Part shown: piece after piece, positions 1 through 45,013 of the stretch
Position numbering within the stretch: the stretch's first letter is position 1
Layout of the letters: each line of letters starts with the position of its first letter
Sequence record: OZ035811.1
Source: Dhillonvirus LM40P1
Strand: one strand, 5' to 3'
Length of the DNA stretch: 45,013 bases
The notes under the pieces: generated by a model
The model's input: the letters and a program-made list of their open reading frames with translations, nothing else
What the model was told of the DNA's origin: nothing
Database searches by the model: none
Position numbers and translations under genes: made by a program

Positions 1-29
1 CGGCGCATATGCATAAAGGGGTTATTATC

Positions 30-581
30 ATGGCAGAAATCAAGGTAAAAGGCCGTCGTGCGAAGTTAGACGGGCGAGTCGCAGTCACTCCACGCCGCAA
101 ACCGGGCGAGCAAACCGAACACACCAATCTCGGACCTGAAATCGAGTACGGCAAACGCCGGAAAGGGGGCAAGTGTGGTCGTCCTACTGATTATCGGTCT
201 GTTTATTGTCGCCAGTTGCGAGATTATTTTGCTTCAGCCGACGCATGGCAAGTCAACTACTCGGACAAGGGTGCGGCGCAAGTTATCCCACGTAACAAGA
301 TGCCAACACTTGGGCGCTTTGCGGCGGAAATCGGGGTAGGCGTAGCATGTCTGTATCGCTGGGCGCGTAAGCACGAAGAATTTGCCGAGGCGATGGCGGA
401 CGCGATGGAACTGCAAAAGACCTTTCTCATGGAAGCGGGTGGCGTGACTATTGCTGCGGGCTTTGCTGCATTCCTGCTTAAAGCCAACCACGGCGTACGC
501 GACGATGCACCGCTGGAAGATGACGACGATGATAACGGCGACGTCACTGTGGAGCCAGCCGGTAAAGGGCAGGGCGAGTAA
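30..581 (+). CDS. putative terminase small subunit
   Basis: ATG at 30 with AAAGGGG SD 8 nt upstream; basic N-terminus, acidic C-terminus; sits immediately upstream of and overlaps (TAATG) the large terminase gene. Confidence 0.45.
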   Translation: MAEIKVKGRRAKLDGRVAVTPRRKPGEQTEHTNLGPEIEYGKRRKGGKCGRPTDYRSVYCRQLRDYFASADAWQVNYSDKGAAQVIPRNKMPTLGRFAAEIGVGVACLYRWARKHEEFAEAMADAMELQKTFLMEAGGVTIAAGFAAFLLKANHGVRDDAPLEDDDDDNGDVTVEPAGKGQGE

Positions 582-1966
582 TGCGTAACTACGCGGCAGA
601 GCACCGCGCACTAGATCGCAAGCTGGCGAAACGCAACCGTCCGCCTAAACCTACCCGTGTAGCGCAAGCGGTCCGGCTATACCAGCCGGATTGCCTGCCG
701 CACCAGGTAGAGCTACTCCGCGACACGAAGACCAAAATCCTCGGCCTGTGTTCCGGCTTCGGCGGTGGAAAGTCATGGTCGGCGGCCCGTAAAGTCGTCC
801 AGCTTCTGTGCCTGAATCCTGGCTATGACGGCATTGTGACCGAGCCGACAATCCCGCTTCTGGTTAAAATCATGTACCCGGAGCTAGAGAAGTCTTTCGA
901 CGAGGCCGGTTTGCGCTGGAAGTTCAATAAACAGGATAAGATTTATAACGTACTGGTGAAGGGTAAATGGACCCGCGTAATTTGCGAGTCAATGGAGAAC
1001 TACACCCGCTTGATCGGTATTAACGCCGCGTGGATTGTTGCCGATGAGTTCGACACCACGAAGCAGGACGTCGCTATGGCGGCGTATCACAAGCTACTCG
1101 GTCGTTTGCGTGCCGGTAATGTGCGTCAGTTCGTCATCGTATCCACGCCAGAAGGCTTCCGGGCGATGTATCAGATTTTCGAAGTGGAGAAGGATAGCCA
1201 GAAACGTCTGATCCGGGCGAAGACTACCGACAACTTCCACTTACCGCCAGACTTCATCGACACGCTGCGAAGCCAGTACCCGGCAAACCTGATTGACGCA
1301 TACCTGGACGGTAAATTCGTCAACCTTACATCAGGTGCGGTGTACAAGATGTTCGACCGTGAGCAGAACGCCAGTACCGAGGAAGTGCAGCCAGAAGACA
1401 CGCTAATCATTGGCATGGACTTTAACGTCACGAAGATGGCGGCTGTGGTGTACGTCAGACGGCAGCGAGTCACGGAGGCGAAGGAGTTCCGCGACGAAAT
1501 CCACGCAGTCGATGAGTTTGTTGACTTGTTCGATACGCCTGCAATGATTGACGAGATTGAGGCACGCTACCCCGATCATTGTGCTGCCGGTAAGGTGGTG
1601 ATTTACCCGGATAGCAGTGGCAAGTCCCGTAAGACGGTCAACGCGTCCTCTTCGGATATTGCACAACTGGAAGACGCAGGCTTTGAGGTGGAATATGACA
1701 GCGTTAACCCGCCGGTAAAAGACCGCCTGATTGCCATGAATACGATGATGTGTAACTCGAAGGGTGTGCGTCAGTATTTTGTGAATATGGCTAAATGCCC
1801 TACACTGGCAAAATGTTTAGAACAGCAGGTTTACGACCTGAAGAAAGGCGAGCCGGATAAAACGGCCGGTGTGGACCACATGAATGACGCCGCGGGCTAT
1901 CCGATTGTGCACCTGTTCCCTGTGATTCGACCGATTGCCGTTGTTCCGACCGTCGATTTCTACTAA
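581..1966 (+). CDS. terL: terminase large subunit
   Basis: Walker A-like GFGGGKSW and Walker B-like WIVADEFD in the translation; position ahead of portal. Confidence 0.8.
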   Translation: MRNYAAEHRALDRKLAKRNRPPKPTRVAQAVRLYQPDCLPHQVELLRDTKTKILGLCSGFGGGKSWSAARKVVQLLCLNPGYDGIVTEPTIPLLVKIMYPELEKSFDEAGLRWKFNKQDKIYNVLVKGKWTRVICESMENYTRLIGINAAWIVADEFDTTKQDVAMAAYHKLLGRLRAGNVRQFVIVSTPEGFRAMYQIFEVEKDSQKRLIRAKTTDNFHLPPDFIDTLRSQYPANLIDAYLDGKFVNLTSGAVYKMFDREQNASTEEVQPEDTLIIGMDFNVTKMAAVVYVRRQRVTEAKEFRDEIHAVDEFVDLFDTPAMIDEIEARYPDHCAAGKVVIYPDSSGKSRKTVNASSSDIAQLEDAGFEVEYDSVNPPVKDRLIAMNTMMCNSKGVRQYFVNMAKCPTLAKCLEQQVYDLKKGEPDKTAGVDHMNDAAGYPIVHLFPVIRPIAVVPTVDFY

Positions 1967-1978
1967 GAGGATAATTTA

Positions 1979-3499
1979 ATGTCTGTAAACGTGGACAACC
2001 AACACCCACTCTACGCGCGCATTGCGCCTGAGTGGAAGATGATCCGTGACTGCGTTGCAGGTGAAAGGGCCGTTAAAGCGTGCGGCCCGCTTTACTTGCC
2101 GTTTCCGTCCAGTGGCGACAACACCGACCCAAAAGCGAAGGCCCGCTACAATGCATACAAGCAACGTGCGGTCTTCCTGAACGCCACCGCTCGCACGCTT
2201 AACGCGTTGCTGGGTATCGCCTTTGCGAAGCCAGTCACCATGAAGCTGTCCGGTAAAATCGCCGAGCTTATCGACGACGTAGACGGCAGCGGAATGCCAT
2301 TGCCGCAGTTACTGCGTGGAGCGATGTCGGAAGTGCTGCAATCCGGGCGAGCCGGTTTTATGGTGGACTATGACCGCCAGGCGCATTTTGACGAACTGGG
2401 TAACGTCGTGCCGCAAACCGCCGCAGAGATGGCGATGCACCGTCCGCTCATTAAGCTGTACACGGCAGAGCAGATCATCAATTGGCGACAGACCCACGGG
2501 CAGGACACCTTGATCGTGCTGAAAGAGTGCGACGAAATCAGCACCGAAGATACCGACGATTTCGCAAACCACGAAGTTACGATATGGACCGAGCTACGAA
2601 TGGTCAACGGCAAAGCACACGCCCGCCGCTGGTTTTTCAACGCAGACACGTCCGAAGTGCAGATGGATTTACCGCGTGGCTTTACCAAAACCGACCTGGT
2701 GCCGCTGGTAGATTCTGCCGGTCGCGCACTGGATAGCCTGCCGTTTTGCTGGTGTGGTGCGGTTGATAACAACGCCACCCCGGACGCCGCACCGCTGGCT
2801 GATATTGCGTCCATCAACATTAAGCACTACAACGCGGAAGCGGACGTTGCTGAGATTGCGCACATCGTAGGCCAGCCGACGCTAATCACTACCGGCCTGA
2901 CCCAATCATGGGCTGATAAAAACCTGAAGGGTGGCATCGCGCTCGGTGCGACGAAGGGCGTTATCCTGGGCCAGAACATGGACGCCAAACTGCTTCAGGC
3001 CGAAGAACGCAACCTGTCCGTGGCATTGTGTGAACGCCGTGAGAAACAGATGGCTAAACTCGGTGCGGCGCTGGTGGAGAAGGGGAGCGCACCTAAAACG
3101 GCAACAGAAGCGGCCTACGACGCGCAGACTGATAACAGTATCTTGTCGCTGATTGCCGGTAACGTTGAGAAGGCATTCAACAAGGCGCTTCAGATCGTGC
3201 AGTTGTTCACTGGTGACACCGCCGAGCAGACTGTAACCCTGAACAAGTTCTACACCGAAATCACGGTGGATGCGCAGTTGATGACAGCAATGATGAGCGG
3301 TGTACAGACTGGGACGGTCCGTCTTTCTGATTTCATCAAATGGATGATGGCACAGGGTGTAATCGACGATTCGCAGACTGTAGACCAGGTGGAAGACGAC
3401 TTGCGGAATCAGAATCCGTTGCCGCAAATGTCACCGGATGCGGTAAACTTGGACGATGACGAATCGGACAAGGTAGATGACGATGCCGAGGAAAATTAA
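1979..3499 (+). CDS. portal protein
   Basis: 506 aa ORF directly after terminase with AGAGGA SD; size and gene order typical of portal; acidic C-terminus. Confidence 0.7.
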   Translation: MSVNVDNQHPLYARIAPEWKMIRDCVAGERAVKACGPLYLPFPSSGDNTDPKAKARYNAYKQRAVFLNATARTLNALLGIAFAKPVTMKLSGKIAELIDDVDGSGMPLPQLLRGAMSEVLQSGRAGFMVDYDRQAHFDELGNVVPQTAAEMAMHRPLIKLYTAEQIINWRQTHGQDTLIVLKECDEISTEDTDDFANHEVTIWTELRMVNGKAHARRWFFNADTSEVQMDLPRGFTKTDLVPLVDSAGRALDSLPFCWCGAVDNNATPDAAPLADIASINIKHYNAEADVAEIAHIVGQPTLITTGLTQSWADKNLKGGIALGATKGVILGQNMDAKLLQAEERNLSVALCERREKQMAKLGAALVEKGSAPKTATEAAYDAQTDNSILSLIAGNVEKAFNKALQIVQLFTGDTAEQTVTLNKFYTEITVDAQLMTAMMSGVQTGTVRLSDFIKWMMAQGVIDDSQTVDQVEDDLRNQNPLPQMSPDAVNLDDDESDKVDDDAEEN

Positions 3500-4586
3500 C
3501 CAACGACTGGCGGATCGCATGATTCGCCGTCACATATTCACCCAGCGCCTGAGCAATGAGCAGGCGCGTAAAGTGCTGGCAATGTGGCAAAAATTCCGTC
3601 CTACGTTACTTGGTAAGCTGACCGAATTACTTGAGGGCAAGAAGTCAATGAGCAATAAGGCGCTTACCACTCTGCTAACCCAAATCGACAAAACGGTTAA
3701 GACCGAACTGCGCGACGAGTTTAAAGTGCTGGCTGAAGGTCTGGCGGAGTTTGCCGATACCGAGGCTGAATATCTGACCGACACATTAACGGCAGCACTG
3801 CAACCTGCGCTTTCAGTCCCTGCCGTTGAGGTGGTTGGTGTAGTGACAGGTGCGCAGATTGCAGCGACGGCTATGAAAAATCCATTCCAGGGCAACACGC
3901 TTATGCAATGGCCTGATTCTCTGTCAGAATGGACCAGAACGCAGATCAGCAATCAGGTGCGCGCCGGATTTATCCAGGGCAAACCTACTATGCAAATTAT
4001 TGCGGACGTCAAGCGCGCGTTGGGCGGTCGTAGCGCGCAGGCCATTTCAAGCGTGGTCAAGTCCGCAGTCAACCACTATGCAGCGACCGCACGCGAATTA
4101 ATGGTAAAAGCAAATGATGATATTCTCGACGGTCGCCAGTGGCTTTCTACACTGGATACTCACACCTCAACGCTCTGTCAGTTACGCGATCGCCTGTTTT
4201 ATCCGGTTGATGTTACCCCCGAAACAAAAGGGAAACGGGACGGGAAAGTGGTGGCTGGATCACAGTATGGCGCTGGTCCGGGCAAGCTACATTATTGTTG
4301 CCGTTCTACCGAGACGTGGAAAGTCAAGGGTATGGAAGATTGGCCCAGTGGTAAGCGTCCGGCACTGAAGGCCGAAGCGGGTAAACTGCTAAGTGAGCAG
4401 GTCAGTGCTAAGACGGACTTCTTCTCCTGGGTACAGCGCCAGCCGCGGCATATCCTTGAGGAATTATACGGAGTGCAGCGCGCGGACCAGATCTTGCGGG
4501 GCGTGAAAGTTCCGACCATGTTTAACGACGCGGGCGAGCTTATGACGATTCAACAACTGAAAAATAAGGGGTTATGGCGTGATTAA
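3477..4586 (+). CDS. minor head / head morphogenesis protein (SPP1 gp7 or Mu F-like position)
   Basis: 369 aa ORF overlapping portal 3' end; conserved position after portal. Confidence 0.45.
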   Translation: MTMPRKINQRLADRMIRRHIFTQRLSNEQARKVLAMWQKFRPTLLGKLTELLEGKKSMSNKALTTLLTQIDKTVKTELRDEFKVLAEGLAEFADTEAEYLTDTLTAALQPALSVPAVEVVGVVTGAQIAATAMKNPFQGNTLMQWPDSLSEWTRTQISNQVRAGFIQGKPTMQIIADVKRALGGRSAQAISSVVKSAVNHYAATARELMVKANDDILDGRQWLSTLDTHTSTLCQLRDRLFYPVDVTPETKGKRDGKVVAGSQYGAGPGKLHYCCRSTETWKVKGMEDWPSGKRPALKAEAGKLLSEQVSAKTDFFSWVQRQPRHILEELYGVQRADQILRGVKVPTMFNDAGELMTIQQLKNKGLWRD

Positions 4587-4887
4587 ATACGCAGCAGTCG
4601 GATTGATTCTCGGCCTTGTAATTGGGTTCTGGCAAGGTGACAACTATCGTGCTGGCGTGGTGGCGGAGGCGGCGCAGGAAGCGCAAGCCAAAGCCCAACG
4701 GCAGCAAACTAAGGTAATCCATGAGTCGGTACAGAAAGAGCAGGCCCGCGAAGTGGAGTTCCGCACAGTTGAGAAAGAGGTGATTAAATATGTCACGCGT
4801 CCTGATCGCGATAATTGTAAGTTTGATGCTGACCGCGTGCGGATCAAGCAACGTGCCGTTGATGCCGCTAACGGAATCAGCAATTAA
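4579..4887 (+). CDS. i-spanin (Rz-like)
   Basis: GTG start with AAGGGG SD; N-terminal TM helix AAVGLILGLVIGFW followed by Ala/Gln/Glu-rich coiled-coil region and C-terminal Cys. Confidence 0.6.
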   Translation: MIKYAAVGLILGLVIGFWQGDNYRAGVVAEAAQEAQAKAQRQQTKVIHESVQKEQAREVEFRTVEKEVIKYVTRPDRDNCKFDADRVRIKQRAVDAANGISN

Positions 4888-5020
4888 GCCGCCGTGTAAG
4901 TTTGAGTCGCCATCGGAAGATCCGGACGAAGATTTAGCGATTGATGTGCGAAATATGAAATGCGGGGCGGAGTTAAGGGCACAAGTGCTGGATTTGCAGA
5001 AATTAATTAAGGGGCCGTAA
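4790..5020 (+). CDS. o-spanin (Rz1-like outer membrane lipoprotein)
   Basis: Starts inside the Rz-like gene in another frame; signal peptide with lipobox LTAC; short Pro-containing mature part; GAGGTG SD. Confidence 0.6.
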   Translation: MSRVLIAIIVSLMLTACGSSNVPLMPLTESAIKPPCKFESPSEDPDEDLAIDVRNMKCGAELRAQVLDLQKLIKGP

Positions 5021-5032
5021 TGGCCCCTTTCT
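5008..5032. terminator. bidirectional rho-independent terminator
   Basis: AGGGGCC...GGCCCCT hairpin followed by T-run, flanked by A-run; sits between convergent genes. Confidence 0.5.
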
Positions 5033-5033
5033 A

Positions 5034-5795
5034 TTAGCGCGGAATACCGCAGATTTCGTTTAGTGTCTTCACGTCAAGCGCTACTGCCGTTGACTTCTTC
5101 TCTTCCTGCGGGATGAACTGTTTCACTTCAGGCCATGCCTTAATAAGTTTGGTGTCTGTAGTGTACTTATTCAGAGTACCCATAACTGACAATTTAAACT
5201 CATCGTATTTAGCACGTAAATCGCGGCGCGCCTTGTCGTTCTTATCCAGACGTTTGCAAAATTCATGCTCTGCCGGGTAATCTGCACGACCGCGAGGCTT
5301 GTAGATCGGCACTTGCTCACCTTCCGCGTTAATTTCCACCAGCGCCGTAAGTAGCGCAGTTTCAAACCCAGGTACGATTTCGCCAATGTCCGGGGCCATC
5401 GAGTTATTGTAGCGGTCTTCCCAGTAGCCTCGGTGACAGCGGCTGCTGTAGTTATCACCGCTCAATGACAGTGTGCGGATGTTACCACCCATGTTGACTT
5501 CGAACGTTGCATCGTACACAGCACCAATGCCGTGGGGCATGTCCTTGTTATGGCTGAAGGTTGCACGGCTGGCGTACACGCTTATGCTAAACATGCCGTT
5601 ATTTGTGTCTTGATAGCTGCGCATCATTTTCTGCAACCCAACGAAGCTGGTAACACCTTTCGGCATCTGATCCAGAGTGATAGCCAGCGCCAGGTCGCGC
5701 GATTCGGTCATTAACTTTTTGGCCTGCTTCGTGATTTCGTGGCCTGCCAGGATGTTAGCCAGGATTTGCTTTTTAATGTCTTTAGTCAGTCTCAT
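5034..5795 (-). CDS. hypothetical protein (antisense insert in the late block)
   Basis: ATG at 5795 (internal to listed ORF) with GAGGAAA SD; 253 aa; own promoter and terminator; no motif recognised. Confidence 0.6.
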   Translation of the reverse strand: MRLTKDIKKQILANILAGHEITKQAKKLMTESRDLALAITLDQMPKGVTSFVGLQKMMRSYQDTNNGMFSISVYASRATFSHNKDMPHGIGAVYDATFEVNMGGNIRTLSLSGDNYSSRCHRGYWEDRYNNSMAPDIGEIVPGFETALLTALVEINAEGEQVPIYKPRGRADYPAEHEFCKRLDKNDKARRDLRAKYDEFKLSVMGTLNKYTTDTKLIKAWPEVKQFIPQEEKKSTAVALDVKTLNEICGIPR

Positions 5796-5825
5796 TGTTG
5801 TTTCCTCGTTTGTTGGTGTGCAACC

Positions 5826-5854
5826 AATATATTGCAACCAATTAGCCAATGCAA
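5826..5854 (-). promoter_or_regulatory. sigma70-like promoter (TTGCAT-17-TATATT) with ATTGGTTGCA repeats
   Basis: -35/-10 hexamers at 17 bp spacing on minus strand, about 30 bp upstream of the 5795 start; same architecture as four other leftward promoters. Confidence 0.5.
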
Positions 5855-5944
5855 GCAAATTTTGTGATTATTTTTATCACTGATAATATTAAGGGCGTGA
5901 AGTCGAGCGGGTGGCCCGCTCTGCCACAATCCCTGGGGGATGTT

Positions 5945-6649
5945 ATGAAACTGACTAAAGCAGAATATGACGCGTTGCCTGAAGGCATGAAAGCATTGTT
6001 TGTTGCCGATGGTGACGGGTACAAGGCGACGTTTATGACCGCCGAAGAAGTACAGGCCGAGATCAAAGGTCTGAAGGATAACAACGCGAAGCTGGTAGGC
6101 GAGAAAAAGGCAGAAGCCGAACGCCGTGCCGAAGCGGAGCGACTCGCTAAAGAGAAAGAGGAAGCCGCAGCGCGCAAGAACGGCGACCTTGAAGCGATCG
6201 ATAAGTCCTGGCAGGACAAGTTTACTAAATACGATGCGGATACGAAGGGCAAAATCGAAGCCTACCGCAAACAGATTCACGATCTTACCATCGGCAGCAC
6301 TGCCAAAGACCTGGCATCAAAGCTGTTCGGTAAGAACGCTGGCATTATGCAACGCCACGTCATGGACCGCCTTGCGCTGGAAGAAGGCGAAGACGGCAGT
6401 CTGAAAGTGCGCGTATTGCAGGACGGCAAACCATCCGCACTGACTCTGGAAGAACTGGAGAAAGAGTTCCGTAGTAACGAAGATTTCGCGTCCGTCCTGG
6501 CGGGTACGCCTGCCGGTGGTGCGCCGAGCAAACCGACCCATGTAATCGACGATCCGAAATCTAAGATTCAGATGGGTCATAGCTTCGGCATCACTGACTT
6601 GACCAAACAGGCCAGCGATATTATCGCCAAACTGGGCGACGACGAGTAA
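5945..6649 (+). CDS. putative capsid scaffolding protein
   Basis: ATG at 5945 with GGGGGA SD; charged coiled-coil-type sequence (KKAEAERRAEAERLAKEKEE); directly upstream of major capsid gene. Confidence 0.5.
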   Translation: MKLTKAEYDALPEGMKALFVADGDGYKATFMTAEEVQAEIKGLKDNNAKLVGEKKAEAERRAEAERLAKEKEEAAARKNGDLEAIDKSWQDKFTKYDADTKGKIEAYRKQIHDLTIGSTAKDLASKLFGKNAGIMQRHVMDRLALEEGEDGSLKVRVLQDGKPSALTLEELEKEFRSNEDFASVLAGTPAGGAPSKPTHVIDDPKSKIQMGHSFGITDLTKQASDIIAKLGDDE

Positions 6650-6654
6650 GCAGG

Positions 6655-6678
6655 TTGCCCGCGAAAGCGGGCAATTTT
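6655..6678 (+). terminator. rho-independent terminator / attenuator
   Basis: TTGCCCGC gaaa GCGGGCAA hairpin followed by TTTT. Confidence 0.5.
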
Positions 6679-6746
6679 GCGAGCGTGAAAAATTAGGGTA
6701 ACATTAAAAGCACTGGGCGATTGCTCTCTACTCAAAGGATAAACTT

Positions 6747-7868
6747 ATGTCTTTAACAGTGTTCCAGCGTAAACTCGTCACCGCGGTTACGCAAATGATC
6801 CCCGACAACTTGAACGTCTTCAACGCTGCCGCTAACGGCGCGGTCGTTCTCGGTACTGGCGAAGTGCTGAAAGATGTTGTCGAGAAGATGTCTGTAGGTC
6901 TGATCGCCAACCTGGTGTCTGACCGTAACGCATATGCCCCGGTTGGTACTCCTGCCGATGCGAAAGTGCTGGCGCGTATGCTGACCAACTCCGTTAACCT
7001 GTCCGCGAAAGTCGGTCCTGTTGCAATCACCAAAGCTATGATGGCTAAAATCGAAACCAACGTTAACAGCGTTGCGGCTGAGATTGCGGCACAGGCTACT
7101 CAAGCTATCTTGCTGCACTACCTGAAAGCGGGTATCGGCGCTGGTAAAGCTGCGATCGACTCTAACGCTGCGGCGAAATATACCCAACCGGCGCGCGTTG
7201 ACGGTGTAGGCGGTCGTACCTTCCCGACCCTGGCAGACTTCCCGCTGGCGGCGGCTAAGTTCGGCGATCAGGCATCTCTGATTAAGTCCTGGTTTATGGA
7301 CGGTGTGACCTGGGCTAACTTCATTGCATATCAGGCGCTGCCTTCTGCTGAGCAGGTGTTCGCGATCGGCGACCTTCAGGTAATGGGTGATGGCTTAGGC
7401 CGCCGCTTTATTATCTCCGATGCCGCTGCCGATGCAATGGGCGCTGGCAAAATGCTGGGTCTTGTTCCGGGCGCGGTAGCAGTTACTACCAACGGTCTGG
7501 ATATGCTGGCGCAGGAGCGTGGTGGTAACGAGAACATCGAGCGCTGGTGGCAGGGTGAGTTTGACTTTAACGTCGCTGTTAAAGGCTATCGCATGACCGC
7601 GGCAGCACGCGCAGGCGTTGAAGGCGTCCGTTCCTTCAAACTGGCTGATATTACCAATACCAGTAACTGGGAACTGGATCAGGGCCAGGTCGATAACGCG
7701 CCGTACACTACCTACGACGTTGGCGGCACGGATACTGAAGAGGGATCTACCACTTCACTGAAAGAGAAAGGTCGTCGTCGTAAGCAGGACGCGCAGGCCG
7801 TACCGACCCGCCACATCAAGGAAACTGCCGGTGTGTTGGTAACTCTGACGGCAACCACCGCATCTTAA
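6747..7868 (+). CDS. major capsid protein
   Basis: 373 aa ORF with strong AAAGGA SD, flanked by terminators on both sides, positioned after scaffold gene. Confidence 0.7.
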   Translation: MSLTVFQRKLVTAVTQMIPDNLNVFNAAANGAVVLGTGEVLKDVVEKMSVGLIANLVSDRNAYAPVGTPADAKVLARMLTNSVNLSAKVGPVAITKAMMAKIETNVNSVAAEIAAQATQAILLHYLKAGIGAGKAAIDSNAAAKYTQPARVDGVGGRTFPTLADFPLAAAKFGDQASLIKSWFMDGVTWANFIAYQALPSAEQVFAIGDLQVMGDGLGRRFIISDAAADAMGAGKMLGLVPGAVAVTTNGLDMLAQERGGNENIERWWQGEFDFNVAVKGYRMTAAARAGVEGVRSFKLADITNTSNWELDQGQVDNAPYTTYDVGGTDTEEGSTTSLKEKGRRRKQDAQAVPTRHIKETAGVLVTLTATTAS

Positions 7869-7886
7869 TCGGTGCATACCCAAACG

Positions 7887-7912
7887 GGGCGGGCTTAAGC
7901 CCGCCTTTTTTA
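7887..7912 (+). terminator. rho-independent terminator
   Basis: GGCGGGC ttaa GCCCGCC hairpin followed by TTTTTT. Confidence 0.6.
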
Positions 7913-7925
7913 TAGGAGCAATATC

Positions 7926-8426
7926 ATGTATGGCGACCCACAAACATTTGTAGATTATGCCAACGCGCGAGGCGTAGAAGTCACATTGGGTGATGCAACG
8001 CAGCACTTGACCGTCGTTAACGACTTCCTGAACGGCCTCGACTGGATCGGCGACCCTGCGGACCCTCTCGGCGTCGATGCGTGGCCTCGTATGAATTTCA
8101 CCTCCGACGGTAAGCCAATCCGCGAAACGGACACGCTTGACATCACCACTATTCCGAAAGGCCAGCAAGTCGAGTTTTCTGCAATTCCCGTTGCCGTTGA
8201 GCAGGCGGTTTATCGACTTGCCTTGCTGGTGGCGGACGGCATTGATATTTCACCCATCGGCGGTGGTAAAGAAACAATCCGCGAAACGGTTGGCCCGATT
8301 ACGATGGAATATGACCCGTCTACCTTTGGCGGTTATGTTTCGTTCCCGTGGTGGGACGGTATGCTGAGCTACTGGTTGAACACCGAAGGCAACGCAGCCG
8401 GTAACTTTGACGTATACAGAGGTTGA
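7926..8426 (+). CDS. structural protein (head completion / connector candidate)
   Basis: ATG with AGGAG SD; position between capsid and tail genes. Confidence 0.4.
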   Translation: MYGDPQTFVDYANARGVEVTLGDATQHLTVVNDFLNGLDWIGDPADPLGVDAWPRMNFTSDGKPIRETDTLDITTIPKGQQVEFSAIPVAVEQAVYRLALLVADGIDISPIGGGKETIRETVGPITMEYDPSTFGGYVSFPWWDGMLSYWLNTEGNAAGNFDVYRG

Positions 8427-8428
8427 TT

Positions 8429-8548
8429 ATGAATCCTGCAATCATCGTAGCGATGCTGGCGGCGTTGGCTACTAAAGAAGACGAGCCAGAAGTAGAACAA
8501 CCGGAGCCGGAACAACCAGAAGGAGGCGAAGAGGATGGCGGGCTTTGA
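8429..8548 (+). CDS. small acidic protein (39 aa), unlisted short ORF
   Basis: ATG at 8429 with AGAGG SD; translation MNPAIIVAMLAALATKEDEPEVEQPEPEQPEGGEEDGGL; fills gap and overlaps next start. Confidence 0.3.
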   Translation: MNPAIIVAMLAALATKEDEPEVEQPEPEQPEGGEEDGGL

Positions 8549-8888
8549 CTATCGGGCGTTGAAACGGAAAGTTAATCCGTTGATTAAGAAATTTGGCATG
8601 AAGGTGATGGCATCACGTCCAGGCGGCGTGGTGCGCGTGGGCGGCGAGGAAGTGGTGACGCCGCCGTTATCGTTTGAAATCGTCGGCCTGCGTGAAGAAT
8701 ACAAGCCGCATGAGATAGACGGAACGCGTGTCCTTTCCGGGGACGTTAAATTTTTATGCCAGGCTACCGAGCAGTTGCAGGTTGGTGACACGGTTAATCT
8801 GAATAACATCGACTACCGCGTGGTGGATCCTAACCCCCTGCAACCGGCAGCTACAACAATGCTGTTCCAGTTACAGCTAAGGGGCTAA
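8535..8888 (+). CDS. head-tail joining protein candidate
   Basis: 117 aa ORF in conserved head-tail connector position. Confidence 0.4.
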   Translation: MAGFDYRALKRKVNPLIKKFGMKVMASRPGGVVRVGGEEVVTPPLSFEIVGLREEYKPHEIDGTRVLSGDVKFLCQATEQLQVGDTVNLNNIDYRVVDPNPLQPAATTMLFQLQLRG

Positions 8889-8889
8889 C

Positions 8890-9480
8890 GTGGCAGAACA
8901 GTATTCTTTCGCGGCTACGATCGCAACGTGGGTAGAGAAGACGAAAGAGAACAACGATAAGGCGGTGCGGGCGGTGGGTATGCAAATCCTCGGTCGCCTT
9001 ATCGAGATCTCGCCAGTTGGCGACCCGAAGCGCTGGAAGATTAACCGCGCTTTCGCCCTTGCGCGGGAACACGCTAACAGAGTTAACGCCGCACAGCGCA
9101 AGAAGAACGGCGGCAAACTGAAGCGAGGCCAGAAGAAGCACGCAAGCGTACTGGTTAGCTTCACGACGAAGAAAGGGCAGGTGACTTTCCGCCAGCGTGG
9201 CTGGGCAGCTAAGAATTACACCGGCGGGCGCTTCCGGGGAAACTGGCAGGTGTCATTTGATCGCCCGGCTACCGGTACAGTTGACCGCATCGACAAGGCG
9301 GGGGCCGCCACACTTGCCGCAGGGCGTGAGATTCTGGTGCAGTATGATTCGGACACGTACGGGTCGATCTGGTTTACTAACAATGTGCCGTATGCGCAGC
9401 GACTGGAGTACGGCTGGAGTAAACAAGCGCCCGCGGGCATCGTCCGCGTAGTGGCGGCAGAAATTAATTCGAAGGTGTGA
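8890..9480 (+). CDS. tail completion / neck protein candidate
   Basis: GTG start with AAGGGG SD; 196 aa; position before tail terminator-like gene. Confidence 0.4.
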   Translation: MAEQYSFAATIATWVEKTKENNDKAVRAVGMQILGRLIEISPVGDPKRWKINRAFALAREHANRVNAAQRKKNGGKLKRGQKKHASVLVSFTTKKGQVTFRQRGWAAKNYTGGRFRGNWQVSFDRPATGTVDRIDKAGAATLAAGREILVQYDSDTYGSIWFTNNVPYAQRLEYGWSKQAPAGIVRVVAAEINSKV

Positions 9481-9481
9481 T

Positions 9482-9904
9482 ATGAGCAATACTAAAATCC
9501 GGAAGGCGCTGAATAGCGTAGTGGAAGAGTTAGCCGCGGAATTGCAGACGGGTACGCGCATTATCCGCATCAACTGGGAGAATATTGCGGGCGACCACGC
9601 AGACGGCAACGGCATCTACCTAGAGCCGTACCTGCTACCGGCCCCGACCCAGTTTGTTGGCCTACAGCAGAAGGGCCGGATCTACGCGGGCGTGTATCAG
9701 GTTGCCGTAGTGTTCCCCGCGGACACGGGCACGCAGTATGCCAGTGAACTGGCGGACACCATTGCCGAGTCGCCAAAGTGGCAGAACGTGAAAATTGACG
9801 GCATGACGTTCCAGTTACAAGATGCACCGTACACCAGTCCGGTGACTGAAGATATTGACGCGGCGCGCATTGTAATCACGGTTATGTACCACGGTTGCGC
9901 CTGA
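9482..9904 (+). CDS. tail terminator-like protein candidate
   Basis: 140 aa ORF immediately upstream of major tail protein gene. Confidence 0.4.
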   Translation: MSNTKIRKALNSVVEELAAELQTGTRIIRINWENIAGDHADGNGIYLEPYLLPAPTQFVGLQQKGRIYAGVYQVAVVFPADTGTQYASELADTIAESPKWQNVKIDGMTFQLQDAPYTSPVTEDIDAARIVITVMYHGCA

Positions 9905-9965
9905 TTTGGCGCAATTCAGCGTGTGCGGTATCATTAATCGGAATAACTAAACAGGAGCATTCATT

Positions 9966-10691
9966 ATGGGTTATCAACTTCCTAACGGGTCCAGCGTCCA
10001 AATCGGGTCCGTACAGGGTGCAGGCATCGCAGTTACGGCAGCGTCGAACGCGGCGGCATCTATCAGCGACCTGACTCAAGGTTGCGTAATCACCTGCGCC
10101 GCTTCACATGGTCTGGCGGTTGGCGACGTGGTTATGTTCACGAAATCCCCGTGGGTCCGTGCGCTTAACCAGGCTTTCATCGTGGGTAAAGTAGACACCA
10201 ACGACGTGACGCTGGCGCGCTTCGACACGTCTGATACGACTAAGTATCCGAACGGTGCGTTCCAGGCAGGCACACCGGGTGAGGTCGTGAAGATTTCGAG
10301 CTTTATCGACTTCCCGTTTATCACCAACGTTGCCGTGTCCGGTGGCGACCAGCAGACGACGACCTTCCAGCCGTTGCAGGTGAATACCGCGATCAGTCTG
10401 AACACCACGAAAAACCCGTTGGTACAGACCTATACCTTCACCCACGACGAAGAAGACCCGATCCGTCCGATTCTGGAAGACCTGGACGACACGCAGAAGA
10501 CAACGGTAATTAAGTTCACTAACCCGGCAGCGTCCAGCGGTAAAGGTGAAATCCGTATCTATGCGGCTAAGGTGTCCTTCCAGAAGATTCCGTCTGCGGA
10601 AGTAAACAACGTCGAAACGGTACAATCCACTCTGACCATGCAGTCGGAAATGATGATTTACCGCAAAGACCTTGTTGAAGCCTTATCCTGA
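9966..10691 (+). CDS. major tail protein
   Basis: 241 aa ORF with CAGGAGC SD, followed by strong terminator and then chaperone/frameshift pair and tape measure. Confidence 0.6.
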   Translation: MGYQLPNGSSVQIGSVQGAGIAVTAASNAAASISDLTQGCVITCAASHGLAVGDVVMFTKSPWVRALNQAFIVGKVDTNDVTLARFDTSDTTKYPNGAFQAGTPGEVVKISSFIDFPFITNVAVSGGDQQTTTFQPLQVNTAISLNTTKNPLVQTYTFTHDEEDPIRPILEDLDDTQKTTVIKFTNPAASSGKGEIRIYAAKVSFQKIPSAEVNNVETVQSTLTMQSEMMIYRKDLVEALS

Positions 10692-10722
10692 TTTGGTCGG
10701 GTAAATGGCGAGTGTTAACATT

Positions 10723-10743
10723 GGGGGCGTAAGCCCCTTTTTT
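10723..10743 (+). terminator. rho-independent terminator
   Basis: GGGGC gtaa GCCCC hairpin followed by TTTTTT. Confidence 0.6.
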
Positions 10744-10758
10744 AATGGAGAGAATATC

Positions 10759-11121
10759 ATGGCTAAACAATCCCTTTTCACCCTCGACCCAAAACCGACT
10801 TTCAAGCTGCCGATTGAAATCCCGCGTCCGGGCGAGAAAGAGCCGGGTAAGCTGACTTTCACCGTCCGCCACCGTCCGATCGACGAGTTCTCGCAGACCA
10901 TGCAGGAGACTGAACGCAAGCTGTCAGAGTATGACCAGAATGACCCGGACGGCTTTAACGTTATGGTCGAGGCCATCATGCATGTGGCTGAAGGCTGGAA
11001 TCTGCCGGATGAGTTCACTGAAGAGAACGTACGCCGCCTGGTGGTGAACTATCCGCGTGCGTTCGGCGTGTTCCATACGTCGTACTATCTCGAATTGATG
11101 GGCTTGCGTGAAAAAAACTAA
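10759..11121 (+). CDS. tail assembly chaperone (lambda G-like)
   Basis: ATG at 10759 with GGAGAG SD; ends at slippery A AAA AAC followed by stop; position before tape measure. Confidence 0.6.
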   Translation: MAKQSLFTLDPKPTFKLPIEIPRPGEKEPGKLTFTVRHRPIDEFSQTMQETERKLSEYDQNDPDGFNVMVEAIMHVAEGWNLPDEFTEENVRRLVVNYPRAFGVFHTSYYLELMGLREKN

Positions 11122-11435
11122 TTGAGGCGGCGCGACGCTTCTATGGTCCGCCGCCACCGTCCGAAGACCTTGCCGCTAGTTTATGGGGTGCGGCCCCCGA
11201 AGATATTTGTCCGCCAGTTGCATTATGGCCTGATAACGTACAGGTCGTTGCCGTTTTCACTGACTGCTCAACGCAGTGGCGCACCGGTTTTAACGGCGCA
11301 TACGGCATCGACTACGGCGTGCTGGAATGGCTATTTAAAATGCACGGCATCGAAAATGAGAAGCGAGCTTTTAAAGATATCAAGTTAATGGAGCGTATTG
11401 CACTCGACGAAATTGCAGCACAACAGGCCGGGTAA
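10759..11435 (+). CDS. tail assembly chaperone frameshift fusion product (lambda GT-like)
   Basis: -1 frame continuation to TAA at 11433-11435 with protein-like composition; the same-frame ORF after the stop is Arg-rich junk. Confidence 0.5.
11112..11118 (+). other. programmed -1 ribosomal frameshift slippery heptamer A AAA AAC
   Basis: 0-frame codons GAA AAA AAC TAA; -1 frame is open from 11112 to 11435 and encodes a sensible protein. Confidence 0.55.
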
Positions 11436-11448
11436 TTCCGGCCTTTTT
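11426..11448 (+). terminator. rho-independent terminator
   Basis: GGCCGG...CCGGCC hairpin followed by TTTTT. Confidence 0.55.
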
Positions 11449-11452
11449 CATA

Positions 11453-11576
11453 GCGGGACGTCCTGCTTGTCCCGTTTTTGTCCCGCTGTCCCGCCCCGCC
11501 AAAAACTGCATACCTATTCAGAAATACTGCATAAAACCAAAACGGGACAAAAACGGGACAAGCAGGACGTCCCGCC
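11453..11576. repeat. inverted repeat pair (about 32 bp arms) built from TTGTCCCG/CGGGACAA iterons and GGGACGTCC
   Basis: 11453-11484 is the reverse complement of 11543-11576. Confidence 0.7.
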
Positions 11577-11599
11577 TCAAAAGTGCATATCTATGCAGT

Positions 11600-11772
11600 T
11601 TTCATGCATAAAACGAACGGGACAAAAACGGGACAAACTGCAAGCGGGACAGAGCGGGACGTCCCGCCGTCCCTGCCAGAGCTGCCGCGGGTTTCAGCCG
11701 ATCGGGACAGGCGGGACAAAGCCCAGTCTTTCAGACTAGACGGGGGTCAATGGCCCCCTCCGTCTGAGACTG
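11600..11772 (+). repeat. non-coding module copy 1: TGCATAAAAC, CGGGACAA iterons, GGGACGTCCCGCC palindrome, GCGGGTTT box, conserved hairpin
   Basis: About 170 bp with roughly 80 percent identity by eye to 39959-40131; iterons at 11 bp spacing. Confidence 0.7.
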
Positions 11773-11839
11773 AATAAGGTTGGTTGCAAAATGACTGATA
11801 CAATACAAACGGCAACTTGCATAAAAAGGGGACTGCATA

Positions 11840-14482
11840 ATGGCAGATCAAGCGGCAGGCATCACGCTAAAGGCGGATGTTGCACAAATCAGAACGGCGA
11901 ATACTGTGCTTGATTCATTCGCACAGAAATCCGAGAACACAGAAAACAAGGTTAAGAAATTAAACAACACCCTCGGCAACTCTAAAAAGGTGACGAGTGA
12001 TGCCGCTGGCGGAATGGAAAAGCTGGCGAACGAATCGCATCGAGCAGCCGATGGCATGACGAAACAGGAGCGACTCGCCAACCGGTTAGGCATGTCGACC
12101 AAAAACCTGGGCTTTGCCTCGCGTAACGCCGCATTCCAGTTACAGGATATAGCGGTTACGCTTGAGATGGGTATGCCGGTGCACCGCGTCATGCTTCAGC
12201 AGTTACCACAGCTTACGGGGGCGTTCGGTGGGTTTGGTAACACGCTGCGTTATGTTGCTGGCTTCCTCGGCCCAGTAGGGATCGGAATTGCAGCACTAAC
12301 GGCAACGTTAGGCGTAGGGGTGGCAATTACGTCACGTGCCGAAAACCAGGTAGCAGCGCTTAACAAGACGCTGGCGCTATCCGGTAACATTTCCGGCCTA
12401 ACTGCAAACCAGATCCTGGTGCTATCCGAGAACGCCGAGCGCATGGGCGGGTCGTTCCGCAAGACGCGTGACACAATCCAGGCGCTGGCGGCGGCGGGTG
12501 TGAAAGCGGGTGCAGACTTCGGCACGCTGGCGAAAGTGGTGAATGATTTTGCGAAGGCGTCCAGCCAGCCGATCGAGGATGTGGTCGCGGCGGTGGCGAA
12601 GCTGTCTACCGACCCGGTAGGTGGCTTGCGAGCATTGGCTGATAAGTATCACGTAGTAAACGAAGCGCAGATCCAGCAGGTGCAGTCACTAGTGACGGCT
12701 GGTCGCGAAACCGAAGCGGTGGCGCTGGCTAACAAAACAGCCGCAGCGTCGTTTACCACTATGACCAATGAGATCAAGTCCAACATGGGTACGCTTGAGC
12801 GGTCGATGAACGTCGTTACATCGGCAGCTAAATCTATGTGGGATGCCATCCTGGATGTTGGACGCGCGCAGTCCTCGAATGAGTCAGAGATGAAAGCGCG
12901 TGAATCATTGCAGCGACTGACCACGGCTTACTATGCCGAGATGAAAGCGGTAAACGCTGCCGGTGGGGTGATGACCGAAGCGCAGAAAGCGCGTATTAAC
13001 ATGCTTTACAGCGAACTGGTCGCCCAGGAGAAGGTGGTGGCGTCGCTCACCATGCGCAACCGTGCCGAGCGGGACAACGCCAGCGCCGCGGACGCAGCAG
13101 CAAAGGCGAACGAAGAGGCAAACCGCACCGCCCGCGACCGCGCTGCGTTTGAGAAGGAGTACGCAACCAACGCGAAGAGGCGCGCCGACGAGATCGCCCG
13201 CCTCAATTTGCTTAATAAGCGCGGCGTGATTGACGAGAAAGAGCTTGCCGAGGCGGTGAAGCAGGTAAACGAGCGTTACAAAGACCCCGCCCCGAAGAAG
13301 GCCGCCGCTGTTCGAGTCGATGCCGGGCTGAAAATGCTGGAAGTAGCACGGAGCGAACTGGCACAGCTTCGTGAGTCTGGAAAGCAGATCGAAGCCAACT
13401 CCTCGACGCAGACCCGAACGCAACGCGCGCAAGCGGCCCTGAACAAGCTGATCGCGGATAATGAGCAGTTAATCGCCGCAAGCAAAGAAAGAGCACTAAC
13501 GGCAGCCGAAAAGCAGCAGATGGTCGAATTCGGACGCGTGAAGGAAGTACGCGAGCAGATCGTCGAAGAAGCCAAATTGCTGGACGCGAAAGAGAAGCAG
13601 GTCAAGGCGCACGCGCAGATCGACGCCTTCGTTAAGAACCAGAACGCCGAGCTAAAAGCCACCGCGGCGGGCTATGCGCTTTCCACTCGCGAAGCGGCAA
13701 ACCTGCGTGAAGAATTGCAGCTAATTGACCGCCTGAAGCGGGTGGGCGCTAGTGATACCGATATTGATCTGGCGGTGTCTAAACTGCGCGAAGTGCAGGA
13801 AGCACAGACCGGTGCTAACGCCTCACTATGGGATGGGTTCAGCCGTGGGCTTAAGGATAGCGTGGATGAAATGGGTAACGGCTATACGCAGATGGTATCG
13901 GCAACGAAATTTACATTCGGCGCTATGATGAACACGATGAATGAATTTTTCGAGACTGGTAAATTCAACGCGAAGGAAATGATTAAATCCATCCTGAGCG
14001 AATTTATCAAGCTGGCTACCTCGCAGGCGTTCAAGTCCGTAATCAACGCATTCGGCGGTGACGGTGGGAAGAATGGTCTGTTCGGGGCAATCTTCTCCGG
14101 TCTGACGAAGAATGCCGACGGTGGAGCGTACGCTGGCGGCAACCTGTCCGCATATTCCGGTCAGATCGTAAGCCAGCCAACCTTTTTCAATTACGGCGTT
14201 AAGGCGTTCGCTAACGGCGCGGGATTGATGGGTGAGGCTGGGCCGGAGGCCATCATGCCGCTGAAGCGCGGGCCGGACGGTAAACTGGGCGTTGCCGCAA
14301 GTGGGGCTGGTGGTGGTATCGTCGTGACAACGAACGTGAACATGGGTACAGGGCAGGCTGACACCAGCGTTAAAGGGACCGACCCGCGAATGGGGCAGGT
14401 ATTCGGCAAGCAGATCACGGAAGCGGTTAAGGCCGAAATCGTGAAAGCGACTAAACCAGGTGGAGTACTTTACAAACGATGA
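11840..14482 (+). CDS. tail tape measure protein
   Basis: 880 aa, Ala-rich, extended coiled-coil-type central region, Gly-rich C-terminal part; position after chaperone pair. Confidence 0.8.
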   Translation: MADQAAGITLKADVAQIRTANTVLDSFAQKSENTENKVKKLNNTLGNSKKVTSDAAGGMEKLANESHRAADGMTKQERLANRLGMSTKNLGFASRNAAFQLQDIAVTLEMGMPVHRVMLQQLPQLTGAFGGFGNTLRYVAGFLGPVGIGIAALTATLGVGVAITSRAENQVAALNKTLALSGNISGLTANQILVLSENAERMGGSFRKTRDTIQALAAAGVKAGADFGTLAKVVNDFAKASSQPIEDVVAAVAKLSTDPVGGLRALADKYHVVNEAQIQQVQSLVTAGRETEAVALANKTAAASFTTMTNEIKSNMGTLERSMNVVTSAAKSMWDAILDVGRAQSSNESEMKARESLQRLTTAYYAEMKAVNAAGGVMTEAQKARINMLYSELVAQEKVVASLTMRNRAERDNASAADAAAKANEEANRTARDRAAFEKEYATNAKRRADEIARLNLLNKRGVIDEKELAEAVKQVNERYKDPAPKKAAAVRVDAGLKMLEVARSELAQLRESGKQIEANSSTQTRTQRAQAALNKLIADNEQLIAASKERALTAAEKQQMVEFGRVKEVREQIVEEAKLLDAKEKQVKAHAQIDAFVKNQNAELKATAAGYALSTREAANLREELQLIDRLKRVGASDTDIDLAVSKLREVQEAQTGANASLWDGFSRGLKDSVDEMGNGYTQMVSATKFTFGAMMNTMNEFFETGKFNAKEMIKSILSEFIKLATSQAFKSVINAFGGDGGKNGLFGAIFSGLTKNADGGAYAGGNLSAYSGQIVSQPTFFNYGVKAFANGAGLMGEAGPEAIMPLKRGPDGKLGVAASGAGGGIVVTTNVNMGTGQADTSVKGTDPRMGQVFGKQITEAVKAEIVKATKPGGVLYKR

Positions 14483-14488
14483 TAAAAT

Positions 14489-14518
14489 GGCCCTCACACA
14501 CAACGTGAGGGCTTTTTT
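14489..14518 (+). terminator. rho-independent terminator whose 3' arm contains the SD of the next gene
   Basis: GGCCCTCAC...GTGAGGGC hairpin followed by TTTTTT, with ATG at 14519 directly after the T-run. Confidence 0.55.
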
Positions 14519-15118
14519 ATGGCACAAGGTACAATCACAGTGACGAATGGTAGTAAGACCGTCACAGGCGCGGGCACAGCGTTTTTAAGCGCATTGGGTA
14601 AGGTATTCGTGCTGGCCACCATCGACGGCAACGACTACATTGCTAAAATCGCGTCATTCAACTCTAACACTTCAATCACACTGGTGGACAATTGGCCCGG
14701 ACCGACTAAATCCGGCGCTGCATACGACTTGATTGAGGCGCACGACCAGCGGGCTAATGAGTGGCCCTACTATTGGCATATGCAATTGCAAGGCGGTGGC
14801 GACGTGCAGTTATCATTCCGCACCGAAGAATTGCAATTTGGCAACGGGTACGGGCAGAACATCGCAGATGGGCCGAACGCCGAGACGAAACAATTCCCGA
14901 TCCAGTTTGTAGGCTTGACTAACGACAAGTGGAATAACCCTAAGCTGGTCTATAACTTCCTGCGCGCGCATTTTGTAAAGCCGTTTATTGTCACCGCGCC
15001 GGATGGGGAGAAGGGGCTTTACGTTGTAGAGCGGTCGAGCTTGTCGTACACTGACAACGGACACTATACGGCAACCGTATCAGCGACACTTAAAACCGCA
15101 ATTGGATTCGTGCAATGA
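14519..15118 (+). CDS. distal tail / minor tail protein (lambda M position)
   Basis: First gene after tape measure; N-terminus MAQGTITVTNGSKTVTGAGTAF resembles the N-terminus of the 21999 fiber. Confidence 0.45.
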   Translation: MAQGTITVTNGSKTVTGAGTAFLSALGKVFVLATIDGNDYIAKIASFNSNTSITLVDNWPGPTKSGAAYDLIEAHDQRANEWPYYWHMQLQGGGDVQLSFRTEELQFGNGYGQNIADGPNAETKQFPIQFVGLTNDKWNNPKLVYNFLRAHFVKPFIVTAPDGEKGLYVVERSSLSYTDNGHYTATVSATLKTAIGFVQ

Positions 15119-15903
15119 ATAAACTTTACCGTGAGGCAACGCGCTTCGACCCGTCCGGGCGCGTTCGACTGATTCACATTGATGCGCAGGACGTCGATCC
15201 TGGCGACGGCGCTATCGGGGCAGGACACCACTATTTCCACTACTGCTTTATCCCGCACACCGCGGAAGATATTGCCGCTGCCGGTGGGGATGAGTCGAAG
15301 CTGAAGCCTAAATCTCTGTTCTTTGACGGACAGGAGTATGAATTTTGGCCCTTTGATTTAACCGGCCTTAATTTCTCCACCTCAACGGCGGCAGATCCGC
15401 AGCTAACTATCGTCGATATTGGCGGCGTTATCACTCGCCTGTCACTGAATCACGACCAGCTACTGGGCGCAAAGGTTGAGGTTATCGACACGTTTGCGAA
15501 GTTCCTGGACCACGGCGAAGATCCAGACCCAACGCAAAAACGCGTACAGGAGTTTTACATTGATTCGCAGGTTGGTCGCAATCCGGGTCGACAAATTACG
15601 TTTGCGCTTTCCTCGCCTGCGGATATGGAAGGGCAGGTGGTCCCGCGCCGCCAGATCATGAATATGTGCGAGTGGGCGCTTAATGGCAAATACGCCAGCG
15701 GGGACGGGTGTACGTGGAATCTGGCGGCCCCCGGCATCAAGTATTACGACGAGCGGGGCAACGAAGTCATAGCGATGAACATGGACCGCTGCGGTGGCTG
15801 TTTGTCAGACTGTTATCTTCGTTTTGGTCAGGGGCTGGCTGACCCTAAATCGGCAGTGCTGGACTTCGGCGGCTTCCCCGGATCTAAACTTATCAAGGGG
15901 TAA
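15115..15903 (+). CDS. minor tail protein L-like
   Basis: 262 aa; C-terminal Cys cluster DRCGGCLSDC; position in M/L/K/I/J order. Confidence 0.55.
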   Translation: MNKLYREATRFDPSGRVRLIHIDAQDVDPGDGAIGAGHHYFHYCFIPHTAEDIAAAGGDESKLKPKSLFFDGQEYEFWPFDLTGLNFSTSTAADPQLTIVDIGGVITRLSLNHDQLLGAKVEVIDTFAKFLDHGEDPDPTQKRVQEFYIDSQVGRNPGRQITFALSSPADMEGQVVPRRQIMNMCEWALNGKYASGDGCTWNLAAPGIKYYDERGNEVIAMNMDRCGGCLSDCYLRFGQGLADPKSAVLDFGGFPGSKLIKG

Positions 15904-15905
15904 TC

Positions 15906-16646
15906 ATGTTAACTAAGAAAGTGAGAAGTGAGATTACCGCGCATGTCGCGTCTTGTCTGCCTGAAGAGGCCTGCGGGCTTGTCGTCATGGTCGGGCGCAA
16001 GCAGGTTTTCGTACCCTGCCTGAACGTGTTCGAAGACCCCACCGGCGCGCGCACCAGGAAAGACGCATTCACTATCAGTGATATGGCATGGATGGATGCC
16101 GAAGATATGGGCGAAGTCGTACGCGTGGTGCACTCGCACCCCGGACAGCGCGAACTAACACCATCGTTAGGCGACGTCAACGGATGCAACGGCAGCGGCA
16201 TTACCTGGACCATCGTTAACGAGTTTGGCGACCTTATCGAGATAGACCCGGAAGACCCGCCGCTGGTAGGCCGCCGTTTTGTGCTGGGTATTACTGACTG
16301 CTACGGCCTCGTCATGGACTGGCACAAGAAGAATGGCGTAAACCTGCCGGACTTCCGCGTGCCGTATAACTGGTGGGAGAGCGGGGAGAATCTCTACATG
16401 GACAACTGGTATAGCGCCGGTTTCCGTGAATGCGCTGAGAACACCCCAGGCGCAATGGTCATCATGCAGATTAGCTCCGAGGTGCCAAACCACGCAGGGA
16501 TCTACCTTCCGGGCGACCAACTGCTACACCACATCTACGGCAGCTTGTCCAGTGTTATCCCGTTCCGGGCAGGCTTTTTCCGTGAAAATGTGGTTAAATG
16601 GGTAAGACACAAAGACCTACCGGAGAAAATTGCGATATGGCAATGA
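15906..16646 (+). CDS. tail tip protein K-like (JAB/MPN plus NlpC/P60 domains)
   Basis: JAMM-type motif HSHPGQRELTPSLGD and Cys...His pattern (ITDCYG, NHAGIY) typical of NlpC/P60. Confidence 0.7.
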   Translation: MLTKKVRSEITAHVASCLPEEACGLVVMVGRKQVFVPCLNVFEDPTGARTRKDAFTISDMAWMDAEDMGEVVRVVHSHPGQRELTPSLGDVNGCNGSGITWTIVNEFGDLIEIDPEDPPLVGRRFVLGITDCYGLVMDWHKKNGVNLPDFRVPYNWWESGENLYMDNWYSAGFRECAENTPGAMVIMQISSEVPNHAGIYLPGDQLLHHIYGSLSSVIPFRAGFFRENVVKWVRHKDLPEKIAIWQ

Positions 16647-17254
16647 CCACGTTTAAATTATACGGCGTCTTAGGACGCCGTTTTGGTAAAGAGCATAAGC
16701 TGGACTGTTTCACACCAGGCGAGGGAATTACCGGTCTGTGTGTGAAATTGCCCGGCTTACAGGAATTTTTAATGTCTGCGCACCTGGACAATATGATGTT
16801 CAAAGTGCGTAAAGGCGGCCACACAATGGGAAGCACCGATGAACTGGGCGAATCCCACGGCAACCGCGTCATTACCATCGCGCCAGTTATGACGGGTGCA
16901 AAAAGCGGCTTAGGCCAATTGCTGGCTGGCGTGGCTATCGTAGTAGCCTCGTTCTATACGGGTGGTCTTGCAACTGCCGCTTTCGGAGCTTCCGCCGCCA
17001 CCGCTGCCGCGATCGGGACCGCCACATTCTCATTCGGTATGTCAATGGCGCTGGGTGGTGTTATGCAGCTACTATCACCGCAACCGAAAGGATTGCAGAC
17101 ACGCCAGGATGTTGATAACAAAGCATCGTACGCGTTCGGCGGGCCAGTAAACACGACTGCGCAAGGGACCGCACTTGGTGTATTATGGGGCGAGCGTGAG
17201 ATCGGCGGCGCTATTATTTCTGCCGGTATCGTAACTGAGGATTTACACGAATGA
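16637..17254 (+). CDS. tail assembly protein I-like
   Basis: ATG at 16637 overlapping K stop; hydrophobic Gly/Ala-rich segment; between K-like and J-like genes. Confidence 0.5.
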   Translation: MAMTTFKLYGVLGRRFGKEHKLDCFTPGEGITGLCVKLPGLQEFLMSAHLDNMMFKVRKGGHTMGSTDELGESHGNRVITIAPVMTGAKSGLGQLLAGVAIVVASFYTGGLATAAFGASAATAAAIGTATFSFGMSMALGGVMQLLSPQPKGLQTRQDVDNKASYAFGGPVNTTAQGTALGVLWGEREIGGAIISAGIVTEDLHE

Positions 17255-20200
17255 CTATCGTCTATTCCGTAACGGGCCATAAGGGCGGTGGCGGGAAACA
17301 GCATACCCCGCAAGAAACACCCGACAGCCTGCACTCGCTGGCTAAAATCCGCATTCTGCTAGCACTGGGAGAAGGGGAATTTGAAGGAATCCCGTCGGCA
17401 GCCGAGCTACGCAAGCGTGTCTATCTGGACGGCACGCCGATCATGAACGAGGATAACTCGGAAAACTTCCCTGGCGCGCGCGTTGAGTTCCGCCCTGGCA
17501 CACAGCACCAGGACGTGATTCACGGATTTTCAGCCGTGGAAAGCGAGTCGTCGGTAAACGTCAAGCTGGAGCAGGGCGCACCGTGGGTACGTCAAATAAC
17601 CGACACCAGTCTGGACGCTGTGCGCATTCGTATTGGCATTCCTGCGTTGTACACCAACGAAGATAACGGCGACCTGGTTGGTGGGCGTATCGACTATAAG
17701 ATCGTGGTGTACACCGACAACGCCGATCCGCGTGAGTTTGCATTCGCTGCCGTTGGTAAAACAATGTCGCTGTATGAGCGCGACCACCGCATCGAATTAC
17801 CGTCGAACGTTAACACTGGCTGGCGCGTCGAAGTGCACCGCATCACCGCAGACTCCACCTCGGCGAAAGTGGTAAACGATATTCGCGTACAATCTATCAC
17901 CGAGATAATCGACGCCCGTTTGCGCTACCCGCTAACCGCGTTGCTGTTCGTTGAGTTTGATGCGAAGGCTTTCCAGGATATCCCGCGCGTGTCTATCAAG
18001 TGCAAAGGCCGCAAAGTGCTGATCCCGACCAACTACGACCCGATCGCACATACCTATAGCGGCGACTGGGACGGCACTTTCAAGCGTGCATGGACGGATA
18101 ACCCTGCGTGGCACTGGTACGATATTTGTATTACGGAACGCTTCGGCCTCGGTCGTCGCATCAAGCCGCAGATGCTAAACCGCTATGCGCTTTACCAGAT
18201 TGCACAACGCTGCGATCAGATGGTTAGTGACGGCAACGGCGGACAAGAAATCCGGTTTAAGAATGATATGTACATACAGTCGCAGACCGACGCATGGACC
18301 GTTCTGAAGGACTTAGCCGCCATCTTCGCTGGAATGACCTGGTGGGGCAATCAGATGCTGAATATTGTCAGTGACCAACCAGTCGCTGCGGTTTCGCACA
18401 CCATTACGAATGCCTCCGTTATTGATGGGCGATTCGATTATGCGTCTGGCAGCCAGAAGACTCGCTATTCAACATTCGCGGTGGCATACGGCAATCCGGC
18501 TAACCACTACGATGACGCAATCGCAACGGGCCAGCGCGTGGAACTGGTGCGCCGCCACAAGATTAACCGCCTTGATATTACGGCGATCGGCTGTACGCGT
18601 GAATCTGAAGCGCAACGCCGCGGTCACTGGGCGCTTATTTCAAACCAGCTTGACCAGCAGGTGAGCTTTAAAGTAGGTATGGAAGGTCTGTTCTTCATTC
18701 CGGGGAGCGTGGTCGCTATCGCCGACACCAACATTTCCGGCGGTTTCGAGATTCGCGGCGGTCGCTTACTGGAAGACCCAGGCACGCGCACGGTGCTTAA
18801 CACAGACGAAGAAATCACATTCCGCCCAGGTGATAAATTCCTGGTGCGCACTGCGAACGGTAGTGTCGAGACTCGCGCAATATCAAGCGTCAACGGCAAC
18901 AAGGTTACGTTATCCAGTGCCCTGGACGCAGACCCGATCCCGTTCCAGCCGTTTTGCGTCGACGGTGATGATATTCAGGTGCAGAAGTTCCGCATCACCG
19001 ATCTGGAGTATGACGACGCAACCAGCACTTTCTCGGTGCGCGGGATTGAGTACAACGACAGCAAATATGATGCCGTTGATAATGGCGCTCGTCTTGATCC
19101 TGGCATCTTTACGCAAATGCCGGACGGTGTGCTGAAGGGGCCGGAATCCGTAACCATTACCCCGTCGCAGATTTCAAGCCAGGGTCAGTTAATCACCAAC
19201 GTGGATATTGTCTTTCCACCGGTGAAAAATGCCGTTGTATATGAAATCCAGTGGCGAAGGACCAGCCTTCAGAATATGGCGTTGCAGTGGGGTAACGACT
19301 GGGTAAACTTGCCTCGTACGCCGTCGAACGGTGCACACATCCCCAACGTGTTCTCCGGTAACTACCAGGCGCGCGTCCGCGCAATCGGTATGGGTGAAAT
19401 CTCATCCCCGTGGGTAGAGTCTGCCATCACGCCGATCGAGGGTCGTTTAGGTGGGCTGAATGCGCCAATCATTACGGCGGCAGTTTCCGGTTTGCATCAG
19501 ATCTTGTGGAAGTGGAATCACAACAACGCTGCGACCGATATTTCATACACAGAGCTTGAAGTGCGCAAGCCAGGGACTGAAGAGTGGCACTTCCTCACTA
19601 ACGTGCCGTACCCAGGCGCGGAGTACGCGCAGACTTCGCTTGAGTTCGGGATTTACCAGCAGTTGCGAGCACGCGTAGCAGATAAAATCGGCAACCTGTC
19701 CGATTGGTCCGCACCGTTTGAAGGCCAGGTGAGCGATAAAGTTGACGACTACATGAAGGGACTCGACGATGAGTTTCTTACTTCTGAAGACGGCAAGCAC
19801 TTCCAGGAACAGATCGACACGTTCCCGCAAGGCATTTACGAGTCAATGCTTACGGACGCGCAGCAGTTGCTTAACGCACGTGCCGAGTATCAAGGTATTT
19901 ACGCCGAGATCAAAGTGGCCTATACCGTTGCTGCCGATGCGCACCAGGCGGTCGCTGAACTGGAAACGCTGATCGGCACGCGCCTTGATGATGCGGAAGC
20001 CGCAATCCATACGCTACAGACTGCGCAGAGCACACACGAACAGGCGTTCGCTCAGTACCAGCAAACGGTGTCAGCTAAGTTTGGCGATCAGGAAGCCGCA
20101 ATCCAGTCAGTGCAAACGGCAACGAGTGATGTAGCCAGCGCTCTGGCGACCTACAAAACACAGGTAGCCGCGCAGTTCGGGCAACAGTCCGCCGCGATCG

Positions 20201-20697
20201 AGCAGAAAATGACGTCTACGTTTAACCACTCTGGTGGTAACGCAACCTACAGCCTGAAAGCTGGAGTGACGTACAACGGGACGTATTATGATGCCGGTAT
20301 GCAGCTTTCGGTAGTTGCCGAAGGGAACTCGGTTAAATCGCGCATCGCGTTCAAGGCGGACCAGTTCTACATCATGCACCCGTCGAACGGTACGCTATCC
20401 TCCGCGTTCATCGTTGACGGCGGGCAGGTGTACATCGACACGGCCCGAATCAAGAACGCGTCCATTAACTTTGCGCAGATCACGGACACGCTGCAATCCA
20501 ACAACTGGCAGCCTGGCAGCCAGGGGTGGCGAATCGCGAAGGATGGCGGCGCGGAGTTTAACAACGTGACAATCCGCGGCAACGTGTATGCGCAGACTGG
20601 TAACTTCGGTTTTTCAAGTGGGTCGGTACAAATCGACTGGTCGGGGGTAAACGTGCCGTTGCCTGGCGGAGGGCGGGTTAAAGTGGGGGTGTGGTAA
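17251..20697 (+). CDS. central tail fiber / host specificity protein J-like
   Basis: 1148 aa ORF after I-like gene with ATGA overlap; size and position of lambda J-type tip protein. Confidence 0.8.
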   Translation: MTIVYSVTGHKGGGGKQHTPQETPDSLHSLAKIRILLALGEGEFEGIPSAAELRKRVYLDGTPIMNEDNSENFPGARVEFRPGTQHQDVIHGFSAVESESSVNVKLEQGAPWVRQITDTSLDAVRIRIGIPALYTNEDNGDLVGGRIDYKIVVYTDNADPREFAFAAVGKTMSLYERDHRIELPSNVNTGWRVEVHRITADSTSAKVVNDIRVQSITEIIDARLRYPLTALLFVEFDAKAFQDIPRVSIKCKGRKVLIPTNYDPIAHTYSGDWDGTFKRAWTDNPAWHWYDICITERFGLGRRIKPQMLNRYALYQIAQRCDQMVSDGNGGQEIRFKNDMYIQSQTDAWTVLKDLAAIFAGMTWWGNQMLNIVSDQPVAAVSHTITNASVIDGRFDYASGSQKTRYSTFAVAYGNPANHYDDAIATGQRVELVRRHKINRLDITAIGCTRESEAQRRGHWALISNQLDQQVSFKVGMEGLFFIPGSVVAIADTNISGGFEIRGGRLLEDPGTRTVLNTDEEITFRPGDKFLVRTANGSVETRAISSVNGNKVTLSSALDADPIPFQPFCVDGDDIQVQKFRITDLEYDDATSTFSVRGIEYNDSKYDAVDNGARLDPGIFTQMPDGVLKGPESVTITPSQISSQGQLITNVDIVFPPVKNAVVYEIQWRRTSLQNMALQWGNDWVNLPRTPSNGAHIPNVFSGNYQARVRAIGMGEISSPWVESAITPIEGRLGGLNAPIITAAVSGLHQILWKWNHNNAATDISYTELEVRKPGTEEWHFLTNVPYPGAEYAQTSLEFGIYQQLRARVADKIGNLSDWSAPFEGQVSDKVDDYMKGLDDEFLTSEDGKHFQEQIDTFPQGIYESMLTDAQQLLNARAEYQGIYAEIKVAYTVAADAHQAVAELETLIGTRLDDAEAAIHTLQTAQSTHEQAFAQYQQTVSAKFGDQEAAIQSVQTATSDVASALATYKTQVAAQFGQQSAAIEQKMTSTFNHSGGNATYSLKAGVTYNGTYYDAGMQLSVVAEGNSVKSRIAFKADQFYIMHPSNGTLSSAFIVDGGQVYIDTARIKNASINFAQITDTLQSNNWQPGSQGWRIAKDGGAEFNNVTIRGNVYAQTGNFGFSSGSVQIDWSGVNVPLPGGGRVKVGVW

Positions 20698-20702
20698 AAC
20701 GC

Positions 20703-20726
20703 AAGGGGCCGTTTGGCCCCTTTCTT
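20703..20726. terminator. bidirectional rho-independent terminator
   Basis: AGGGGCC gttt GGCCCCT hairpin flanked by A-run and T-rich run between convergent genes. Confidence 0.55.
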
Positions 20727-21690
20727 AATACATATTAGGAAGGACAATCAGCGGTGTTGGTACGACAACATTGCGGTTAGGCATCTGGAATTGCTGCCGT
20801 GAATAGTTGCCAATGACGCGGTTTTTCGCTGCACCAACGACGCTACCCGCCATGCGTATCCCGTTCATGCGTACGTGGTTATAACCGCTATTGTTTTCAA
20901 TAAGCGCGCCCGTGTATGAAAGCTGAATAAGGCTGTTACCGATATTCTGCCACCCTGCGCTAAGGTCAACCGTCCCGTTAAACACAAACGGCTTATTGAC
21001 GGTGGAGAATGTAACCTGGCCTGCGTTGTTGGTCATCGTGATACCGGTTCCGGGGCTTGGCGGTGTGTTATTGAATATAACCAATTCCATGTCAACGGCA
21101 GCACCCACATCATCAATCCCGCCGTAAGCCGCATTGCGGACGATAATACTGCCTCCATCGAAGCCAACCGACACGTTAGGGTCATCCCAACGGGCGAACG
21201 GAACACCTCCGACCGGCAGCGGCATACTTCCGTTCACATGGACGCGCTGCGCGTAGCGACAGGTCATCAGCCGAGCGACGTTTGATATGGCGGTGAAGTC
21301 CGTCGAGTTAGCCACCAGAAGCCCAGCATTACGCGACCCCACCGGCAGCACTTCCATAATCGTTCCCGCCCAGGTTGGAAGCCCGCTATAAGCGCCCAGC
21401 GCGTCAGCACCGTGCAGCGTAATTCCGCCATCACCATTTCGAGATATTGACGTTACAAACATCGGATCGGGTATTACCAGTGTTTGGTCGAACACTTCCA
21501 CCACTTCAACGGGATTAGTTAGCACGACTATAAGCTGCGATCCAGGCGTTAGCGGAGTATTGACTGTTAGCGTCTTGTCAGATTGGCAGCGCTGATTAAA
21601 ATTGGTACAAAAAGACGGAGCACGAAGCCCCGCCGTAATTTCCATTCTTGGACGTCCATCGTTGTATTCGATAAGGATACCTGCACCCAT
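20725..21690 (-). CDS. hypothetical beta-rich protein (receptor-binding protein candidate)
   Basis: ATG at 21690 with GGGAG SD; 321 aa, Gly/Asn/Thr/Val-rich; co-transcribed downstream of a lipoprotein gene. Confidence 0.4.
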   Translation of the reverse strand: MGAGILIEYNDGRPRMEITAGLRAPSFCTNFNQRCQSDKTLTVNTPLTPGSQLIVVLTNPVEVVEVFDQTLVIPDPMFVTSISRNGDGGITLHGADALGAYSGLPTWAGTIMEVLPVGSRNAGLLVANSTDFTAISNVARLMTCRYAQRVHVNGSMPLPVGGVPFARWDDPNVSVGFDGGSIIVRNAAYGGIDDVGAAVDMELVIFNNTPPSPGTGITMTNNAGQVTFSTVNKPFVFNGTVDLSAGWQNIGNSLIQLSYTGALIENNSGYNHVRMNGIRMAGSVVGAAKNRVIGNYSRQQFQMPNRNVVVPTPLIVLPNMY

Positions 21691-21692
21691 AA

Positions 21693-21917
21693 TTACCACT
21701 CCCGTGATTTAACTGATACCGTACCAGAGAAGTTACCGTCTGAATCTGCCGCCAAACCGGTGAATCGCATGTCAATGTCTCCGGCAGCGACCTTTTGCCC
21801 GTCAACATAACGCAACATGCAGCTTCCCGCAACGTAGGTAACGCAATCGCCATTATGACGCTCAACAGCACAACCAGACAGCATAGCAACGACTAAAATA
21901 CTTAATAAAGTTTTCAT
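21693..21917 (-). CDS. small lipoprotein (superinfection-exclusion candidate)
   Basis: ATG at 21917 with GGAGAT SD; signal peptide MKTLLSILVVAMLSGC with lipobox; 74 aa. Confidence 0.55.
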   Translation of the reverse strand: MKTLLSILVVAMLSGCAVERHNGDCVTYVAGSCMLRYVDGQKVAAGDIDMRFTGLAADSDGNFSGTVSVKSREW

Positions 21918-21946
21918 GGTATCATCTCCTTTGTTTTGACAACTTA

Positions 21947-21975
21947 AATATAGTGCAACCAATACGTGATTGCAA
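21947..21975 (-). promoter_or_regulatory. sigma70-like promoter (TTGCAA-17-TATATT) with ATTGGTTGCA repeats
   Basis: Minus strand reads ATTGGTTGCAATCACGTATTGGTTGCACTATATT, about 30 bp upstream of the lipoprotein start. Confidence 0.55.
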
Positions 21976-21998
21976 CCAATTTATGAGGAGTTTTCGCT

Positions 21999-24020
21999 AT
22001 GGCAGCGGGTACACTTAACGTAACAAACAACAGCAAGGCCGTAACGGGGTCGGGCACGACGTTTACGTCATTGAAAGCGGGCGACTTTTTATCGCTGGTG
22101 GTGGGGCAAGTCCCGTACACCGTCGCGATTGAGTCAATCCAGAGCAACACGGCGCTTACGCTGGCGCTGCCGTTTGACGGCCCAACGTCTACCGGTCTGG
22201 CGTGGGACTCCGTATCCCGCGATACGATGTCGCTGGCGACTATGGGTGTGACCGTACAGGCGCAGAAAGCGCTACGCATGTTGATTGCTGACGAAAAAAA
22301 CTGGCGAGCAATCTTCGGCGACGCAGAGCAAATCAGCGTGACACTGCCAAACGGCGCGGTTATGCAGGGTATGTCGTGGGGCTATTTGTCCAGCCTTCTA
22401 AAAGACGTCGATCCGGTTGAGCTTCAGAATATTGCCAACCAGGCGGTTAACGCTAAAAACCAGGCTGTAACGGCGAAGAACGACGCCGTGTCTGCTAAGA
22501 ACGATGCGCAGACTGCGAAGACTGCCGCAGAAACAGCGCGCACACAGGCCCAGTCGGCTAAAACTGCAGCCGAGTCCGCCCGCGATGAAGCACAGTCAGC
22601 TAAGACCGCCGCCGAGACTGCACGCACCCAGGCGCAGACCGCGAAGACCGCCGCCGAGACGGCGCAGGGTGCTGCGGAAGACGCACGGGATGAGGCAAGG
22701 CAATACGCAGAGCAAGCAGGAGCGCCGTATAAGCAGGTATTACAGCCTCTGCCGGACGTATGGATTCCGTTTAACGATTCACTGGATATGCTTTCTGGTT
22801 TCGCGCCTGGATATAAAACGGTTACGGTCGCCGACGACGAGGTTACGATGCCTAGCGACAAGGTGGTGTCGTTCAAGCGCGCATCAACGGCAACATATAT
22901 TAACAAGTCCGGCGAGTTTAAAATCGCAGAGATTGACGAGCCGCGATTCGAGAAATACGGCCTGCTCATTGAAGGCCAACGCACTAACTATTTCTCCAAC
23001 TCCAACACGCCGGAATCATGGAATCCAAATCCTGGTCTGACGCGCAGCGAAACTAAGACTGACAGTCGCGGTTTTACTTACGCAACATTTACGCCTGGAA
23101 GTTATGTAGGACAGGTCGGTACGTACTCGATTATTGCGGGATCGTCGGCAAGTCCCATTGACGCAGTGCAAGACGACCATGTAACCATTTCGTTTAGGGC
23201 TAAGGGTGCTAAGCTGCGAATTGGTGCGCGATTTGACAAGGGAAGCCCACTAACCACGGTAGCGATCATGTACGTGGATATGGACGACCTTTCCATATCC
23301 ACATCGGGGGCTGACGCTGATAATATGGTGGTTAAAAACGTATCCCGCGATGGGGAATGGGTGCTGGTTGAAGCTATTTATAAGGTGACGGACGCCTCCG
23401 CCCAGGTTCGCGGGGTGGTCTTGATGGCTAACCAACTCGGCGGCGCTCTGTTTGACGCAACCAGCACCGTCGATGTCACTACTCCGCAGGTTGAGTTAGG
23501 GATCGGGGCGTCTTCATATATCATCTCCGGCACATCTCCAACCACACGCGCCAGCGATATGGTGACGGTACCGGCTAACCGCAACCTGTATAACCTGCCG
23601 TTTACGGTGCTTGTAGAAGCGCACAAGAACTGGTCTAAGGCGCCGAACGCAGCGCCGCGTGTATTCGACACCGTCGGTTATCAATCGGGTGCGGCTATTA
23701 TCCTGGGATTCGGGTCTGGCGCTATTGACGGGTATCCGTACTGCGACATCGGCGGTGCTAACAGACGTGTGAATGAAAACGCAGGGCTTAAGCATATGGT
23801 TATGGGTATGCGTGTGAAAGAAAACCAGGACACTTGCGCGGTGAGTAACGGCACTCTTTCGACCGAATCTAAAACCACATGGACCTACCTGCGAGGGTCT
23901 GCAACGCTGCGAATCGGCGGGCAAACCACGATCGGAGACAGACACCTGTTCGGGCACGTCCGTAACTTCCGTATCTGGCATAAAGCACTGACCGACTTAC
24001 AAATGGGGGAATTAGTGTGA
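21999..24020 (+). CDS. tail fiber protein
   Basis: GAGGAG SD; conserved fiber-type N-terminus MAAGTLNVTNNSKAVTGSGTTF; Ala-rich repeat shaft; beta-rich C-terminal domain. Confidence 0.7.
   Translation: MAAGTLNVTNNSKAVTGSGTTFTSLKAGDFLSLVVGQVPYTVAIESIQSNTALTLALPFDGPTSTGLAWDSVSRDTMSLATMGVTVQAQKALRMLIADEKNWRAIFGDAEQISVTLPNGAVMQGMSWGYLSSLLKDVDPVELQNIANQAVNAKNQAVTAKNDAVSAKNDAQTAKTAAETARTQAQSAKTAAESARDEAQSAKTAAETARTQAQTAKTAAETAQGAAEDARDEARQYAEQAGAPYKQVLQPLPDVWIPFNDSLDMLSGFAPGYKTVTVADDEVTMPSDKVVSFKRASTATYINKSGEFKIAEIDEPRFEKYGLLIEGQRTNYFSNSNTPESWNPNPGLTRSETKTDSRGFTYATFTPGSYVGQVGTYSIIAGSSASPIDAVQDDHVTISFRAKGAKLRIGARFDKGSPLTTVAIMYVDMDDLSISTSGADADNMVVKNVSRDGEWVLVEAIYKVTDASAQVRGVVLMANQLGGALFDATSTVDVTTPQVELGIGASSYIISGTSPTTRASDMVTVPANRNLYNLPFTVLVEAHKNWSKAPNAAPRVFDTVGYQSGAAIILGFGSGAIDGYPYCDIGGANRRVNENAGLKHMVMGMRVKENQDTCAVSNGTLSTESKTTWTYLRGSATLRIGGQTTIGDRHLFGHVRNFRIWHKALTDLQMGELV
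22447..22700 (+). repeat. imperfect tandem repeats encoding Ala-rich AKTAAETARTQAQS-type units
   Basis: Repeating units visible in both DNA and translation of the fiber gene. Confidence 0.5.
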
Positions 24021-24274
24021 AAGACTTAACGCTGAAGTTTGAAAGCAAGGCCGCTTTTGCGGCCTTCAAAGCGCAATTAAACTGGGATGAGAACGAGGCG
24101 TTGCAGGATGATATTCTGCTTGATGTCATCGGCAACGTGTATGAGGGTGATGAGGATAATCTCGTTGCCGTTGAGGGCTACTTCGTTAACGTGCGCATTC
24201 TTGACGACGACCACGGCATTAACTTTGAGCAGTATGCCGTTGCGTTAGACTCACCACTTCGTCAATGGGCTTAA
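24017..24274 (+). CDS. hypothetical protein (fiber-associated)
   Basis: 85 aa acidic ORF between the two fiber genes, ATGA overlap with upstream stop. Confidence 0.4.
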   Translation: MKDLTLKFESKAAFAAFKAQLNWDENEALQDDILLDVIGNVYEGDEDNLVAVEGYFVNVRILDDDHGINFEQYAVALDSPLRQWA

Positions 24275-24285
24275 GAGGGTAAATC

Positions 24286-25167
24286 ATGGTTACTAAAACA
24301 AACATCCCAGCGGATATTACGGCGCTGAAAAATTCTACTTCATCATTGTCGTCTGACAAGATGGATAAGTCAGCCAATTTGTCGGACCTGGCAGACAAAA
24401 CTGAGGCGCGAAGTCATCTTGGTTTAGGGTCAGCAGCCACGTTGGACGTAGGGGATAGCAGCGGAAACGCGATGAAGGTTGGTGATTTTGGATTGGGGCG
24501 ACCTAACGGCGCTAAGGTTTTCTATACTACCTCGCAAGACACGCTACTTACTGGACTGGACCAATACGGTTTATGTGTGTTCAGGAACGACCTGCAGATC
24601 GCTGCGCCGTGGGATATTTGGAACTATTCATCAAACCTGTTCTTCCGCGCCGGAGATACTTACAGTATGCTAAGCATACCGTTTGAGGCGGCTGGTAAGG
24701 TGAAGGTTTTCGGAGGTGCCGCGGGTTACGGGTGGAAAACCGGGCGAACACTGCTCGATAACACAACGACGACTATTGACACTAACGGATTTGTCAAGCA
24801 AGCATCGCCGATTGTTAAAGTATTTGGTGATGGTAAATTTGAGGTTAATGAAGAGTCGAAAGGGGCTAGTGTAGATCGCATATCCGTCGGCGTTTATCGT
24901 ATCTCTGGTGTTCTCGGTCTTAACTCAGATGCGGCCTGGGGTGGCGTAGGCGGTGGCTTCGAGATTCCGGTAGACATCAACAAGCAGCCGCGGGTGTGGG
25001 TTGACTTCGAGGTTGAGCCTGAAGGGTCTATCATTCTTAAAACGTACCACCGGACACACGACACGGCTCCGTCTTTTGCAAAAAACATAATTGACGGCGT
25101 TAATGACGGCGATCCGGTAGATATTCCATCAGACGCTTTTATCTCAGTTCGCGTTAACATGCCGTAA
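24286..25167 (+). CDS. tail fiber protein (second fiber)
   Basis: AAGAGGG SD; N-terminal segment ADKTEARSHLGLGSAA typical of phage fiber N-termini; Gly-rich beta-type remainder. Confidence 0.55.
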   Translation: MVTKTNIPADITALKNSTSSLSSDKMDKSANLSDLADKTEARSHLGLGSAATLDVGDSSGNAMKVGDFGLGRPNGAKVFYTTSQDTLLTGLDQYGLCVFRNDLQIAAPWDIWNYSSNLFFRAGDTYSMLSIPFEAAGKVKVFGGAAGYGWKTGRTLLDNTTTTIDTNGFVKQASPIVKVFGDGKFEVNEESKGASVDRISVGVYRISGVLGLNSDAAWGGVGGGFEIPVDINKQPRVWVDFEVEPEGSIILKTYHRTHDTAPSFAKNIIDGVNDGDPVDIPSDAFISVRVNMP

Positions 25168-25171
25168 GTGG

Positions 25172-25196
25172 AAAGGGGCCAAACGGCCCCTTTTTC
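25172..25196. terminator. bidirectional rho-independent terminator
   Basis: AGGGGCC aaac GGCCCCT hairpin followed by TTTTT, between convergent late and early blocks. Confidence 0.6.
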
Positions 25197-25770
25197 ATTG
25201 TGCGGATTCCCAGTCTATCTTTCGGCGTATTGTAGGACTTTCGAAATACTCTTTGCCGTCTACTTCAACCAAAGGCCAGTCGTTCACAATGGCGTATGGA
25301 TCTGCGACCTCTTCGATTATGCCGGTGGCTTTATGCTGACCAAACTCTACCAGCACCAGAATCACCCCGGCAACGCGACGCTCCATATATTCGTATGCGC
25401 AGCGCGCTTCAACCAGACCGCGACGGATGCCGGTAGTGGCCTTCACTTCGTACGACCAGACGGCATCAATAACCTGGTCTTTGTAATCCGGCCCTACTTT
25501 CACTTTGCGCTTACCCAGCATTACCACATCGCCACGGTTCATGGTGTTGCCGCTAAATAATCCGGTGCGCTGGAGTAAGCCTTGCGGGATGCAACTGCGA
25601 CCGCCGGTTTGCCCTTCCAGATACATCCCTGCGAACATCTCGCCCAGTACACCAACGAGACGGCTTTGCTTGCACGCGTCGGAACGGTTACGCCAGTAGT
25701 CAAACTCAATGCTTGCAATCAACGATGCCAGATGAAATGCTTTGCCAGATAATTCATATTCACCGTACAT
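25195..25770 (-). CDS. hypothetical protein (possible nuclease)
   Basis: ATG at 25770 with AAGGAG SD; D...EVK-like segment (DAVWSYEVK) compatible with a PD-(D/E)XK fold but weak. Confidence 0.4.
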   Translation of the reverse strand: MYGEYELSGKAFHLASLIASIEFDYWRNRSDACKQSRLVGVLGEMFAGMYLEGQTGGRSCIPQGLLQRTGLFSGNTMNRGDVVMLGKRKVKVGPDYKDQVIDAVWSYEVKATTGIRRGLVEARCAYEYMERRVAGVILVLVEFGQHKATGIIEEVADPYAIVNDWPLVEVDGKEYFESPTIRRKIDWESAQ

Positions 25771-25814
25771 GATTAAACTCCTTCAGGTTGCGGGCCGAAG
25801 CCCGCGATTAATGA

Positions 25815-26285
25815 TTATTTAAGTGCGCGAGTTACCAGTGTTTTTTCCATATTGCGGAAGTCTTCCTCGGTCATCTGGATTTTCGACCCGTCTTCACCGT
25901 ACAGCGTCACCAGCGGTTGAGCTTTCGCTAAAACTCCCTTCGGCAGCGACCACGCATCAACCTGTTTCTTCAGGCTTTCCAACTGCGCTGCCGTTACGTC
26001 GATCTGGATCTCGTCATGCACAGTTGTGTAAGACTCACCCAGTAGCGCGGAATATGCCACTAAATCCACAATGTTATCTTCCTGGTGTTTACGGGTCTGG
26101 CGTACCAGCTTCAGGCAAATCATAAATACCCAGGCTTCTTGCTCGGTAAGGTCACGACCGGTTAGTGCGTTGAATACGGCAGCGATCTGTTTAGCGCTGC
26201 GTTCTTCTTTGCTGTCATATCCATTTTCTTTCCCGCGCTGTTCCATAGTGGTGGCGGCGTTTTTGCAGTATTCGAATGCTTTCAT
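25815..26285 (-). CDS. hypothetical protein
   Basis: ATG at 26285 with AAGGAGAT SD; first gene downstream of promoter at 26331-26359. Confidence 0.5.
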   Translation of the reverse strand: MKAFEYCKNAATTMEQRGKENGYDSKEERSAKQIAAVFNALTGRDLTEQEAWVFMICLKLVRQTRKHQEDNIVDLVAYSALLGESYTTVHDEIQIDVTAAQLESLKKQVDAWSLPKGVLAKAQPLVTLYGEDGSKIQMTEEDFRNMEKTLVTRALK

Positions 26286-26330
26286 GGTTTATCTCCTTGA
26301 GGGGCGGCGGTATTGCCTCCCGATGTGGTT

Positions 26331-26359
26331 AATATAGTGCAACCAAATACGGATTGCAA
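26331..26359 (-). promoter_or_regulatory. sigma70-like promoter (TTGCAA-17-TATATT) with ATTGGTTGCA repeats
   Basis: Minus strand ATTGGTTGCAATCCGTATTTGGTTGCACTATATT. Confidence 0.55.
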
Positions 26360-26363
26360 CCAA

Positions 26364-26585
26364 TTATTTTAATTCCTCAATCAAATTGGCACGGACAATA
26401 CGGGCCGAGAAGGCATCGCACACAAGATGGCAACGCGCCGTCATGACAAGCCAGCCGGTTAGGTCACGGCCTAGCAATTGCTCCGGGCGGCTTACCCGCA
26501 ATACTTTATTTCCAGGGAAAACCTGGTAACGTTTAATGATCTCATCCACGACGCGCGGACTGCGATCGACGACTAAGATATTCAT
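26364..26585 (-). CDS. hypothetical protein
   Basis: ATG at 26585 with AAGGAG SD; 73 aa. Confidence 0.45.
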   Translation of the reverse strand: MNILVVDRSPRVVDEIIKRYQVFPGNKVLRVSRPEQLLGRDLTGWLVMTARCHLVCDAFSARIVRANLIEELK

Positions 26586-27051
26586 GTAGTTCTCCTTCGC
26601 TCATTATCTTGATTTGTGCGCTGCCGTTTGGTGGCGCTTCTTCAAAGATTATCAGTTGCTGACACTTGTTGTTGCTCGGTCCAACCTCGCCAGTGACGGC
26701 ATGGATAAACCGGATCCGCCAGTCCAGCAATATAATCAGGTTGGCGGTTTTCCGCGCCAGTTTGGCCCACTTCGTGGTCGTGTCCTGGTTAAGCAGCATT
26801 ACCGTTTTGCGACCCTGCGATGCGCAAGTCACCCACGGCAGCGGGTCGGAATACGGCGGATTGCACCACTTCCACCCGTTTAACTCTGACCAGTCCGCAT
26901 CAAGCGCGCTGTGCTCTTTCGTGAAGTAGCGCGGTAGCAAATGGTTGTGGTCACTCGCCGCCATGTCGTAACGGAATTTAAACGCCTTGCGCAGTGGTTT
27001 GAATAAGGCTGGCGGAGTGCGCCAGCTATCCTTCTGCTCATTCTCCGTCAT
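26542..27051 (-). CDS. DNA N6-adenine methyltransferase (phage Dam-type)
   Basis: NPPY motif in WCNPPYSDPLPW; ATG at 27051 chosen over the upstream in-frame extension. Confidence 0.6.
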   Translation of the reverse strand: MTENEQKDSWRTPPALFKPLRKAFKFRYDMAASDHNHLLPRYFTKEHSALDADWSELNGWKWCNPPYSDPLPWVTCASQGRKTVMLLNQDTTTKWAKLARKTANLIILLDWRIRFIHAVTGEVGPSNNKCQQLIIFEEAPPNGSAQIKIMSEGELHEYLSRRSQSARRG

Positions 27052-27502
27052 GCTGCGGATCCAGTGCGTAAAGTGGGATCTGTTTGGCGCTTTCCCACAG
27101 GCGTTTAATCCTTTCCTGCTCGCCTTTACCCATCGGGCGCATGTCCGTACTATAGTTGCCGTTGGTGGTGTCACGCCACGCGATCAGCACCAGGTCTTTA
27201 CGGTCGATCTTCGTTGTTCGGCCTTTCGGACGGACGTATTCTTCAGCACGTTTGCACTGCTCGCGTAGCCCTTCGGCGGTTATCCGGGTGAGCGATACGG
27301 ATGTTGTGTACCCGGTGCGCTGCATAATGGTGATCAGTTCGCCCAGCAGTTCGAAGCGTTCCTCTAATTCCAGCAATTGCTTGTTGGTATCCTGGAATTT
27401 TTTATACATATCTTCGGCGTGGCTACGTGCTTCTTCCGCCTTCTCGCGGGCTTCCAGACACTGTGAAGCCCAGTACGCTTTTTCTTCTTGTAAAATTTTC
27501 AT
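27038..27502 (-). CDS. hypothetical protein
   Basis: ATG at 27502 with GGAGAC SD, TAATG overlap with upstream gene; charged coiled-coil-type N-terminus. Confidence 0.5.
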   Translation of the reverse strand: MKILQEEKAYWASQCLEAREKAEEARSHAEDMYKKFQDTNKQLLELEERFELLGELITIMQRTGYTTSVSLTRITAEGLREQCKRAEEYVRPKGRTTKIDRKDLVLIAWRDTTNGNYSTDMRPMGKGEQERIKRLWESAKQIPLYALDPQHDGE

Positions 27503-27744
27503 TATTTAGTCTCCGTCATGCGAATCTCATTTTGTGGGATAAATTTGCCGTTCATCTCTACCCAGCAGGATCCGTACCGCCACTGGGTGTTACGACCGGT
27601 TTGCTCCGCATACACAGTCACGCATTCGTACTTCTCGAAGTAATACGTGCAGGAGGAAGGCATAATGATGCAAAAAACAACTAATAGCACCATCCACACC
27701 CATAACCGCAAAGCACCGTCGTAATCTAAAAAGAATCGTTTCAT
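27502..27744 (-). CDS. small membrane protein
   Basis: ATG at 27744 with GAGGA SD; hydrophobic helix LRLWVWMVLLVVFCIIM. Confidence 0.45.
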   Translation of the reverse strand: MKRFFLDYDGALRLWVWMVLLVVFCIIMPSSCTYYFEKYECVTVYAEQTGRNTQWRYGSCWVEMNGKFIPQNEIRMTETK

Positions 27745-27791
27745 CGTCAAATCCTCATATTAAAAAAGGGCGTTCCCTTCAGAACACCCCC

Positions 27792-27820
27792 AATATAATG
27801 CAACCAATCTCGCAATGCAA
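27792..27820 (-). promoter_or_regulatory. sigma70-like promoter (TTGCAT-17-TATATT) with ATTGGTTGCA repeats
   Basis: Minus strand ATTGGTTGCATTGCGAGATTGGTTGCATTATATT. Confidence 0.55.
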
Positions 27821-27825
27821 CCAAT

Positions 27826-28149
27826 TTATTCGAAGAAATTTGGGTCGCTCATCACATCCACTAGATAAAGGTTGTTAAGGCGGTTGCCGTAATGGCCTGG
27901 CGTGCGCTGACGGCACACAACAGCGTAACCAGGGGGGATGGTATTTCCGGTCGCCAGAATCCACGCCACGCGCGCGCCGTTTAGTGATTTACCGTTGTAT
28001 TCTATGCGGGTGCCGCCATCTGCAGTGTTAAGGCTGCCAATCTTCTGACCGGTAGAATTGAGACGGATAACACCAGTCTGGCTATCGTAATTAAACAGTT
28101 GTTTGGTCAGTGCTACCGAAAAATCAATTGGATCAAAGATAGTGTTCAT
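27826..28149 (-). CDS. HNH endonuclease-like protein (possibly degenerate)
   Basis: Segment ARVAWILATGNTIPPGYAVV...GHYGNRLNNL resembles the HRLxW...IPxG...DHxNGN...NL pattern of phage HNH proteins. Confidence 0.4.
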   Translation of the reverse strand: MNTIFDPIDFSVALTKQLFNYDSQTGVIRLNSTGQKIGSLNTADGGTRIEYNGKSLNGARVAWILATGNTIPPGYAVVCRQRTPGHYGNRLNNLYLVDVMSDPNFFE

Positions 28150-28862
28150 TTTAAATTTTCCTCATTGACTGCAATTGCGAAGCCGCGCGGTGTGAGCGAC
28201 CTGATTAATTTAGTGCGGGCGGACTTACCACCGAGCAGACTATACTGTTTGGAGTAACCTTTTTCAACAAATACCGGCTTCTTCTCCGGCATCCTGAAGC
28301 CGTTCCCCGTCCATAAGCAAGTCAGCTTCGGATATGAATCACGCGCGTTGATATATTCCGGGAATAGCGGGTGCACATCATCTTCCGGCAGGTAGCCGCC
28401 ATACTCCCACGGGTTAAACGAGTGATCTGGCTTGCGCCACTGGGTGGATAGCACACTGCGCGGATTCTCTATCATATATGGCACTTCGAAGAAGTCACCG
28501 AGAAAGGCCGCTATCTTAGCGGTGCGCACTGCCTTAATCTGGAATGCTGGGTCTTTAGCGCGTTTGCGCGGGAAAGCTGGCGCGCCGCTAACTGCCAGGT
28601 CGGTGCACGGCGGAAAGGCGTAAATAATATCAGGCGTGCCAAACTCACCCTCCATAGCGCGGTCAACGAAGTCCAGATCGATAAACACGTTCTTATAACG
28701 AATGCCGCGCCCGTAAAGCCGGTAGTGATTGTAGGAGCCGTGGTCGGCCCCGTCGAAGTTAAAACAGGTGCACTTATGCCCCATCTCGGCAGCACGCTCG
28801 ATCATAAGGCCGCTGCCGTCGAATAATGACCAGATGTTTAGTATCCTAACTCGCTTATTCAC
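28146..28862 (-). CDS. mini DNA cytosine-C5 methyltransferase-like protein
   Basis: Motif I SLFDGSG, motif IV FPPC (Pro-Cys), motif VI IENP in canonical order and spacing; GTG start overlapping helicase stop (GTGA); only 238 aa. Confidence 0.5.
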   Translation of the reverse strand: MNKRVRILNIWSLFDGSGLMIERAAEMGHKCTCFNFDGADHGSYNHYRLYGRGIRYKNVFIDLDFVDRAMEGEFGTPDIIYAFPPCTDLAVSGAPAFPRKRAKDPAFQIKAVRTAKIAAFLGDFFEVPYMIENPRSVLSTQWRKPDHSFNPWEYGGYLPEDDVHPLFPEYINARDSYPKLTCLWTGNGFRMPEKKPVFVEKGYSKQYSLLGGKSARTKLIRSLTPRGFAIAVNEENLK

Positions 28863-30319
28863 TTGCGGCCCCGCTTCTTCTCTTTCATGTAGTCCATCAG
28901 TTCATCCTGGATGTCGCGCTTACCATCACGGCGGCTTGCCACTAACTCGTCGAGCGTGCCGCGGGCCTGGATAATGTAGACGAATACCGGGCGCGGGTGT
29001 CCGGCCTGCATCTGGCGCACCGGTCCGATACGTTCGACGATCTGCGCGAAGTGCTCAAAGTTCCACGTATCCGAGAAGATAGCGAGGTGGTGTCCGCCGT
29101 CCTGTAAGTTAAGACCGTGGCCTGCCGATGCCGGGTGTGCAAACATGATCGGAATCTCGCCCCGGTTCCACGCTTCCATATCCTTAACGCCTTGCTTGCC
29201 CTTACCCATTGCGACACCCTGCGGGAATTTCTTCTTAAGGCGGGCTAGGTCGTGCTTGTACTGGTAGGCCACAAGCAGCGGTGCGCCGTTAAGTTCTTCT
29301 ACGATACTTTCCAGGGCGTCAAGTTTGGCGTCGTGGATTTTCTCCCACTCGTCGGTCCGCTCGCCGTCGTCGTCAACCTTATACACAGCGCCAGATGCAA
29401 GCTGGAGGCATTTAATCGTCTTAGCGGCAGCGTTGGCGGCCTCCACTGTTCCGCTTTCCAATTCGGCGAATAGCTCGCTTTCAAACTGGTCGTAGATCTT
29501 GCGGGCTTTCTTCGGTAGGTCTACCAGTACCGGCGTATAGATCGGCTTGTCGCAACCGAAGTATTCAGCCGCGTCAACGGTTAGCGAAATGTCAGCCAGC
29601 TTTGCGTGAATCTCTTTTTCGGAGTTTTTCAGCGGGGCGTGCTGCATAGTGAAGCTGCCAGGTGCAACCGGTTTACTGATAAACCAGCGGTCGGTGAATG
29701 CCTTATAGCTACTGCCGAGGCGTTCGCCACCGTCAACAAACCAGTTTTGCCCCCACACGTCCTTAAGCCCGTTTGGTGCTGGCGTGCCCGTCAGGTTAAT
29801 CCAGCGCTTGACGTGCTTATGTGCGATCGCCGCCAGGGCGCGTGCGCGTTTACTCCCCTGCGTGCTGCGATATCCTTTCAGCTTAGTTGATTCATCGGCA
29901 ACAACGACCGTAAAGGGCCATTCCTCTCCGCAATAGTTCACAAGCCACTCAACCACATCATAATTCACGCACACGACGTTAGCGCCGCTCTCAAGCGCTG
30001 TAATGCGGTCCTTCTCTGGTCCCGTGCCGTCCACCACCTGAAGCGATGAGAATCCCCATTTATCTTGTTCCGGGGGCCACGTACCGGACGCAACGCGCAA
30101 CGGGGCCAGCACCAGCACGCGGTCTTCTCCGTGGTTCAGTATGCCGGTCTGGAACATTTTGTTCAGCGCCCACATGGTAGCGCCAGTCTTTCCCGATCCC
30201 ATCGTCGCCCAGATATTACAGCGGGCGTGTTTAATGATGAAAGACGTGATTAACTTCTGGTACTCGCGCCTGCGAAAACGTGCCATCTTGTTACGCCTTT
30301 TTCCAGACTTCTGTTTCAT
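28859..30319 (-). CDS. SNF2-family ATP-dependent helicase
   Basis: DExx box VVADEST, motif III LTGTPAPNG, C-terminal helicase motif HGLNLQDGG; start at 30319 (GAGGAA SD), alternative 30286. Confidence 0.75.
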   Translation of the reverse strand: MKQKSGKRRNKMARFRRREYQKLITSFIIKHARCNIWATMGSGKTGATMWALNKMFQTGILNHGEDRVLVLAPLRVASGTWPPEQDKWGFSSLQVVDGTGPEKDRITALESGANVVCVNYDVVEWLVNYCGEEWPFTVVVADESTKLKGYRSTQGSKRARALAAIAHKHVKRWINLTGTPAPNGLKDVWGQNWFVDGGERLGSSYKAFTDRWFISKPVAPGSFTMQHAPLKNSEKEIHAKLADISLTVDAAEYFGCDKPIYTPVLVDLPKKARKIYDQFESELFAELESGTVEAANAAAKTIKCLQLASGAVYKVDDDGERTDEWEKIHDAKLDALESIVEELNGAPLLVAYQYKHDLARLKKKFPQGVAMGKGKQGVKDMEAWNRGEIPIMFAHPASAGHGLNLQDGGHHLAIFSDTWNFEHFAQIVERIGPVRQMQAGHPRPVFVYIIQARGTLDELVASRRDGKRDIQDELMDYMKEKKRGRK

Positions 30320-30512
30320 GGTGCCAATTCCTCGTCGTAGCGGTCCAGTTAAATTCGTGCCCCACATGCACGCCGGTCGCCCGGAAGCCTTTAAACTTCT
30401 GCCAGCACACAGTTAACGGCAGCGGCTCGCGCATTGCGGCGATATACCATACGCGATCGCCGGGTTTGCAGTCGCCCAGTGTGGTAAGGCGGTAATGTTC
30501 TTTCATCGTCAT
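30291..30512 (-). CDS. hypothetical small protein (KPGDRVW motif)
   Basis: ATG at 30512 with GGAGAC SD; 73 aa. Confidence 0.45.
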   Translation of the reverse strand: MTMKEHYRLTTLGDCKPGDRVWYIAAMREPLPLTVCWQKFKGFRATGVHVGHEFNWTATTRNWHHETEVWKKA

Positions 30513-30548
30513 GTCTCCAAAAAAGGCGGGACTAGCCCGCCATGTTGA

Positions 30549-30722
30549 TTATTCGCGTTCTTCACGATAGCGGCGCTGCCGTTCTCGTTCGGCCTTGTTA
30601 CGGCACGATTTACACTGCGCACGATACCCGTCGGGGCTACGTGCTGTTTTGCCAGTGTACTTATGAAATTGCGATAGCGGTTTAACACAGCCGCATTGGC
30701 TGCAACGTTTTTCTTCAATCAT
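30549..30722 (-). CDS. zinc-ribbon protein
   Basis: CSQCG...CKSCRNK Cys pairs; ATG at 30722 with ACGAGG SD. Confidence 0.4.
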   Translation of the reverse strand: MIEEKRCSQCGCVKPLSQFHKYTGKTARSPDGYRAQCKSCRNKAERERQRRYREERE

Positions 30723-30752
30723 CTTAAATGCCTCGTTAGTCCTAACCTGCAC

Positions 30753-30781
30753 ACTATAACTTTATGCGACCAATTCCGCAA
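30753..30781 (-). promoter_or_regulatory. sigma70-like promoter variant (TTGCGG-17-TATAGT) with ATTGGTTGC/ATTGGTCGC repeats
   Basis: Minus strand ATTGGTTGCGGAATTGGTCGCATAAAGTTATAGT. Confidence 0.4.
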
Positions 30782-31040
30782 CCAATAAATCAGCGTCGTG
30801 AATGTTGTCGATTACGCGAACGTCGGCCCCGCGCTTCGCCATGCGCTCATGTTCACGTACCTGGTGCGGCTTCGGCTTACCACCGGGGCGCTTCACTTCA
30901 ACGAATACGACTCTGCCGTTGATGATGATAATCAGGTCGGGCGCGCCGGTACGCCCTTCCCATGCCATTTTACGGCAGAATCCACCTGCCTCTTTTACCT
31001 CTTTCATCAGGTGACTTTGCACCTTGCCTTCAGGAGTCAT
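30762..31040 (-). CDS. VRR-NUC domain nuclease
   Basis: Segment VFVEVKRPGGKPKPHQVREHERMAKRGADV matches the VRR-NUC E.K...Q pattern; TAATG coupling to polymerase gene. Confidence 0.65.
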   Translation of the reverse strand: MTPEGKVQSHLMKEVKEAGGFCRKMAWEGRTGAPDLIIIINGRVVFVEVKRPGGKPKPHQVREHERMAKRGADVRVIDNIHDADLLVAELVA

Positions 31041-33328
31041 TATTTTCTGTACCTGTACATTATGTCGCCTTCAGCGGCGAGCGGGAAGCCCTTAGCCCAC
31101 ACCGGCAGATCGCACATTAACCGGCATAACTCTTCGGTCGTGTAATCGTCCGTGTCCGGCACTTCGGTGATTAATTCATCGTGCACCGACAGGACGATTT
31201 CGTATCCCGCCGCTTCGACGCCAGGCATTGCCCATGCGAGAATATCGCGGCACAGCGCCTGCACGATGTTCTCCGTCAGTTTGCCGCCGTAGGTGTACTG
31301 GAAGCCCCACTGGCGCGTCGTCTGATTCTCGCCCTGATATTTAATGCGGGTGCTGGTTTTCTTCTTGCCAGTATCCTCATCGATTTCAGTCGTGACAGAC
31401 AGCGCAATCCCCGGATAGCTCATGATACGACCGGACGGCAACTCCACTTTCAACCACCAGCCTGGCGCGTCCGGGTCGTCCCGCTCATCGTCAAACGTAG
31501 GGTCGTGCTTCGCCTTCGTGCGCATGATTTTAAGCGCCTGTTTGCCGTCTGGACGCACGTTAGCACCGGCCCAGTATGATTTGCCCGGATTGCGGATTGC
31601 GCACAGCACAGCGTCTTCCAGTTCGGCCCAGAATCTAACCGTTTCCGGGTGGGACTCACGCCACATACGCTTGATCGCATCGCAGGTAAGCCACACGTTC
31701 TTCGGCAGGATGTAAGTCGGTCGCTCGTCTTTCTTGCCAGGCTTCGGCGGACGCTTCGCTTCATTAATCCTCGCGTACTCGTACCCGCGTTTCGCTGCGG
31801 CCCATATGTGATCCGGGAACGTGCCTTTCATCACGTCTGCCATCGCATACAGGTCAAGACCAAGGTTTTTGGCAAACTGCAAGAACGCCGCAACGCCACC
31901 ACCATAGCCGAGGCCCAATTCACAGGCCTTACCGATCTGGCGGAGGTCTTTGCGGTTGGCCTTGATATAATCCGGGTCGAGGCCGAACATCTTACCGGCA
32001 GTTTCGCAATAAATATCGCGTCCCGCCTTAAAGACCATCAACGCAGTTTTCTCGCCCGCAATCCAGGCAAGGCCGCGTCCTTCCACGTTGGAGTAGTCCG
32101 CTACAACAAACTTCTTACCCTTAGCCGGGATAATGCAGCCGCGTACGGTCGATGCTGTCAGCTTAGATATGTCGTACGCCCAGTGTGCGGTCCCGCGTAA
32201 TAGGGAATTGATGCCGTTGGTTAGCATGTGCGACCGGACCCAAAACGACACGTCGCTTTCACCATCACGGCGCTTGATCTTGCCTTCGTGGTCGTCGCTG
32301 TACTCGCCACGCGCCAGGTTTTGAGGCTGAAAACCTTTACCGGCCCAGCGCAATGTTCGTTTAGCACCACCATACTGAAGACAACCACGGCGGCGACCGT
32401 CAGACGACAGACCGTTAACGAGCGGATTGTATTTGGTCGACGCCGTTGATGACGCACCGAGGCGCATTTCAATCAGAACTTTGCCCTCGTCCGGGAAGTC
32501 CGGGTCTTCCAGCAAATCATTCAGTGTGGATTTCTGCGCGTTATGGATAGTGAAAGCTGGCGCAATATCTCGTAACAACGGCAGGAAATCATTTCCGGTC
32601 AGCTTACCGCCAAACTTCTCCATCGCTTCTTCTTTCAGTTCTTCCTTGTGCGCTTCAACGGCCTTGATGGCGGCGTAGGCCAGTTCGGTGTCCACGTTGA
32701 AGCCGCGGTCGTTGATCAACTGGTCAATTGCCAGTATCTGGTCTTCCTTCGGAGTATTACCCCAATCCGGGATACGCCAGTATACTTCACGCATCGCGAT
32801 AATATCGAAGCGTGCATACTTGAGGAATTTGGCCCACTCTTCCGGGTGAGTCTCGCGAGTGTAGCGACGGACTTTGTAAGTCTTCGGCGTTGGCTTACAG
32901 AATCGCTTAATCAGCGCCTTGCCCGCTTTATCTTTCGCATGTTCAGCGTCAACGCCCAATACCTGGCATTGCATGTCAAGGCTGCCGGGGAGGGCGTGGC
33001 GGAAGGCCATAATCATGGTGTCTTCGATCTGGCAAACCGGCAGGTCAATACCCCACTTCTCACGGATAACCAGGCGGTCAAACAGGAGGCCGTTAGCCAT
33101 TACGATTTTTGCTTTCTTGCGGACTACCGCACGCAATGCCTTACGCAGTTCACTCGGCATCTTCGGCGATTCAGTAGCGTCCCACGTCTGAACACGGCCT
33201 TCATCAATGGCGTAGGTGCAGATCATGATTTCCGTGGTTGGGTGTTCTGCATACGCGTATGCGCCGACCTTCTTCAGATCAACGCCGCTAAACGTTTCGG
33301 TATCGAGGAATAGTCGTTCGAAGTTCAT
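31040..33328 (-). CDS. DNA polymerase I (family A) with 3'-5' exonuclease domain
   Basis: Exo motif LFLDTETFSG; pol motif A DYSNVEGR, motif B RQIGKACELGLGYGGG, motif C VHDELI; start at Met 42 of listed ORF (ATGA overlap). Confidence 0.85.
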   Translation of the reverse strand: MNFERLFLDTETFSGVDLKKVGAYAYAEHPTTEIMICTYAIDEGRVQTWDATESPKMPSELRKALRAVVRKKAKIVMANGLLFDRLVIREKWGIDLPVCQIEDTMIMAFRHALPGSLDMQCQVLGVDAEHAKDKAGKALIKRFCKPTPKTYKVRRYTRETHPEEWAKFLKYARFDIIAMREVYWRIPDWGNTPKEDQILAIDQLINDRGFNVDTELAYAAIKAVEAHKEELKEEAMEKFGGKLTGNDFLPLLRDIAPAFTIHNAQKSTLNDLLEDPDFPDEGKVLIEMRLGASSTASTKYNPLVNGLSSDGRRRGCLQYGGAKRTLRWAGKGFQPQNLARGEYSDDHEGKIKRRDGESDVSFWVRSHMLTNGINSLLRGTAHWAYDISKLTASTVRGCIIPAKGKKFVVADYSNVEGRGLAWIAGEKTALMVFKAGRDIYCETAGKMFGLDPDYIKANRKDLRQIGKACELGLGYGGGVAAFLQFAKNLGLDLYAMADVMKGTFPDHIWAAAKRGYEYARINEAKRPPKPGKKDERPTYILPKNVWLTCDAIKRMWRESHPETVRFWAELEDAVLCAIRNPGKSYWAGANVRPDGKQALKIMRTKAKHDPTFDDERDDPDAPGWWLKVELPSGRIMSYPGIALSVTTEIDEDTGKKKTSTRIKYQGENQTTRQWGFQYTYGGKLTENIVQALCRDILAWAMPGVEAAGYEIVLSVHDELITEVPDTDDYTTEELCRLMCDLPVWAKGFPLAAEGDIMYRYRK

Positions 33329-33495
33329 TGTTTCACCCTTACCACGGCCTCGGCGTCCCCTTTCAGAGAGTAGATGCCGTCGGTTATTGTGATTATGTCG
33401 TCGTTCTGTTTCACTTCGGCAACCGTGAAGTATTCGCCCAGGAATTTGGACCACACGCGCATTCCCGGTTTCACATCTTTAGCTTTAATTCTCAT
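33325..33495 (-). CDS. small protein (56 aa, KPGMRVW motif), unlisted short ORF
   Basis: ATG at 33495 with AGGACA SD; stop overlaps polymerase ATG; shares KPGxRVW with the 30291-30512 product. Confidence 0.4.
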   Translation of the reverse strand: MRIKAKDVKPGMRVWSKFLGEYFTVAEVKQNDDIITITDGIYSLKGDAEAVVRVKQ

Positions 33496-33507
33496 TACAT
33501 TGTCCTA

Positions 33508-33533
33508 TGAAAAAGCCCGCATAAAGCGGGCTT
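33508..33533 (-). terminator. intra-operon rho-independent terminator / attenuator
   Basis: On minus strand AGCCCGC ttta TGCGGGCT followed by TTTTT. Confidence 0.45.
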
Positions 33534-33551
33534 GAGTAGTGGGCTTTGCCC

Positions 33552-34271
33552 TTAGCGGCGTCGACGTTTACGTGGTGCTTCGTCTTCGTCATCGTCGTCA
33601 TCTTCATCACGGCGGCGCTTAGACTTGCGCGGTTTTTCATCTTCATCATCGTCGTCACGACGTTTTGACTTTTTGGATTTACGCGGTGCTTCGTCTTCGT
33701 CATCATCCAGGTCGTCGTCAGAGCAATATGCACCGCCGCCGCCACCGAAGGAATCCCCATCATCACGGAAGCGCATACCCAGCAGACCACAGCCTAAGCC
33801 TTTGCCGTTGGTATTGTTCCAGGCCCAAATATCTAAGGAAACGTTGCAATAGCAACCGGAATAGATTTCCTTCCCTTCGATTTCGTCGCCGTCGATGGTC
33901 AGACCCTGCTCCGTCTGCTTCTCGCCTTCGGAAGTCTGGATGATCGGCTGTTTGAATGATTTAGCGTTGATATACAGCTTACCTTCAAACTCTTCCGTTA
34001 CTTCTTCACGCTCATCTCCATCTCGAACGGCACATTCTTTCGAATCCTGCGCGTAGTGGCGGTCCATCCACTTATCGGCGTTCTTCTCAGACTTCAGTTT
34101 TTCGGTGAGCACTGCGCGTGCCGCCGCTTCCACTTTGTCCACCTGCGGATCTTCTTTATCAAGAATAATCACCGCACGATATGCCGGTTTTTGTCCATCC
34201 TGTTTAGGGGTATCACGCTCCCAAATTTTCAGGAAGCATACACGTACATTTTTCAGGTTGACTTTAGCCAT
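33552..34271 (-). CDS. putative ssDNA-binding protein with repetitive charged C-terminal tail
   Basis: ATG at 34271 with GAGGAA SD; T7 gp2.5-like overall layout; three tandem DDDEDEAPRKSKRRR-type units at C-terminus. Confidence 0.4.
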   Translation of the reverse strand: MAKVNLKNVRVCFLKIWERDTPKQDGQKPAYRAVIILDKEDPQVDKVEAAARAVLTEKLKSEKNADKWMDRHYAQDSKECAVRDGDEREEVTEEFEGKLYINAKSFKQPIIQTSEGEKQTEQGLTIDGDEIEGKEIYSGCYCNVSLDIWAWNNTNGKGLGCGLLGMRFRDDGDSFGGGGGAYCSDDDLDDDEDEAPRKSKKSKRRDDDDEDEKPRKSKRRRDEDDDDDEDEAPRKRRRR

Positions 34272-34367
34272 TTTCCAATTCCTCATTTCACATGTATCGG
34301 GGTTATTAGAAGCCACCCCGTCCGGCTTGGTTGCTAATGTACTTGGTTGCGTTTCCGCGGTCAAGTG

Positions 34368-34601
34368 TTATTTATCAAAAAGTTTTAAAATCAGGTCGAG
34401 ATATTTGTGCAGCCACACCAGTGGAGGGCGGTGCACGTTGTTTTCCATCCAGTTCAAACAGGCTTCGTTATAGCCGTCGTCCCATAAGCGGGATGGGTGG
34501 CGAATCATCCAGGCCAGCGCCAGCAGACCGCCGCAGGTATGTACTACGAATCCCAGCGCCGCAAGCGGCAGCACCATAATCATTGCCATAATCTTATTCA
34601 T
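34368..34601 (-). CDS. small membrane protein
   Basis: ATG at 34601 with GAGGAT SD; hydrophobic helix IMAMIMVLPLAALGFVV. Confidence 0.4.
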   Translation of the reverse strand: MNKIMAMIMVLPLAALGFVVHTCGGLLALAWMIRHPSRLWDDGYNEACLNWMENNVHRPPLVWLHKYLDLILKLFDK

Positions 34602-36024
34602 CGCCCAAATCCTCGTCGCTTGCTTCTTGCCATTCCGGGCGCGGGTCGTCAACTGGTGCCAGGACCGGTTTCGCCGGCGCACGCGTGATTTTATCTTGCA
34701 GTTTCGCCCACACTTTCGGTTTCTCATCCTTCAGCACCTTCTCGGCATCAGTAGGGCTGATTAATGATTCCTTGTACATCAGGTCGCGCTTGATCCGGGC
34801 CGTTGTGAATACAGCGATAACTTCGCTTTCATCCTTCCACTTACGCGCACCTTCACGACCAGCTACCAGCTTCAGGCCCAGCGCTTCGCCGTCACCGGCT
34901 AACACTGCTTTGAATACGGCAGCCTCGATCGCTTTGATGTGCTGGCGCATGGTTTCCAGGCCGTCGTAAGCCTTCTTCAGTTCTTCCGTGGTCATAGCAC
35001 CGGCTGGCGCTTCTTTCTTTCCACGCTTCGCACGTCGGGCAGCTTTCCGGGCTTCGAGGTCCATGTTCTGGTCGTGGTTTTTGCATTCTTCCTCGGCGGC
35101 AATGCTTACATCGTCGCCCAGGTCTTCGTCGGTTGCCGTTGGTGGCGTCATTGTGTCGATGGCGGCTTTAGCGCGGGCACTACATTGGTCCGCAAATCGA
35201 CACCACTGACACGCATCGGCGCTCGGACGGAAGTCTGCACGGGTGAGATTCTTCTTACCCTTAGCGAGGGCATCCAGGGCGGCTACTGCGCGTTTTGCCG
35301 CGTACTTGGCGAAGATTTCCAGTGCTTCCACTGAAATATCCCACTCCGATGCACCGCCGCAATACGGCTGGAAGATGACCAGGCGAACGGTGGTAATGTC
35401 GTACATCTTTTGCAGCTTGCGCAGCAGGCCGAGCGCATACAGCATAAGCTGTTTGTTCTCTTTCGCCTCGACCTTATGGCGTCCGGTCTTCAGGTCGCCC
35501 ACAATGAGCATGTACGTGCCGTCGGTCTTCTTCATGACCATAACCATATCGGCAGTACCGAAGGTCTTGATCGCTTCGCCGTCAATCTCGTAGCCTTTGT
35601 GCAGGACGCGAGTCAGATCCGCGCGCATCTCAAGCTGCACAAACTCGGCAACTTCAAGCAGCGGTCGCCAGTGGTCGATGTACGCGTCGCACTGTTTCAC
35701 CATGTCGTCAGTTACCAGGATGGCGTCCTTAGGTGCTTTCGCTGCTGCTTTAACTGGTCCTTTACCCTGATTTTCGACGTAGCACCCTTTATATGTCTTC
35801 GCCGTGATGTGGTCTTCGCCTGCAATGATGCGGTTTAGTACCACTTCAGATACGGTGTGCATACTCGTACCGTTGATCGCGGCTTGCCCGGATTCGTTCG
35901 GAATACCTTTCTCCACCACCAGGGCGGCGGGACACCCCATCCATTTTTTAGCGCCGGATGGGCCGAGTAATGAGTGTTCTGTGTTACTGCCGGATTGCGT
36001 CTTGCGCTTCGCTTTGATAGCCAT
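34594..36024 (-). CDS. PD-(D/E)XK exonuclease (RecB/Cas4-like) with C-terminal Cys cluster
   Basis: GTADMVMV...IVGDLKTG...EAKENKQLMLYALG nuclease core and CQWCRFADQC cluster. Confidence 0.6.
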   Translation of the reverse strand: MAIKAKRKTQSGSNTEHSLLGPSGAKKWMGCPAALVVEKGIPNESGQAAINGTSMHTVSEVVLNRIIAGEDHITAKTYKGCYVENQGKGPVKAAAKAPKDAILVTDDMVKQCDAYIDHWRPLLEVAEFVQLEMRADLTRVLHKGYEIDGEAIKTFGTADMVMVMKKTDGTYMLIVGDLKTGRHKVEAKENKQLMLYALGLLRKLQKMYDITTVRLVIFQPYCGGASEWDISVEALEIFAKYAAKRAVAALDALAKGKKNLTRADFRPSADACQWCRFADQCSARAKAAIDTMTPPTATDEDLGDDVSIAAEEECKNHDQNMDLEARKAARRAKRGKKEAPAGAMTTEELKKAYDGLETMRQHIKAIEAAVFKAVLAGDGEALGLKLVAGREGARKWKDESEVIAVFTTARIKRDLMYKESLISPTDAEKVLKDEKPKVWAKLQDKITRAPAKPVLAPVDDPRPEWQEASDEDLGDE

Positions 36025-36206
36025 TATTCGACCCTCGTAAACTGTACAATTACATATTTTCGAAAACTCTGAACGCCTGCCTTCTCAATGCGGCGCTTTA
36101 ATTCTTGTTGTGCGTCGTGCCAGCATTTGGCGGCGTCGATAATACCGACAATAAAGGATGTATGGTCGTTTGCTTCGTGGCATGTTGCCAGGACGAAAAA
36201 TTTCAT
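36024..36206 (-). CDS. hypothetical protein
   Basis: ATG at 36206 with GGGAGA SD; TAATG coupling on both sides. Confidence 0.4.
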   Translation of the reverse strand: MKFFVLATCHEANDHTSFIVGIIDAAKCWHDAQQELKRRIEKAGVQSFRKYVIVQFTRVE

Positions 36207-36457
36207 TATGGTGTCTCCCAACGGTCAATAGTTTTTGCTTCAGACCCCACTGCAAAGCGAACATATTCGTGATTCGAGTCCGCCCATAAATAAAAGTCTG
36301 GATTAGCGAAGGTCGTGCGTTTAATTTGTGCCGGTGTTTCCCGCTTCTTACTAATTACGGCAACGCGGGATTGAAAGGGGCCGGTGCGCTCGAATAGCCA
36401 GTAGTACGGGCGCTGGTCGCGCGAGTCCACCGCTTCAATTAATGTGAATCGTGCCAT
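36206..36457 (-). CDS. hypothetical protein
   Basis: ATG at 36457; 83 aa. Confidence 0.4.
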   Translation of the reverse strand: MARFTLIEAVDSRDQRPYYWLFERTGPFQSRVAVISKKRETPAQIKRTTFANPDFYLWADSNHEYVRFAVGSEAKTIDRWETP

Positions 36458-36472
36458 TGTCTCGTCTCTTTA

Positions 36473-36500
36473 AAAATAGGCCCGCAGAATAGCGGGCCGG
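36473..36500 (-). terminator. intra-operon rho-independent terminator
   Basis: On minus strand CGGCCCGC tattct GCGGGCC followed by TATTTTT. Confidence 0.45.
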
Positions 36501-36505
36501 GTATA

Positions 36506-37009
36506 TTAGTCTTCCAGTTCGAAATAGGTTTCGACAATTTCTTTCAGTTCGGTGTGGAAGTCTTCAACGTCGTCATCTTCCAGCTTAGCCACAGTCTTGA
36601 TTTCGAACGATTCCAGCAGGTCGTCAAATTCGTCGTTCGCGTCGTCATCGTCGCCGCCTGCAATGATTGCCGCGTATTGTGCAATTTCATCGCGCATTTC
36701 TTTCAGCGGATCGGCGTCTTTCTTAGCCTTCACTTTGCCCTTGCCTTTGGCTGGCTTTTCTTCCGGTTCGTCTTCGTCGTCGTCATCTTCTACGACTTCT
36801 TTTTTCGCCTTGCCCTTAGCCGTGGACTTCTTAGCAGGTTTCTTATCTTCCTGCTCGTCATCTTCGTCTTTGGCTTCTTCTTTCTTAGCCTTAGACGGTT
36901 TCTTATCTTCCTGCTTACCAACGGCAGCGCCCTGGGTTTCGTAATGTTTAGCGATGGTTTCCAGTGCTACTACGCCGCGAGTAATCAGATTCAGGATTTG
37001 CTCAAACAT
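36506..37009 (-). CDS. highly charged low-complexity early protein
   Basis: ATG at 37009 with GGAGAC SD; first gene of leftward early operon; K/E/D-rich with acidic C-terminal half. Confidence 0.5.
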   Translation of the reverse strand: MFEQILNLITRGVVALETIAKHYETQGAAVGKQEDKKPSKAKKEEAKDEDDEQEDKKPAKKSTAKGKAKKEVVEDDDDEDEPEEKPAKGKGKVKAKKDADPLKEMRDEIAQYAAIIAGGDDDDANDEFDDLLESFEIKTVAKLEDDDVEDFHTELKEIVETYFELED

Positions 37010-37056
37010 GGTGTGTCTCCGTTTAGTTAAAAGTGAATGTCGTTTCGACGAGGTGA

Positions 37057-37086
37057 ATAATAGATTGGTTGCAGGATGGGTGTCAA
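37057..37086 (-). promoter_or_regulatory. strong sigma70-like early promoter (TTGACA, 17-18 bp spacer, TATTAT)
   Basis: Perfect -35 on minus strand; spacer contains TGCAACCAAT; A11 tract immediately upstream. Confidence 0.55.
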
Positions 37087-37096
37087 CAACTAATTT

Positions 37097-37107
37097 AAAA
37101 AAAAAAA
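37097..37107. repeat. A11 homopolymer in divergent promoter region
   Basis: Eleven consecutive A on plus strand. Confidence 0.9.
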
Positions 37108-37202
37108 TCCCCGAAGCAAAACGCAACGGGGATAACCATAAGAGACAATGAGACTGGTTTTATTATTACACGCGCGCGCACCCGTTTCAATATACAAAAC
37201 AG

Positions 37203-37231
37203 TTGACACCGGTTTAATTTGGGTGTAGTTT
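37203..37231 (+). promoter_or_regulatory. sigma70-like promoter (TTGACA-17-TAGTTT)
   Basis: Perfect -35 and 17 bp spacer, about 30 bp upstream of the 37263 gene. Confidence 0.5.
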
Positions 37232-37262
37232 CTTTGGTCATTAACCAACAGGAGACTGAATT

Positions 37263-37556
37263 GTGAATACGACTAAATTGAATGCTTTGTTAGATATGGT
37301 TGAGAATGGTGTTGATGTTGGTGCGGCCCGCGACGCTATTAACGTTGCGTTCAAAGACCTGGCCTACAAACTGGAATTACTGAACGGTACGGCAGCGAGC
37401 AAGCTGCAAAAGCATAACGAAGAAATGGAAGAATACAAAAAGCAGGTTATCAGACTGCGCGAAGAGGGTAAGTCCTGGGCAATGATTGCCGAGTTAACGG
37501 GTATTAATCAGAGCACCGTTCGTTCTTGGGTACGCAATACTAAAACTGCTAAGTAA
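37263..37556 (+). CDS. HTH DNA-binding protein (candidate transcription regulator)
   Basis: GTG start with GGAGAC SD; C-terminal helix-turn-helix-like segment SWAMIAELTGINQSTVRSW. Confidence 0.5.
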   Translation: MNTTKLNALLDMVENGVDVGAARDAINVAFKDLAYKLELLNGTAASKLQKHNEEMEEYKKQVIRLREEGKSWAMIAELTGINQSTVRSWVRNTKTAK

Positions 37557-37568
37557 GGAATTGAGACA

Positions 37569-39833
37569 ATGAGAAATATAGAATTTGCGATCACACCCCC
37601 CGCTAAGAAAGGCGAATCTGCGGTAGCTCATAACCAGTCCATGACTACCGCCGAGTTTTTCGAATTTATCCAGGATGCACCGGTAGTGTCGTCAGTTTGC
37701 ATTAACGGTACTGAAGATAAAAAAGAATATGCGCGACGTAAGCGTAAAGGCGACGGCATTGTGGCTACAACCGCCGATGGCACGCGTAAAAAGACTGGCG
37801 TGGTTAGCCGCTCGATCCTGTTCTTCGACCTGGACCGTGCTGACAACCGCACACTTACCCGCTGCCGCAGGGCTTTCCGCAAGTCCGGCCTGGAATATGT
37901 CTACCACACCACCACCGGCGACCGCCACCCGTTGAAAGACGGCAAGCGCTGTGTGCGTTTCCTGGTGCTGACAAACAAGCCAGTTCCGGCGGAAGACCTG
38001 GGCCGCGCGCAGGCTGCACTGCTTGAGCAACTGGGTCTTACCGACGCGGGCTTTGATGACTGCTCGAAAGACACAAACCGCCTTATGTACCTGCCCCACC
38101 AGCAGGCTAAGGTCGAGTGCCATGAAGGTAAACGCGCTAACGTGCGTCGTCTGCTTCGCCTGGCTGACAAGATGGGTATTGAGCAGGAAACGTTTCGCCG
38201 TGAACTGGTGCAGGGCGACGACGAGCAGATGAACGGCATCCTCGACTGGTGTTTCCAGGCTGGTTTTGAGCCGTTACCATCCGGGCGCGGTTATGAAGTA
38301 CCGTGCCCAAACGAACATCTGCACTCTGGTGAAGGGTCTACCGCTATCATGCTTAAGGATGGCGAGATTCGTTTCAAATGTATGCACACCGGCAACGGAT
38401 GCTGTTCTGAACTGAACAAACACCAACACCTGGCGCTGCGAATGATTGGTATCCCGGATATTTATAACGTGGAGCCACACAACATGTCACGCAAACAGAT
38501 CTCGGCAATCCTGCCGGGTCTGGACGACGAAGAAGTGGACGCGCAGTACGAGCACATGGTTGACCTGGTGGGTGAAGGTGAGGATTATGCGTCCTGTACT
38601 GACGCAGACCTGGAAGACGAACCGACGGCGTTGTTCTCGAAGCACGACCCGATCATCGAAGGTCTGATTAACTTCAAATCGACCTGGTACGCAGCGGGTG
38701 AGTCGAACATTGGTAAGTCCTTCTTTGTCATGGGTCAGATGGCTGCCGTTGCCGCTGGCATCCCGTTCGGCGGCGCGAAGGTCGTCCAGTCCCATTGCTT
38801 CTACTTCGATGCGGAAGGTGGCGAGGCGTCACTGCAACGTAAAGAAGCGTTGCAGATTAAATATGAGCACGACCTGGACAAGCTGCACATTATCGACCTT
38901 CAGGCACGCGGCTGGGATATTACGAGCAAGTCCGGCCTGCGTGAAGTCATCAGCTTTATCAACCGCACCGCGGATGGTGAGCCGGTCGGCCTGGTGGCGT
39001 TCGACTCCCTTAACCAGACCGTAGCGCTGCGTTCGGCTGACGCCAAACCGTTCGATGAGAACAACGCCAGCGATATGGGTGAGATTGTCAAGGCGCTGAA
39101 AGCCATTGCGGAAAACACAGGCGGCAGTGCGGGCGTCATCCACCACCCGGCGAAGGGTGCAAACGGCAGCAGATCCCCGCGTGGGTCCGGTGCGCTACAT
39201 GGCGCGGTGGATTCTGCATTCTTCCTGGAACAGCCAGACGAGAATCAGCCAGGCCAGCTTAACCTCTATCATGAGAAAGCCCGTAACGGCGTGAAACAGG
39301 GTCCGCGCGGCTTCGTGCTACTGAAGTGCAAAGTGTCCATTAACGAGCGCAAGTCCGACACGTTCGAAGCGCACCAGTCCACTAACCCTGGTCCAGACTT
39401 CGGCGATGTAGTTGCCGGTTGGGACGTCAAGCCAATCCAGGCCACCCCGCGTGATGAGACTCTGTACCTTGTACCGGTAGCTCTGGCCCCGTTCGCTATC
39501 GAACAGGCGAAGGCCGCGGGCAAGCAGGCTGTTAAGGAAGAAAACCCCGCCGGTCCGCGCAATGAAAAAGAGAAAGTGCTTTACGCAGCGCTCGAAGCGT
39601 TGATGGAAGAGAATCCGGGACACCATGGCTTCAGCAAATCGGCAATCGTCCGCAAAGCCGGACTGGCGAAAGGTGGCACATCGACGAAGCCAATAGACGA
39701 TATGCGTGAGCGCGGAATCATCGGCTTTTACAAAGACCCGGACACCGGGGCCATTTACGGGTCGTCGAATCTGGTTATCAATTCACAAATACCTATGCAA
39801 TTGACGGCGACGGATGATGATTTGAAAGATTAA
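37569..39833 (+). CDS. primase-helicase (N-terminal primase-like domain, zinc motif, RecA-type ATPase)
   Basis: Walker A GESNIGKS, Walker B-like VGLVAFDSL, Cys/His cluster CPNEHLH...CMHTGNGC. Confidence 0.65.
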   Translation: MRNIEFAITPPAKKGESAVAHNQSMTTAEFFEFIQDAPVVSSVCINGTEDKKEYARRKRKGDGIVATTADGTRKKTGVVSRSILFFDLDRADNRTLTRCRRAFRKSGLEYVYHTTTGDRHPLKDGKRCVRFLVLTNKPVPAEDLGRAQAALLEQLGLTDAGFDDCSKDTNRLMYLPHQQAKVECHEGKRANVRRLLRLADKMGIEQETFRRELVQGDDEQMNGILDWCFQAGFEPLPSGRGYEVPCPNEHLHSGEGSTAIMLKDGEIRFKCMHTGNGCCSELNKHQHLALRMIGIPDIYNVEPHNMSRKQISAILPGLDDEEVDAQYEHMVDLVGEGEDYASCTDADLEDEPTALFSKHDPIIEGLINFKSTWYAAGESNIGKSFFVMGQMAAVAAGIPFGGAKVVQSHCFYFDAEGGEASLQRKEALQIKYEHDLDKLHIIDLQARGWDITSKSGLREVISFINRTADGEPVGLVAFDSLNQTVALRSADAKPFDENNASDMGEIVKALKAIAENTGGSAGVIHHPAKGANGSRSPRGSGALHGAVDSAFFLEQPDENQPGQLNLYHEKARNGVKQGPRGFVLLKCKVSINERKSDTFEAHQSTNPGPDFGDVVAGWDVKPIQATPRDETLYLVPVALAPFAIEQAKAAGKQAVKEENPAGPRNEKEKVLYAALEALMEENPGHHGFSKSAIVRKAGLAKGGTSTKPIDDMRERGIIGFYKDPDTGAIYGSSNLVINSQIPMQLTATDDDLKD

Positions 39834-39842
39834 ATTTTGCGC

Positions 39843-39921
39843 GCATTGGTTGCCAATATGGTTAATTTGTGCGCGCATTGGTTGCCAGATTGGGTATTAA
39901 ATCTATATCGCATTGGTTGCC
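39843..39921 (+). repeat. three direct repeats of GCATTGGTTGCC at 32-35 bp spacing
   Basis: Copies at 39843-39854, 39875-39886, 39910-39921, each followed by an A/T-rich hexamer. Confidence 0.75.
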
Positions 39922-39958
39922 GTGTAGTGCTAAATAAGTGAATAGTTATGCAAAATAA

Positions 39959-40131
39959 GTGCATAAAACAAACGGGACAAAAACGGGACAAACGACAAAC
40001 GGGACAAAACGGGACGTCCCGCCGTCCCCCTCAGGAGTGGCGCGGGTTTGAGGCAAACGGGACAAGCGGGACAGACCACAGTCTTTCAGACTAGACGGGG
40101 GGTATTGTCCCCCCTCCGTCTGAGACTGCAT
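39959..40131 (+). repeat. non-coding module copy 2: TGCATAAAAC, CGGGACAA iterons, GGGACGTCCCGCC palindrome, GCGGGTTT box, conserved hairpin
   Basis: Matches 11600-11772 in element order; hairpin stem conserved while loop differs (tattgt versus tcaatgg). Confidence 0.7.
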
Positions 40132-40288
40132 AAAATCTCTGGTTGCATAATCAACGGCAGCATAGTGAAAAATGCGGCGGGGGTAGATCTCGGCAACCAA
40201 TGCGGGTTGAAGAGTGGAGAGTGAAAAATGCAGTTTGGTAATGACAACTGATAGCGATCAGCATTTTCATGCGCGTGATTAATATTGG

Positions 40289-40317
40289 TTGCATTCGTCC
40301 TGCCAGGGTGTTAGATT
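40289..40317 (+). promoter_or_regulatory. sigma70-like promoter (TTGCAT-17-TAGATT) flanked by ATTGGTTGCA motifs
   Basis: ATTGGTTGCATtcgtcctgccagggtgTTAGATTGGTTGCAC about 30 bp upstream of the 40346 gene. Confidence 0.5.
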
Positions 40318-40345
40318 GGTTGCACACCAACATGAGGACTGAACG

Positions 40346-40651
40346 ATGAGAGCATTAATCTGGAATTACACAATGGCTGTGGCGAAGCTGTACGAAGCGA
40401 AGCACACAAACGGCAACGCAGACGACGCGCGCCAGGCTGTCATCCTGGCCCAGCAGGGAATCATGAACGCGTTCGACAATATGTTTGCCAGCCTGGACGA
40501 ACTGGAACCGCTGCGCGTGGCAATCTGCGAATATGCGATGGCATTTGCCCGTGAACGCCTGGCATACCGGTTTGGTATCGGGAAAACGGCAGTGGCTAAC
40601 ATCGCCCGCATTCAGGCCCAGCGTGAGCTGCACGCCATACTCGCGAAATAA
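40346..40651 (+). CDS. hypothetical protein
   Basis: ATG with GAGGA SD; 101 aa. Confidence 0.5.
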   Translation: MRALIWNYTMAVAKLYEAKHTNGNADDARQAVILAQQGIMNAFDNMFASLDELEPLRVAICEYAMAFARERLAYRFGIGKTAVANIARIQAQRELHAILAK

Positions 40652-40660
40652 GGGGCCAAA

Positions 40661-40930
40661 ATGACACGCAGACGCGCTCAATGGCTTTCATGGCACATTC
40701 CCCTACATAGCATCCGTTTATGGGCGCAGAACGCGATTGAGGGCGATTCTGTGTTCTGGAGCTATCGGGATGACGTCAAGCCGCTGACGCAGACCAGAAA
40801 GCTGCACCAGTTCATGAACGAACACGGACTGCCGGTGAAAACATCATTGCAACCAATCGGCATCCGTATTACATTACGCCGTAAGCCAATCGTTGAGCAG
40901 GTTGGCAAACACAGGAGACTGACAAAATGA
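40661..40930 (+). CDS. hypothetical protein
   Basis: ATG with AAGGGG SD; 89 aa. Confidence 0.45.
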   Translation: MTRRRAQWLSWHIPLHSIRLWAQNAIEGDSVFWSYRDDVKPLTQTRKLHQFMNEHGLPVKTSLQPIGIRITLRRKPIVEQVGKHRRLTK

Positions 40931-41523
40931 AATTGATCTTCCGCCATAAACATAATGGGCGATTCCTTACCCCAATCCAGGTGCTGCCGAACTATGTGCG
41001 CCTGCACCACGAAGCCAGCGACCGCGTATTCTGGTTTAAGAAAGCCACTCTGCCGAAATATTTGCAGGTTGTGCATCATGACGTCCGCGTCGGCGATGTG
41101 CTGCGGGATATTCGGGACGGTGCGCTGTTCGTAGTACAGCGTGTGACTACCTTCGGCGTTGTACTGCAATGCGGAGCGATCCGACGCCGTCTATTTTCTG
41201 TCGGCCTGGTGAACTACACTCGCGTGGGCCGGAACTATGTGCCTAAGCTGTTCAAGCGCTACGACGCCAACCAGGTGCAAGCGAAGATGGGTCGCGCCGT
41301 ACACAAAATCGTCAATCGCTTTGATGCCGTGACGAACGCACAGCGCCATGCGCAGGAATACGGTGTGGGATTCATCCGGGTAGAACGAGACGGCAGTATG
41401 ACGTCCATCGACCCGCGCTCGACCCAACTGAAGATAGTCGAAGTGAGCAAATGTTGCCGGGCAGAAGTTGTGCGCGACCCCGGCGGGCAAGCCTTCTGTC
41501 GCGAGTGTGCGGGTGTGATATGA
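40927..41523 (+). CDS. hypothetical protein with C-terminal Cys pairs
   Basis: ATGA overlap with upstream gene; C-terminus CCRAEV...CRECAG. Confidence 0.45.
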   Translation: MKLIFRHKHNGRFLTPIQVLPNYVRLHHEASDRVFWFKKATLPKYLQVVHHDVRVGDVLRDIRDGALFVVQRVTTFGVVLQCGAIRRRLFSVGLVNYTRVGRNYVPKLFKRYDANQVQAKMGRAVHKIVNRFDAVTNAQRHAQEYGVGFIRVERDGSMTSIDPRSTQLKIVEVSKCCRAEVVRDPGGQAFCRECAGVI

Positions 41524-41660
41524 GCGCAACCATCCGTGATATGCTTATGCATAACCGCTTTGAGATTGGCGGTCGTGTATTCCGTAACTACTTCGTTGCG
41601 CGCGCCTGGGCGCGCCATATTGGCAAACCGGAGAGTGAAATTAAATGCTACACGATGTGA
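41519..41660 (+). CDS. hypothetical small protein (46 aa)
   Basis: ATG at 41519 overlapping upstream stop (ATGA). Confidence 0.3.
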
Positions 41661-41932
41661 TGTTTTGGTTTGGTATATTCTGCGCAACCTTGCTGGTTGG
41701 CGCTGTCACCCTGGTTATTGCAGTCTGGTTTATATGGCCTGCCGTTGAGGCCGTGAGCATTACCCGCATGACCTTCGCCTACTACAAGAAACACAGCATC
41801 ACGCAACATTCCAGCAGGCTTAGGGTGTGGTGGCTGTGGTATCGCGATATGCTCGGAGGCAGGCGGTTCGAGGCCATCAGGTCACACGGTTGGGAATGGC
41901 AAGGCGTAGGACGCTGGTCAATTTCAGAATAA
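41645..41932 (+). CDS. small membrane protein
   Basis: ATG with GAGAGTGA SD; hydrophobic N-terminal helix. Confidence 0.45.
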   Translation: MLHDVMFWFGIFCATLLVGAVTLVIAVWFIWPAVEAVSITRMTFAYYKKHSITQHSSRLRVWWLWYRDMLGGRRFEAIRSHGWEWQGVGRWSISE

Positions 41933-41952
41933 TTATGCAGTCGTGATATAGT

Positions 41953-41986
41953 CCCCAGTGAGGTTTAATCTTACTGGGGCTTTTTT
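41953..41986 (+). terminator. rho-independent terminator
   Basis: CCCCAGT...ACTGGGG hairpin followed by TTTTTT, ending at the holin start codon. Confidence 0.55.
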
Positions 41987-42289
41987 ATGGAAGTTTTCCA
42001 CAAATTAGATGAATGGGTAATTATCGCCGCTGCCGGGGTGGCGGGTGGCTTCGTAGGTGCGCGTATGCACCCGGAAGCTGCACAAGGACCGGTAAACTTT
42101 GTGCTGTTCGTCGTCGTTGGCTTCCTGTGTGCGGTATTCGGCGCACCAGCCATCGCCGAACTGACCGGATTGACCAGTCAGCGCATGATCGCAGGTCTTG
42201 GATTCGTAACGGCAATCTTCTGGATGCCGATTGCGGCACGGATCCGAGAGCTAATCGCTAATGCCCGCTTTCCGGGAGGTGCCAAATGA
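41987..42289 (+). CDS. holin candidate
   Basis: 100 aa with multiple hydrophobic helices, first gene of a membrane-protein/lysozyme cassette; start has no clean SD. Confidence 0.45.
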   Translation: MEVFHKLDEWVIIAAAGVAGGFVGARMHPEAAQGPVNFVLFVVVGFLCAVFGAPAIAELTGLTSQRMIAGLGFVTAIFWMPIAARIRELIANARFPGGAK

Positions 42290-42552
42290 TTTTCGGCGTC
42301 GATGTTTGTGCGTGGTTTGGCGTTATGTTCTTCCTCATCGTCGGCGTGTCGTCGCTGTACAACGTCTACGCCGCATCCGTGAATGACGGCCTTGTTGGTC
42401 GTGTGCTCTATCTCTTAACGGCAGTCTTCTGCGTGGTCGGCTTGATGCAAACCGGGCATGTGGAGAACGCCACTATCAACGCCATTTGCTGGCTGTTTGC
42501 ATTGCGCACCCTGCGCAATGCTGTTTTGAAAGGTGTAAAACATGCAATTTAG
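42286..42552 (+). CDS. holin / antiholin candidate
   Basis: 88 aa with hydrophobic helices, ATGA overlap with upstream gene, directly upstream of endolysin. Confidence 0.45.
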   Translation: MIFGVDVCAWFGVMFFLIVGVSSLYNVYAASVNDGLVGRVLYLLTAVFCVVGLMQTGHVENATINAICWLFALRTLRNAVLKGVKHAI

Positions 42553-43027
42553 TGAGAATGGTTTGCGGTTTACTGCCGCATGGGAGACGTTTAGCCCTGT
42601 GCCCTACTTCGCCACGAAGAAAGAGCAGGAGCAAGGTCTTTATACCTGGGGCTTCGGTCATACGGGCACTAACCCGCCGCGCAGCATTACCCGCACTGAG
42701 GCAATGGAACTACTGCGCAAGGATATTGCCATTGCTGAGAAGTTTGTTCAGCGCGCAATGCCGATCGGGGCGTTCAACCAGGCCCAGTACGACGCGCTTG
42801 TGGATCTTGTCTTCAACGCAGGGCCGCGTGCCATCGGTGCTAATACCGGAACTGGTCGTGCAGTTCGTGCCGGAGATATTCAGACGATCCGTGCTAAACT
42901 GCCTCAATTCCGTATGCAATCCGGGGTTGTTGTCAAGGGTCTGGTGCGTCGCGCTAACGGACGCCTGGCACTATTCGACGGTAAGCAGTGGGATGTTGCC
43001 GAGCGTATCGGTCGTAATTCAGTTTAA
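42542..43027 (+). CDS. endolysin (phage lysozyme fold)
   Basis: N-terminal ENGLRFTAAWE...GLYTWGFGHT and QAQYDALVDLVFNAG segments match the phage lysozyme pattern. Confidence 0.8.
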   Translation: MQFSENGLRFTAAWETFSPVPYFATKKEQEQGLYTWGFGHTGTNPPRSITRTEAMELLRKDIAIAEKFVQRAMPIGAFNQAQYDALVDLVFNAGPRAIGANTGTGRAVRAGDIQTIRAKLPQFRMQSGVVVKGLVRRANGRLALFDGKQWDVAERIGRNSV

Positions 43028-43036
43028 GGGGGAGAT

Positions 43037-43444
43037 ATGTTAAAAAGTATTCTTGATCATAATGCGGACGCGCTTGACGCGTTGGCTAAAACGGACGACG
43101 CTGGCGCGCGTCGCATCATCGCAGACACCATCAGCCATGCCGGGGTGTTTGGTGCAAGCCTTCCGGGACCGAAGCCTGATGTGAAGGTGACAAGCGCAAC
43201 GGTATCGGTAGAGCCAGAGGCTGTTAAAATCGGCACCCAGTCTAAGGCTACGGTGGCGGTGCAACCGGCAGGGGCAACCGATAAATCCGGCGTGTGGATT
43301 AGTGGGTCGCCTACCATCGCCACCGTTGACGCTTCGGGTAATATCGACGGCAAAACTCCAGGTTCTGTCGATATTATTTGGGTGGCTAAGGATGGAAGCG
43401 GGGTGTCGGGCCGAAAAACGGTAACTGTGTCAAACTCCGAGTAA
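43037..43444 (+). CDS. Ig-like (Big_2-type) domain protein
   Basis: C-terminal beta-rich segment VTSATVSVEPEAVKIG...TVTVS typical of bacterial Ig-like domains. Confidence 0.45.
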   Translation: MLKSILDHNADALDALAKTDDAGARRIIADTISHAGVFGASLPGPKPDVKVTSATVSVEPEAVKIGTQSKATVAVQPAGATDKSGVWISGSPTIATVDASGNIDGKTPGSVDIIWVAKDGSGVSGRKTVTVSNSE

Positions 43445-43450
43445 AGATCA

Positions 43451-43476
43451 AGCCCGCAACTATGGCGGGCTTTTTA
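43451..43476 (+). terminator. rho-independent terminator
   Basis: AGCCCGC...GCGGGCT hairpin followed by TTTTT. Confidence 0.6.
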
Positions 43477-43562
43477 TTGCTTGACTTGCAACCAATTAAT
43501 AGCTCATACTTCTGTCGCCGTGGTATATTGATCGCGGTCAAACTGAATCAGGAAAATATACG

Positions 43563-44705
43563 ATGCACCCTCAAACCAAAATTACAGACGAGCAGTTGAT
43601 CGCCGAAATCCAGGCGGGAACGACCGCGAAAGATATTGCTAAGAAATACGGGATTGCACTGCGCAATGTTTATATGCGCAAAGCACGCTTATCTAAAAAG
43701 GGGATTGGGCACGGTAACGATGCCGTAATTCGTAAGCGGGTTGCCGATGGCTTCGGCGTGAAACGTGTATCCGCCCTGGTGCGTGGCAATGGCGAAGAGG
43801 TCATGTCGTGGGTTATCACCGAGCAGGACAAAGAGCGCCAGCTTGAGGCGATGCGTGCAGTGCTGGACGGCATGAACAGCGAAATCACACCGGCAGCACC
43901 CGTAAGCGCGCCACCAGTTCCGATCCAGGCGCTGGACCTGCTAAACCTGTACACCGTGTCCGACTTCCACCTGGGGATGCTGGCATGGGGAGAAGAGACT
44001 GGCGAGGATTGGGATATGGCTATTGCCGAAGACCTGTTCTACCGCTGGTTTGTCGAAGCCTTTGCCCGCGCCCCGGATGCCGGAACAGGCGTGATTAACA
44101 TCCTCGGTGATATGGCCCACTTTGACAGCCTGGATGCCGTTACCCCCGCAAGTGGTCACGTCCTGGATGCTGATACCCGCTATCAGAAGCTGGTGCGCTA
44201 CATGATTCGCATGGTCCGCCACGTTGTCGAACTGGCATTGCAGAAACACCACAAGGTTAAACTGCTAATCGTGCAGGGCAACCATGACGAAAGCGGTATG
44301 ATCTGGCTGGCTGAGATGTTCGCTACGCTGTACGAGAACGAGCCGCGCGTTGAGGTGGATACGTCGCCGGATGTCTATAAGATGGTCCAGCACGGTAAGA
44401 CTACGCTGTTCTTCCATCACGGGCACAAGGCTAAATTCGACGCTATCGAGCCGGTCATGATTTCGAAATTTCGTGAGGCGTTCGGATCCAGCCAGTACAG
44501 CTATGCTCACGTAGGCCACCTGCACCACCAGAAGATTATCGAATCGCGCAACATGATTGTTGAACAGCACCGCACGCTTGCCGCGAAGGATGCCTACGCC
44601 AGCCGAGGCGGTTGGATGAGCGGACGCAGTGCAAACGTGATAACCTATAGCGCGAACTACGGTGAAGTAGCACGCTTAACCATTAGCCCGGAGATGTTGA
44701 AATGA
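43563..44705 (+). CDS. HTH-containing metallophosphoesterase (calcineurin-like)
   Basis: Phosphoesterase motifs in order DFH, GDMAHFD, GNHDE, HHGH, GHLHH; N-terminal HTH-like segment. Confidence 0.6.
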   Translation: MHPQTKITDEQLIAEIQAGTTAKDIAKKYGIALRNVYMRKARLSKKGIGHGNDAVIRKRVADGFGVKRVSALVRGNGEEVMSWVITEQDKERQLEAMRAVLDGMNSEITPAAPVSAPPVPIQALDLLNLYTVSDFHLGMLAWGEETGEDWDMAIAEDLFYRWFVEAFARAPDAGTGVINILGDMAHFDSLDAVTPASGHVLDADTRYQKLVRYMIRMVRHVVELALQKHHKVKLLIVQGNHDESGMIWLAEMFATLYENEPRVEVDTSPDVYKMVQHGKTTLFFHHGHKAKFDAIEPVMISKFREAFGSSQYSYAHVGHLHHQKIIESRNMIVEQHRTLAAKDAYASRGGWMSGRSANVITYSANYGEVARLTISPEMLK

Positions 44706-44914
44706 TCAGACAAGTATTCATGAGCACGCAGGCCGCACGCCTGGCTGAATTACGCAAACAACTGGAAGGACTGCGCCGATTCGAGCGCACAGCGGCAGCG
44801 GTAGGCATGAGTATGTCGGAACGGATCGAGATACTCACTCAAATTCGCCACACAGAGGGCGCAATCGAGGCAGTTAAGGCTATGCTAACCCGATACTACG
44901 GTCGACCCGTTTAA
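44702..44914 (+). CDS. hypothetical protein
   Basis: ATGA overlap with upstream gene, GGAGATG SD; 70 aa. Confidence 0.4.
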   Translation: MIRQVFMSTQAARLAELRKQLEGLRRFERTAAAVGMSMSERIEILTQIRHTEGAIEAVKAMLTRYYGRPV

Positions 44915-44925
44915 TCTCACCACAG

Positions 44926-44947
44926 GCCCGCTTACGCGGGCTTTTTT
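44926..44947 (+). terminator. rho-independent terminator
   Basis: GCCCGC ttac GCGGGC hairpin followed by TTTTTT. Confidence 0.6.
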
Positions 44948-44973
44948 GTGTCTGCAATTCTCCCTGATATAAT
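44946..44973 (+). promoter_or_regulatory. extended -10 promoter (TGATATAAT) reading off the window end
   Basis: TGnTATAAT at 44965-44973; would drive the terminase genes if the genome is circularly permuted. Confidence 0.4.
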
Positions 44974-45013
44974 CGTGACAGGTGGTTGGGCCACCTCCTA
45001 TGTTGCCGATGGT

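Follow-up and report, generated by a model that had tools for sequence, protein, structure and literature searches.

The window, by which we mean the whole 45,013-nucleotide stretch that was analyzed, is 98.9% identical to Dhillonvirus LM40P1, and the segment described here is the downstream part of the previously annotated DNA-metabolism arm of this E. coli phage. The six minus-strand ORFs of the original prediction are present at their coordinates and are of the kinds claimed: an SNF2-family ATPase, a small C5-cytosine methyltransferase, an HNH-like protein, a membrane protein, an orphan protein, and a Dam-type methyltransferase. All six are real genes, and comparison with relatives confirmed that their order is conserved through the genus (about 155 Dhillonvirus genomes). 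At least 80% of the region is covered in about 100 records, and the gene order is identical in Pubbukkers, Bas15, and SECphi18. The dN/dS ratios point to purifying selection on all genes, with the caveat that several of them have saturated dS (above 1). The cluster is an ordinary and already known one.

The cluster had been proposed to form a single leftward unit, but predicted control elements, a terminator and a promoter, divide it into two transcription units. On the minus strand, a terminator-like hairpin (GGCGGGCTAGTCCCGCC followed by TTTTTT; 30525..30541) ends the unit upstream and precedes the 73-aa ORF and the SNF2, Dcm-like, and HNH-like genes. The second boundary is an intergenic control region on the same strand (27766..27824), in which a promoter-like element overlaps a terminator hairpin. 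Here, the hairpin and its T-run extend from 27791 to 27766 and the sigma-70-like promoter from 27824 to 27790, with the arrangement TTGGTTGCA-N8-TTGGTTGCA-TTATATT (−35 TTGCAT, 17 nt, −10 TATATT). Pubbukkers shows the same terminator and promoter layout. Unit A would accordingly comprise the 73-aa ORF, SNF2, the Dcm-like gene, and the HNH-like gene, and unit B, with a putative sigma-70-like promoter of its own, the genes for the membrane protein, the 154-aa protein, Dam, and Ksap1.

The first gene past the terminator, the 73-aa ORF (phrog_9291; 30291..30512, minus strand; dN/dS about 0.12–0.16), stops 5 nt ahead of the helicase ATG. The SNF2-family ATPase/translocase itself (475 aa; 28859..30286, minus strand) was correctly assigned: it matches PF00176 with 36.2 bits (cut-off 24.9) and phrog_62 with an E value of 2e-154, and it carries the motifs GSGKTG, DEST, LTGTP, and AGHGLNLQ. 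Its sequence matches in the PDB are Snf2 and INO80, and its dN/dS is 0.05. Translation most likely starts at ATG 30286 rather than at 30319. The protein then begins with MARFRRREYQK and aligns from residue 1 with homologs of five other phage groups, and this ATG lies just past the stop of the 73-aa ORF.

Farther upstream on the minus strand lie a VRR-NUC nuclease (92 aa; 30762..31040; PF08774, 25.7 bits versus a cut-off of 23.8) and a family A DNA polymerase ORF (31040..33454). Its product is called DNA polymerase I in related genomes, and translation probably begins inside this ORF, near MNFERLF. VRR-NUC is located 5′ of SNF2 in all 64 related viral loci from IMG/VR with at least 3 kb of upstream sequence, and PolA is found near SNF2 in 58 of these 64. 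A methylase of any of three types was found near SNF2 in only 8 of 80 loci, a count that is a lower bound because the methylase HMMs span only three families. Comparable PolA/VRR-NUC/SNF2 modules occur in siphoviruses (Jerseyvirus, Eiauvirus, Triavirus, Paenibacillus, and Caulobacter phages), with SNF2 identities of 35–71% across groups. Like Dhillonvirus, they have VRR-NUC, or an ORF in its place, upstream on the same strand, and a polymerase or VirE-type primase is close by. The nuclease gene directly precedes the SNF2 homolog in the Staphylococcus Triavirus and the Paenibacillus phage, and an unannotated, unscored ORF takes its position in the Caulobacter phage KcrB; none of these three phages has a methylase near its SNF2 homolog. 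Dhillonvirus differs from the other modules by two small ORFs that separate VRR-NUC from SNF2 and by methylase genes added downstream. We infer from this gene context that SNF2 is a replication or recombination partner of VRR-NUC and PolA.

The helicase stop overlaps the GTG start (GTGA) of the gene for a Dcm-like small C5-cytosine DNA methyltransferase (238 aa; 28146..28862, minus strand; phrog_757, E 2e-80). Motifs I (FDGSG; F14-G16-S17-G18), IV (P84-P85-C86), and VI (E132-N133-P134) are present, and the catalytic motifs are invariant in an alignment of 30 sequences. The AF2 model has a pLDDT of 90.9, and its top Foldseek matches are DNMT3A/3B (E 5e-7). On the strength of motifs, family match, and predicted fold, the call of a “mini C5-MTase” stands: the protein is credibly a true Dcm-like enzyme, with predicted activity. 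It is 54% identical over its full length (E 1e-86) to the 236-aa Dcm of Bas06/K42 (KarlJaspers, bas06_0055). Residues C86/E132/K179 align with C82/E128/K175 of K42 (an offset of 4 residues), and both enzymes have a DNMT3-like predicted fold, whereas the DNA-contact residue K176 of K42 is a leucine in the Dhillonvirus enzyme. Bas06 belongs to another phage family (Drexlerviridae), has other dcm neighbors, and contains no SNF2 homolog. The K42 Dcm was shown to methylate CCWGG, for which it suffices by itself in E. coli, and to trigger retron Ec86 (Eco1); it produces 5mC on msDNA, and the retron defense depends on a CCTGG motif. Escaper mutants of K42 that carry a dcm deletion remain viable.

Unit B begins with a single-pass membrane protein (80 aa; phrog_18961; 27502..27744, minus strand), recognized by its hydrophobicity. 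The ORF as listed (82 aa) contains one hydrophobic helix (residues 10–28; Kyte–Doolittle 2.38), and its start is most likely ATG 27744. Found in 78 records versus about 157 for its neighbors, and absent from Bas15 and SECphi18, the gene is accessory and occurs in about half of the Dhillonvirus genomes. The following gene (27038..27502, minus strand), whose start overlaps the preceding stop and whose last 14 nt are shared with the start of dam, encodes a 154-aa orphan with a helical, charged N terminus. This protein is confined to Dhillonvirus, with only 18 matches in 1.8 billion representative proteins; its PHROG label “DNA ligase” found no support.

The Dam-type N6-adenine DNA methyltransferase (169 aa; 26542..27051, minus strand) has an NPPY motif and matches PF05869 with 128.5 bits (cut-off 28.1), which upholds the earlier call; the TIGR01712 score (86.6 bits) is under the equivalog cut-off of 97.05. 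The start is most likely ATG 27051: Pfam matches the long ORF only from residue 41 onward, and dam is annotated with 486 nt in relatives. The enzyme shares NPPY and the strong Pfam match with phage Dams of the PF05869/TIGR01712 family (T1, lambdoid, and Stx-phage), although identity is only 29% to the T1-like Bas06 Dam and only 37% to the lambdoid/Stx-phage Dam. As in this family, the gene is an orphan lacking a cognate nuclease, and PADLOC also classifies it as an orphan methyltransferase. The last gene of the Dam unit, outside the cluster as first delimited yet in the same operon and directly downstream of Dam, encodes a 73-aa Ksap1 ortholog (26364..26585, minus strand) that is 58% identical to the product of a 74-aa SECphi18 gene between the Dam and phosphatase genes. 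Ksap1 is a known trigger of KpAvs2 (PMC11564622).

We favor, with a probability of about 0.75, two functionally separate gene sets in the two units, with a replication-linked SNF2 protein in unit A and one DNA-marking orphan methylase in each. Together with VRR-NUC and PolA, SNF2 may remodel or process branched replication or recombination intermediates. Through translational coupling, the Dcm-like enzyme would be made along with the helicase; it would methylate cytosine at C5, likely in CCWGG by homology, and Dam would methylate adenine at N6, likely in GATC by family. Both would mark replicating phage DNA regardless of the Dam/Dcm status of the host, so that the progeny would resist enzymes cutting unmethylated GATC or CCWGG, and the remaining genome would evade type II enzymes through avoidance of 6-bp palindromes. 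The target sites are extrapolated from identities of 54% (Dcm) and 29–37% (Dam), and the protection of the genome and the biochemistry of SNF2 are likewise predictions. Given that the Bas06/K42 Dcm methylates DNA and triggers Ec86, genome marking is a reasonable role and, by analogy, a plausible one. It probably comes at a cost, because defenses sense the products: retron Ec86 responds to Dcm activity and KpAvs2 to Ksap1.

Alternatively, the methylases may serve the DNA transactions of the phage itself rather than anti-restriction, which we consider unlikely. They might time replication or packaging, regulate promoters, or help to evade host mismatch repair or methylation-dependent processes. 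In phage P1, pac cleavage requires Dam. Hosts of the E. coli K-12 type have GATC and CCWGG methylation of their own, so the selective benefit of marking is a presumption. Nearly all members of the genus carry dcm and dam, and strong purifying selection acts on both. In the BASEL study, Dhillonvirus phages were sensitive to the restriction-modification systems tried there, and methylase genes of Drexlerviridae had no simple link to restriction resistance. Against such roles stand the loss of most of dcm from certain Dhillonviruses (e.g. Opt212, which retains only residues 173–238) and the viability of the K42 escapers. A further counterargument is that the strong type II restriction selection seen at other palindromes spares GATC and CCWGG: observed/expected ratios are 0.76 for GATC, 1.03 for CCWGG, and 0.59–0.98 for the four NGATCN hexamers, but below 0.4 for 28 of the 64 six-base palindromes. 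EcoRI has one site in the genome, and HindIII, PvuII, SmaI, XhoI, SphI, ApaI, and EcoKI have none.

It is very improbable that SNF2, the methylases, and the HNH-like protein form one integrated anti-defense module in which the helicase acts with the methylases. As in DISARM (DrmD with DrmMI/DrmMII), an SNF2-type ATPase lies close to DNA methylases; SNF2, Dcm-like, and HNH-like genes overlap successively, and a C5 methylase adjoins SNF2 in three enterobacterial siphovirus genera (Dhillonvirus, Jerseyvirus, and Eiauvirus), which leaves a small chance of some functional link. However, the matches to the DrmD, DpdE, and ZorD profiles are weak. The SNF2 protein scores 24.9 bits with the DrmD profile, whose cut-off is 950, all PADLOC matches stay at or below 35 bits, and the supposed DISARM echo amounts to generic SNF2 similarity. 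Equivalents of DrmA, DrmB, DrmC, and DrmE are missing from this phage-borne cluster, and Dam sits in a separate transcription unit. The methylase position flips among genera and its family is swapped in Eiauvirus, 72 of the 80 SNF2 relatives lack a nearby methylase of the three families scored, and the constant partners of the helicase are replication genes; the K42 Dcm, in turn, needs no partner for methylation in E. coli. With a replication-linked SNF2 helicase and two stand-alone methylases, the cluster therefore represents no new helicase–methylase anti-defense system. Of the module originally proposed, marking by methylases remains plausible, whereas the integrated helicase–methylase part is unsupported.

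The ATG of the HNH-like gene (107 aa; 27826..28149, minus strand) overlaps the Dcm-like stop (ATGA). Its product shares with I-HmuI/HNH_3 homing endonucleases (160–250 aa) the N-terminal β-rich fold and the pattern RVAW...G..P.G..V...NR..NL. The HNH-like assignment holds as to kinship (phrog_99, E 1e-13) but not as to catalysis: Pfam HNH_3 matches only in its non-catalytic half (12 bits), C79/R80/Q81 occupy the canonical D-H position, so that the catalytic histidine is absent, and the protein has no C-terminal DNA-binding domain of the AP2/NUMOD type. Its annotation in relatives (HNH or homing endonuclease) and fold matches to phage HNH homing endonucleases might suggest a selfish homing endonuclease that is still active, and a cluster that is partly a mobile-element mosaic instead of a functional unit. 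This is hardly credible in view of the degeneration, of a dN/dS of 0.06–0.09, and of a position that is fixed across 157 Dhillonvirus records as well as in Eiauvirus. This truncated protein is probably a domesticated, non-catalytic relic of a homing endonuclease.

The 45,013-bp window is an essentially complete Dhillonvirus genome. A megablast search with nucleotides 26300–30500 matched 163 GenBank phage records, nearly all of them Dhillonvirus of Escherichia/Shigella, and the top match, Dhillonvirus LM40P1 (45,041-bp genome), covered 100% of the query at 98.9% identity. The six consecutive minus-strand genes at 26542–30319 are of the kinds originally predicted, as judged by the ORF list and profile matches: an SNF2-family helicase, a Dcm-like C5 methylase, an HNH-like protein, a membrane protein, a 154-amino acid orphan, and a Dam-type methylase. 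The most likely starts were corrected to 30286 for the helicase, 27051 for Dam, and 27744 for the membrane protein. The cluster genes are syntenic in related phages, and curated relatives, including the BASEL phage Bas15 (PaulFeyerabend), already carry annotations for them (DNA helicase, Dcm-like C5 cytosine methyltransferase, putative homing/HNH endonuclease, hypothetical proteins, and Dam-like N6-adenine methyltransferase). The region is thus ordinary and already known. It consists of a conserved replication helicase, two orphan methylases, an HNH relic that has been domesticated, and small proteins that diverge rapidly.

The SNF2 protein matches PF00176 (36.2 bits; gathering threshold 24.9) and phrog_62 (2e-154) as well as yeast Snf2 and INO80 in a PDB sequence search. 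The motifs GSGKTG, ADEST, LTGTP, and AGHGLNLQ can be read in the translation and are invariant in an alignment spanning six genera, whereas the Pfam Helicase_C match (16.7 bits) stays under its cut-off of 23.5. Homologues occur in 1,676 phage records (tblastn) whose hosts differ widely, with Salmonella, Staphylococcus, Streptococcus, Bacteroides, Caulobacter, and Paenibacillus among them. The homologues of a Staphylococcus Triavirus and a Paenibacillus phage (35–38% identity) lie directly 3′ of a VRR-NUC gene and adjoin a VirE-type primase. That of KcrB, a Caulobacter phage (49% identity), follows an unannotated ORF in the VRR-NUC position and adjoins a DNA polymerase. None of these three loci has a methylase near the helicase.

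For a wider count, six homologues were aligned, and the six-frame ORFs of 80 IMG/VR loci (44–92% identity) were scanned with HMMs. VRR-NUC was present in 75 of the 80 loci and in all 64 with at least 3 kb of upstream sequence; PolA was found in 58 of these 64. By contrast, a methylase (Dcm-like, canonical C5, or Dam HMMs) accompanied the helicase in only 8 of 80. In the window, VRR-NUC (30762–31040) and PolA (31040–33454) likewise lie just upstream of the helicase. No relevant literature was found on SNF2 proteins with VRR-NUC in phages.

The helicase and the methylases had originally been read as one integrated module, reminiscent of DISARM. This reading did not hold. The SNF2 protein reaches 24.9 bits with DrmD against a family cut-off of 950 (PADLOC DrmD, 24.8 bits) and 35 bits with DpdE, and its matches in the defence libraries are generic and weak. 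A search of the neighboring ORFs with PADLOC, Pfam, and NCBIfam returned no drmA, drmB, or drmC (DUF1998, PLD). Unlike DISARM, the locus has neither a DrmD-grade helicase nor the core genes. Taken together, the VRR-NUC/PolA neighborhood, the scarcity of methylases, and the weak defence matches place the SNF2 helicase in the replication/recombination core, although its exact activity is only predicted. The value of this result lies in correct filing, namely with the PolA/VRR-NUC replication set and not with defence-like helicase–methylase systems. A “putative helicase” near the dcm gene of phage Bas06 shows no similarity to the SNF2 protein and was rejected as a homologue. The helicases reported to trigger retron Eco11 are UvsW, D10, and Heli22, and the window protein is not among them. 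Inteins occur in replication genes of relatives (the DNA polymerase of Pubbukkers, locus 9675–12863, and the SNF2 helicase of several Jerseyviruses); the polymerase and helicase of the window carry none.

The idea of a single leftward unit also had to be revised. Genes are tightly coupled within each of two groups. In the first, the helicase stop and Dcm start overlap in GTGA, and the Dcm stop and HNH-like start overlap in ATGA. In the second, the membrane-protein stop and the start of the 154-amino acid gene share TAATG, the latter gene overlaps Dam by 14 nt, and Dam in turn shares 44 nt with the gene that follows. Between the groups lies a promoter-like element, TTGGTTGCA-N8-TTGGTTGCA-TTATATT (−35 TTGCAT, 17 nt, −10 TATATT), which overlaps a predicted terminator at 27791–27766, a GC-rich hairpin with a T-run behind it; another predicted terminator is at 30541–30525. 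Pubbukkers, with ∼80% identical DNA, has the same promoter/hairpin architecture. The presence of these signals between the gene groups indicates two transcription units instead of one.

The element recurs as an intergenic TTGGTTGCA-N8-TTGGTTGCA-(C/T)TATATT pattern on the minus strand at 27790–27824, 26330–26363, and 21945–21979, and also at 5819–5841 (minus strand) and 40285–40324 (plus strand). At ≤1 mismatch, 31 copies were counted, as opposed to 13 ± 3.8 in shuffled sequences. It sits after stop codons and is conserved in Pubbukkers. The element reads as a putative σ70-like promoter, and the embedded direct repeat could serve as an operator; a search for the TTGGTTGCA motif found no relevant literature. 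The ∼500-bp non-coding region at 39836–40330 (plus strand), 3′ of the 754-amino acid ORF at 37569–39833, holds three copies of CGCATTGGTTGCC with a spacing of 32–35 bp and, at 39970–40075, clustered iterons of the AACGGGACAA type. This region may serve as an origin of replication or as a hub of regulation.

The prediction of a small C5 methylase was borne out for the 238-amino acid protein. It matches phrog_757 (“DNA methyltransferase,” 2e-80) and has no Pfam DNA_methylase (PF00145) match, even at E 10. A precomputed PF00145 match exists for a few homologues with 63–65% identity, and a Jerseyvirus homologue reaches 16.7 bits, short of the cut-off of 22. Invariant in an alignment of 30 sequences are motif I (Phe-14, Gly-16, Ser-17, and Gly-18), motif IV (Pro-84, Pro-85, and the catalytic Cys-86), and motif VI (Glu-132, Asn-133, and Pro-134). 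The AF2 model (pLDDT 90.9) has a DNMT3-like fold; its top 40+ PDB matches are catalytic domains of DNMT3A/3B, with E values down to 5e-7. A match to the ToxD kinase in the PDB sequence search (E 0.49) was attributed to chance.

A preprint identifies the 711-bp dcm gene of phage K42, 95.4% identical to that of KarlJaspers (Bas06), as a trigger of retron Ec86, and a later paper restates this result. According to the preprint, K42 Dcm introduces 5mC into msDNA, a CCTGG motif is required for defence, and Cys-82, Glu-128, Lys-175, and Lys-176 are the proposed catalytic residues. The product of the 711-bp Bas06 gene and the window protein share 54% identity (E 1e-86), and their numbering is offset by 4 residues throughout. 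Cys-86, Glu-132, and Lys-179 of the window protein correspond to Cys-82, Glu-128, and Lys-175 of K42 Dcm, whereas the position of Lys-176 is occupied by a leucine. Formation of 5mC at a defined site was shown for the 54%-identical K42 homologue only. The “mini” C5 methylase is part of a family that is very common in phages (1,514 records), one member of which is a proven trigger of retron Ec86. In Opt212 (NC_073055.1), another Dhillonvirus, only residues 173–238 of the Dcm-like protein remain beside the helicase. Because Opt212 keeps just this C-terminal third, dcm is dispensable, and its natural loss could represent an escape from defences that sense Dcm, retron Ec86 for example.

The 107-amino acid HNH-like protein matches phrog_99 (“HNH endonuclease,” 1e-13) but lacks the histidine at the canonical catalytic Asp-His position. 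The HNH_3 profile (PF13392) scores 12 bits against a cut-off of 24.8 (E 0.17), and this match spans profile positions 5–21 of 46, that is, the non-catalytic first half only. When the sequences are aligned by hand on the anchor VV...NR..NL, Cys-79/Arg-80/Gln-81 fall at the position of the D-H dyad (ββα-metal motif); the homologue from Eiauvirus has no histidine there either. The sole conserved histidine, His-86, is at a non-canonical position, and there is no DNA-binding tail. The protein is confined to Dhillonvirus (157 records) and Eiauvirus (40% identity). Its dN/dS ratio of 0.06–0.09 against three relatives, indicative only because dS exceeds 1 in several genes, marks the protein as maintained, as opposed to an element that is decaying or mobile. 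A PDB sequence match to OspA (E 0.05) was regarded as chance, and the ORF beside dcm in Bas06 was rejected as a homologue.

A function other than that of a nuclease, as a partner in cytosine methylation or promoter control, would fit the loss of the catalytic histidine and tail, the strong purifying selection, and the translational coupling to the Dcm-like gene. The gene is also retained beside a different C5 methylase in Eiauvirus, where the order is helicase, HNH-like gene, a canonical PF00145 methylase non-homologous to the Dcm-like protein, and Dam. Even so, we consider such a partnership improbable. The protein could then act as a specificity/recruitment factor, read methylated DNA, or be the regulator that binds the TTGGTTGCA repeats, which start 2 nt past the HNH-like stop codon.

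The assignment of a Dam-type N6-adenine methylase was confirmed by PF05869 (128.5 bits; cut-off 28.1) and by the NPPY motif in WCNPPYSD. With 86.6 bits, the protein falls slightly under the TIGR01712 equivalog cut-off of 97.05 and is a family member, not a certified equivalog. For this reason, its specificity for GATC is presumed from the family, by comparison with the Dam enzymes of T1 and VT-2. Outside the genus, its closest relatives are found in Eiauvirus (38%), lambdoid/Stx phages (37%), and T1-like phages (∼29%).

The window shows a classic restriction-avoidance signature. Twenty-eight of the 64 six-base palindromes have an observed/expected ratio below 0.4 across the whole window, and nine have no site at all, including those of HindIII, PvuII, SmaI, XhoI, SphI, and ApaI; EcoRI has one site and EcoRV and PstI three each. 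No EcoKI site occurs in the window, and CTAG stands at 0.29. Sites not avoided are GATC (155 sites, 0.76), the four NGATCN hexamers (0.59–0.98), and CCWGG (156 sites, 1.03). This sparing is consistent with protection by methylation. However, CCWGG is not depleted but also no outlier among 5-bp palindromes, so the frequency argument is supportive only; moreover, host Dam/Dcm would yield the same pattern, and the sparing is thus no proof of protection by the phage. In the BASEL study, Dhillonvirus phages proved sensitive to the restriction-modification systems examined, and in Drexlerviridae methylase genes showed no simple relation to resistance.

The remaining proteins are small. The membrane protein (phrog_18961; 82 amino acids in the ORF list, 80 from the corrected start, 27502–27744) has one strongly hydrophobic helix and is present in 78 records only, compared with ∼157 for the adjoining genes; it is absent from Bas15 and SECphi18. 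The 154-amino acid protein (27038–27502; phrog_10530) is genus-restricted and diverged (∼60–68% amino acid identity), and an exhaustive search of 1.8 billion representatives returned 18 relatives and no functional lead. Its PHROG label “DNA ligase” was dismissed, as Pfam, NCBIfam, and PADLOC gave no support and only weak coiled-coil matches appeared; one depositor also notes “no evidence.” The end of this orphan overlaps the start of Dam, and it could be a so far unrecognised factor that acts in anti-defence or together with Dam.

Directly 3′ of Dam, the 73-amino acid gene at 26364–26585 (minus strand) is an orthologue of Ksap1 (KpAvs2-stimulating protein 1; PMC11564622), the protein bound by KpAvs2, the Avs2 of Klebsiella, to sense Dhillonvirus infection. 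It is 58% identical (E 5e-30) to a 74-amino acid gene of SECphi18 at the same locus position, where it stands between the Dam and phosphatase genes. Activation of KpAvs2 by the window allele is predicted. Two products of this short stretch, Dcm-like and Ksap1, have thus been characterised, themselves or as close homologues, as triggers of host immunity, which helps to predict the defence systems able to stop this phage when it is used for therapy or biocontrol.

The three small proteins encoded in the Dam operon (27038–27502, 27502–27744, and 26364–26585) share 59–82% amino acid identity between Dhillonviruses, mostly 59–68%, whereas the surrounding enzymes are 85–92% identical; dN/dS of the small proteins is 0.10–0.18, again as a rough indication. 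Their divergence may reflect mosaic exchange or fast evolution at the phage–host interface. Downstream of Ksap1, the protein of the DUF6378 gene (25815–26285, minus strand) is 28% identical to that of the gene in the same slot of Pubbukkers, Bas15, and SECphi18 (labelled phosphatase/nucleotidase), a pattern that resembles allelic replacement within a conserved slot.

Follow-up and report, generated by a model that had tools for sequence, protein, structure and literature searches.

The helicase-methyltransferase-HNH cassette

The window, i.e., the whole 45,013 nt sequence of Dhillonvirus LM40P1 (OZ035811.1), carries a closely packed cassette of three genes on the minus strand. A SNF2-family helicase gene (28859..30367) is followed by a gene predicted to encode a compact, Dcm-like DNA C5-cytosine methyltransferase (MTase; 28146..28862; 238 aa, GTG start and TGA stop), and the last gene specifies a small HNH endonuclease-like protein of 107 aa (27826..28149). 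The strand of the MTase ORF had been left unstated in the earlier note. A consensus scan placed putative terminator-like structures on the minus strand at both boundaries of the cassette, a GC hairpin with a T-run just upstream of the helicase gene (30525..30541) and a hairpin with a T-run just downstream of the HNH gene (27766..27791).

The maximal helicase ORF is 502 aa, with a likely ATG start at 30286 that gives 475 aa, as in orthologs. It matches PF00176 (E = 4.6e-9) and phrog_62 (E = 2.4e-154) and, from Met28 onward, is 66% identical to the 474-aa helicase of Jerseyvirus LP31. The HNH protein matches phrog_99 (E = 1e-13) and is annotated as HNH endonuclease in relatives, although the Pfam HNH_3 match is weak (E = 0.17). 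Nearby on the same strand is a phage Dam (N6-adenine MTase) gene (26542..27051), with a likely ATG at 27051 (169 aa) and a maximal ORF extending to 27174. It matches PF05869 (E = 2.7e-37, over residues 41–182 of the long ORF), phrog_111 (E = 3.9e-54) and TIGR01712 (E = 1.3e-24), confirming that LM40P1 has a second DNA-modifying gene.

The start of the MTase gene overlaps the helicase stop codon in the sequence GTGA (28859..28862, minus strand), just as the earlier note had claimed, and is preceded by only a weak Shine-Dalgarno-like GGGG at −10 to −7. The same junction, (A/G)TGA, was found in seven Dhillonviruses on genome comparison, and 4-nt overlaps are annotated at this locus in four other records (Envy, welsh, Bas85 and SECphi4). 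The GTG start is validated by Envy, welsh and SECphi4, which have ATG at exactly that position. The clade of the LM40P1 gene differs from other Dhillonvirus orthologs in having the GTG start, followed by a 7-codon insertion. The Ioannina annotation begins the CDS further downstream, so that it does not overlap the helicase gene but lies 53 nt from it; judged from the LM40P1 sequence, this start would correspond to Met20 and would exclude motif I. A second overlap, which the earlier note did not mention, joins the MTase stop to the HNH start (ATGA, 28146..28149, minus strand), with a GAGG Shine-Dalgarno sequence within the MTase 3′ end. The arrangement suggests that the MTase, encoded in the middle of the cassette, would be expressed from the transcript of the replication module, its translation coupled to helicase termination by way of the GTGA overlap.

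Purifying selection on the MTase gene is strong: dN/dS is ~0.06, with values against four orthologs of 0.056–0.070 at dS ~0.9–1.0. The viable phage Opt212 has naturally lost the catalytic core through an in-frame deletion, which marks the gene as accessory.

Family membership and conserved catalytic motifs

Curated profiles do not recognise the MTase protein. The profile search that had been proposed as a check gave no match at E ≤ 1 in Pfam or NCBIfam, an outcome that the earlier note had listed among those refuting its reading, nor did a PADLOC scan of the protein give one, and for this reason the assignment as a C5-MTase rests on structure, relatives and literature, all of which support it. 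The protein matches phrog_757 ('DNA methyltransferase', E = 1.9e-80) over residues 8–236. A tblastn search with it returned 1514 phage records and a profile search 1962 representative clusters at 50% identity, nearly all of their members 200–280 aa long; together with the dN/dS values, these numbers show that the ORF is conserved far beyond chance. The UNVERIFIED Klebsiella phage records L011 and L012 have no intact ORF and were left out. The 117 full-length homologs have a median length of 232 aa, within the ~225–245 aa of the compact architecture, and members of 225 aa in BFVD have TM-scores of 0.78–0.90 to the LM40P1 protein. The fold is that of a Class-I SAM-MTase with the arrangement specific to C5-MTases, similarity to solved C5-MTases being above that to other Rossmann folds.

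Similarity to the canonical family PF00145 is marginal. Twenty-five of 38 relatives touch the model at E ≤ 1, covering only profile positions 4–95, and three exceed its 22-bit gathering cut-off (28.5, 25.4 and 24.7 bits); among 49 diverse family members, only two match at E ≤ 0.01. An hhalign comparison of the broadest family alignment (A4, 31–55% identity) with seven canonical C5-MTases gave E = 7.8e-4 and a probability of 25%, over motifs I–IV only. Searches of PDB sequences by hmmsearch with three progressively broader alignments (A1, A3 and A4) were not significant (best E ~0.2, range ~0.2–1, again motifs I–IV only); every match of the A3 profile at E ≤ 10 was a C5-MTase. A phmmer search of the PDB with the LM40P1 protein matched only a kinase (E = 0.49), which was considered spurious.

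Motifs I, IV and VI are present in the translation in canonical order, as originally read (FDGSG, residues 14–18; PPC, 84–86; ENP, 132–134). Both the order and the spacing (~70 residues from I to IV and ~48 from IV to VI) resemble those of M.HhaI, in which the corresponding residues are F18, C81 and E119. Motif I (F14-D-G-S-G18; 28809..28823, minus strand) is a glycine-rich AdoMet-binding loop following strand beta1; F.G[SA]G is found in 115 of the 117 full-length homologs, and the motif aligns to FxGxG of M.HaeIII, LFDG of DNMT3B and, by hhalign, canonical phage C5-MTases. Motif IV (P84-P85-C86-T87; 28602..28613, minus strand) contains the predicted catalytic nucleophile, Cys86, which is invariant in alignments A1, A3 and A4 and aligns to the PC of M.HaeIII, DNMT3B and E. 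coli Dcm. Motif VI (E132-N133-P134; 28461..28469, minus strand) lies on strand beta5, with Glu132 the predicted N3-protonating residue. C86, E132 and P134 are invariant even in A4.

The earlier observation that motifs IV and VI depart from the PCQ and ENV consensus is correct, with Thr in place of Gln in one and Pro in place of Val in the other. PPCT is kept in 116 of the 117 full-length homologs and ENP in all 117, which marks these departures, at the level of sequence, as family-wide invariants and not as decay. Motifs VI to X were mapped through the secondary structure of the model and not by residue-level alignment, so that ENP would be equivalent to ENV by position and fold. On the same basis, a motif VIII-like segment was placed by position at Y177-P-K179-L-T181 (28320..28334, minus strand), directly before strand beta7 (residues 181–186). 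The protein has no QxRxR; K179, which is at least 90% conserved, may substitute functionally for the motif VIII arginine. The pattern Y.K.T occurs in 116 of 117 homologs, the residue after the lysine being Lys in 97 and Leu in 3. A C-terminal block (R221-S-L-T-P-R-G-F-A-I-A-V-N; 28164..28202, minus strand), with a fold-closing helix at 226–236 in the model, is probably motif IX/X-like; R221, S222, G227 and A231 are invariant or nearly so across the family.

As modelled, the 238-aa protein would be little more than the seven-stranded catalytic domain of a C5-MTase. If catalysis proceeds as in M.HhaI and DNMT3, AdoMet would be bound by motif I (F14xGxG18), the target cytosine would be flipped out, Cys86 of PPC would attack C6 while Glu132 of ENP protonates N3, and C5 would receive the methyl group, with Lys179 taking over the role of the motif VIII arginine.

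Activity, target recognition and role in infection

The most informative relative is the Dcm of phage K42/KarlJaspers (Bas06; Drexlerviridae, Hanrivervirus), which shows full-length homology (54% identity over 231 aa, BLASTP E = 1e-86). It has 236 aa compared with 238 aa, both proteins fall in phrog_757, and both are encoded by orphan genes in the early/replication region, although the phage genus and gene neighbours differ. The Bas06 gene is annotated 'Dcm-like C5 cytosine methyltransferase', and the aaroes ortholog (93% DNA identity to the KarlJaspers gene) has C82, E128, K175 and K176 exactly as published for K42 Dcm. C82, E128 and K175 correspond to C86, E132 and K179 of the LM40P1 MTase, while the second lysine, K176, is Leu180, as in 3 of 116 homologs.

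According to a preprint by Wang et al. (bioRxiv 10.1101/2023.08.16.553469), K42 Dcm raises 5mC on the msDNA of retron Ec86, as measured by LC-MS, and triggers the retron, being sufficient by itself for both; escaper phages lose the gene. A C82A/E128A/K175A/K176A quadruple mutant produced no increase in 5mC, K175A/K176A having been studied solely within that mutant. The work was done in dcm+ MG1655, a strain whose own Dcm left the retron untriggered; when the phage enzyme was absent, msDNA 5mC was 'low'. Ec86 no longer defended against K42 once either C of the CCTGG in the msDNA had been changed. The CCWGG specificity of K42 Dcm was assumed from E. coli Dcm, and toxicity of Dcm itself is mentioned by the authors (bioRxiv 10.1101/2023.08.16.553469). 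The authors state that such a Dcm is encoded by 34 of 35 Ec86-sensitive Drexlerviridae, Siphoviridae and Demerecviridae phages. The K42 result has been cited in later peer-reviewed papers; the Ec86 preprint was the only literature found on methylomes or 5mC of Drexlerviridae or Dhillonvirus. The Dazbog, Nhi-like, Asa1 and Squ1 triggers belong to different MTases.

LM40P1 has a real, constrained gene with a C5-MTase fold, conserved motifs and homology to K42/KarlJaspers Dcm. The proposal of a miniature C5-MTase is supported by the invariant catalytic motifs and by an ortholog, 54% identical, reported to make 5mC in vivo. By analogy with that ortholog, the gene very probably encodes an active SAM-dependent DNA cytosine-C5 MTase of the compact phage Dcm-like family (phrog_757), an orphan lacking a restriction partner.

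The 238-aa model lacks the usual target-recognition domain, which separates motifs VIII and IX and spans ~80–100 aa or more. Between beta7 and the conserved C-terminal helices there are only 27 residues (187–213, NGFRMPEKKPVFVEKGYSKQYSLLGGK; 28224..28304, minus strand) with one short helix, bearing out the view that a normal recognition domain has no room; this segment is a putative mini target-recognition region. Two variants of the loop exist across the family, GYSxQ in 89 of 117 homologs, including LM40P1 (GYSKQ...LGGKS), and NPGW in 26, including K42/KarlJaspers (DNPGW..GGKS), and because of this difference the specificity of K42 Dcm is not simply transferable. The site may be read by the catalytic loop together with residues 187–213, in place of the usual domain, and the enzyme may dimerise like DNMT3. 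The K42 ortholog suggests CCWGG as the leading, though unproven, candidate target. This site is not avoided in the phage genome (156 observed, 151 expected), and GAATTC, CTGCAG and CCCGGG are depleted; these counts are weakly consistent with CCWGG protection and neither prove nor disprove the target site.

Several other readings of the gene were weighed. The enzyme may be active with a specificity unlike that of host Dcm (the inner C of CCWGG), reading a shorter or degenerate site or the outer C, preferring hairpin or single-stranded DNA, or being nearly non-specific. This is a tentative possibility, suggested by the small recognition region, the loop differing from that of K42, the firing of Ec86 by the phage enzyme and not by the Dcm of MG1655 (with msDNA 5mC low when the phage enzyme was absent), the reported toxicity, and the fact that the closest solved folds, DNMT3A/B, read only CpG. 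However, the dependence of Ec86 defence on either C of CCTGG argues against it, as does the continued avoidance of 6-bp palindromes, which would be needless if most cytosines were methylated. Furthermore, E. coli K-12 MG1655 was the isolation host of the close relatives welsh, aaroes and SECphi4. This strain carries McrBC, which cleaves R-5mC DNA, so that a non-specific enzyme would sensitise the phage's own DNA. In a similarly speculative vein, the compact family as a whole might represent a minimal C5-MTase able to recognise its site with no canonical recognition domain, through the two-variant loop of ~27 residues and perhaps as a DNMT3-like dimer, with a specificity or substrate different from that of host Dcm. 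If so, it would explain why retron Eco1 is fired by the phage enzyme in a dcm+ host but not by host Dcm, and the label 'Dcm-like / CCWGG', carried by hundreds of phage genes, would be wrong for one loop variant or more, that of LM40P1 among them.

A functional partnership with the SNF2 helicase, which would give the MTase access to DNA in the manner of DNMT5, DDM1-DNMT or DISARM DrmD/DrmMII, is unlikely. The coupling junction is conserved in the genus, the orthologous helicase of Jerseyvirus (66% identity) is directly adjacent and overlapping, and phage proteins of 1397 and 1126 aa in BFVD, annotated as helicases, carry a similar MTase-like domain. Nevertheless, the MTase and helicase genes stand in opposite order in Dhillonvirus and Jerseyvirus, the nearby helicase of Hanrivervirus is unrelated (E = 0.11) and two genes away, and Sashavirus, KLB16, Krischvirus, SF1-1 and Cote have no adjacent helicase. 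K42 Dcm alone methylates msDNA and triggers the retron, the MTase has no PADLOC match and the helicase similarity is of a generic SNF2 kind. Of the coupling proposed in the earlier note, the tight packing of the two genes is real, but a conserved functional pairing does not hold across the family. A catalytically inactive or repurposed fold, for example one that binds DNA or acts as a decoy against host defences, is very unlikely. It could account for the failure of curated C5-MTase HMMs, the off-consensus motifs IV and VI, the missing QxRxR arginines and the degenerate motif I of more distant branches (CDLTG, CEFSG), but F14, G16, G18, P85, C86, E132, N133 and K179 are conserved across hundreds of clusters, the motif departures are family invariants and not recent decay, and the K42 ortholog is active while its catalytic-residue mutant is not. 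Transfer of a group other than methyl (e.g., carboxymethyl from Cx-SAM), or an RNA/tRNA substrate as in DNMT2, is extremely improbable. Hits of that kind reflect the common fold, the product of the K42 ortholog is 5mC on DNA by LC-MS, and the cassette neighbours examined included no cmoA-like or other cofactor gene.

Among the three roles raised earlier (orphan anti-restriction methylase, non-specific enzyme or repurposed fold), the first is best supported, given the location in the replication module and the lack of a restriction-enzyme partner: the gene's neighbours are the helicase and the small HNH gene, with Dam nearby, and a PADLOC scan gave no match to RM or defence systems. The invariant catalytic residues and the activity published for the ortholog speak against the repurposed fold, and the non-specific enzyme is less likely. 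A mini restriction-modification pair with the HNH gene was also considered and dropped, since the two genes are not linked in Hanrivervirus, KLB16, Krischvirus and others and the Pfam HNH match is weak. As an anti-restriction methylase, the enzyme would methylate phage DNA during replication at a particular short site, making progeny resistant to 5mC-sensitive restriction enzymes; the cost would be that retron Eco1 (Ec86), and possibly other defences that respond to methylation, can sense it. In the BASEL study, no simple link was found between such MTase genes and restriction resistance.

Relationship to known cytosine methyltransferases

The result is of modest importance but settles the annotation, placing the gene as a genuine member of a phage C5-MTase family that is very common. 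It is an ordinary member of a large family that was already recognised, and was correctly read from the outset. The Dhillonvirus members of phrog_757/pVOG VOG4567 (Ioannina, welsh, JLBYU37, Envy and Bas85) are direct orthologs at the same locus, and are already annotated, e.g., as 'cytosine specific methyltransferase' in Ioannina and 'C-5 cytosine-specific DNA methylase' in welsh. Many records still label the ortholog 'hypothetical protein', a consequence of the gap in HMM libraries, which has also led to some start codons being placed downstream of the conserved one. Pfam, NCBIfam and PADLOC do not cover the compact family, and a dedicated model would fix hundreds of annotations. Retron Eco1/Ec86 or other methylation-sensing defences may detect Dhillonviruses that carry the MTase gene, and natural deletions such as that of Opt212 may represent escape variants, which bears on predicting the host range of therapeutic coliphages. 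At ~190–240 aa, the compact MTases are among the smallest C5-MTases and could serve as minimal scaffolds for studying and engineering DNA recognition.

DISARM DrmD/DrmMII and eukaryotic DNMT5 resemble the LM40P1 locus in that a SNF2-family ATPase adjoins a C5-MTase, and the LM40P1 helicase matches DrmD, DpdE and ZorD at a generic SNF2 level (24–35 bits). Against DrmD the scores were 24.6 bits with the PADLOC model and 24.9 bits with the NCBIfam model (cut-off 950), and the MTase had no match to the PADLOC models, DrmMII included; a DISARM- or DNMT5-like module was rejected on these grounds and because, within the family, the two genes are not consistently paired.

Canonical C5-MTases of PF00145 (M.HhaI, M.HaeIII and E. 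coli Dcm/M.EcoRII) have a large recognition domain and are 90–230 residues longer than the LM40P1 MTase, and the shortness remarked on in the earlier note holds against both the 324-position PF00145 model and solved bacterial enzymes of 320–390 aa. They carry PCQ, ENV and QxRxR where LM40P1 has PPCT, ENP and Y-P-K. An hhalign comparison of A1 with the single E. coli Dcm sequence aligned 25 columns around motif IV at a probability of 0.3%, and tblastn with E. coli Dcm retrieved a different set of phage MTases. With no detectable full-length similarity to that enzyme, 'Dcm-like' is a name of convenience. The closest solved structures are the catalytic domains of DNMT3A and DNMT3B (6u8p, 6kda), at only 11–17% identity. 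DNMT3 has ~285 aa, compared with 238 aa here, possesses its own recognition loop and forms a tetramer with DNMT3L, and the resemblance probably reflects shared compactness and no specific relationship.

Gene layout around the methyltransferase

The window genome belongs to Dhillonvirus, the HK578-like E. coli siphophages, and the 3-kb region around the methyltransferase (MTase) gene shows 98.6% identity to Dhillonvirus LM40P1 and 97.4% to phage Ioannina. The ORF (28146..28862, minus strand) specifies 238 aa from a GTG start. As the earlier note had claimed, this start overlaps the stop codon of the SNF2 helicase gene as GTGA (28859-28862, minus), and seven Dhillonviruses share (A/G)TGA at this position. 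The GTG start call is sound, since Envy, welsh and SECphi4 place an ATG exactly there. A 21-nt insertion directly follows the start in the window's clade. A second overlap, absent from the earlier note, joins the MTase stop to the start codon of an HNH-like gene (107 aa product) as ATGA (28146-28149, minus), so that helicase, MTase and HNH genes are linked by successive 4-nt overlaps, an arrangement annotated identically in four other records. Terminator-like hairpins with T-runs flank this cassette (30541..30525 and 27791..27766, both minus), and although found by consensus scan only, they suggest a discrete transcription unit.

The maximal helicase ORF (28859-30367, minus; 502 aa) is probably over-extended, as orthologs are 474 aa and alignment begins at Met28 (ATG at 30286). 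The annotated start of the Ioannina MTase CDS lies later than the conserved (A/G)TGA junction. About 1 kb downstream of the MTase is the expected phage Dam gene (26542-27051; PF05869, E = 2.7e-37), followed by a gene for a DUF6378 protein (25815-26285, minus; PF19905, E = 2.8e-10). The Ioannina record labels the latter 'DNA N-6-adenine-methyltransferase' (L001, 3843-4313), a label that appears to be wrong, since Dam itself is the PF05869 gene. Neither tRNA genes (ARAGORN) nor Rfam families at gathering threshold were found in the 45-kb window.

Motifs, predicted fold and spread of the family

The C5-MTase motifs FDGSG, PPC and ENP are present in the translation, as claimed, at residues 14-18, 84-86 and 132-134. 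FxGxG, PPC, ENP and Y.K.T each occur in 115-117 of the 117 full-length homologs, and C86, E132 and P134 are still invariant at 31-55% identity. The departures from the PCQ and ENV consensus are real and, given the near-invariance of PPC and ENP, are family signatures rather than signs of decay. In canonical C5-MTases, a target-recognition domain of 80-100 residues follows strand beta7. In the modelled protein, beta7 (residues 181-186) is followed by only about 27 residues (187-213) before the conserved C-terminal helices (LGGKS..RTK.IRSLTPRGFA.AV), leaving no room for such a domain, and the protein is essentially a bare catalytic domain. By position, Y177-P-K179 may correspond to motif VIII and the C-terminal block to motifs IX/X; residue-level alignment reaches motif IV only.

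The profile search proposed in the earlier note gave a divided result: Pfam and NCBIfam scans returned no match at E ≤ 1, but PHROGs assigned the protein to phrog_757 ('DNA methyltransferase', E = 1.9e-80). A PADLOC scan gave no match. PF00145 was touched by 25 of 38 close relatives, always at profile positions 4-95 (motifs I-IV), and three exceeded its gathering score. Family profiles matched only C5-MTases in the PDB (M.HaeIII, DNMT3B; E ~ 0.2-1), and a profile of seven canonical C5-MTases, from phages and E. coli, aligned with the family's at E = 7.8e-4 across motifs I-IV, a sequence link that is weak but consistent. The structural link predicted by AlphaFold2 is strong: the model (38 sequences; mean pLDDT 90.7, pTM 0.89) has seven strands in class-I MTase order, its top 50 PDB matches by Foldseek are all DNMT3A, DNMT3B or DNMT1, and full-length family members in BFVD match at TM 0.78-0.90. 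The original observation is confirmed and its C5-MTase interpretation supported; what retains value is the missing curated family model, the minimal architecture and the question of specificity.

Comparison with four Dhillonvirus orthologs (dS ~0.9-1.0, dN ~0.055, dN/dS 0.056-0.070) shows a real gene under constraint. Matches by tblastn were found in 1514 phage records, including phages of Escherichia, Klebsiella, Salmonella, Shigella, Vibrio and Arthrobacter, and 1501 relatives in a large protein collection. When 1.84 billion representative sequences were searched exhaustively with a profile, 1962 clusters scored E ≤ 1e-3, 857 of them E ≤ 1e-10; among the 150 best-scoring ones, nearly all are 200-280 aa long. 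In prokaryotes, sampled at one genome per species, 62 loci were found, spread over many phyla and presumably of prophage origin. In Vibrio phage 1.184.A._10N.286.49.A5 (MG592550.1, 22308-23182) the match is in two pieces, 875 bp for 224 residues, pointing to about 200 bp of inserted sequence within the gene (intron, intein or other element) or to a frameshift.

Two more distant branches of the mini-MTase superfamily occur in actinophages and bacterial genomes (Sphingomonas, Haematospirillum, Clostridia, CPR), at loci including L038:3848-4399, L058:3848-4411, L010:2483-3133, L020, L023, L029, L032, L047, L051, L055 and L061. One (~185-195 aa) reads ACE(F/Y)SG...HPPCTDLAVSG...ENP...QPWQFGHGETKATCLWL...RSKTxxGIAxAMAxQWG, and the other (~215-225 aa) has LCDLTG at the motif I position. 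Both keep PPCTDLAVSG and ENP, with a degenerate AdoMet loop, and no Pfam or NCBIfam model covers either. Two long uncultured-Caudovirales proteins in BFVD, A0A6J5SE15 (1397 aa) and A0A6J5NPY6 (1126 aa), contain a domain with structural similarity to the mini-MTase (21-26% identity, TMq 0.60-0.63); one is annotated 'Helicase/UvrB, N-terminal', so fusions of this fold with helicases may exist.

Predicted role and the helicase neighbourhood

Taken together, the analyses make it likely that the protein is an active orphan DNA C5-MTase. It would be made from the replication-module transcript, with translation coupled to that of the helicase, and its likely role would be to shield progeny DNA from restriction enzymes sensitive to 5mC, which would in turn expose the phage to defences that sense methylation, such as retron Eco1. 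In the Dhillonvirus Escherichia phage vB_EcoD_Opt212 (NC_073055.1, 18665-18865; L076:3007-3207) a clean in-frame deletion has removed the catalytic core. What is left, a 66-aa product with the sequence MTIAKMTIWSLFDGSG|FRMPEKK... and the joint at FDGSG|FRMPEKK, keeps both 4-nt overlaps with the helicase and HNH genes. This natural deletion indicates that the gene is dispensable, and it could represent escape from a methylation-sensing defence.

In Dhillonvirus the MTase lies directly downstream of the helicase (4-nt overlap), and in Jerseyvirus directly upstream of the orthologous one, also overlapping. In Salmonella phage LP31 (Jerseyvirus; L080:2495-4595), where MTase precedes helicase, the proteins show 62% and 66% identity, respectively, and the MTase has been either relocated or independently gained beside the same helicase. 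In Hanrivervirus the helicase two genes away is unrelated (E = 0.11), and Sashavirus, KLB16, Krischvirus, SF1-1 and Cote have none beside the MTase. Pairing with a helicase is not a general feature, and the Dcm enzyme of phage K42 is also functional on its own (bioRxiv 10.1101/2023.08.16.553469).

Target site and comparison with the K42 enzyme

Escapers of retron Ec86 (Eco1) were isolated from K42, a relative of KarlJaspers (Bas06); its 711-bp 'dcm' was disrupted in four of four (Wang et al., bioRxiv 10.1101/2023.08.16.553469). Expressed alone, the gene was toxic only with the retron and raised msDNA 5mC by LC-MS, and a C82A/E128A/K175A/K176A mutant did neither. In that study the site CCWGG was taken over from E. 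coli Dcm, the sole site evidence being the loss of defence when either C of CCTGG in the msDNA is mutated. Although the host, MG1655, carries its own dcm, the retron did not fire by itself and msDNA 5mC stayed low unless the phage gene was present, a point undiscussed by the authors (bioRxiv 10.1101/2023.08.16.553469). It follows that the phage enzyme and host Dcm are not equivalent: site, substrate or dose must differ.

CCWGG is not avoided in the window (156 observed, 151 expected), a count compatible with its being protected, which proves nothing. Three 6-bp palindromic restriction sites are markedly depleted, GAATTC (1 versus 8 expected), CTGCAG (3 versus 14) and CCCGGG (0 versus 7); GGCC (167 versus 231), GGWCC (55 versus 84) and GATC (155 versus 203) are also under-represented, and GCGC is not. 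That the enzyme methylates with no specificity at all seems unlikely: K-12, the isolation host of close relatives, is McrBC+, and such methylation would be expected to be self-damaging there.

In KarlJaspers, too, the gene is 711 bp long, with the annotation 'Dcm-like C5 cytosine methyltransferase', and the ortholog in phage aaroes (93% DNA identity to it) has C, E, K and K at residues 82, 128, 175 and 176. Later peer-reviewed papers treat the K42 result as established, the BASEL study had earlier remarked on how common C5-cytosine MTases are among these small siphoviruses, and Dhillonvirus records label this same gene cytosine methyltransferase; the compact MTase is therefore already known. 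The window protein shares 54% identity with that of KarlJaspers over 231 residues (E = 1e-86), and its C86, E132 and K179 are equivalents of the K42 residues, whereas Leu180 replaces the second lysine. The 187-213 loop, which comes in two variants across the family, also differs, being of the GYSxQ variant in the window protein (89 of 117 homologs) and NPGW in KarlJaspers (26 of 117), and for this reason CCWGG is only a candidate site for the window enzyme.

Follow-up and report, generated by a model that had tools for sequence, protein, structure and literature searches.

An acidic C-terminal tail is present in all T7-type ssDNA-binding proteins (SSBs) of known structure and in bacterial and phage SSBs generally (PMC5686142). 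Reviews and structural papers describe this tail as a mimic of ssDNA that gates DNA binding and docks replisome partners via a terminal hydrophobic residue. In Enc34 ORF6 it sits in the groove of an adjacent molecule, where it controls the discrimination between ssDNA and dsDNA (PMC5686142), and in T7 gp2.5 it stabilises the dimer (PMC10359462) and has been implicated in the binding of the polymerase and the primase-helicase (PMC5686142). Condensation of Escherichia coli SSB depends on the tail and its cooperativity is governed by the disordered region (10.1101/797431). The gp2.5-like genes can be part of a known replication module, duf2800-gp2.5-polA, which is characteristically found without a separate ssb gene (PMC8093625).

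SSBs also recur as triggers of phage defence, and Retron-Eco8, Hachiman, ShosTA and AbpAB all sense phage SSB. In SECphi4, SECphi6 and SECphi18 the orthologue of the protein described below has been identified by experiment as what triggers Retron-Eco8. Toxicity of Retron-Eco8 follows when the SECphi4 orthologue is expressed, as it does with T7 SSB, and the C-terminal tail of T7 SSB is dispensable for this activation. In the papers on Retron-Eco8 and Enc34 the flexible tail is left out or tails are called acidic. Here we describe the SSB of LM40P1, a Dhillonvirus (HK578-like E. coli siphophage), as encoded in the window, i.e. the whole stretch of 45,013 nucleotides of record OZ035811.1 that was analysed.

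Results

The SSB / annealing-protein gene of LM40P1 (33552..34271, minus strand; ATG at 34271..34269, stop at 33554..33552) encodes a protein of 239 aa. In a program-made list of open reading frames the frame runs on to a TTG at 34364. The ATG at 34271 was preferred because it is preceded, 7 nt to its 5' side, by the ribosome-binding site GAGGAA, because the Pfam match sets in at residue 3 and because the resulting MAKVNLK start is the one given for the SECphi4 and SECphi18 orthologues (Stokar-Avihail et al., Table S2). Upstream of the gene a consensus scan identified a sigma-70-like promoter, TTGACC-17-TACATT (34336..34364, minus strand), which at 9/12 positions is a consensus match only. The stop codon is followed by a terminator-like hairpin, GCCCGC-TTTAT-GCGGGC with a subsequent T run (33510..33533, minus strand), which was read from the sequence and is absent from the output of that same scan; in the relatives MK373790, MK373789 and MK373791 a 'terminator' is annotated under the matching stretch. 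The gene is flanked by those of a DUF2800 PD-(D/E)XK exonuclease (34594-36024, minus strand) and of the family-A DNA polymerase PolA (31040-33331, minus strand), which places it in the duf2800-gp2.5-polA replication module; the annotation of phage Bas85 agrees with such a module without a separate ssb gene. The SSB region is matched by 154 phage records, with that of phage Ioannina being 99% identical.

The protein had been called SSB-like in the first-pass annotation, and the family searches and structure comparisons leave that assignment standing. The protein matches Pfam family PF10991 (Enc34_ssDNA-bd, formerly DUF2815) over residues 3-192 (E 2e-31, 109.5 bits against a cut-off of 26) and PHROG 112, 'Gp2.5-like ssDNA binding and annealing protein' (E 2e-54). 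PF10991 was the sole Pfam family reported, without a Pfam match to the classical bacterial SSB family PF00436. The solved DUF2815/Enc34 ORF6 structures were also matched by sequence, and a profile built from 79 homologues matched 4jg2, 4klk and 5odj at E-values of 9e-35 to 5e-30. An AlphaFold2 model made with the 79 homologues had a mean pLDDT of 83, with values above 90 for residues 1 to ~170. In a Foldseek search of the PDB with this model the matches were 4klk (1.2e-11), the Enc34 SSB structures 5odl (2.4e-11) and 5odj (to 1e-10), and T7 gp2.5 (1je5, 1.6e-6); the TM-score, normalised to the target, was 0.7 for the Enc34/DUF2815 structures, and structures of bacterial SSBs appeared at E-values above 0.2 only. 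The tip of the LM40P1 protein is basic and not of the DDDIPF type. Residues 1-170 are predicted with confidence to form an OB fold of the T7 gp2.5/Enc34 type, the modelled ssDNA-binding domain being delimited at residues 1-172 (33756..34271, minus strand).

Among the residues of Enc34 ORF6 that contact ssDNA (Trp150, Asn154 and Tyr156, the last of which stacks on it), Trp150 aligns with W149 and Asn154 with N153 of the LM40P1 protein. Tyr156 aligns with N155, with W151 nearby, and the N-domain identity to Enc34 ORF6 and the DUF2815 family is only about 19-25%. Judged from its sequence, the product is a T7-gp2.5/Enc34-type SSB and probably the sole SSB and strand-annealing protein of the phage.

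The OB domain is followed by a Gly-rich hinge, DSFGGGGGAYCS (residues 173-184; 33720..33755, minus strand), at which the pLDDT drops to ~69 and, for residues 178-180, to below 50. The tail proper comprises the last 55 residues (33555-33719), DDDLDDDEDEAPRKSKKSKRR, DDDDEDEKPRKSKRRR and DEDDDDDEDEAPRKRRRR, and is laid out as three units that each consist of an acidic run, x-Pro-Arg-Lys and a basic run, with RKRRRR at the end. By alignment, unit 1 is DDDLDDDEDE-A-PRK-SKKSKRR (residues 185-205; 33657..33719), unit 2, the variable internal unit, DDDDEDE-K-PRK-SKRRR (residues 206-221; 33609..33656), and unit 3 with the tip DEDDDDDEDE-A-PRK-RRRR (residues 222-239; 33555..33608), all on the minus strand. 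The three tandem acidic/basic units ending in RKRRRR that the first-pass annotation had described are thus found in these 55 residues, and the interval that it gave, 33552-33700, covers most of the tail while missing the first 19 nt of unit 1. A feature of the PF10991 family, an acidic tail that closes with a hydrophobic or aromatic residue, is absent from the LM40P1 SSB.

Of the 55 tail residues 26 are acidic and 20 basic, alternating in six blocks, and the other nine are L, A, P and S; the net charge is about -6. Along its charged residues the sign switches 5 times, against 22.6±3.3 times when those residues are shuffled (a count as low as 5 never arose in 200,000 shuffles), and kappa, a measure of charge patterning, is 0.62 against 0.12±0.06 in shuffles. 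The charge segregation is far beyond chance. The AlphaFold2 model has low confidence in this region (pLDDT below 50 at residues 200-233), which is consistent with a disordered tail. A match of the tail to RNase E (PDB 4oxp, E 0.34) was dismissed as compositional only, and one to PHROG 15004 (E 6e-5) as probably compositional.

At the DNA level, a repeat search identified three 43-nt copies (33567-33609, 33624-33666 and 33678-33720) at spacings of 57 and 54 nt and with 65-81% identity. Tandem Repeats Finder, run on 33000-34000, reported no repeat of unit length and only a micro-period of 6 nt (33578-33605). Given this identity and the silence of Tandem Repeats Finder, the DNA repeat is weak and far clearer in the protein; the imperfect tandem DNA repeats of the first-pass annotation therefore exist, in a form that a standard search for them misses. 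The codons for PRK differ among the three units (CCG CGT AAA, CCG CGC AAG and CCA CGT AAA).

Unit number varies among close relatives. The products of 18 Dhillonvirus genes, with N-terminal domains that are 77-99% identical, range from 224 to 261 aa, a spread that is almost entirely due to the presence of 2, 3 or 4 units. Unit 1 is nearly invariant and internal units are gained or lost; the C-terminal PRKRRRR is present in 18/18 genes and the end DEDEAPRKRRRR in 17/18. The tail DNA of LM40P1 and that of the 99% identical OZ035746 are the same except for one clean in-frame gap of 54 nt (18 codons). The junction of this indel, which also separates LM40P1 from phage 'rolling', is in the DNA alignment the 15-nt direct repeat GATGAAGATGACGAC (33594..33608, minus strand), which four-unit relatives have twice, 54 nt apart, and LM40P1 has once, without the intervening unit. 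A clean indel between short direct repeats is what slippage or unequal recombination typically leaves behind. OZ035780 has a different three-unit arrangement, an independent rearrangement. From these comparisons, units are evidently gained and lost on a time scale of ~1% genome divergence, and the suggestion of the first-pass annotation that the repeats could vary in copy number thus holds, both among the Dhillonviruses and against a 99% identical genome. Every indel seen in intact genes is in frame.

With all pairs of the 18 Dhillonvirus genes pooled, and with D/E and K/R exchanges scored as non-synonymous, the tail has a pS of 0.38, a pN of 0.059 and a pN/pS of 0.156, and the OB domain a pS of 0.34, a pN of 0.024 and a pN/pS of 0.07. 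By these values the tail is somewhat less constrained than the fold and clearly under purifying selection at the protein level.

In three records the frame shifts before or within the tail: in Ioannina (OQ589852) by a 1-nt deletion in the hinge run GGCGGCGGC, in vB_EcoS-22664B1 (MZ234008) by a 1-nt deletion in GACGACGAT, and also in the metagenomic P0008. For Ioannina and 22664B1, the two that were examined in the DNA itself, the ordinary reading frame runs on undamaged past the deletion, so these frameshifts are probably sequencing errors. Programmed frameshifting in the shifted relatives was considered and rejected, as single bases are missing, at differing positions, and the ordinary frame is unbroken beyond them. 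Were the frameshifts in the three records real, the phages would not need the tail to form plaques. As a matter of annotation, single-base errors push gene callers into an open alternative frame, which yields spurious 'SSB' proteins of 269-284 aa.

The kind of tail follows the relatedness of the proteins. The set of 79 homologues comprises 31 with at least 43% and 48 with at most 39% N-domain identity to the LM40P1 SSB. An alternating acidic/basic tail with 2-4 acid-base units is present in 31/31 of the former, i.e. down to ~43% identity and across several phage genera, and is net negative in 30 of these 31 clade members. Among the latter, 46 of the 48 have a tail of 19-32 aa in which no more than two residues are basic and the end is hydrophobic (e.g. 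...DEAEFF, ...ADDLV or ...ADDIPW). Together with the characterised relatives (PMC5686142), these 46 agree with the statement in the first-pass annotation that the tails of classical SSBs and T7 gp2.5 are purely acidic. As judged from these homologues, the alternating tail marks a clade. Both grounds on which the first-pass annotation could have fallen are removed: the N-terminal domain is related to SSBs, and in relatives the tail is neither invariant nor ordinary.

Genes read from GenBank gave the same division. Exactly one unit, DDLEDDEDETPRRERRRNR or DLEDDEEDEAPRRERRRR, is present in Jerseyvirus ER23, in Kagunavirus phage 26 and in a Klebsiella phage, such that a single DEDE[TA]PRRERRR(N)R forms the entire tail, as one unit does in the Guernseyvirinae; Serratia phage Otaku has three units, and the tails of Bordetella BIP-1 and of APSE-1 are of the classical acidic kind. 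The departure from the acidic tail is present in all tails read from Dhillonvirus, Jerseyvirus, Kagunavirus and the Klebsiella phage. Of 60 distinct clade tails, 5 have a single acid-to-basic junction, 20 have two, 19 three and 16 four, with Pro at 144 of the 166 junctions. A tblastn survey of a phage collection gave 950 records; 354 of these are from Salmonella phages and 244 from Escherichia phages, and Kagunavirus is represented.

We also searched the whole library for homologues, which gave 2071 hits at E-values up to 1e-3; of the 147 best-scoring new representatives, ~116 have purely acidic tails. Alternating tails were found in several distant lineages, namely P0199 (six DDDDDRGSRSRSR units and a DLVD end), P0218 (repeat units of the DDDDDDRRSSRRR type and a DDDI end) and P0182 (an Arg/Asp/Ser-rich tail of 164 residues with a DDLV end). 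By their sequences these tails are unrelated to that of LM40P1 and independently acquired, with the classical tip kept, which implies that charge-block tails recur in the family and that the basic tip is special to the enterobacterial clade.

Discussion

The closest described proteins are Enc34 ORF6 and the other DUF2815 members (5odj, 5odk, 5odl, 4klk and 4jg2), with which the LM40P1 SSB shares PF10991, the predicted fold, the layout of an OB domain with a disordered tail, and the DUF2800-PolA module. The tail sets it apart: that of ORF6 is purely acidic, with D or E at 16 of the last 29 residues (PMC5686142), and those of the other solved members are purely acidic as well, whereas in LM40P1 three blocks bring 20 basic residues into the tail, which ends in RRRR. 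T7 gp2.5 is similar in its architecture, in its fold (1je5), as a trigger of Retron-Eco8 and probably in a dual role in ssDNA binding and annealing, but its tail is acidic with an essential terminal aromatic residue (...EEADEDGDF). Because the LM40P1 tail lacks a terminal hydrophobic residue and has blocks of opposite charge, its tip cannot dock in the manner of gp2.5.

Other likenesses are more distant. E. coli SSB also has a disordered C-terminal region with a conserved terminal peptide, the acidic-hydrophobic DDDIPF, but it is a tetrameric member of PF00436 and its linker is rich in Gly, Gln and Pro instead of being charge-blocked. In T4 gp32 a basic, Lys/Arg/Ser-rich N-terminal 'LAST' motif (KRKST) serves cooperativity, and an acidic C-terminal domain serves regulation and partner binding. 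The PRKSKKSKRR blocks of LM40P1 resemble KRKST in composition, a functional analogy only, as gp32 has an unrelated zinc-containing OB fold, carries its charged segments at opposite ends of the protein and has no repeats. Acidic tracts that alternate with Lys-rich blocks are also known from disordered regions of the nucleolar proteins nucleolin and Nopp140. These show the same blocky, high-kappa polyampholyte pattern without homology and in a different biology, so that the analogy is physical only. In polymer physics, strongly charge-segregated (blocky, high-kappa) sequences tend to self-associate or self-coacervate.

The explanation that in our analysis accounts best for these observations, to which we assign a probability of roughly 0.55, is that of a gp2.5/Enc34-type SSB whose replaced and amplified tail acts as a multivalent electrostatic module. 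An ancestral short acidic run with a hydrophobic end would have been replaced, in an enterobacterial siphophage lineage (Dhillonvirus, Guernseyvirinae and relatives), by a module of an acidic run, a proline and a Lys/Arg run ending in arginines, which in Dhillonvirus would then have multiplied to 2-4 copies as short direct repeats in the GAY/GAR-rich coding DNA recombined or slipped. The acidic blocks would most likely still be the ssDNA-mimicking, autoinhibitory and partner-binding element that they are in gp2.5 and Enc34 ORF6, a role that they probably keep, given a tail whose net charge is negative and whose model confidence is low. The basic blocks and the PRKRRRR tip could offer sites of opposite charge to the acidic blocks of neighbouring SSBs, to DNA or to an acidic surface of a replisome partner. 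As a multivalent blocky polyampholyte, the tail may join SSB molecules or SSB-coated strands and so promote cooperative assembly or condensation on ssDNA as well as strand annealing, with the number of units setting the valency. The suggestion of the first-pass annotation, that an alternating tail may recruit partners in a way of its own, is likewise a hypothesis. The family, the fold, the disorder-like low confidence of the tail model, the charge pattern, the distribution over the clade, the copy-number polymorphism and the purifying selection are shown by the analysis, and we have high confidence in this descriptive part. The odds that the mechanism is right are about even in outline and lower in detail, and whatever is said here on what the tail binds is what we infer. 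Against the mechanism speak the Retron-Eco8 data, in which escape mutations spare the tail and T7 SSB activates the retron without its own, as well as the tolerance of different unit numbers, the Asn155 in place of Tyr156 and, if they are real, the three frameshifted records. It is possible, if doubtful, that the PRKRRRR tip after its acidic run is a charge-inverted substitute for the acidic-hydrophobic docking peptide of SSBs and, with the repeat blocks, drives the electrostatic self-coacervation of SSB-coated ssDNA into phage replication or recombination condensates whose valency is tuned by unit number. If true, this would be a second, independently evolved solution for partner recruitment and cooperativity in SSBs, present in several hundred sequenced Dhillonvirus and Guernseyvirinae phages.

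A tail that is a slippage-prone appendage of low complexity, in which a vaguely charged disordered end suffices and the unit number drifts neutrally, would fit the 2-4 units among close relatives, the indels between short direct repeats, the frameshifted tails in three records and the fact that no tail phenotype is known; the tolerance of 2-4 units does indicate that the exact length of the tail is not critical. Nevertheless, we think this unlikely in view of the low pN/pS (0.156) despite a pS of 0.38, the near invariance of unit 1 and the invariance of PRKRRRR, the Pro at 144 of 166 junctions and the retention of the pattern to ~43% N-domain identity in several genera. Moreover, the indels in intact genes are all in frame and the Ioannina and 22664B1 frameshifts suggest sequencing error. 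Purifying selection on the tail (pN/pS 0.16 at a pS of 0.38) argues that it is neither junk nor a DNA-level element. The latter would make the DNA repeat itself functional (as origin iterons or a protein-binding array, lambda O-like) and the peptide repeat a by-product, and although three copies with a spacing of 54-57 nt lie within a replication gene, this is very improbable. The copies are only 65-81% identical and go unreported by Tandem Repeats Finder, the three PRK motifs use different synonymous codons, and the Guernseyvirinae have a single unit. Synonymous sites diverge no less in the tail (pS 0.38) than elsewhere in the gene (0.34), whereas amino-acid changes are kept few, the opposite of what constraint on the DNA would produce. 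The iteron or origin reading was rejected on account of this equal synonymous divergence and of the differing codons.

The link with phage defence invites another explanation, in which the tail is a contingency locus: the gain or loss of a unit would alter sensing by Retron-Eco8, Hachiman, ShosTA or AbpAB, hence the differences in copy number between near-identical phages. The identity of the Retron-Eco8 trigger in SECphi4, SECphi6 and SECphi18, the recurrence of SSBs as triggers and the unit indels on a background of 99% identity are compatible with this. We consider it quite improbable, however, since the escape mutations listed by Stokar-Avihail et al. (Table S2) include none in the tail, the SSB changes reported for SECphi4 and SECphi18 being T56P or upstream, in the promoter; one SECphi4 mutation that escapes Retron-Eco8 is located in the intergenic region 5' of the SSB gene. 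T56 is present in the LM40P1 SSB.

Conclusions

The SSB family and the role of this orthologue group as a defence trigger were already known. What appears to be new is the conserved, repeat-amplified acidic/basic tail with its arginine tip, as no earlier account of a mixed-charge SSB tail came up in our literature search. With it, phages of a large and much-sampled group break the acidic-tail rule in a conserved manner. As to the proposed multivalent electrostatic module, nature provides a series of tails with 1, 2, 3 and 4 units in which charge patterning can be related to SSB cooperativity, annealing, condensation and partner choice. The reagents for this already exist, because these phages are used in therapy collections and in defence research and the same protein is the trigger of Retron-Eco8.

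Charged tails in other SSBs

Tails with repeated, alternating charge were also found in three distant PF10991 members recovered by the library-wide search, namely P0199 (six DDDDDRGSRSRSR units, ending in DLVD), P0218 (repeat units of the DDDDDDRRSSRRR type, ending in DDDI) and P0182 (a tail of 164 residues rich in Arg, Asp and Ser, ending in DDLV). The classical acidic-hydrophobic tip is kept in all three, and these alternating-charge repeat tails are independent. When searched alone, the tail of the window SSB (33552-33716, residues 184-238) matched PHROG 15004 (E 6e-5), a family described as 'single strand DNA binding protein', where it aligned to profile positions 301-361 of 421. A charged segment of this kind may also be present in another, unrelated family of phage SSBs, or the match may reflect composition alone.

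Frameshifted SSB records

A different tail, reading MTKMKHRARL..., was found in the SSBs of phage Ioannina (OQ589852, 1584-2438), phage vB_EcoS-22664B1 (MZ234008, 384-1193) and the metagenomic homologue P0008, which are annotated or called at 261-284 aa. This tail is what the acidic/basic repeat encodes in its +1 frame, a frame that in all three remains open beyond the true stop and into the downstream gene. In Ioannina and vB_EcoS-22664B1 it results from a single-base deletion in each SSB gene, located in GGCGGCGGC and GACGACGAT, respectively, and behind the deletion the normal tail frame is still intact in both GenBank records. Errors in sequencing or assembly that have spread into the protein databases are the probable source of the frameshifts in the two phages and in P0008.

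Neighbouring genes

Between the exonuclease and SSB genes lies an ORF of 119 aa (34368-34727, minus strand). It overlaps with the exonuclease gene (34594-36024) at the 3' end of the latter and, judged from its start (MNKIMAMIMVLPLAALGFVV...), looks like a small membrane protein. Relatives are annotated with a shorter version of about 80 aa. The Ioannina orthologue carries the odd label 'mature oligodendrocyte transmembrane protein'.

On the other side, the mechanically called DNA polymerase ORF (31040-33454, minus strand) starts from a GTG at 33454 and runs over the gene of a conserved 56-aa protein; the likely PolA start is the ATG at 33331 (MNFERLFLDTETF...), which matches the annotation in relatives. 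The Pfam DNA_pol_A match covers a stretch of only 90 residues (E 6e-17), whereas PHROG 17 covers the whole protein, and the window PolA is therefore divergent. The 56-aa ORF itself (33325-33495, minus strand), located between the SSB and PolA genes, belongs to phrog_10102 (E 3.5e-27), a family of unknown function. Its orthologue in SECphi18 carries a frameshift, E21fs, in one escape mutant, the row of which adjoins those of DNA-polymerase mutants in what is apparently the Borvo block (Stokar-Avihail et al., Table S2).

Follow-up and report, generated by a model that had tools for sequence, protein, structure and literature searches.

The 45,013-bp stretch of DNA analyzed here (hereafter the window) corresponds to a near-complete Dhillonvirus genome, that of an E. 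coli siphovirus of the HK578/SO-1 group, and its positions 39000-41000 are 97.6% identical to phage Ioannina. The repeats considered in this work lie in a 512-bp non-coding region (39834-40345) between a helicase-primase gene on the left and a rightward block on the right, the first gene of which occupies 40346-40651, and the first repeat copy begins 10 bp past the helicase-primase stop codon (Table 1). The helicase-primase has an RSF1010 RepA-like AAA_25 helicase core, with a weak PDB match to 1g8y, and an N-terminal domain carrying DxD/GDRH together with a Cys/His cluster. Its C-terminal end differs from genus to genus; a homologue search with this part of the protein returned one fragment, and a single-sequence structure model of it had a pLDDT of 48.6. 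The GenBank record of phage SO-1 (NC_013600) annotates the same locus as a repeat_region, "region B" (40178-40657), and contains a second annotated repeat region, region A, the two resembling each other; for region B, repeats of the direct, inverted and palindromic kinds are given. The sites defined in Table 1 as A, B and C occur in region B of SO-1 (L083 in our comparison) at spacing identical to that in the window, whereas the accessible part of the region B note names neither the TTGGTTGCC sites nor their link to a promoter motif nor their variation in copy number.

Table 1. Features of the repeat locus, of its sister module and of the genes and promoter-like site associated with them (window coordinates).
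Feature	Position	Strand	Remarks
Region A, second iteron/hairpin/TGGTTGCA module	11436..11839	+	between tail chaperone and tape-measure genes
Small coiled-coil protein with C-terminal HTH (HTH_23 / sigma-70 region 4-like)	37263..37556	+	first gene of the helicase operon
Helicase-primase gene	37569..39833	+	754 aa; annotated in relatives as replicative helicase-primase
Site A1, distal dispensable copy	39843..39854	+	exact GCATTGGTTGCC, preceded by palindrome TGCGCGCA
Site A2, usual single distal copy of the genus	39875..39886	+	exact; TGCGCGCA-TTGGTTGC-C
Site B, universal proximal copy	39906..39929	+	tcgcaTTGGTTGCCgtgtagtg; 12-mer at 39910-39921
AT-rich stretch, candidate DNA-unwinding region	39925..39968	.	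32-40% G+C; holds GTGAATAGTTATGCA and TGCATAAAAC
Iteron module copy 2	39969..40080	+	(A/C)AAACGGGAC (ACGGGACAAA-type) direct repeats, 10-16 bp spacing
Palindrome GGGACGTCCC	40010-40019		within iteron module copy 2
Nested G+C-rich inverted repeats	40078..40126	.	cagtct..agact; gacgggggg-tattgt-cccccctccgtc; gagact; without T-run
Degenerate motif copy and octamer ACGGCAGC	40140..40161	+	TGGTTGCATAATCAACGGCAGC; genus-conserved; equivalent in region A
Site C, inverted GCATTGGTTGCC	40192..40203	-	exact; 280-281 bp to the right of site B
Promoter-like site of the 40346 operon	40285..40323	+	distal TTGGTTGC; -35 TTGCAT 40289-40294, 17-bp spacer, -10 TAGATT 40312-40317

Three exact copies of GCATTGGTTGCC follow one another on the + strand, with start-to-start distances of 32 and 35 bp. 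A reading made from the sequence alone (the sequence-only reading) had described a triple direct repeat at about 33-bp spacing, of which the three copies stand and the uniform spacing does not. That reading had overlooked a fourth exact copy, inverted, at site C, which forms inverted repeats of 13-18 nt with sites A1, A2 and B. The TTGGTTGCC sites of the genome number four, all inside 361 bp, and, given that only about 0.005 exact 12-mers are expected in 2 x 45 kb (90,026/4^12), these repeats are not due to chance. The repeated unit is longer than 12 nt (TTAAATTTTGCGCGCATTGGTTGCCAATATGG), identity over 32 nt being 84% for copy 2 and 66% for copy 3, and copies 1 and 2 share a 32-nt unit in which the helicase stop codon is included. 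None of the spacings found in the window or in its relatives (32, 35 and 54 bp) corresponds to an integral number of helical turns. The hexamers following the copies (AA-TATGGT after A1, AG-ATTGGG after A2 and G-TGTAGT after B) are degenerate, as had been noted earlier.

To the right of site B lies the stretch with the lowest G+C content of the region. It holds three DnaA-box-like 9-mers with one mismatch each, and region B as a whole has five DnaA-like matches vs. 0.7 in shuffled sequences. The part of the stretch comprising GTGAATAGTTATGCA and TGCATAAAAC is conserved both in Dhillonvirus and in Guernseyvirinae. The GGGAC iteron module begins directly beyond it, in agreement with the earlier statement that the array adjoins the second copy of such a module, the first being located at about 11440-11720, and is followed by G+C-rich inverted repeats that are common to region A and conserved in the genus. 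Regions A and B share a core of about 230 bp at 85-90% identity, and the iteron module copy 2 matches about 11540-11720 at roughly that level. Region A contains no TTGGTTGCC sites, which are therefore unnecessary for the role of the module there. It is odd to find an origin-like module such as region A inside the tail gene block, and the arrangement brings to mind ori and crr of satellite phage P4. Features of an iteron origin are thus present at region B, namely clustered motif repeats next to an AT-rich stretch and a conserved place beside the helicase-primase gene. The GC skew of the window reflects only the direction of its genes and is lowest near 36-37 kb; region B does not stand out in it. 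A search of Rfam over 39500-40700 gave no match up to E = 1, and our literature search returned nothing on Dhillonvirus promoters, origin or motif, nor any origin binding or replication data. Two copies of AGTGAAAAATGC were also seen at 40164-40175 and 40220-40231, 28 bp on either side of site C; both correspond to a DnaA-box-like TTTTTCACT on the - strand, and the right-hand copy alone is conserved in the genus.

We compared 17 Dhillonvirus genomes, consisting of the window, Ioannina, SO-1 and 14 IMG/VR contigs. The sequence-only reading had made its interpretation depend on the repeats recurring in related phages, and they do recur: site B (tcg[c/t]aTTGGTTGCCgtgtagt) was found in 17 of 17 genomes, with about 20 bp at 100% column identity, and site C in all 17 as well, at a constant 280-281 bp to its right, the two bracketing the AT-rich stretch, the GGGAC iterons and the hairpin. 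In the multiple alignment, the motif columns of these two sites form islands of 100% identity amid flanks conserved at 40-80%, those of site C being conserved at 40-70%. Equally invariant in the 17 genomes is a promoter pair located 91 bp beyond site C, the two motif copies of which are 31 bp apart. The distal A sites (tgcgcgcaTTGGTTGCC) vary from zero to two per genome, the last one always lying 35 bp from site B; A2 is present at this position in 16 of the 17 genomes, and A1 is absent from most Dhillonviruses. Across the genus the + strand copies total between one and three, with most genomes having two. L002, with a helicase C-terminus that is 99% identical, has two copies and lacks A1, and L004/EP23 has one. 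Since a single copy suffices in L004/EP23 and two are the usual state, two of the three copies are dispensable in nature. A broader search matched the array region in 156 phage records, all Dhillonvirus-like, of which about 29 span all three copies and most span two. When 5,426 complete E. coli genomes and a plasmid collection were searched, region B matched none of them, and neither did the double-motif promoter in complete E. coli genomes or plasmids.

Among the 17 genomes the core departs from its usual sequence in one form only, TTGGTCGC, a word also seen at a promoter site. The hexamers after the A sites vary by clade (TATGGT/ATTGGG in the window, TTTTGA/TTTTGG elsewhere), and in the divergent genome L016 the sites are in reversed orientation. 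In genomes with two A sites, A1 and A2 are 54 bp apart with an 18-bp palindrome in between; the window and Ioannina have a distance of 32 bp instead, equal to the 54-bp unit minus 22 bp. The palindrome, ATATGGGAATTCCCATAT, is perfect in L003, L005, L006, L013 and L014; in the lineage of the window its centre was lost through a 22-bp deletion, with half of it kept at 39855-39862, and it may represent another binding site.

The core of the motif, TTGGTTGC, is present in 22 copies in the window vs. about 2 expected, the maximum of 100 shuffles being not above 7, and 17 of the 22 copies are located in intergenic DNA, which makes up about 8% of the genome. The majority of the copies are part of promoter-like sites, found at 5834, 21972, 26356, 27817 and 40285. 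In their usual build, the distal copy provides the -35 (TTGCAA or TTGCAT), 17 bp separate it from a TATATT-type -10, and a second copy lies in the spacer or over the -10, as at the site ahead of the 40346 operon, where the proximal copy (40316-40323) overlaps the -10 and the start region. The offset between the promoter copies is 17 bp in Dhillonvirus, 13 bp in L016 and 12 bp in eiAU, with a constant -35/-10 distance of 17. The motif is also found reversed in the spacers of 37086 (-), a near-consensus leftward early promoter (TTGACA-18-TATTAT), and of 43481 (+). The presence of the motif in spacers, at varied offsets and in both orientations, suggests that it is operator-like rather than a polymerase contact. 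Copies fall into two classes according to their flanks, GCA...CC on the origin side and A/T...CA at promoters.

We then considered whether the repeats at region B could themselves be read as promoters. Their -35-like hexamers match TTGACA in 5 of 6 positions at A1 and A2 (TTGCCA) and in 4 of 6 at site B (TTGCCG). A sigma-70 scan of 39600-40500 yielded no promoter-like site, and a looser scan, for a -10 with A2 and T6 at 16-18 bp, yielded none for A1 or A2; site B gives a marginal promoter reading (TTGCCG-18-AATAGT, 8/12). The sites are flipped in L016, of mixed orientation in eiAU and antisense within a gene in Tsm2, which fits binding sites and not rightward promoters. Together with the lack of a -10 at the A sites and the invariant islands, this variation in orientation supports the earlier proposal that the repeats would be a protein-binding array rather than three promoters.

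The arrangement extends beyond Dhillonvirus, with a common order of a small DNA-binding gene, the helicase-primase gene, a long non-coding region, TTGG(T/C)TG, GTGAATAGTTATGCA, G-rich iterons and a hairpin. The Guernseyvirinae SP031, VSiA and phiEap-2 have the same element order, with TTGGCTG in place of the motif and with GGGGAGA and CGGACAA as iterons. In eiAU (Eiauvirus), seven GTTGGTTGC sites of mixed orientation lie within 300 bp across the helicase-primase stop, five more motif sites are found at the equivalent of region A, and the iterons are ATCGCCCCG. Serratia phage Tsm2 (L085) has four antisense core copies in the last 200 bp of its helicase-primase coding sequence, in two reading frames, and the repeats that follow the gene are TTCCGCACA. 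These four copies appear as GCAACCAA words at 9373-9494, in the part encoding the C-terminal end of the protein, in what appears to be a regulatory or origin signal written into coding sequence. Enrichment of the core was found in the window (22 copies), SO-1 (21), eiAU (23) and Tsm2 (12) vs. about 1.2 expected, and was absent from SP031, phiEap-2, ST20 and VSiA. Covariation of the motif with the DNA-binding domain of an initiator, as expected of iterons, was not seen, TTGGTTGC being constant across Dhillonvirus, eiAU and Tsm2. The repeats that do covary are the G-rich ones (GGGAC, CGCCCCG, TTCCGCACA, GGGGAGA and CGGACAA), and the comparison between genera thus indicates that these change along with the C-terminal end of the helicase-primase, while the core is kept in three genera. 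Among the motif-sharing genera, the primase part of the protein is conserved.

As candidate binders, the sequence-only reading had proposed the product of 37263-37556 and zinc-ribbon proteins. The former is plausible within the genus. Of 154 records of this HTH protein, 150 show at least 93% identity over the last 61 aa, as would be expected if it were a regulator with about twenty sites to recognize, and members of the family occur in Dhillonvirus alone; the N-terminal 30 residues in the window are unlike those of most relatives, the remainder being nearly invariant. HK578 carries an allele that is 48% identical, with the motif unchanged. However, we detected no homologue in SP031, nor in eiAU or Tsm2, which bear the motif, and the HTH protein cannot explain its presence there; eiAU, Tsm2 and SP031 have unrelated XRE-type proteins at the position of the HTH gene. 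Within Dhillonvirus, this strongly conserved HTH protein is the leading candidate binder. In relatives it is variously labeled as a transposase, a resolvase or a Gam-like nuclease inhibitor, and family searches support the C-terminal HTH only. No zinc-ribbon DNA-binding protein was found except for the Cys/His cluster inside the helicase-primase, and no other transcription factor was recognizable among the phage genes scanned. Profiling across 7 genomes showed that only a Dam-family methyltransferase tracks motif enrichment; we rejected it as a binder, as its co-occurrence is probably a matter of shared ancestry. CytR half-sites (GTTGCATT) and GntR-type TTGGT..ACCAA operators may resemble the motif, and neither explains the TTGGTTGCC class. 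Overall, the candidates are a host protein, the helicase-primase by way of its conserved part and, inside the genus, the HTH protein.

Considering the conservation, geometry and context of the array, we favor a reading, to which we give about an even chance, in which the GCATTGGTTGCC copies are putative protein-binding sites with core TTGGTTGC that make up the left flank of a probable replication origin and are paired with the inverted site on its right. The fixed architecture, the islands of full identity, the origin-like position, the clustering across genera, the overlap with promoters and the lack of a -10 at the A sites all point in this direction. Against it stand the GC skew, the natural dispensability of two of the three copies, the non-integral helical spacings, the lack of TTGGTTGCC sites in region A, the marginal promoter reading of site B and, as regards the HTH protein, its absence from eiAU and Tsm2 and the divergent allele of HK578. 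One factor, which would also read the core at the -35 or in the spacer of most promoters, may bind the left cluster and the inverted right site cooperatively, and once bound would organize or loop the origin core. The helicase-primase would be tethered to the genus-specific G-rich iterons by its variable C-terminal domain, a possible helicase-loading role for region B, and would open the AT-rich stretch. Sites B and C would be the only fixed parts, whereas the two distal copies would raise occupancy and would be gained and lost by tandem duplication and deletion. A more far-reaching proposal, that TTGGTTGC is the site of one conserved factor (perhaps the N-terminal part of the helicase-primase or a host protein) acting as -35 or spacer operator at most promoters and as origin flank in at least three genera (Dhillonvirus, Eiauvirus and Tsm2-like phages), seems to us rather doubtful; if it were true, transcription and the firing of the origin would be coupled through the occupancy of one 8-bp word.

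Phage origins and operators are well known to carry arrays of binding sites, and in this respect the array is ordinary in kind. It is less ordinary that, in three genera, one word is found both at the flanks of the origin and at most promoters. Iteron origins located beside or inside an initiator gene include the lambda ori, within gene O, and the ori and crr of satellite P4, which encodes the alpha primase-helicase. Region B resembles these in having direct repeats by an AT-rich stretch near a replication-protein gene, and regions A and B resemble the P4 ori/crr pair in being two distant cis modules with common iterons. In contrast to lambda and P4, the duplicated iteron here is GGGAC, and the TTGGTTGC motif is a second kind of site that flanks region B only and is used at promoters; also unlike P4, the helicase is RepA-like (AAA_25) and not of the alpha type. 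A similar layout, though only by analogy, has been described for the archaeal plasmid pRN1, the proteins and sequences of which are unrelated to those studied here: in its orf56/orf904 operon, a small DNA-binding gene precedes that of a primase-helicase, and an essential cis sequence is reported downstream (PMC4234260). Dhillonviruses, such as HK578, SO-1 and several BASEL phages, are common test phages for defence systems, including putative origin-sensing systems. In a preprint on OLD, replication sensing was linked to the helicase-primase of HK578 and the promoter of its gene, and the OLD-escape mutations of HK578 are in the helicase-primase and its promoter, outside region B. The flanking TTGGTTGCC sites, AT-rich stretch, GGGAC iterons and hairpin provide a conserved map of the probable origin, and in phage engineering the short non-coding sequences past the helicase-primase gene are best left undisturbed.

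Other explanations of the array may be proposed. The copies could be weak promoters, or docking sites for RNA polymerase, from which transcription into the AT-rich stretch would activate the origin or provide primer RNA. Transcription-activated or transcription-primed origins include the lambda ori and the primary origin of T7, in which tandem promoters are followed by an AT-rich region, and the tandem promoter-type motifs directly upstream of the AT-rich stretch are similar to the latter. At other loci, good promoter-like sites (TTGCAA/T, 17 bp, TATATT) take their -35 from the motif, the A1 and A2 hexamers are one mismatch from the consensus, and the 8/12 match of site B keeps its spacing genus-wide. 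However, the scans described above gave no -10 for the A sites, the hexamers that follow differ by clade, and orientation is unconserved, so that the likeness to T7 does not extend to usable promoters; we found no phage-encoded RNA polymerase among the genes examined. In Guernseyvirinae, moreover, TTGGCTG abuts GAATAGT and thus cannot be its -35. We therefore regard weak promoters as an unlikely explanation. The array could instead be purely transcriptional in function, either as an operator cluster titrating a TTGGTTGC-binding regulator or as a roadblock to read-through from the helicase operon into the origin and the late genes. The core is indeed shared with promoter-overlapping sites, including the spacer of 37086, the + strand shows no intrinsic terminator-like site from the helicase stop up to the repeats, and the copy number varies as expected of a dosage element. 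What speaks against such a function is the fixed 280-bp bracket with an inverted partner, which in combination with the class-specific flanks suggests a structural role at region B, as well as the same clustering at both iteron modules of eiAU; we think it improbable that transcription alone accounts for the array.

We consider it highly unlikely that the primase part of the helicase-primase reads the sites as opposite-strand signals for priming or helicase loading, in the manner of ssiA and ssiB at the RSF1010 oriV. That origin, which functions with RepA, RepB' and RepC, is composed of iterons, of segments that are G+C-rich or AT-rich and of two signals, one on each strand, the ssi sites being hairpins of about 40 nt. 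Region B resembles it in having origin-type segments and opposite-strand sites flanking the origin core, next to a gene for a RepA-like helicase, and the primase part is conserved among the genera that share the motif. Site B also overlaps ACGGCAAC on the - strand, a second over-represented octamer that occurs about once per 900 bp, is sense-biased and is found in all seven related genomes with this helicase-primase. However, the sites here are 12 bp long and form no hairpin, folding energies relative to shuffles being unremarkable on the + strand (z -1.2) and somewhat lower on the - strand (z -2.4), where the pairing occurs only via the TGCGCGCA palindromes. A priming signal would, in addition, be unexpected at promoter -35s, and SP031, VSiA, phiEap-2 and ST20 have the same enzyme without enrichment of the motif. 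A single site might also be the functional unit, with the triple state reflecting a recent neutral tandem duplication, in keeping with the one and two copies of L004/EP23 and L002, the minority of records (about 29/156) that cover three, and the 32-nt unit, stop codon included, shared by copies 1 and 2. On the other hand, the 8-bp core is intact in every extra copy, with TTGGTCGC as the sole variant, and genomes with three copies belong to two distinct clades, in which the unit measures 54 and 32 bp, so that the triple state must be old or recurrent; we find a recent neutral origin quite unlikely. We also considered RNA pairing between sites B and C, and rejected it on the basis of the one natural variant, gca to gta in B, for which there is no compensating change in C.

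The second over-represented octamer, ACGGCA[AG]C, has 50 copies in the window (32 on the + strand and 18 on the - strand) vs. about 1.5 expected per 8-mer, examples being 39916-39923 (-), 40154-40161 (+) and 40410-40417 (+), and it is enriched equally in SO-1, eiAU, Tsm2, SP031, phiEap-2, ST20 and VSiA. In SO-1, 39 of the 50 genic copies are on the sense strand and are spread over all three frames, which makes it a signal at the level of DNA or RNA; it may be a priming or Chi-like signal.

A scan of IMG/VR for pairs of TTGGTTGCC was swamped by tandem repeats in coding DNA. When pairs of TTGGTTGCA were sought, two non-coding TTGGTTGC arrays directly after primase-helicase genes were obtained: one following a VapE-like ORF in L259 (6313-6640), in which 10 sites are spaced 10 bp apart, and one following a DUF3987 ORF in L248 (9039-9266), in which an AT-rich stretch is surrounded by 8 sites of both orientations. 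We rejected these as relatives of the array studied here, their kin being Bacteroides, Clostridium and gut phages, with hosts in other phyla, and their C-termini non-homologous to this helicase-primase; that the word is shared is taken to be coincidental, and the similar layout to be an analogy.

Two further loci drew our attention. Among the rightward head genes there is a leftward one (5034-5774, - strand) that matches Nmad5 (nucleotide modification associated domain 5) and has a triple-motif promoter-like site ahead of it; the SO-1 record labels the gene at this place differently. Upstream of the helicase operon, 37010-37262 constitutes a divergent control region in which two sigma-70-like promoters, 37190 and 37086, face leftward. 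Between them, on the - strand (37097-37140), lies a hairpin (tccccg-N13-cgggga) followed by eleven T, which may be a short RNA, or the terminator of a leader, upstream of the early leftward operon.

Follow-up and report, generated by a model that had tools for sequence, protein, structure and literature searches.

The SaPI replication proteins Rep and PriRep5 carry a C-terminal winged helix that binds 5-6 nt iterons located directly downstream of rep, around an AT-rich centre (PMC9371898). The locus analysed here follows the primase-helicase gene of a complete Dhillonvirus genome of the HK578/SO-1 group, whose host is E. coli. This genome, the whole 45,013-nucleotide stretch of DNA that was analysed, is called the window; the repeat module after the primase-helicase gene is called copy 2, and its relative at 11.6 kb copy 1. 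The candidate origin resembles the SaPI origins in its position directly downstream of the initiator ORF, in iterons (six to twelve in the SaPIs) that point both ways and flank or adjoin an AT-rich segment, and in a proposed initiator that is itself a helicase; the primase fused in SaPI5 and the specificity that differs between islands extend the likeness (PMC9371898). The SaPI Reps are SF3 or MCM-like AAA+ motors, whereas the phage protein is a RecA-fold helicase of the RepA type, and no sequence homology was detected between them. Host and element type also differ, and the phage adds a long conserved hairpin and has two copies of the module.

The order of iterons, GC-rich segment, AT-rich segment and stem-loops is similar at oriV of RSF1010 (IncQ), which also uses a RepA-type helicase. 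The iterons of RSF1010 are ~20 bp, whereas those of the phage are 7-8 bp, and the phage fuses three functions in one chain. RSF1010 has two ssi sites on opposite strands and the phage one conserved hairpin; a second predicted fold in the phage module is formed by inverted and direct iterons, and the primase domain is RepB'-like in its modelled fold. The RSF1010 stem-loops ssiA and ssiB are primase entry sites (PMC4234260). P4 alpha joins a primase and a helicase to a C-terminal winged helix that acts on octamer repeats at the origin (PMC4234260). It differs from the phage protein in its Toprim primase. The alpha helicase belongs to SF3. P4 also contains crr, a second repeat cluster elsewhere in the genome that is required in cis, and crr resembles the two copies of the phage. 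Proteins of the pRN1 ORF904 and Bordetella phage BIP-1 type combine an AEP Prim-Pol, a helicase and a C-terminal winged helix with a stem-loop origin within ~170 bp downstream of the gene, and the integrity of the pRN1 stem-loop is required for replication (PMC4234260). The pRN1 type has no iterons and an SF3 helicase, whereas iterons dominate the phage module and its stem-loop is ~50 nt.

SPP1, a siphovirus of ~44 kb, has two origins of like organisation, oriL and oriR, with repeats in direct orientation and an unwinding element rich in AT; one lies at the initiator gene and the other in a late-structural-gene gap, and the same protein binds both (PMC6316719). OriR is proposed to stall forks, leading to a switch to concatemer synthesis (PMC6316719). 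In SPP1 the gp38 initiator is separate from the loader and the DnaB-type helicase, the primase is that of the host, oriL is embedded in the gene for the initiator, and the proteins show no relationship to those of the Dhillonvirus. Lambda O follows the logic of initiator and iterons that is proposed here. At the T7 origin, promoters for the phage RNA polymerase precede an AT-rich region, and a non-coding region near replication genes is the sole trait it shares with the phage module, which is dominated by predicted protein-binding iterons. An analogy with the T7 primary origin, drawn in the first-pass annotation, is not sustained: a sigma-70-type promoter scan, whose reach excludes phage-type promoters, called none in either module region (39500-40700 for copy 2), and the logic appears to be that of an initiator with iterons, not of transcription-primed initiation. 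No phage RNA polymerase gene was recognised among the window ORFs on inspection, without a dedicated search. The design is known in kind; in the Dhillonvirus group it is predicted from sequence and models.

Anatomy of the repeat module and its two copies

A non-coding gap of 512 bp separates the stop of the primase-helicase ORF at 39833 from the start of the next RBS-bearing ORF at 40346. Two ORFs that overlap the module, 39946-40200 on the minus strand and 40048-40224 on the plus strand, were rejected as coding because indels among relatives break their frames, and the gap does not appear to encode a conserved protein because 1-nt indels occur across it in the relatives' alignments. A repeat search of the window paired 39936-40113 with 11581-11758 (81% over 178 nt) and 40110-40133 with 11754-11777 (96%), and pairwise alignment showed 39936-40133 and 11581-11777 to be diverged direct copies of one colinear module of ~195 nt. 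Repeat search, alignment and ORFs confirm the earlier description of a repeat and hairpin module in two copies, one of them in the 512 bp gap. The stretch 39959-40131 is the core; the module truly starts at ~39924, where its AT-rich part begins.

Table 1. Coordinates of the copy 2 module, its surroundings, the proposed initiator and region A.
Feature	Position	Strand	Details
Region A (copy 1)	11445..11839	+	between intrinsic terminator 11425-11444 and tape-measure gene
Primase-helicase gene, proposed initiator	37569..39833	+	754 aa; four domains
Winged-helix coding region, proposed iteron reader	39564..39779	+	aa 666-737; structure model
Three tandem repeats, left flank of module	39830..39928	+	32-35 nt, each with ATTGGTTGCC
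AT-rich segment, proposed DNA-unwinding element	39924..39971	.	dyad TGAATA-GT-TATGCA 39939-39952; TGCATAAAAC 39960-39969
Four direct iterons	39972..40016	+	ACGGGACA at 39972, 39983, 39999; ACGGGACG at 40009
Two inverted iterons	40016..40029	-	GTCCCG 40016-40021; GTCCCC 40024-40029
GC-rich spacer	40030..40056	.	..TGGCGCGGGTTTGAGGCAA
Two further direct iterons	40057..40073	+	ACGGGACA 40057-40064; GCGGGACA 40066-40073
Long imperfect hairpin	40079..40128	.	CAGTCT..CAGAC..GGGGGG / CCCCCC..GTCTG AGACTG
Right-flank conserved motifs	40127..40164	+	TGCATAA at 40127 and 40144; ACGGCAGCA 40156-40164
Weak promoter-like site, outside the origin module	40289..40317	+	TTGCAT-N17-TAGATT; ahead of gene 40346-40651

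Copy 2 runs from an AT-rich segment with a dyad through phased direct iterons, two inverted iterons, a GC-rich spacer and two direct iterons to a long imperfect hairpin. The iteron ACGGGACA occurs nine times in the window against 1.35 expected, always within the two module regions, and none of 100 shuffles reached nine; 21 of the 38 window copies of the hexamer CGGGAC fall in ~360 bp of 45 kb. Iteron spacings in copy 2 are 11, 16, 10 and 9 bp, about one helical turn. The 40-bp window at 39934 is 75% AT, in the top 0.1% of genome windows, and adjoins the iterons; the 40-bp windows at 40004-40024 are 28-33% AT, in the bottom 0.4-2.5% of the genome. Together with iteron 4 the inverted iterons form a loop-less palindrome, GGGAC|GTCCC. 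In the predicted single-stranded DNA fold of 39925-40135 the two further direct iterons pair with the inverted iterons, and the long hairpin has a DNA folding energy of -14.7 kcal/mol (z = -4.5). The motif of the left-flank tandem repeats is separate from the iterons, genome-wide and promoter-associated; the window contains 17 occurrences of ATTGGTTGC, where 0.65 would be expected. Readings of the dyad TGMATA-NN-TATKCA and the spacer as DnaA box, IHF, CRP, Fur, LexA or sigma-54 sites fit poorly by eye against the consensus sequences. The module marks the border of the early-right operon with the next promoter, a place at which one would equally expect a terminator or a regulatory element.

Region A contains three iteron clusters, two AT-rich segments with dyads, of the kind found in copy 2, the core module (11581-11777) and a hairpin (11724-11772), along with a perfect 33-nt inverted repeat (11453-11485 / 11543-11575). 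Both copies were found in 158 phage records, almost every one of which has two locations, and the position of each copy is constant. Among 33 copies from 16 Dhillonvirus genomes, A-A and B-B identity is 85% and A-B identity 70%, so that A and B form separate old clades. The four direct iterons are invariant in all 33 copies, as is the 19-bp stem sequence of the hairpin, whose loop is variable. This invariance of iterons and hairpin stems at an A-B identity of 70% points to selection on both copies. Comparison of the lineages indicates that copy 2 is at the ancestral site and that copy 1 is a derived, Dhillonvirus-specific duplicate, which inverts the label of second copy that copy 2 had been given. 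The repeats are not new as such: in the GenBank record of SO-1 the two blocks had already been entered as repeat regions, named A and B, with a note that begins 'possible'. A literature search found no paper describing these SO-1 regions.

The primase-helicase and its repeats across lineages

The primase-helicase is predicted to combine a primase of the AEP/Prim-Pol kind at its N terminus, a Cys/His motif, a RecA-fold helicase that is RepA-like (aa 355-531) and, at the C terminus, a winged helix. These folds were taken from models because sequence searches gave little: protein and profile searches of the PDB returned just weak RepA matches and spurious repeat-protein matches, and NCBIfam gave no match. 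The predicted model has a winged helix in the last ~100 aa and an AEP primase fold in the N-terminal domain, with RSF1010 RepB' among the top structural matches. The helicase is of the RepA type, and RSF1010 RepA is the sole solved helicase matched by sequence, weakly. A protein search with the C-terminal 176 aa alone gave no match, and the full-length query did give matches.

The module begins 0-100 nt past the primase-helicase stop in Dhillonvirus, Cornellvirus (SE1, FSL SP-031), phiEap-2 and five uncultured lineages, and distant relatives with primase-helicases only 38-49% identical keep the architecture. Each lineage has its own repeat (CGGGACA, CGGACAA, TCCGACA, AGGGATA, GGGGATG, GGGGAGA or CTCGCAA). 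The direct and inverted copies change together, and the relatives keep the order of direct followed by inverted iterons. Recognition as double-stranded DNA rather than as RNA fits this pattern because the two orientations co-change and the palindrome has no loop. Both copies contain the dyad TGMATA-NN-TATKC, which is shared by most of the distant lineages having different iterons, a 'gggttt..ttgccga'-like spacer recurs in relatives, and CACGGCARCA recurs past the module in distant lineages. A hairpin occupies the equivalent position in other lineages with a different stem sequence and retained pairing; this stem 'covariation' is a description of per-lineage folds, without formal covariation counts. 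Among relatives whose protein and winged helix are homologous, the L032-L040 group, the 33% group and Jerseyvirus lack an iteron module after the gene.

Helix 3 of the winged helix begins in seven different ways that pair up with the seven iteron types, and in these alignments iteron type tracks the C-terminal winged helix of the primase-helicase. A mosaic phage (L044) illustrates the association. Its protein is 97-100% identical to that of phiEap-2 (L041) over approximately the first 650 aa and 53% identical over the last ~115 aa. Its upstream genes are 95-98% identical to phiEap-2 in DNA, and its downstream genes resemble a phiEap-2-type relative (L042). The module between them is of the L043/L059 type, with six of eight iterons and an identical hairpin. 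In the mosaic, module and winged helix appear to have been exchanged together, in a swap that is not clean, with two CGGACA-type iterons retained. The co-variation of winged helix and iterons is confounded by physical linkage, because the coding region of the domain and the repeats lie within ~300 bp and any recombination would carry both. A small helix-turn-helix protein encoded upstream (37263-37556; HTH_23 / sigma-70 region 4-like) is disfavoured as the iteron reader because the upstream genes of the mosaic stay phiEap-2 type while the iterons change.

Origin model and rival readings

Copy 2, at ~39924-40133, is probably a phage replication origin of the iteron type that is bound in cis by the adjacent primase-helicase. 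The module has the features of an iteron origin: clustered direct and inverted repeats, an adjoining AT-rich element, linkage to the proposed initiator gene, and co-change of repeat and predicted DNA-binding domain, which are physically linked. Adjacency to a replication gene was the ground on which the first-pass annotation had suggested origin function; that suggestion is substantially strengthened by an architecture kept at 38-49% protein identity, by the co-change of repeat and winged helix and by the top-0.1% AT stretch. Literature searches found no origin mapping for any Dhillonvirus and no initiation experiment at the module. GC and AT skew follow the coding strand and gene orientation, reach their minimum near 37 kb, where the divergent early promoters lie, and give no origin signal.

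Anatomy, conservation, winged-helix co-variation and predicted folds are results of the analysis; the mechanism proposed for them has five steps. The winged helix would bind the 7-8 bp iterons, arranged as two direct pairs, an inverted pair, a spacer and a direct pair, and the bound protomers would build helicase rings in opposite orientations. The neighbouring 75% AT segment would then melt, and the strand so exposed would let the conserved long hairpin and the iterons of both orientations fold into structures that may aid loading or mark the start for the primase domain. Primers would finally be extended by the family A DNA polymerase of the phage. Copy 1 would be bound by the same protein and could be a second origin, a P4 crr-like enhancer or a barrier to forks in the manner of SPP1 oriR.

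In HK578, the mutations that allow escape from P2 OLD were mapped to the helicase-primase and its promoter; the authors of that study treat both as replication-initiation functions and propose that OLD senses single-strand hairpins at iteron origins (bioRxiv 10.64898/2026.07.10.737580). If the origin assignment is true, the module is a concrete candidate for the unmapped structure behind this escape result. A broader scheme is doubtful but can be stated. The phage group would carry an all-in-one IncQ-like system, with a RepB'-like primase, a RepA-like helicase and the iteron reader in one chain and an oriV-like site whose hairpin is a single-strand initiation signal, and the primase would start independently of the host primosome. 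The two copies would be paired: one would fire, and its partner would be either a second origin or a barrier to forks that turns replication to concatemer synthesis. The extruded hairpins of the origin would be what the sensors of defence systems, P2 OLD among them, detect in Dhillonviruses.

Of the E. coli phages that are isolated for therapy and for work on defence systems, Dhillonviruses are among the commonest. If the origin assignment is true, it provides a cis element of ~210 bp with a named reader domain and at least seven natural specificity pairs for swap tests of origin recognition by initiator-helicases. In engineering, deletions from these genomes or their recoding should proceed on the premise that both copies are probably essential in cis.

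Transcriptional control is an unlikely alternative to the origin assignment. Under it the iterons would be operator or activator sites and the hairpin a terminator or attenuator, together gating read-through. At copy 2 this read-through would run from the early-right operon with the primase-helicase into the lysis, packaging and head genes; at copy 1 it would enter the tape-measure and tail genes from the tail-chaperone genes. Both copies do lie at operon boundaries, oriented with transcription, and T-rich tails of the TTTATTCATT type follow the hairpin in non-Dhillon relatives. In the window, however, no T run comes after the hairpin, where the next letters are CATAAAATC in copy 2 and AATAAGG in copy 1, and no plus-strand terminator was called at the copy 2 hairpin; the sole plus-strand call in both regions is the canonical terminator at 11425-11444, already 280 bp upstream of the copy 1 hairpin. 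Minus-strand 'terminators' called in copy 2 are the iteron palindrome. An invariant 19-bp stem is also more constraint than a terminator requires. A promoter ahead of the next genes, as the first-pass annotation had it, would suit a control function. The site after copy 2 is weak: it matches the sigma-70 consensus at 7 of 12 positions (own count) and was not called by the scan. Relatives have near-consensus promoters at this position after the module. The promoter-associated ATTGGTTGC flanks copy 2, and phage Esher4 carries GTGAATAGT in the spacer of a TTGACA/TATAGT promoter beside a divergent, unannotated ORF that is helix-turn-helix-like by eye. Against these points, iteron type follows the winged helix of the primase-helicase and neither the small DNA-binding genes upstream, which are 95-98% identical in the mosaic, nor the downstream genes. 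The two functions may coexist, with an origin-bound initiator that also blocks read-through.

A structured non-coding RNA is very unlikely. It would be, for instance, an RNA for processive antitermination, as HK022 put and lambda nut are, or a protein-sponge RNA with repeated motifs that contain GGA. Two copies in the orientation of transcription, a stable hairpin and stems that vary in sequence by lineage with pairing retained are compatible with an RNA, but inverted and direct repeats co-change in every lineage, as expected for a reader of duplex DNA and not for an RNA-binding protein, and the loop-less GGGAC|GTCCC cannot form an RNA hairpin. Copy 1 is downstream, not upstream, of its terminator, and no promoter was found within or just before the module. 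A search of the whole window against Rfam 15 gave no match at the gathering threshold (best E-values 0.78 and 0.99, far below gathering), and no Rfam match at gathering or at E <= 1 backs the RNA reading.

A packaging (pac/cos) site, a site-specific recombination site or a selfish mobile repeat without phage function is highly improbable: terminase-binding sites also carry clustered short repeats and the element is duplicated inside the genome, but PhageTerm termini lie elsewhere and Opt-212 is headful (PMC9022532), the EE09 cos site ATCTTAAGGG lies away from the module (PMC10673088), the module has neither a transposase nor a recombinase gene next to it, and the fixed position of each copy in the 158 records, with A and B as old clades, argues against ongoing mobility.

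Anatomy and setting of the repeat module

The window is a complete Dhillonvirus genome (45,013 bp) of the HK578/SO-1 group of E. coli siphoviruses and has the gene order of HK578 and SO-1. The terminase, head, and tail genes run rightward, the replication and recombination genes run leftward from ~37.1 kb, and a rightward early operon begins at 37263. Around the module, the sequence shares 98.8% identity with Dhillonvirus LM40P1, and its identity to more than 100 other members is ~80%. The primase-helicase ORF (37569-39833, 754 aa) has its last nucleotide at 39833, and the first ORF after it to have a ribosome-binding site begins at 40346. This confirms the 512-bp gap described in the first-pass annotation. 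A weak promoter-like site lies ahead of this next gene, ~160 nt to the right of the module.

The repeated iteron/hairpin module claimed in that annotation is real and beyond chance, as judged by repeat pairing, octamer counts, and hairpin folding. A repeat search of the window paired 39936-40113 with 11581-11758 (81% over 178 nt) and 40110-40133 with 11754-11777 (96%), and pairwise alignment shows that copy 1 (within region A, 11445-11839) and copy 2 (region B) are a single colinear module of ~195 nt. All nine occurrences of the octamer ACGGGACA in the window (1.35 expected) fall inside the two regions and no shuffle attained nine, and 21 of the 38 CGGGAC hexamers are packed into ~360 bp. The long hairpin has a folding energy of -14.7 kcal/mol (z = -4.5) in copy 2 and -13.8 (z = -3.8) in copy 1 (11724-11772). 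As single-stranded DNA, the copy 2 module is predicted to form two adjoining hairpins (-35.3 kcal/mol, z = -3.4), the first pairing the inverted iterons with the last two direct iterons and the second being the conserved hairpin. The repeats had been noticed before. A 'region A' before the tape-measure gene and a 'region B' after the helicase-primase gene are marked in the GenBank entry for Sodalis phage SO-1, with the note 'direct, inverted and palindromic repeat sequences; sequence similarity with region A/B; possible ...'.

Positions of module parts and associated motifs (window coordinates unless a locus is named; L0xx, loci of primase-helicase relatives)
Feature	Position	Remark
Three tandem repeats	39830-39928	32-35 nt, each with ATTGGTTGCC
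AT-rich stretch	39924-39971	dyad TGAATA-GT-TATGCA and TGCATAAAAC; 40-bp window at 39934 is 75% AT, genome top 0.1%
Direct iterons (4)	39972, 39983, 39999, 40009
Inverted iterons (2)	40016, 40024	copy at 40016 and iteron 4 form the loop-less palindrome GGGAC/GTCCC
GC-rich spacer	between inverted iterons and last direct pair	AT content in genome bottom 0.4%
Further direct iterons (2)	40057, 40066
Long imperfect hairpin	40079-40128
TGCATAA motifs and ACGGCAGCA	right of hairpin
Dyad TGMATA-NN-TATKCA	39939-39952, 11507-11520, 11584-11597; L006 4047; L007 3960-4030
CACGGCARCA-type motif	40156-40164, 11807-11815	downstream of module in L036, L043, L045, L048, L061
ATTGGTTGC sites	5820-5842, 21955-21980, 26356, 27800-27825, 30778, 37064
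ATTGGTTGC sites	39845-39920, 40193, 40284-40323, 40849, 43488

Conservation of the module and co-variation with the winged helix

Loci with primase-helicase relatives were gathered from IMG/VR and phage records. The same order of parts directly follows the stop codon in lineages with only 38-49% protein identity, among them Cornellvirus SE1 and FSL SP-031, several uncultured groups, and phiEap-2 (an Enterobacter phage). First come one or two AT-rich dyads (TGAATAGTTATGCA, almost the sequence in copy 2), then direct repeats, two inverted repeats, a spacer like 'gggttt..ttgccga', two direct repeats, and a long composite hairpin, and past the hairpin are TTATTCA and CACGGCAGCA motifs and then a near-consensus promoter. 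The repeat is CGGGACA in the window and CGGACAA, TCCGACA, AGGGATA, GGGGATG, GGGGAGA, or CTCGCAA elsewhere. Between lineages the inverted repeats always shift together with the direct ones, as predicted for a protein that reads duplex DNA and not for an RNA-binding protein. The SE1 genome has one such cluster only; therefore, the site after the primase-helicase gene is ancestral and the 11.6-kb copy is a Dhillonvirus addition. Copy 2 had been labeled the "second copy", which reverses the order of the two. The module was not found after the primase-helicase gene in L032-L040 (loci at ~45% identity), a 33% identity group, or Jerseyvirus, where terminators, convergent genes, or promoters occupy the position.

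The candidate reader of the iterons is the modeled C-terminal winged helix of the primase-helicase (residues 666-737). In an alignment of 20 proteins, the start of its third helix varies with iteron type: KGGTSTK in the window, GGGN.RRR for CGGACAA, DGGRRRP for TCCGACA, and KGGGRY and KGGDRY for the similar repeats GGGGATG and GGGGAGA. The locus L044 is a natural mosaic. Its protein is 97-100% identical to that of phiEap-2 (L041) over the first ~650 residues and 53% identical over the last ~115, its upstream genes share 95-98% DNA identity with phiEap-2, and its downstream genes resemble those of L042, a phiEap-2-type relative. The L044 module is of the L043/L059 type, with CCGACA in six of eight iterons and an identical hairpin; two iterons are still of the CGGACA type. 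Iteron type thus goes with the predicted winged helix and not with the upstream small DNA-binding genes or the downstream genes. The mosaic supports a link between iterons and winged helix, with the caveat that domain and repeats are physically linked. Residues 355-531 match the RepA-type RecA-fold ATPase family AAA_25 (Pfam), and RSF1010 RepA is the only solved helicase matched by sequence, weakly. These matches justify the 'primase-helicase' label for a chain modeled as AEP primase, RepA-like helicase, and winged helix.

Two other motifs accompany the module. The dyad TGMATA-NN-TATKCA is almost constant across most lineages with differing iterons, and the factor reading it, from phage or host, may itself be conserved and distinct from the iteron reader. 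Phage Esher4, which lacks iterons, has GTGAATAGT in the spacer of a TTGACA/TATAGT promoter that adjoins a divergently oriented, unannotated ORF resembling, by eye, a helix-turn-helix gene. The conserved motif CACGGCARCA lies 3' of the module in many lineages whatever the iteron type, sometimes again ~25 nt on as CCGGCAGC.

Proposed origin function and rival explanations

Copy 2 is probably a replication origin of the initiator-iteron kind, read by the adjacent primase-helicase. An origin had been proposed here by analogy with the T7 primary origin; the cross-lineage architecture and the winged-helix link make an origin probable, and its kind is probably not that of T7. A scan of 39500-40700 called no sigma-70-type promoter and no gene for a phage RNA polymerase was recognized among the ORFs, leaving the T7 analogy unsupported, and the logic looks like that of an initiator with iterons. 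The cross-lineage architecture, lineage-specific iterons, winged-helix link, and initiator domain make-up are the additions of the present analysis. From the anatomy, conservation, co-variation, and predicted folds, we infer binding, melting, priming, and polymerase use as follows. The winged helix would bind the iterons, and on the direct-inverted-direct array protomers would form rings facing opposite ways. The AT-rich segment next to the iterons would melt, the exposed strand would fold into the iteron hairpin and the conserved hairpin, serving either as a loading aid or as a start mark for the primase domain, and the family A polymerase of the phage (31040-33454) would extend the primers.

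The main rival, a transcriptional boundary element, is unlikely. Both copies lie at operon boundaries, relatives have T-richer tails past the hairpin, and ATTGGTTGC, a motif associated with promoters, borders copy 2, but the window hairpin lacks a T run, a canonical terminator already stands 5' of copy 1, and iteron type tracks the predicted winged helix. A dual role is possible in which initiator bound at the module also blocks read-through. A structured RNA made from the module is quite improbable given that the repeats change irrespective of orientation, the GGGAC/GTCCC palindrome is loop-less, and there is no Rfam match. A packaging site, recombination site, or selfish repeat is at odds with the reported termini and with the constant location of each copy and can be given hardly any weight.

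The proposed initiator-iteron origin has known counterparts. The closest in logic is SaPI Rep/PriRep5, whose C-terminal winged helix binds 5-6-nt iterons directly 3' of the rep ORF, with an AT-rich center and helicase self-loading (PMC9371898); the SaPI motor belongs to another superfamily. The closest in parts is RSF1010, with iterons, GC-rich and AT-rich stretches, stem-loops on which the AEP primase RepB' acts, and RepA as its helicase (PMC4234260), but its three functions are on separate proteins and are fused here. The origin of pRN1 ORF904 is a stem-loop just 3' of the gene (PMC4234260), as the module follows the primase-helicase gene.

Restriction of Dhillonviruses by P2 OLD is reported in a July 2026 preprint, with HK578 mutants escaping either by a point mutation in helicase-primase gp46 or by a deletion within the gp45-gp46 promoter (bioRxiv 10.64898/2026.07.10.737580). 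OLD was proposed there to sense single-strand hairpins at iteron origins, and the HK578 origin was left unmapped (bioRxiv 10.64898/2026.07.10.737580). The module is the obvious candidate for this unmapped site. Many NCBI Salmonella enterica assemblies have 41-44-kb contigs with a Cornellvirus-type primase-helicase (protein matches P0028-P0103), which suggests whole phage genomes in bacterial isolates, in a carrier state or as persisting episomes. These contigs are of interest if the iteron origin supports plasmid-like maintenance.

Region A and other repeats in the window

Both copies are carried by 158 phage records, of which almost every one has two places. Among 33 A and B copies from 16 Dhillonvirus genomes, A-A and B-B identities are each 85% and A-B identity is only 70%; therefore, the duplication is older than the sampled radiation. 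The iterons, dyad, and hairpin stems are invariant in A and B alike, and the spacers and hairpin loop vary, with 1-nt indels. In these alignments the pattern points to selection acting on A and B alike and excludes a conserved coding frame for a protein in the module. Region A is more elaborate, with three iteron clusters, each centered on GGGAC/GTCCC, and two AT-rich segments with dyads between them, a layout kept in HK578, SO-1, and PC2. Iterons also make up a perfect 33-nt inverted repeat (11453-11485/11543-11575) around a 57-nt spacer that is AT-rich centrally, the same layout as in SaPI origins, where iterons face across an AT-rich center. By this likeness, region A may be no less 'complete' an origin than region B. 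The 44-kb siphovirus SPP1 has two origins of like organization, one in the late structural region, and initiator bound at the latter is proposed to stall forks, leading to concatemer synthesis (PMC6316719). This two-origin layout offers a ready hypothesis for the role of copy 1. A strong intrinsic terminator (11425-11444) lies directly 3' of the tail-chaperone genes and 5' of region A and the tape-measure gene; these genes are contiguous in most siphoviruses, unlike here. The stretch 11777-11839 yielded no convincing promoter for the tape-measure gene.

The 9-mer ATTGGTTGC occurs 17 times in the window versus 0.65 expected. It is paired 17 nt apart at four leftward sites, one copy being degenerate in two of them (ATTGGTTGCAw-N7-ATTGGTTGCAc-TATATT), so that a -35-like hexamer (TTGCAA/TTGCAT) and a -10 (TATATT) are separated by a 17-nt spacer. 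The pair resembles a promoter or operator signature specific to the phage, with the small sigma-70 region 4-like protein encoded at 37263-37556 as a candidate reader. In relatives, an analogous motif, ATGTTGGCTG, lies by modules and promoters, and the dominant repeat 3' of the primase-helicase gene at locus L046 is GCAACCAAC.

Plus-strand runs of GTC/ATC triplets (33567-33720 and 36542-36877, repeat families D1 and D3) lie within minus-strand genes and appear to encode acidic Asp/Glu-rich tracts in the leftward genes 33552-34364 and 36506-37126. They are read as low-complexity coding sequence and not as regulatory repeats. The SO-1 counterpart of gene 33552-34364 appears to be a Gp2.5-like SSB. 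A perfect 22-nt inverted repeat, AAGGGGCCGTTTGGCCCCTTTC (20703-20724/25171-25192), has a hairpin with flanking A/T runs in each arm. These two identical terminator-like hairpins, in opposite orientation around a 4.4-kb block of tail-fiber and membrane/lipoprotein genes, may delimit an exchangeable cassette.

What the first reader, a model, noticed from the sequence alone, without database searches (positions are those of the whole stretch)
43563..44705. HTH-metallophosphoesterase fusion protein upstream of the packaging genes
A 380 aa protein combines an N-terminal HTH-like segment with a complete set of calcineurin-like phosphoesterase motifs. Such enzymes in phages act as nucleases or phosphatases, and T5 A1 is reported to carry a metallophosphatase domain. 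Fusion to a DNA-binding domain suggests DNA targeting.
Basis: partly seen in the sequence, partly recalled or inferred. Interest (0 to 1): 0.5.

Follow-up and report, generated by a model that had tools for sequence, protein, structure and literature searches.

The report
Phage HTH-tethered Mre11-like metallophosphoesterase
This gene of an E. coli Dhillonvirus encodes a DNA-binding helix-turn-helix module fused to an intact Mre11/gp47-like metal-dependent phosphoesterase; it belongs to a very common phage family (also in coliphage T1) that is routinely annotated but, as far as I could find, never tested, and it is most likely a stand-alone DNA nuclease rather than anything tied to DNA packaging.

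The parts
43450..43472 (+). Intrinsic-terminator-like hairpin followed by a T-run; ends the preceding lysis/Ig-ORF transcription unit
   Evidence: 8-bp stem, 6 GC pairs, T-tail; coordinates rechecked
43518..43530 (+). Conserved block CCGTGGTATATTG holding an extended -10-like element (TGGTATATT, 43521-43529), 34 nt upstream of the ATG; candidate sigma-70 promoter of the unit (inferred)
   Evidence: It is the only conserved stretch of the otherwise divergent upstream region when compared with phage Haito_Bas83. It is one of only 12 such sites on the + strand of the window. A weaker TTGACT-N18-CATACT match lies at 43481-43510.
43563..44705 (+). CDS, 380 aa: HTH-metallophosphoesterase, member of PHROG 704
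43587..43697 (+). Residues 9-45: tri-helical HTH of the LuxR/GerE / sigma-70 region 4 / resolvase type
43752..43877 (+). Residues 64-105: conserved beta-hairpin (G77 and W83 nearly invariant) plus helix; possibly a wing or a connector to the catalytic domain; role unknown
   Evidence: retained together with the HTH in the truncated phiJLA23 gp48
43923..44702 (+). Residues 121-380: calcineurin-like binuclear metallophosphoesterase core with motifs I-V and a family-specific conserved loop GD-x-x-H186-x-D188...T194-P195...L201-D202...R206
44702..44914 (+). 70-aa ORF overlapping the MPE stop (ATGA), PHROG 20931, unknown function; restricted to Dhillonviruses and always abutting the MPE gene
   Evidence: 74 phage records, all Dhillonvirus-like
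44924..44943 (+). Intrinsic-terminator-like hairpin plus T-run closing the two-gene unit
44965..44973 (+). Perfect extended -10 consensus (TGATATAAT) after the terminator; candidate promoter of the terminase/structural operon. It marks the boundary and is not part of the unit.
   Evidence: terS/terL at 9..581 and 581..1966

Best explanation
The gene encodes a stand-alone nuclease built on a binuclear-metal phosphodiesterase core of the Mre11 / SbcD / T4 gp47 / PolD-DP1 type. Classical Mre11-type nucleases are brought to DNA by a Rad50/SbcC/gp46 ATPase. This enzyme instead carries its own LuxR/sigma-4/resolvase-type HTH (plus a beta-hairpin module) on a flexible linker, and that module tethers the catalytic domain to DNA. 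It is made from its own small transcription unit, probably by host RNA polymerase. It acts on DNA in the infected cell, most likely by degrading or resecting DNA: breaking down the host chromosome to feed the nucleotide pool, and/or processing ends for recombination-dependent replication. T4 gp46/47 combines those same two roles. Shown here: the ORF, the intact and conserved active site, the HTH fold, the fold and profile neighbours, the lack of an ATPase partner, the variable genomic position and the bracketing terminators. Inferred: metal-dependent nuclease activity, DNA binding by the HTH, the biological role and the timing of expression.
Confidence: 0.5

Rival explanations
1. The catalytic domain is a phosphodiesterase or phosphatase acting on small molecules or on nucleic-acid termini rather than a DNA-degrading nuclease. 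Examples would be healing 2',3'-cyclic or 3'-phosphate ends together with the neighbouring HAD_PNKP phosphatase, hydrolysing nucleotides, or destroying cyclic-nucleotide immune signals.
Against: A DNA-binding HTH is hard to explain for a small-molecule enzyme. The best profile and fold neighbours are nucleases. No PADLOC or other hits link it to signalling systems. The P-loop neighbours are dNMP kinases (PHROG 139), not polynucleotide kinases. Dhillonviruses lack a phosphatase or ligase partner.
Confidence: 0.2
2. The protein is primarily a transcription or DNA-binding regulator. The HTH (plus hairpin) module is the functional part, and the MPE domain serves as a sensor, an oligomerisation scaffold or an accessory activity.
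For: LuxR/sigma-4-type HTH. Rogunavirus phiJLA23 retains only the N-terminal 110 aa as an ORF, and BFVD holds several ~100-aa stand-alone homologues. A near-palindrome, TTGATCGCGGTCAA, overlaps the putative -10 of its own promoter (43528-43541).
Against: All metal ligands and the catalytic His are invariant over deep divergence, which argues for a working enzyme. Campylobacter-phage members lack the N-terminal module altogether. The recognition helix is poorly conserved. No repeated operator-like sites were found near the gene.
Confidence: 0.12
3. It is a packaging accessory, for example a pac/cos-site recognition or cleavage factor working with terminase, as its position just before terS might suggest.
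Against: The position is not conserved: T1, Webervirus, Jerseyvirus, Vibrio, Thermus, Campylobacter and others differ. A terminator and a separate promoter-like site lie between it and terS. The window has its own terS and terL.
Confidence: 0.04
4. It is a Ser/Thr (or other) protein phosphatase like lambda NinI/PPase that modifies host or phage proteins; some database records annotate homologues this way.
For: It shares the MPE superfamily motifs. One Jerseyvirus record calls the homologue a 'putative serine/threonine protein phosphatase'.
Confidence: 0.04

Closest known systems
T4 gp47 (SbcD/Mre11-like nuclease subunit of the gp46/47 complex; recombination and host-DNA degradation)
   Same: Best profile match among the characterised proteins tested: 186 aligned columns covering motifs I-V plus a shared C-terminal 'TL-A-x-D...RG-W' stretch, E 1.8e-5, probability 78%. 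Both are phage-encoded MPEs.
   Different: A different PHROG (100 versus 704). gp47 needs the Rad50-like gp46, and no such ATPase is in the window. gp47 has no HTH. 78% probability falls short of proof of specific homology.
Archaeal PolD small subunit DP1 and Mre11/SbcD (solved structures 5ihe, 3qg5, 7dog, 6s6v)
   Different: 12-17% identity. No significant sequence match to any PDB chain, and E. coli SbcD aligns at one motif only. No OB fold or DP2 partner (DP1), and no capping domain or Rad50 partner (Mre11/SbcD). The window phage has a family-A polymerase, and T1 has no annotated DNA polymerase in the stretch examined, so the frequent 'DNA polymerase II small subunit' label is a fold echo and not a function.
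T5 A1 (predicted metallophosphatase; necessary and sufficient for host DNA degradation; acts with the DNA-binding protein A2)
   Same: A phage MPE with the same structural neighbours reported (DSB-repair nucleases, polymerase proofreading subunits). The pairing of an MPE with a DNA-binding function is conceptually parallel.
   Different: No detectable specific homology: hhalign 18% over 19 columns, PHROG 1745. The N-terminal module is unrelated to A2. A1 is a Demerecviridae hallmark and is essential; this family is spread over many lineages and is lost in some.
Cluster-A mycobacteriophage MPEs (A10ZJ24 Gp48; Bxb1 gp47)
   Same: Phage MPEs with five motifs. Gp48 degrades DNA in vitro, disrupts the host genome and acts as an anti-defence factor (PMC12287305).
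   Different: About 255 aa with motif I at residue 10, so no HTH. PHROG 221. hhalign probability 3.5%.
PHROG 704 'DNA repair exonuclease' (T1 ST16, Webervirus, Jerseyvirus and Vibrio phage homologues)
   Same: Full-length membership (E 6e-161). 44.6% identity to T1 ST16 over 99% of the length. Same HTH + hairpin + MPE layout in most members.
   Different: Nothing of substance: this is the family it belongs to. The name is an annotation transfer; no member was found to have been tested.

Membership tests
Calcineurin-like metallophosphoesterase superfamily | Five motifs: D-x-H / G-D / G-N-H-[DE] / H / G-H-x-H providing the binuclear metal ligands | tested here: met
   D134/H136, G182/D183, G239-N240-H241-D242, H286, G318-H319-x-H321; invariant or at least 94% conserved in 86 homologues
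Calcineurin-like metallophosphoesterase superfamily | Alpha/beta sandwich MPE fold | tested here: met
Calcineurin-like metallophosphoesterase superfamily | Pfam Metallophos / Metallophos_2 above gathering score | tested here: not met
   23.4 bits versus cut-off 27, and 17.3 versus 21.5; only 21 and 14 of 86 homologues reach E<=0.01. This is a divergent subfamily, and the shortfall does not argue against superfamily membership given the motifs and the fold.
PHROG 704 ('DNA repair exonuclease') | Full-length HMM match | tested here: met
   E 6.4e-161, residues 5-380 on profile positions 2-390 of 390; T1, Vibrio, Thermus and Campylobacter homologues fall in the same PHROG
Mre11 / SbcD / T4 gp47 nucleases | Significant sequence/profile similarity across the nuclease domain | tested here: inconclusive
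Mre11 / SbcD / T4 gp47 nucleases | Partner SMC-like ATPase (Rad50 / SbcC / gp46) encoded alongside | tested here: not met
   No such protein among the window's ORFs: PHROG scan of the large early-region ORFs and a Walker-A scan; none next to the T1 homologue
Mre11 / SbcD / T4 gp47 nucleases | C-terminal capping domain after the phosphodiesterase core | tested here: not met
Mre11 / SbcD / T4 gp47 nucleases | Mn2+-dependent exo/endonuclease activity on DNA | not testable with these tools
   Needs purified protein; no published assay was found for any family member
Archaeal PolD DP1 / eukaryotic B-subunits | OB-fold plus MPE architecture and association with a catalytic polymerase subunit (DP2) | tested here: not met
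T5 A1 family (PHROG 1745) | Sequence/profile similarity to A1 | tested here: not met
   hhalign probability 18% over 19 columns around GNHD; A1 hits only PHROG 1745
Cluster-A mycobacteriophage MPE / Bxb1 gp47 (PHROG 221) | Sequence/profile similarity | tested here: not met
   hhalign probability 3.5%; PHROG 221
PPP-type Ser/Thr phosphatases (lambda PPase) | Sequence/profile and fold closeness | tested here: not met
LuxR/GerE - sigma-70 region 4 - resolvase type HTH | Tri-helical HTH fold with a recognition helix | tested here: met
LuxR/GerE - sigma-70 region 4 - resolvase type HTH | Pfam HTH family above gathering score | tested here: inconclusive
   Window protein: GerE 13.4 bits versus 23.5, HTH_7 13.6 versus 23.8. 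Homologues: Sigma70_r4_2 in 12 (best 1.5e-9), GerE in 6 (2.4e-8), HTH_1 in 17. Family profile versus PDB: GerE E 0.024.
LuxR/GerE - sigma-70 region 4 - resolvase type HTH | DNA binding | not testable with these tools
   Needs EMSA, SELEX or ChIP

The most novel reading that the evidence does not exclude
The HTH makes this a self-targeting, partner-free nuclease that recognises particular DNA: the host chromosome, a rival mobile element or a defence locus. It would then be a widespread host-takeover or counter-defence weapon of T1-like, Dhillonvirus, Jerseyvirus and many marine siphophages. It might account for T1's host-DNA breakdown, which I recall from the older literature but could not check here. 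The poorly conserved recognition helix would then reflect lineage-specific targets, and the coupled 70-aa ORF in Dhillonviruses could be a modulator or self-protection factor.
Probability: 0.15. Interest if true: 0.6.

Novelty: new member of a known kind. Interest (0 to 1): 0.3.

Why it matters
The family is one of the more common functionally untested enzymes of lytic siphophages: 2,061 phage records and more than 4,600 50%-identity clusters. It includes the classic phage T1 and many candidate therapeutic phages of E. coli, Klebsiella and Salmonella. If it is a stand-alone HTH-guided Mre11-like nuclease, it would show how phages dispense with Rad50. It would also add a third, independent lineage of phage metallophosphoesterases that attack DNA, next to T5 A1 and mycobacteriophage Gp48. 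That bears on host shut-off, nucleotide scavenging, transduction frequency and the triggering of DNA-damage- or nucleotide-sensing defence systems. For annotation, the labels 'DNA polymerase II small subunit', 'oxidoreductase', 'Ser/Thr phosphatase' and 'MurE ligase' on homologues are unfounded. As it stands, though, this is a correctly recognised, already catalogued domain architecture with no surprising feature.

Tried and rejected
(1) Direct PDB sequence search with the protein returned only spurious repeat-protein hits; the profile search gave nothing significant for the catalytic domain.

(2) Kinship with T5 A1 was rejected. The Rosetta-stone idea that the N-terminus corresponds to T5 A2 was rejected.

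(3) Kinship with the mycobacteriophage Gp48 / Bxb1 gp47 MPE was rejected.

(4) Ser/Thr phosphatase was rejected.

(5) A packaging role inferred from position was rejected, because synteny is not conserved and terminators intervene.

(6) A defence-system relationship: no PADLOC hit. NCBIfam gave only a sub-threshold touch of PdeM at the GNHD motif.

(7) The 70-aa downstream ORF as a family-wide partner was rejected; it occurs only in Dhillonviruses and has no Pfam or NCBIfam family.

(8) Operator-like repeats around the promoter: none found. The single near-palindrome is noted only as a lead.

(9) Literature: ten full-text searches found no experimental work on this family. The Metis and PUA-Cal-HAD papers concern host defence MPEs and T-even denA, not this protein.

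Context was therefore sampled lineage by lineage rather than counted systematically.

Full report
**Observation.** The ORF exists exactly as described: 43563..44705, + strand, ATG start, 380 aa. The five metallophosphoesterase (MPE) motifs are all present:
- I: D134-x-H136
- II: G182-D183
- III: G239-N240-H241-D242
- IV: H285/H286
- V: G318-H319-x-H321

The window is essentially a complete Dhillonvirus genome (HK578-like E. coli siphophage). The protein is 100% identical to that of Dhillonvirus LM40P1 and about 96% identical to dozens of Dhillonvirus proteins. Those are annotated variously as 'DNA repair exonuclease', 'calcineurin-like phosphoesterase', 'DNA polymerase II small subunit' or hypothetical. 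Terminase genes lie at 9..581 and 581..1966, so the gene is 'upstream of the packaging genes' once the window ends are joined.

**Family.** The protein is a full-length member of PHROG 704 (E 6e-161). tblastn finds it in 2,061 phage records: Escherichia 560, Klebsiella 468, Salmonella 373, Vibrio 254 and others. These include coliphage T1 (ST16, 44.6% identity over 99% of the length). An exhaustive HMMER search of 50%-identity cluster representatives returns 4,654 hits, most of them 370-420 aa. In an alignment of 86 members at 32-81% identity to the query, D134, H136, G182, D183, N240, H241, H286, G318 and H321 are invariant and H319 is present in 81/86. A family-specific loop between motifs II and III (H186, D188, T194, P195, L201, D202, R206) is also nearly invariant. 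Pfam's generic Metallophos models score below their gathering thresholds, so this is a divergent subfamily.

**Structure.** AlphaFold2 on the family alignment gives a confident model (pLDDT 93.5). It contains:
- three helices (9-17, 22-29, 33-45)
- a short linker
- a beta-hairpin (64-73 / 79-88) with nearly invariant G77 and W83
- a helix (90-105)
- a Pro-rich linker
- the MPE sandwich (121-380), with no further domain

**Relationship to characterised enzymes.** I compared the family profile with single sequences using hhalign.

| Comparison | Result |
|---|---|
| T4 gp47 (SbcD-like; recombination and host-DNA degradation) | E 1.8e-5, probability 78%, 186 columns across all motifs plus a shared C-terminal stretch |
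| E. coli SbcD | 3%, GNHD motif only |
| T5 A1 | 18%, 19 columns |
| Bxb1 gp47 | 3.5% |
| lambda Ser/Thr phosphatase | 0.5% |
| T5 A2 | about 1% |

T5 A1, Bxb1 gp47 and T4 gp47 fall in PHROGs 1745, 221 and 100 respectively. The family is thus its own lineage. It is closest to the Mre11/SbcD/gp47-DP1 nuclease branch by fold and, tentatively, by profile, but it is not demonstrably a member. Two defining features of that branch are absent. There is no Rad50/SbcC/gp46-type ATPase in the window or next to T1 ST16, and there is no capping domain.

**Genomic anatomy and context.** In the window the gene and an overlapping 70-aa ORF (44702..44914, ATGA overlap; PHROG 20931, unknown function) sit between two terminator-like hairpins, 43450-43472 and 44924-44943. 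Upstream, the only block conserved with phage Haito_Bas83 is CCGTGGTATATTG (43518-43530), which contains an extended -10-like TGGTATATT. A perfect TGATATAAT follows the downstream terminator, ahead of terS. Only 12 such sites exist on the + strand. The pair therefore looks like an insulated accessory unit read by host RNA polymerase; this is an inference. The 70-aa ORF occurs only in Dhillonviruses (74 records).

Elsewhere the gene's position varies:

| Lineage | Position / neighbours |
|---|---|
| T1 | between the Dam-methylase region and an HNH gene plus the lysis cassette |
| Webervirus, Yersinia phage 646 | immediately followed by a HAD_PNKP 3'-phosphatase and a dNMP kinase |
| Thermus phage Lalka27a | followed by an NT5C deoxynucleotidase and a DNMK kinase |
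| Metagenomic contig L024 | after exonuclease VIII plus a Sak4-like ATPase |
| Metagenomic contig L020 | after a primase-helicase |
| Metagenomic contig L026 | between a FEN/PIF1-helicase pair and a MazG-like gene |
| Campylobacter phage F371 | after DNA ligase and a resolvase |
| RDJL Phi 1 | near RNR |
| Salicola SCTP-2 | near dCMP deaminase |
| RcIroh | after the lysis cassette |
| Jerseyvirus | inside tail genes |
| Metagenomic contigs L016, L023 | inside head genes |

The position next to terS is therefore a Dhillonvirus peculiarity. The recurrent theme is DNA replication, recombination and nucleotide salvage.

**Interpretation.** The best-supported reading (confidence about 0.5) is a metal-dependent DNA nuclease of Mre11/gp47/DP1 type. 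It carries its own HTH tether instead of relying on a Rad50-like partner. It would be used as an accessory function for breaking down or resecting DNA during lytic growth: host-chromosome degradation feeding dNMP salvage and/or end processing for recombination-dependent replication. T4 gp46/47 combines those same two roles.

Precedents for phage MPEs that destroy host DNA exist but belong to unrelated families. T5 A1 is necessary and sufficient for host DNA degradation (bioRxiv 10.64898/2026.04.02.716235). Mycobacteriophage A10ZJ24 Gp48 shows nuclease activity in vitro and has an anti-defence role (PMC12287305).

The weaknesses are real:
- No biochemical data exist for any member.
- The SbcD control fails.
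- The recognition helix is poorly conserved.
- Copies are truncated or split in some phages (phiJLA23 keeps only the HTH-hairpin module; RDJL Phi 1 is split), which points to dispensability.

Rivals are an end-healing or small-molecule phosphodiesterase (0.2), a regulator whose HTH is the main actor (0.12), a packaging factor (0.04) and a protein phosphatase (0.04).

**Novelty and verdict.** The T5 A1 link is only an analogy, and the packaging context is not meaningful. The architecture is already catalogued (PHROG 704, and NCBI names such as 'winged helix-turn-helix domain-containing protein' and 'metallophosphoesterase'), and identical proteins are public. The family nonetheless appears never to have been tested, despite being present in T1 and thousands of phages. 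That makes it a reasonable biochemical target but not a surprising finding. I score interest at 0.3 and rate it a new member of a known kind.

Noticed in passing
window 43037-43444 (+): The 135-aa ORF directly after the endolysin combines an N-terminal 49 aa matching PHROG 11068 with an Ig-like domain of the kind found on tail and capsid decoration proteins. Phage Haito_Bas83 has only a 40-aa ORF at the equivalent place. No spanin was recognised in this lysis cassette.
   Followed up: partly
window 31040-33454 (-), residues ~506-600: The family-A DNA polymerase ORF (804 aa) has an internal segment matching PHROG 93 'endonuclease' (E 2e-7). This may be an inserted endonuclease-like or mobile segment within the polymerase.
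   Followed up: no
L002 6201-6683 (T1 ST15); L008 5159-5659 (Jerseyvirus Ent2 gp22); L003 6010-6519 (Vibrio phage 97E28-1b): A free-standing HNH_3 endonuclease gene lies immediately downstream of the MPE gene in three unrelated lineages. This is probably homing-endonuclease insertion beside a conserved gene, but a functional pairing was not excluded.
   Followed up: partly
L004 2989-3321 (phiJLA23 gp48); L014 1058-2330 (RDJL Phi 1 gp04/gp05): Natural truncation and splitting occur. phiJLA23 retains only the N-terminal 110 aa (HTH plus hairpin) with the catalytic domain deleted, and RDJL Phi 1 carries the gene as two ORFs. BFVD also lists several ~100-150-aa fragments.
   Followed up: partly
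L012 4168-5219; L011 4220-5278; L007 4812-6243: A three-gene string, MPE then HAD phosphatase (PNKP-type or NT5C-type) then dNMP kinase, recurs in Webervirus, Yersinia phage 646 and a Thermus phage. [quoted passage not shown]
   Followed up: partly
window 43521-43529 and 44965-44973 (+): Extended -10-like elements (TGGTATATT, TGATATAAT) sit right after the two terminator-like hairpins. Only 12 such sites occur on the + strand of the 45-kb window. A near-palindrome, TTGATCGCGGTCAA (43528-43541), overlaps the first one.
   Followed up: partly
window 26542-27174 (-) and 28146-28862 (-): Two separate DNA methyltransferase genes (PHROGs 111 and 757) lie in the early region. DNA methylases also neighbour the MPE gene in T1, Webervirus, RcIroh and a Flavobacterium phage.
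   Followed up: no
public records of homologues: Annotation of this family is inconsistent, with several labels that have no support here: 'DNA polymerase II small subunit', 'oxidoreductase', 'UDP-N-acetylmuramoylalanyl-D-glutamate--2,6-diaminopimelate ligase' and 'serine/threonine protein phosphatase'.
   Followed up: yes
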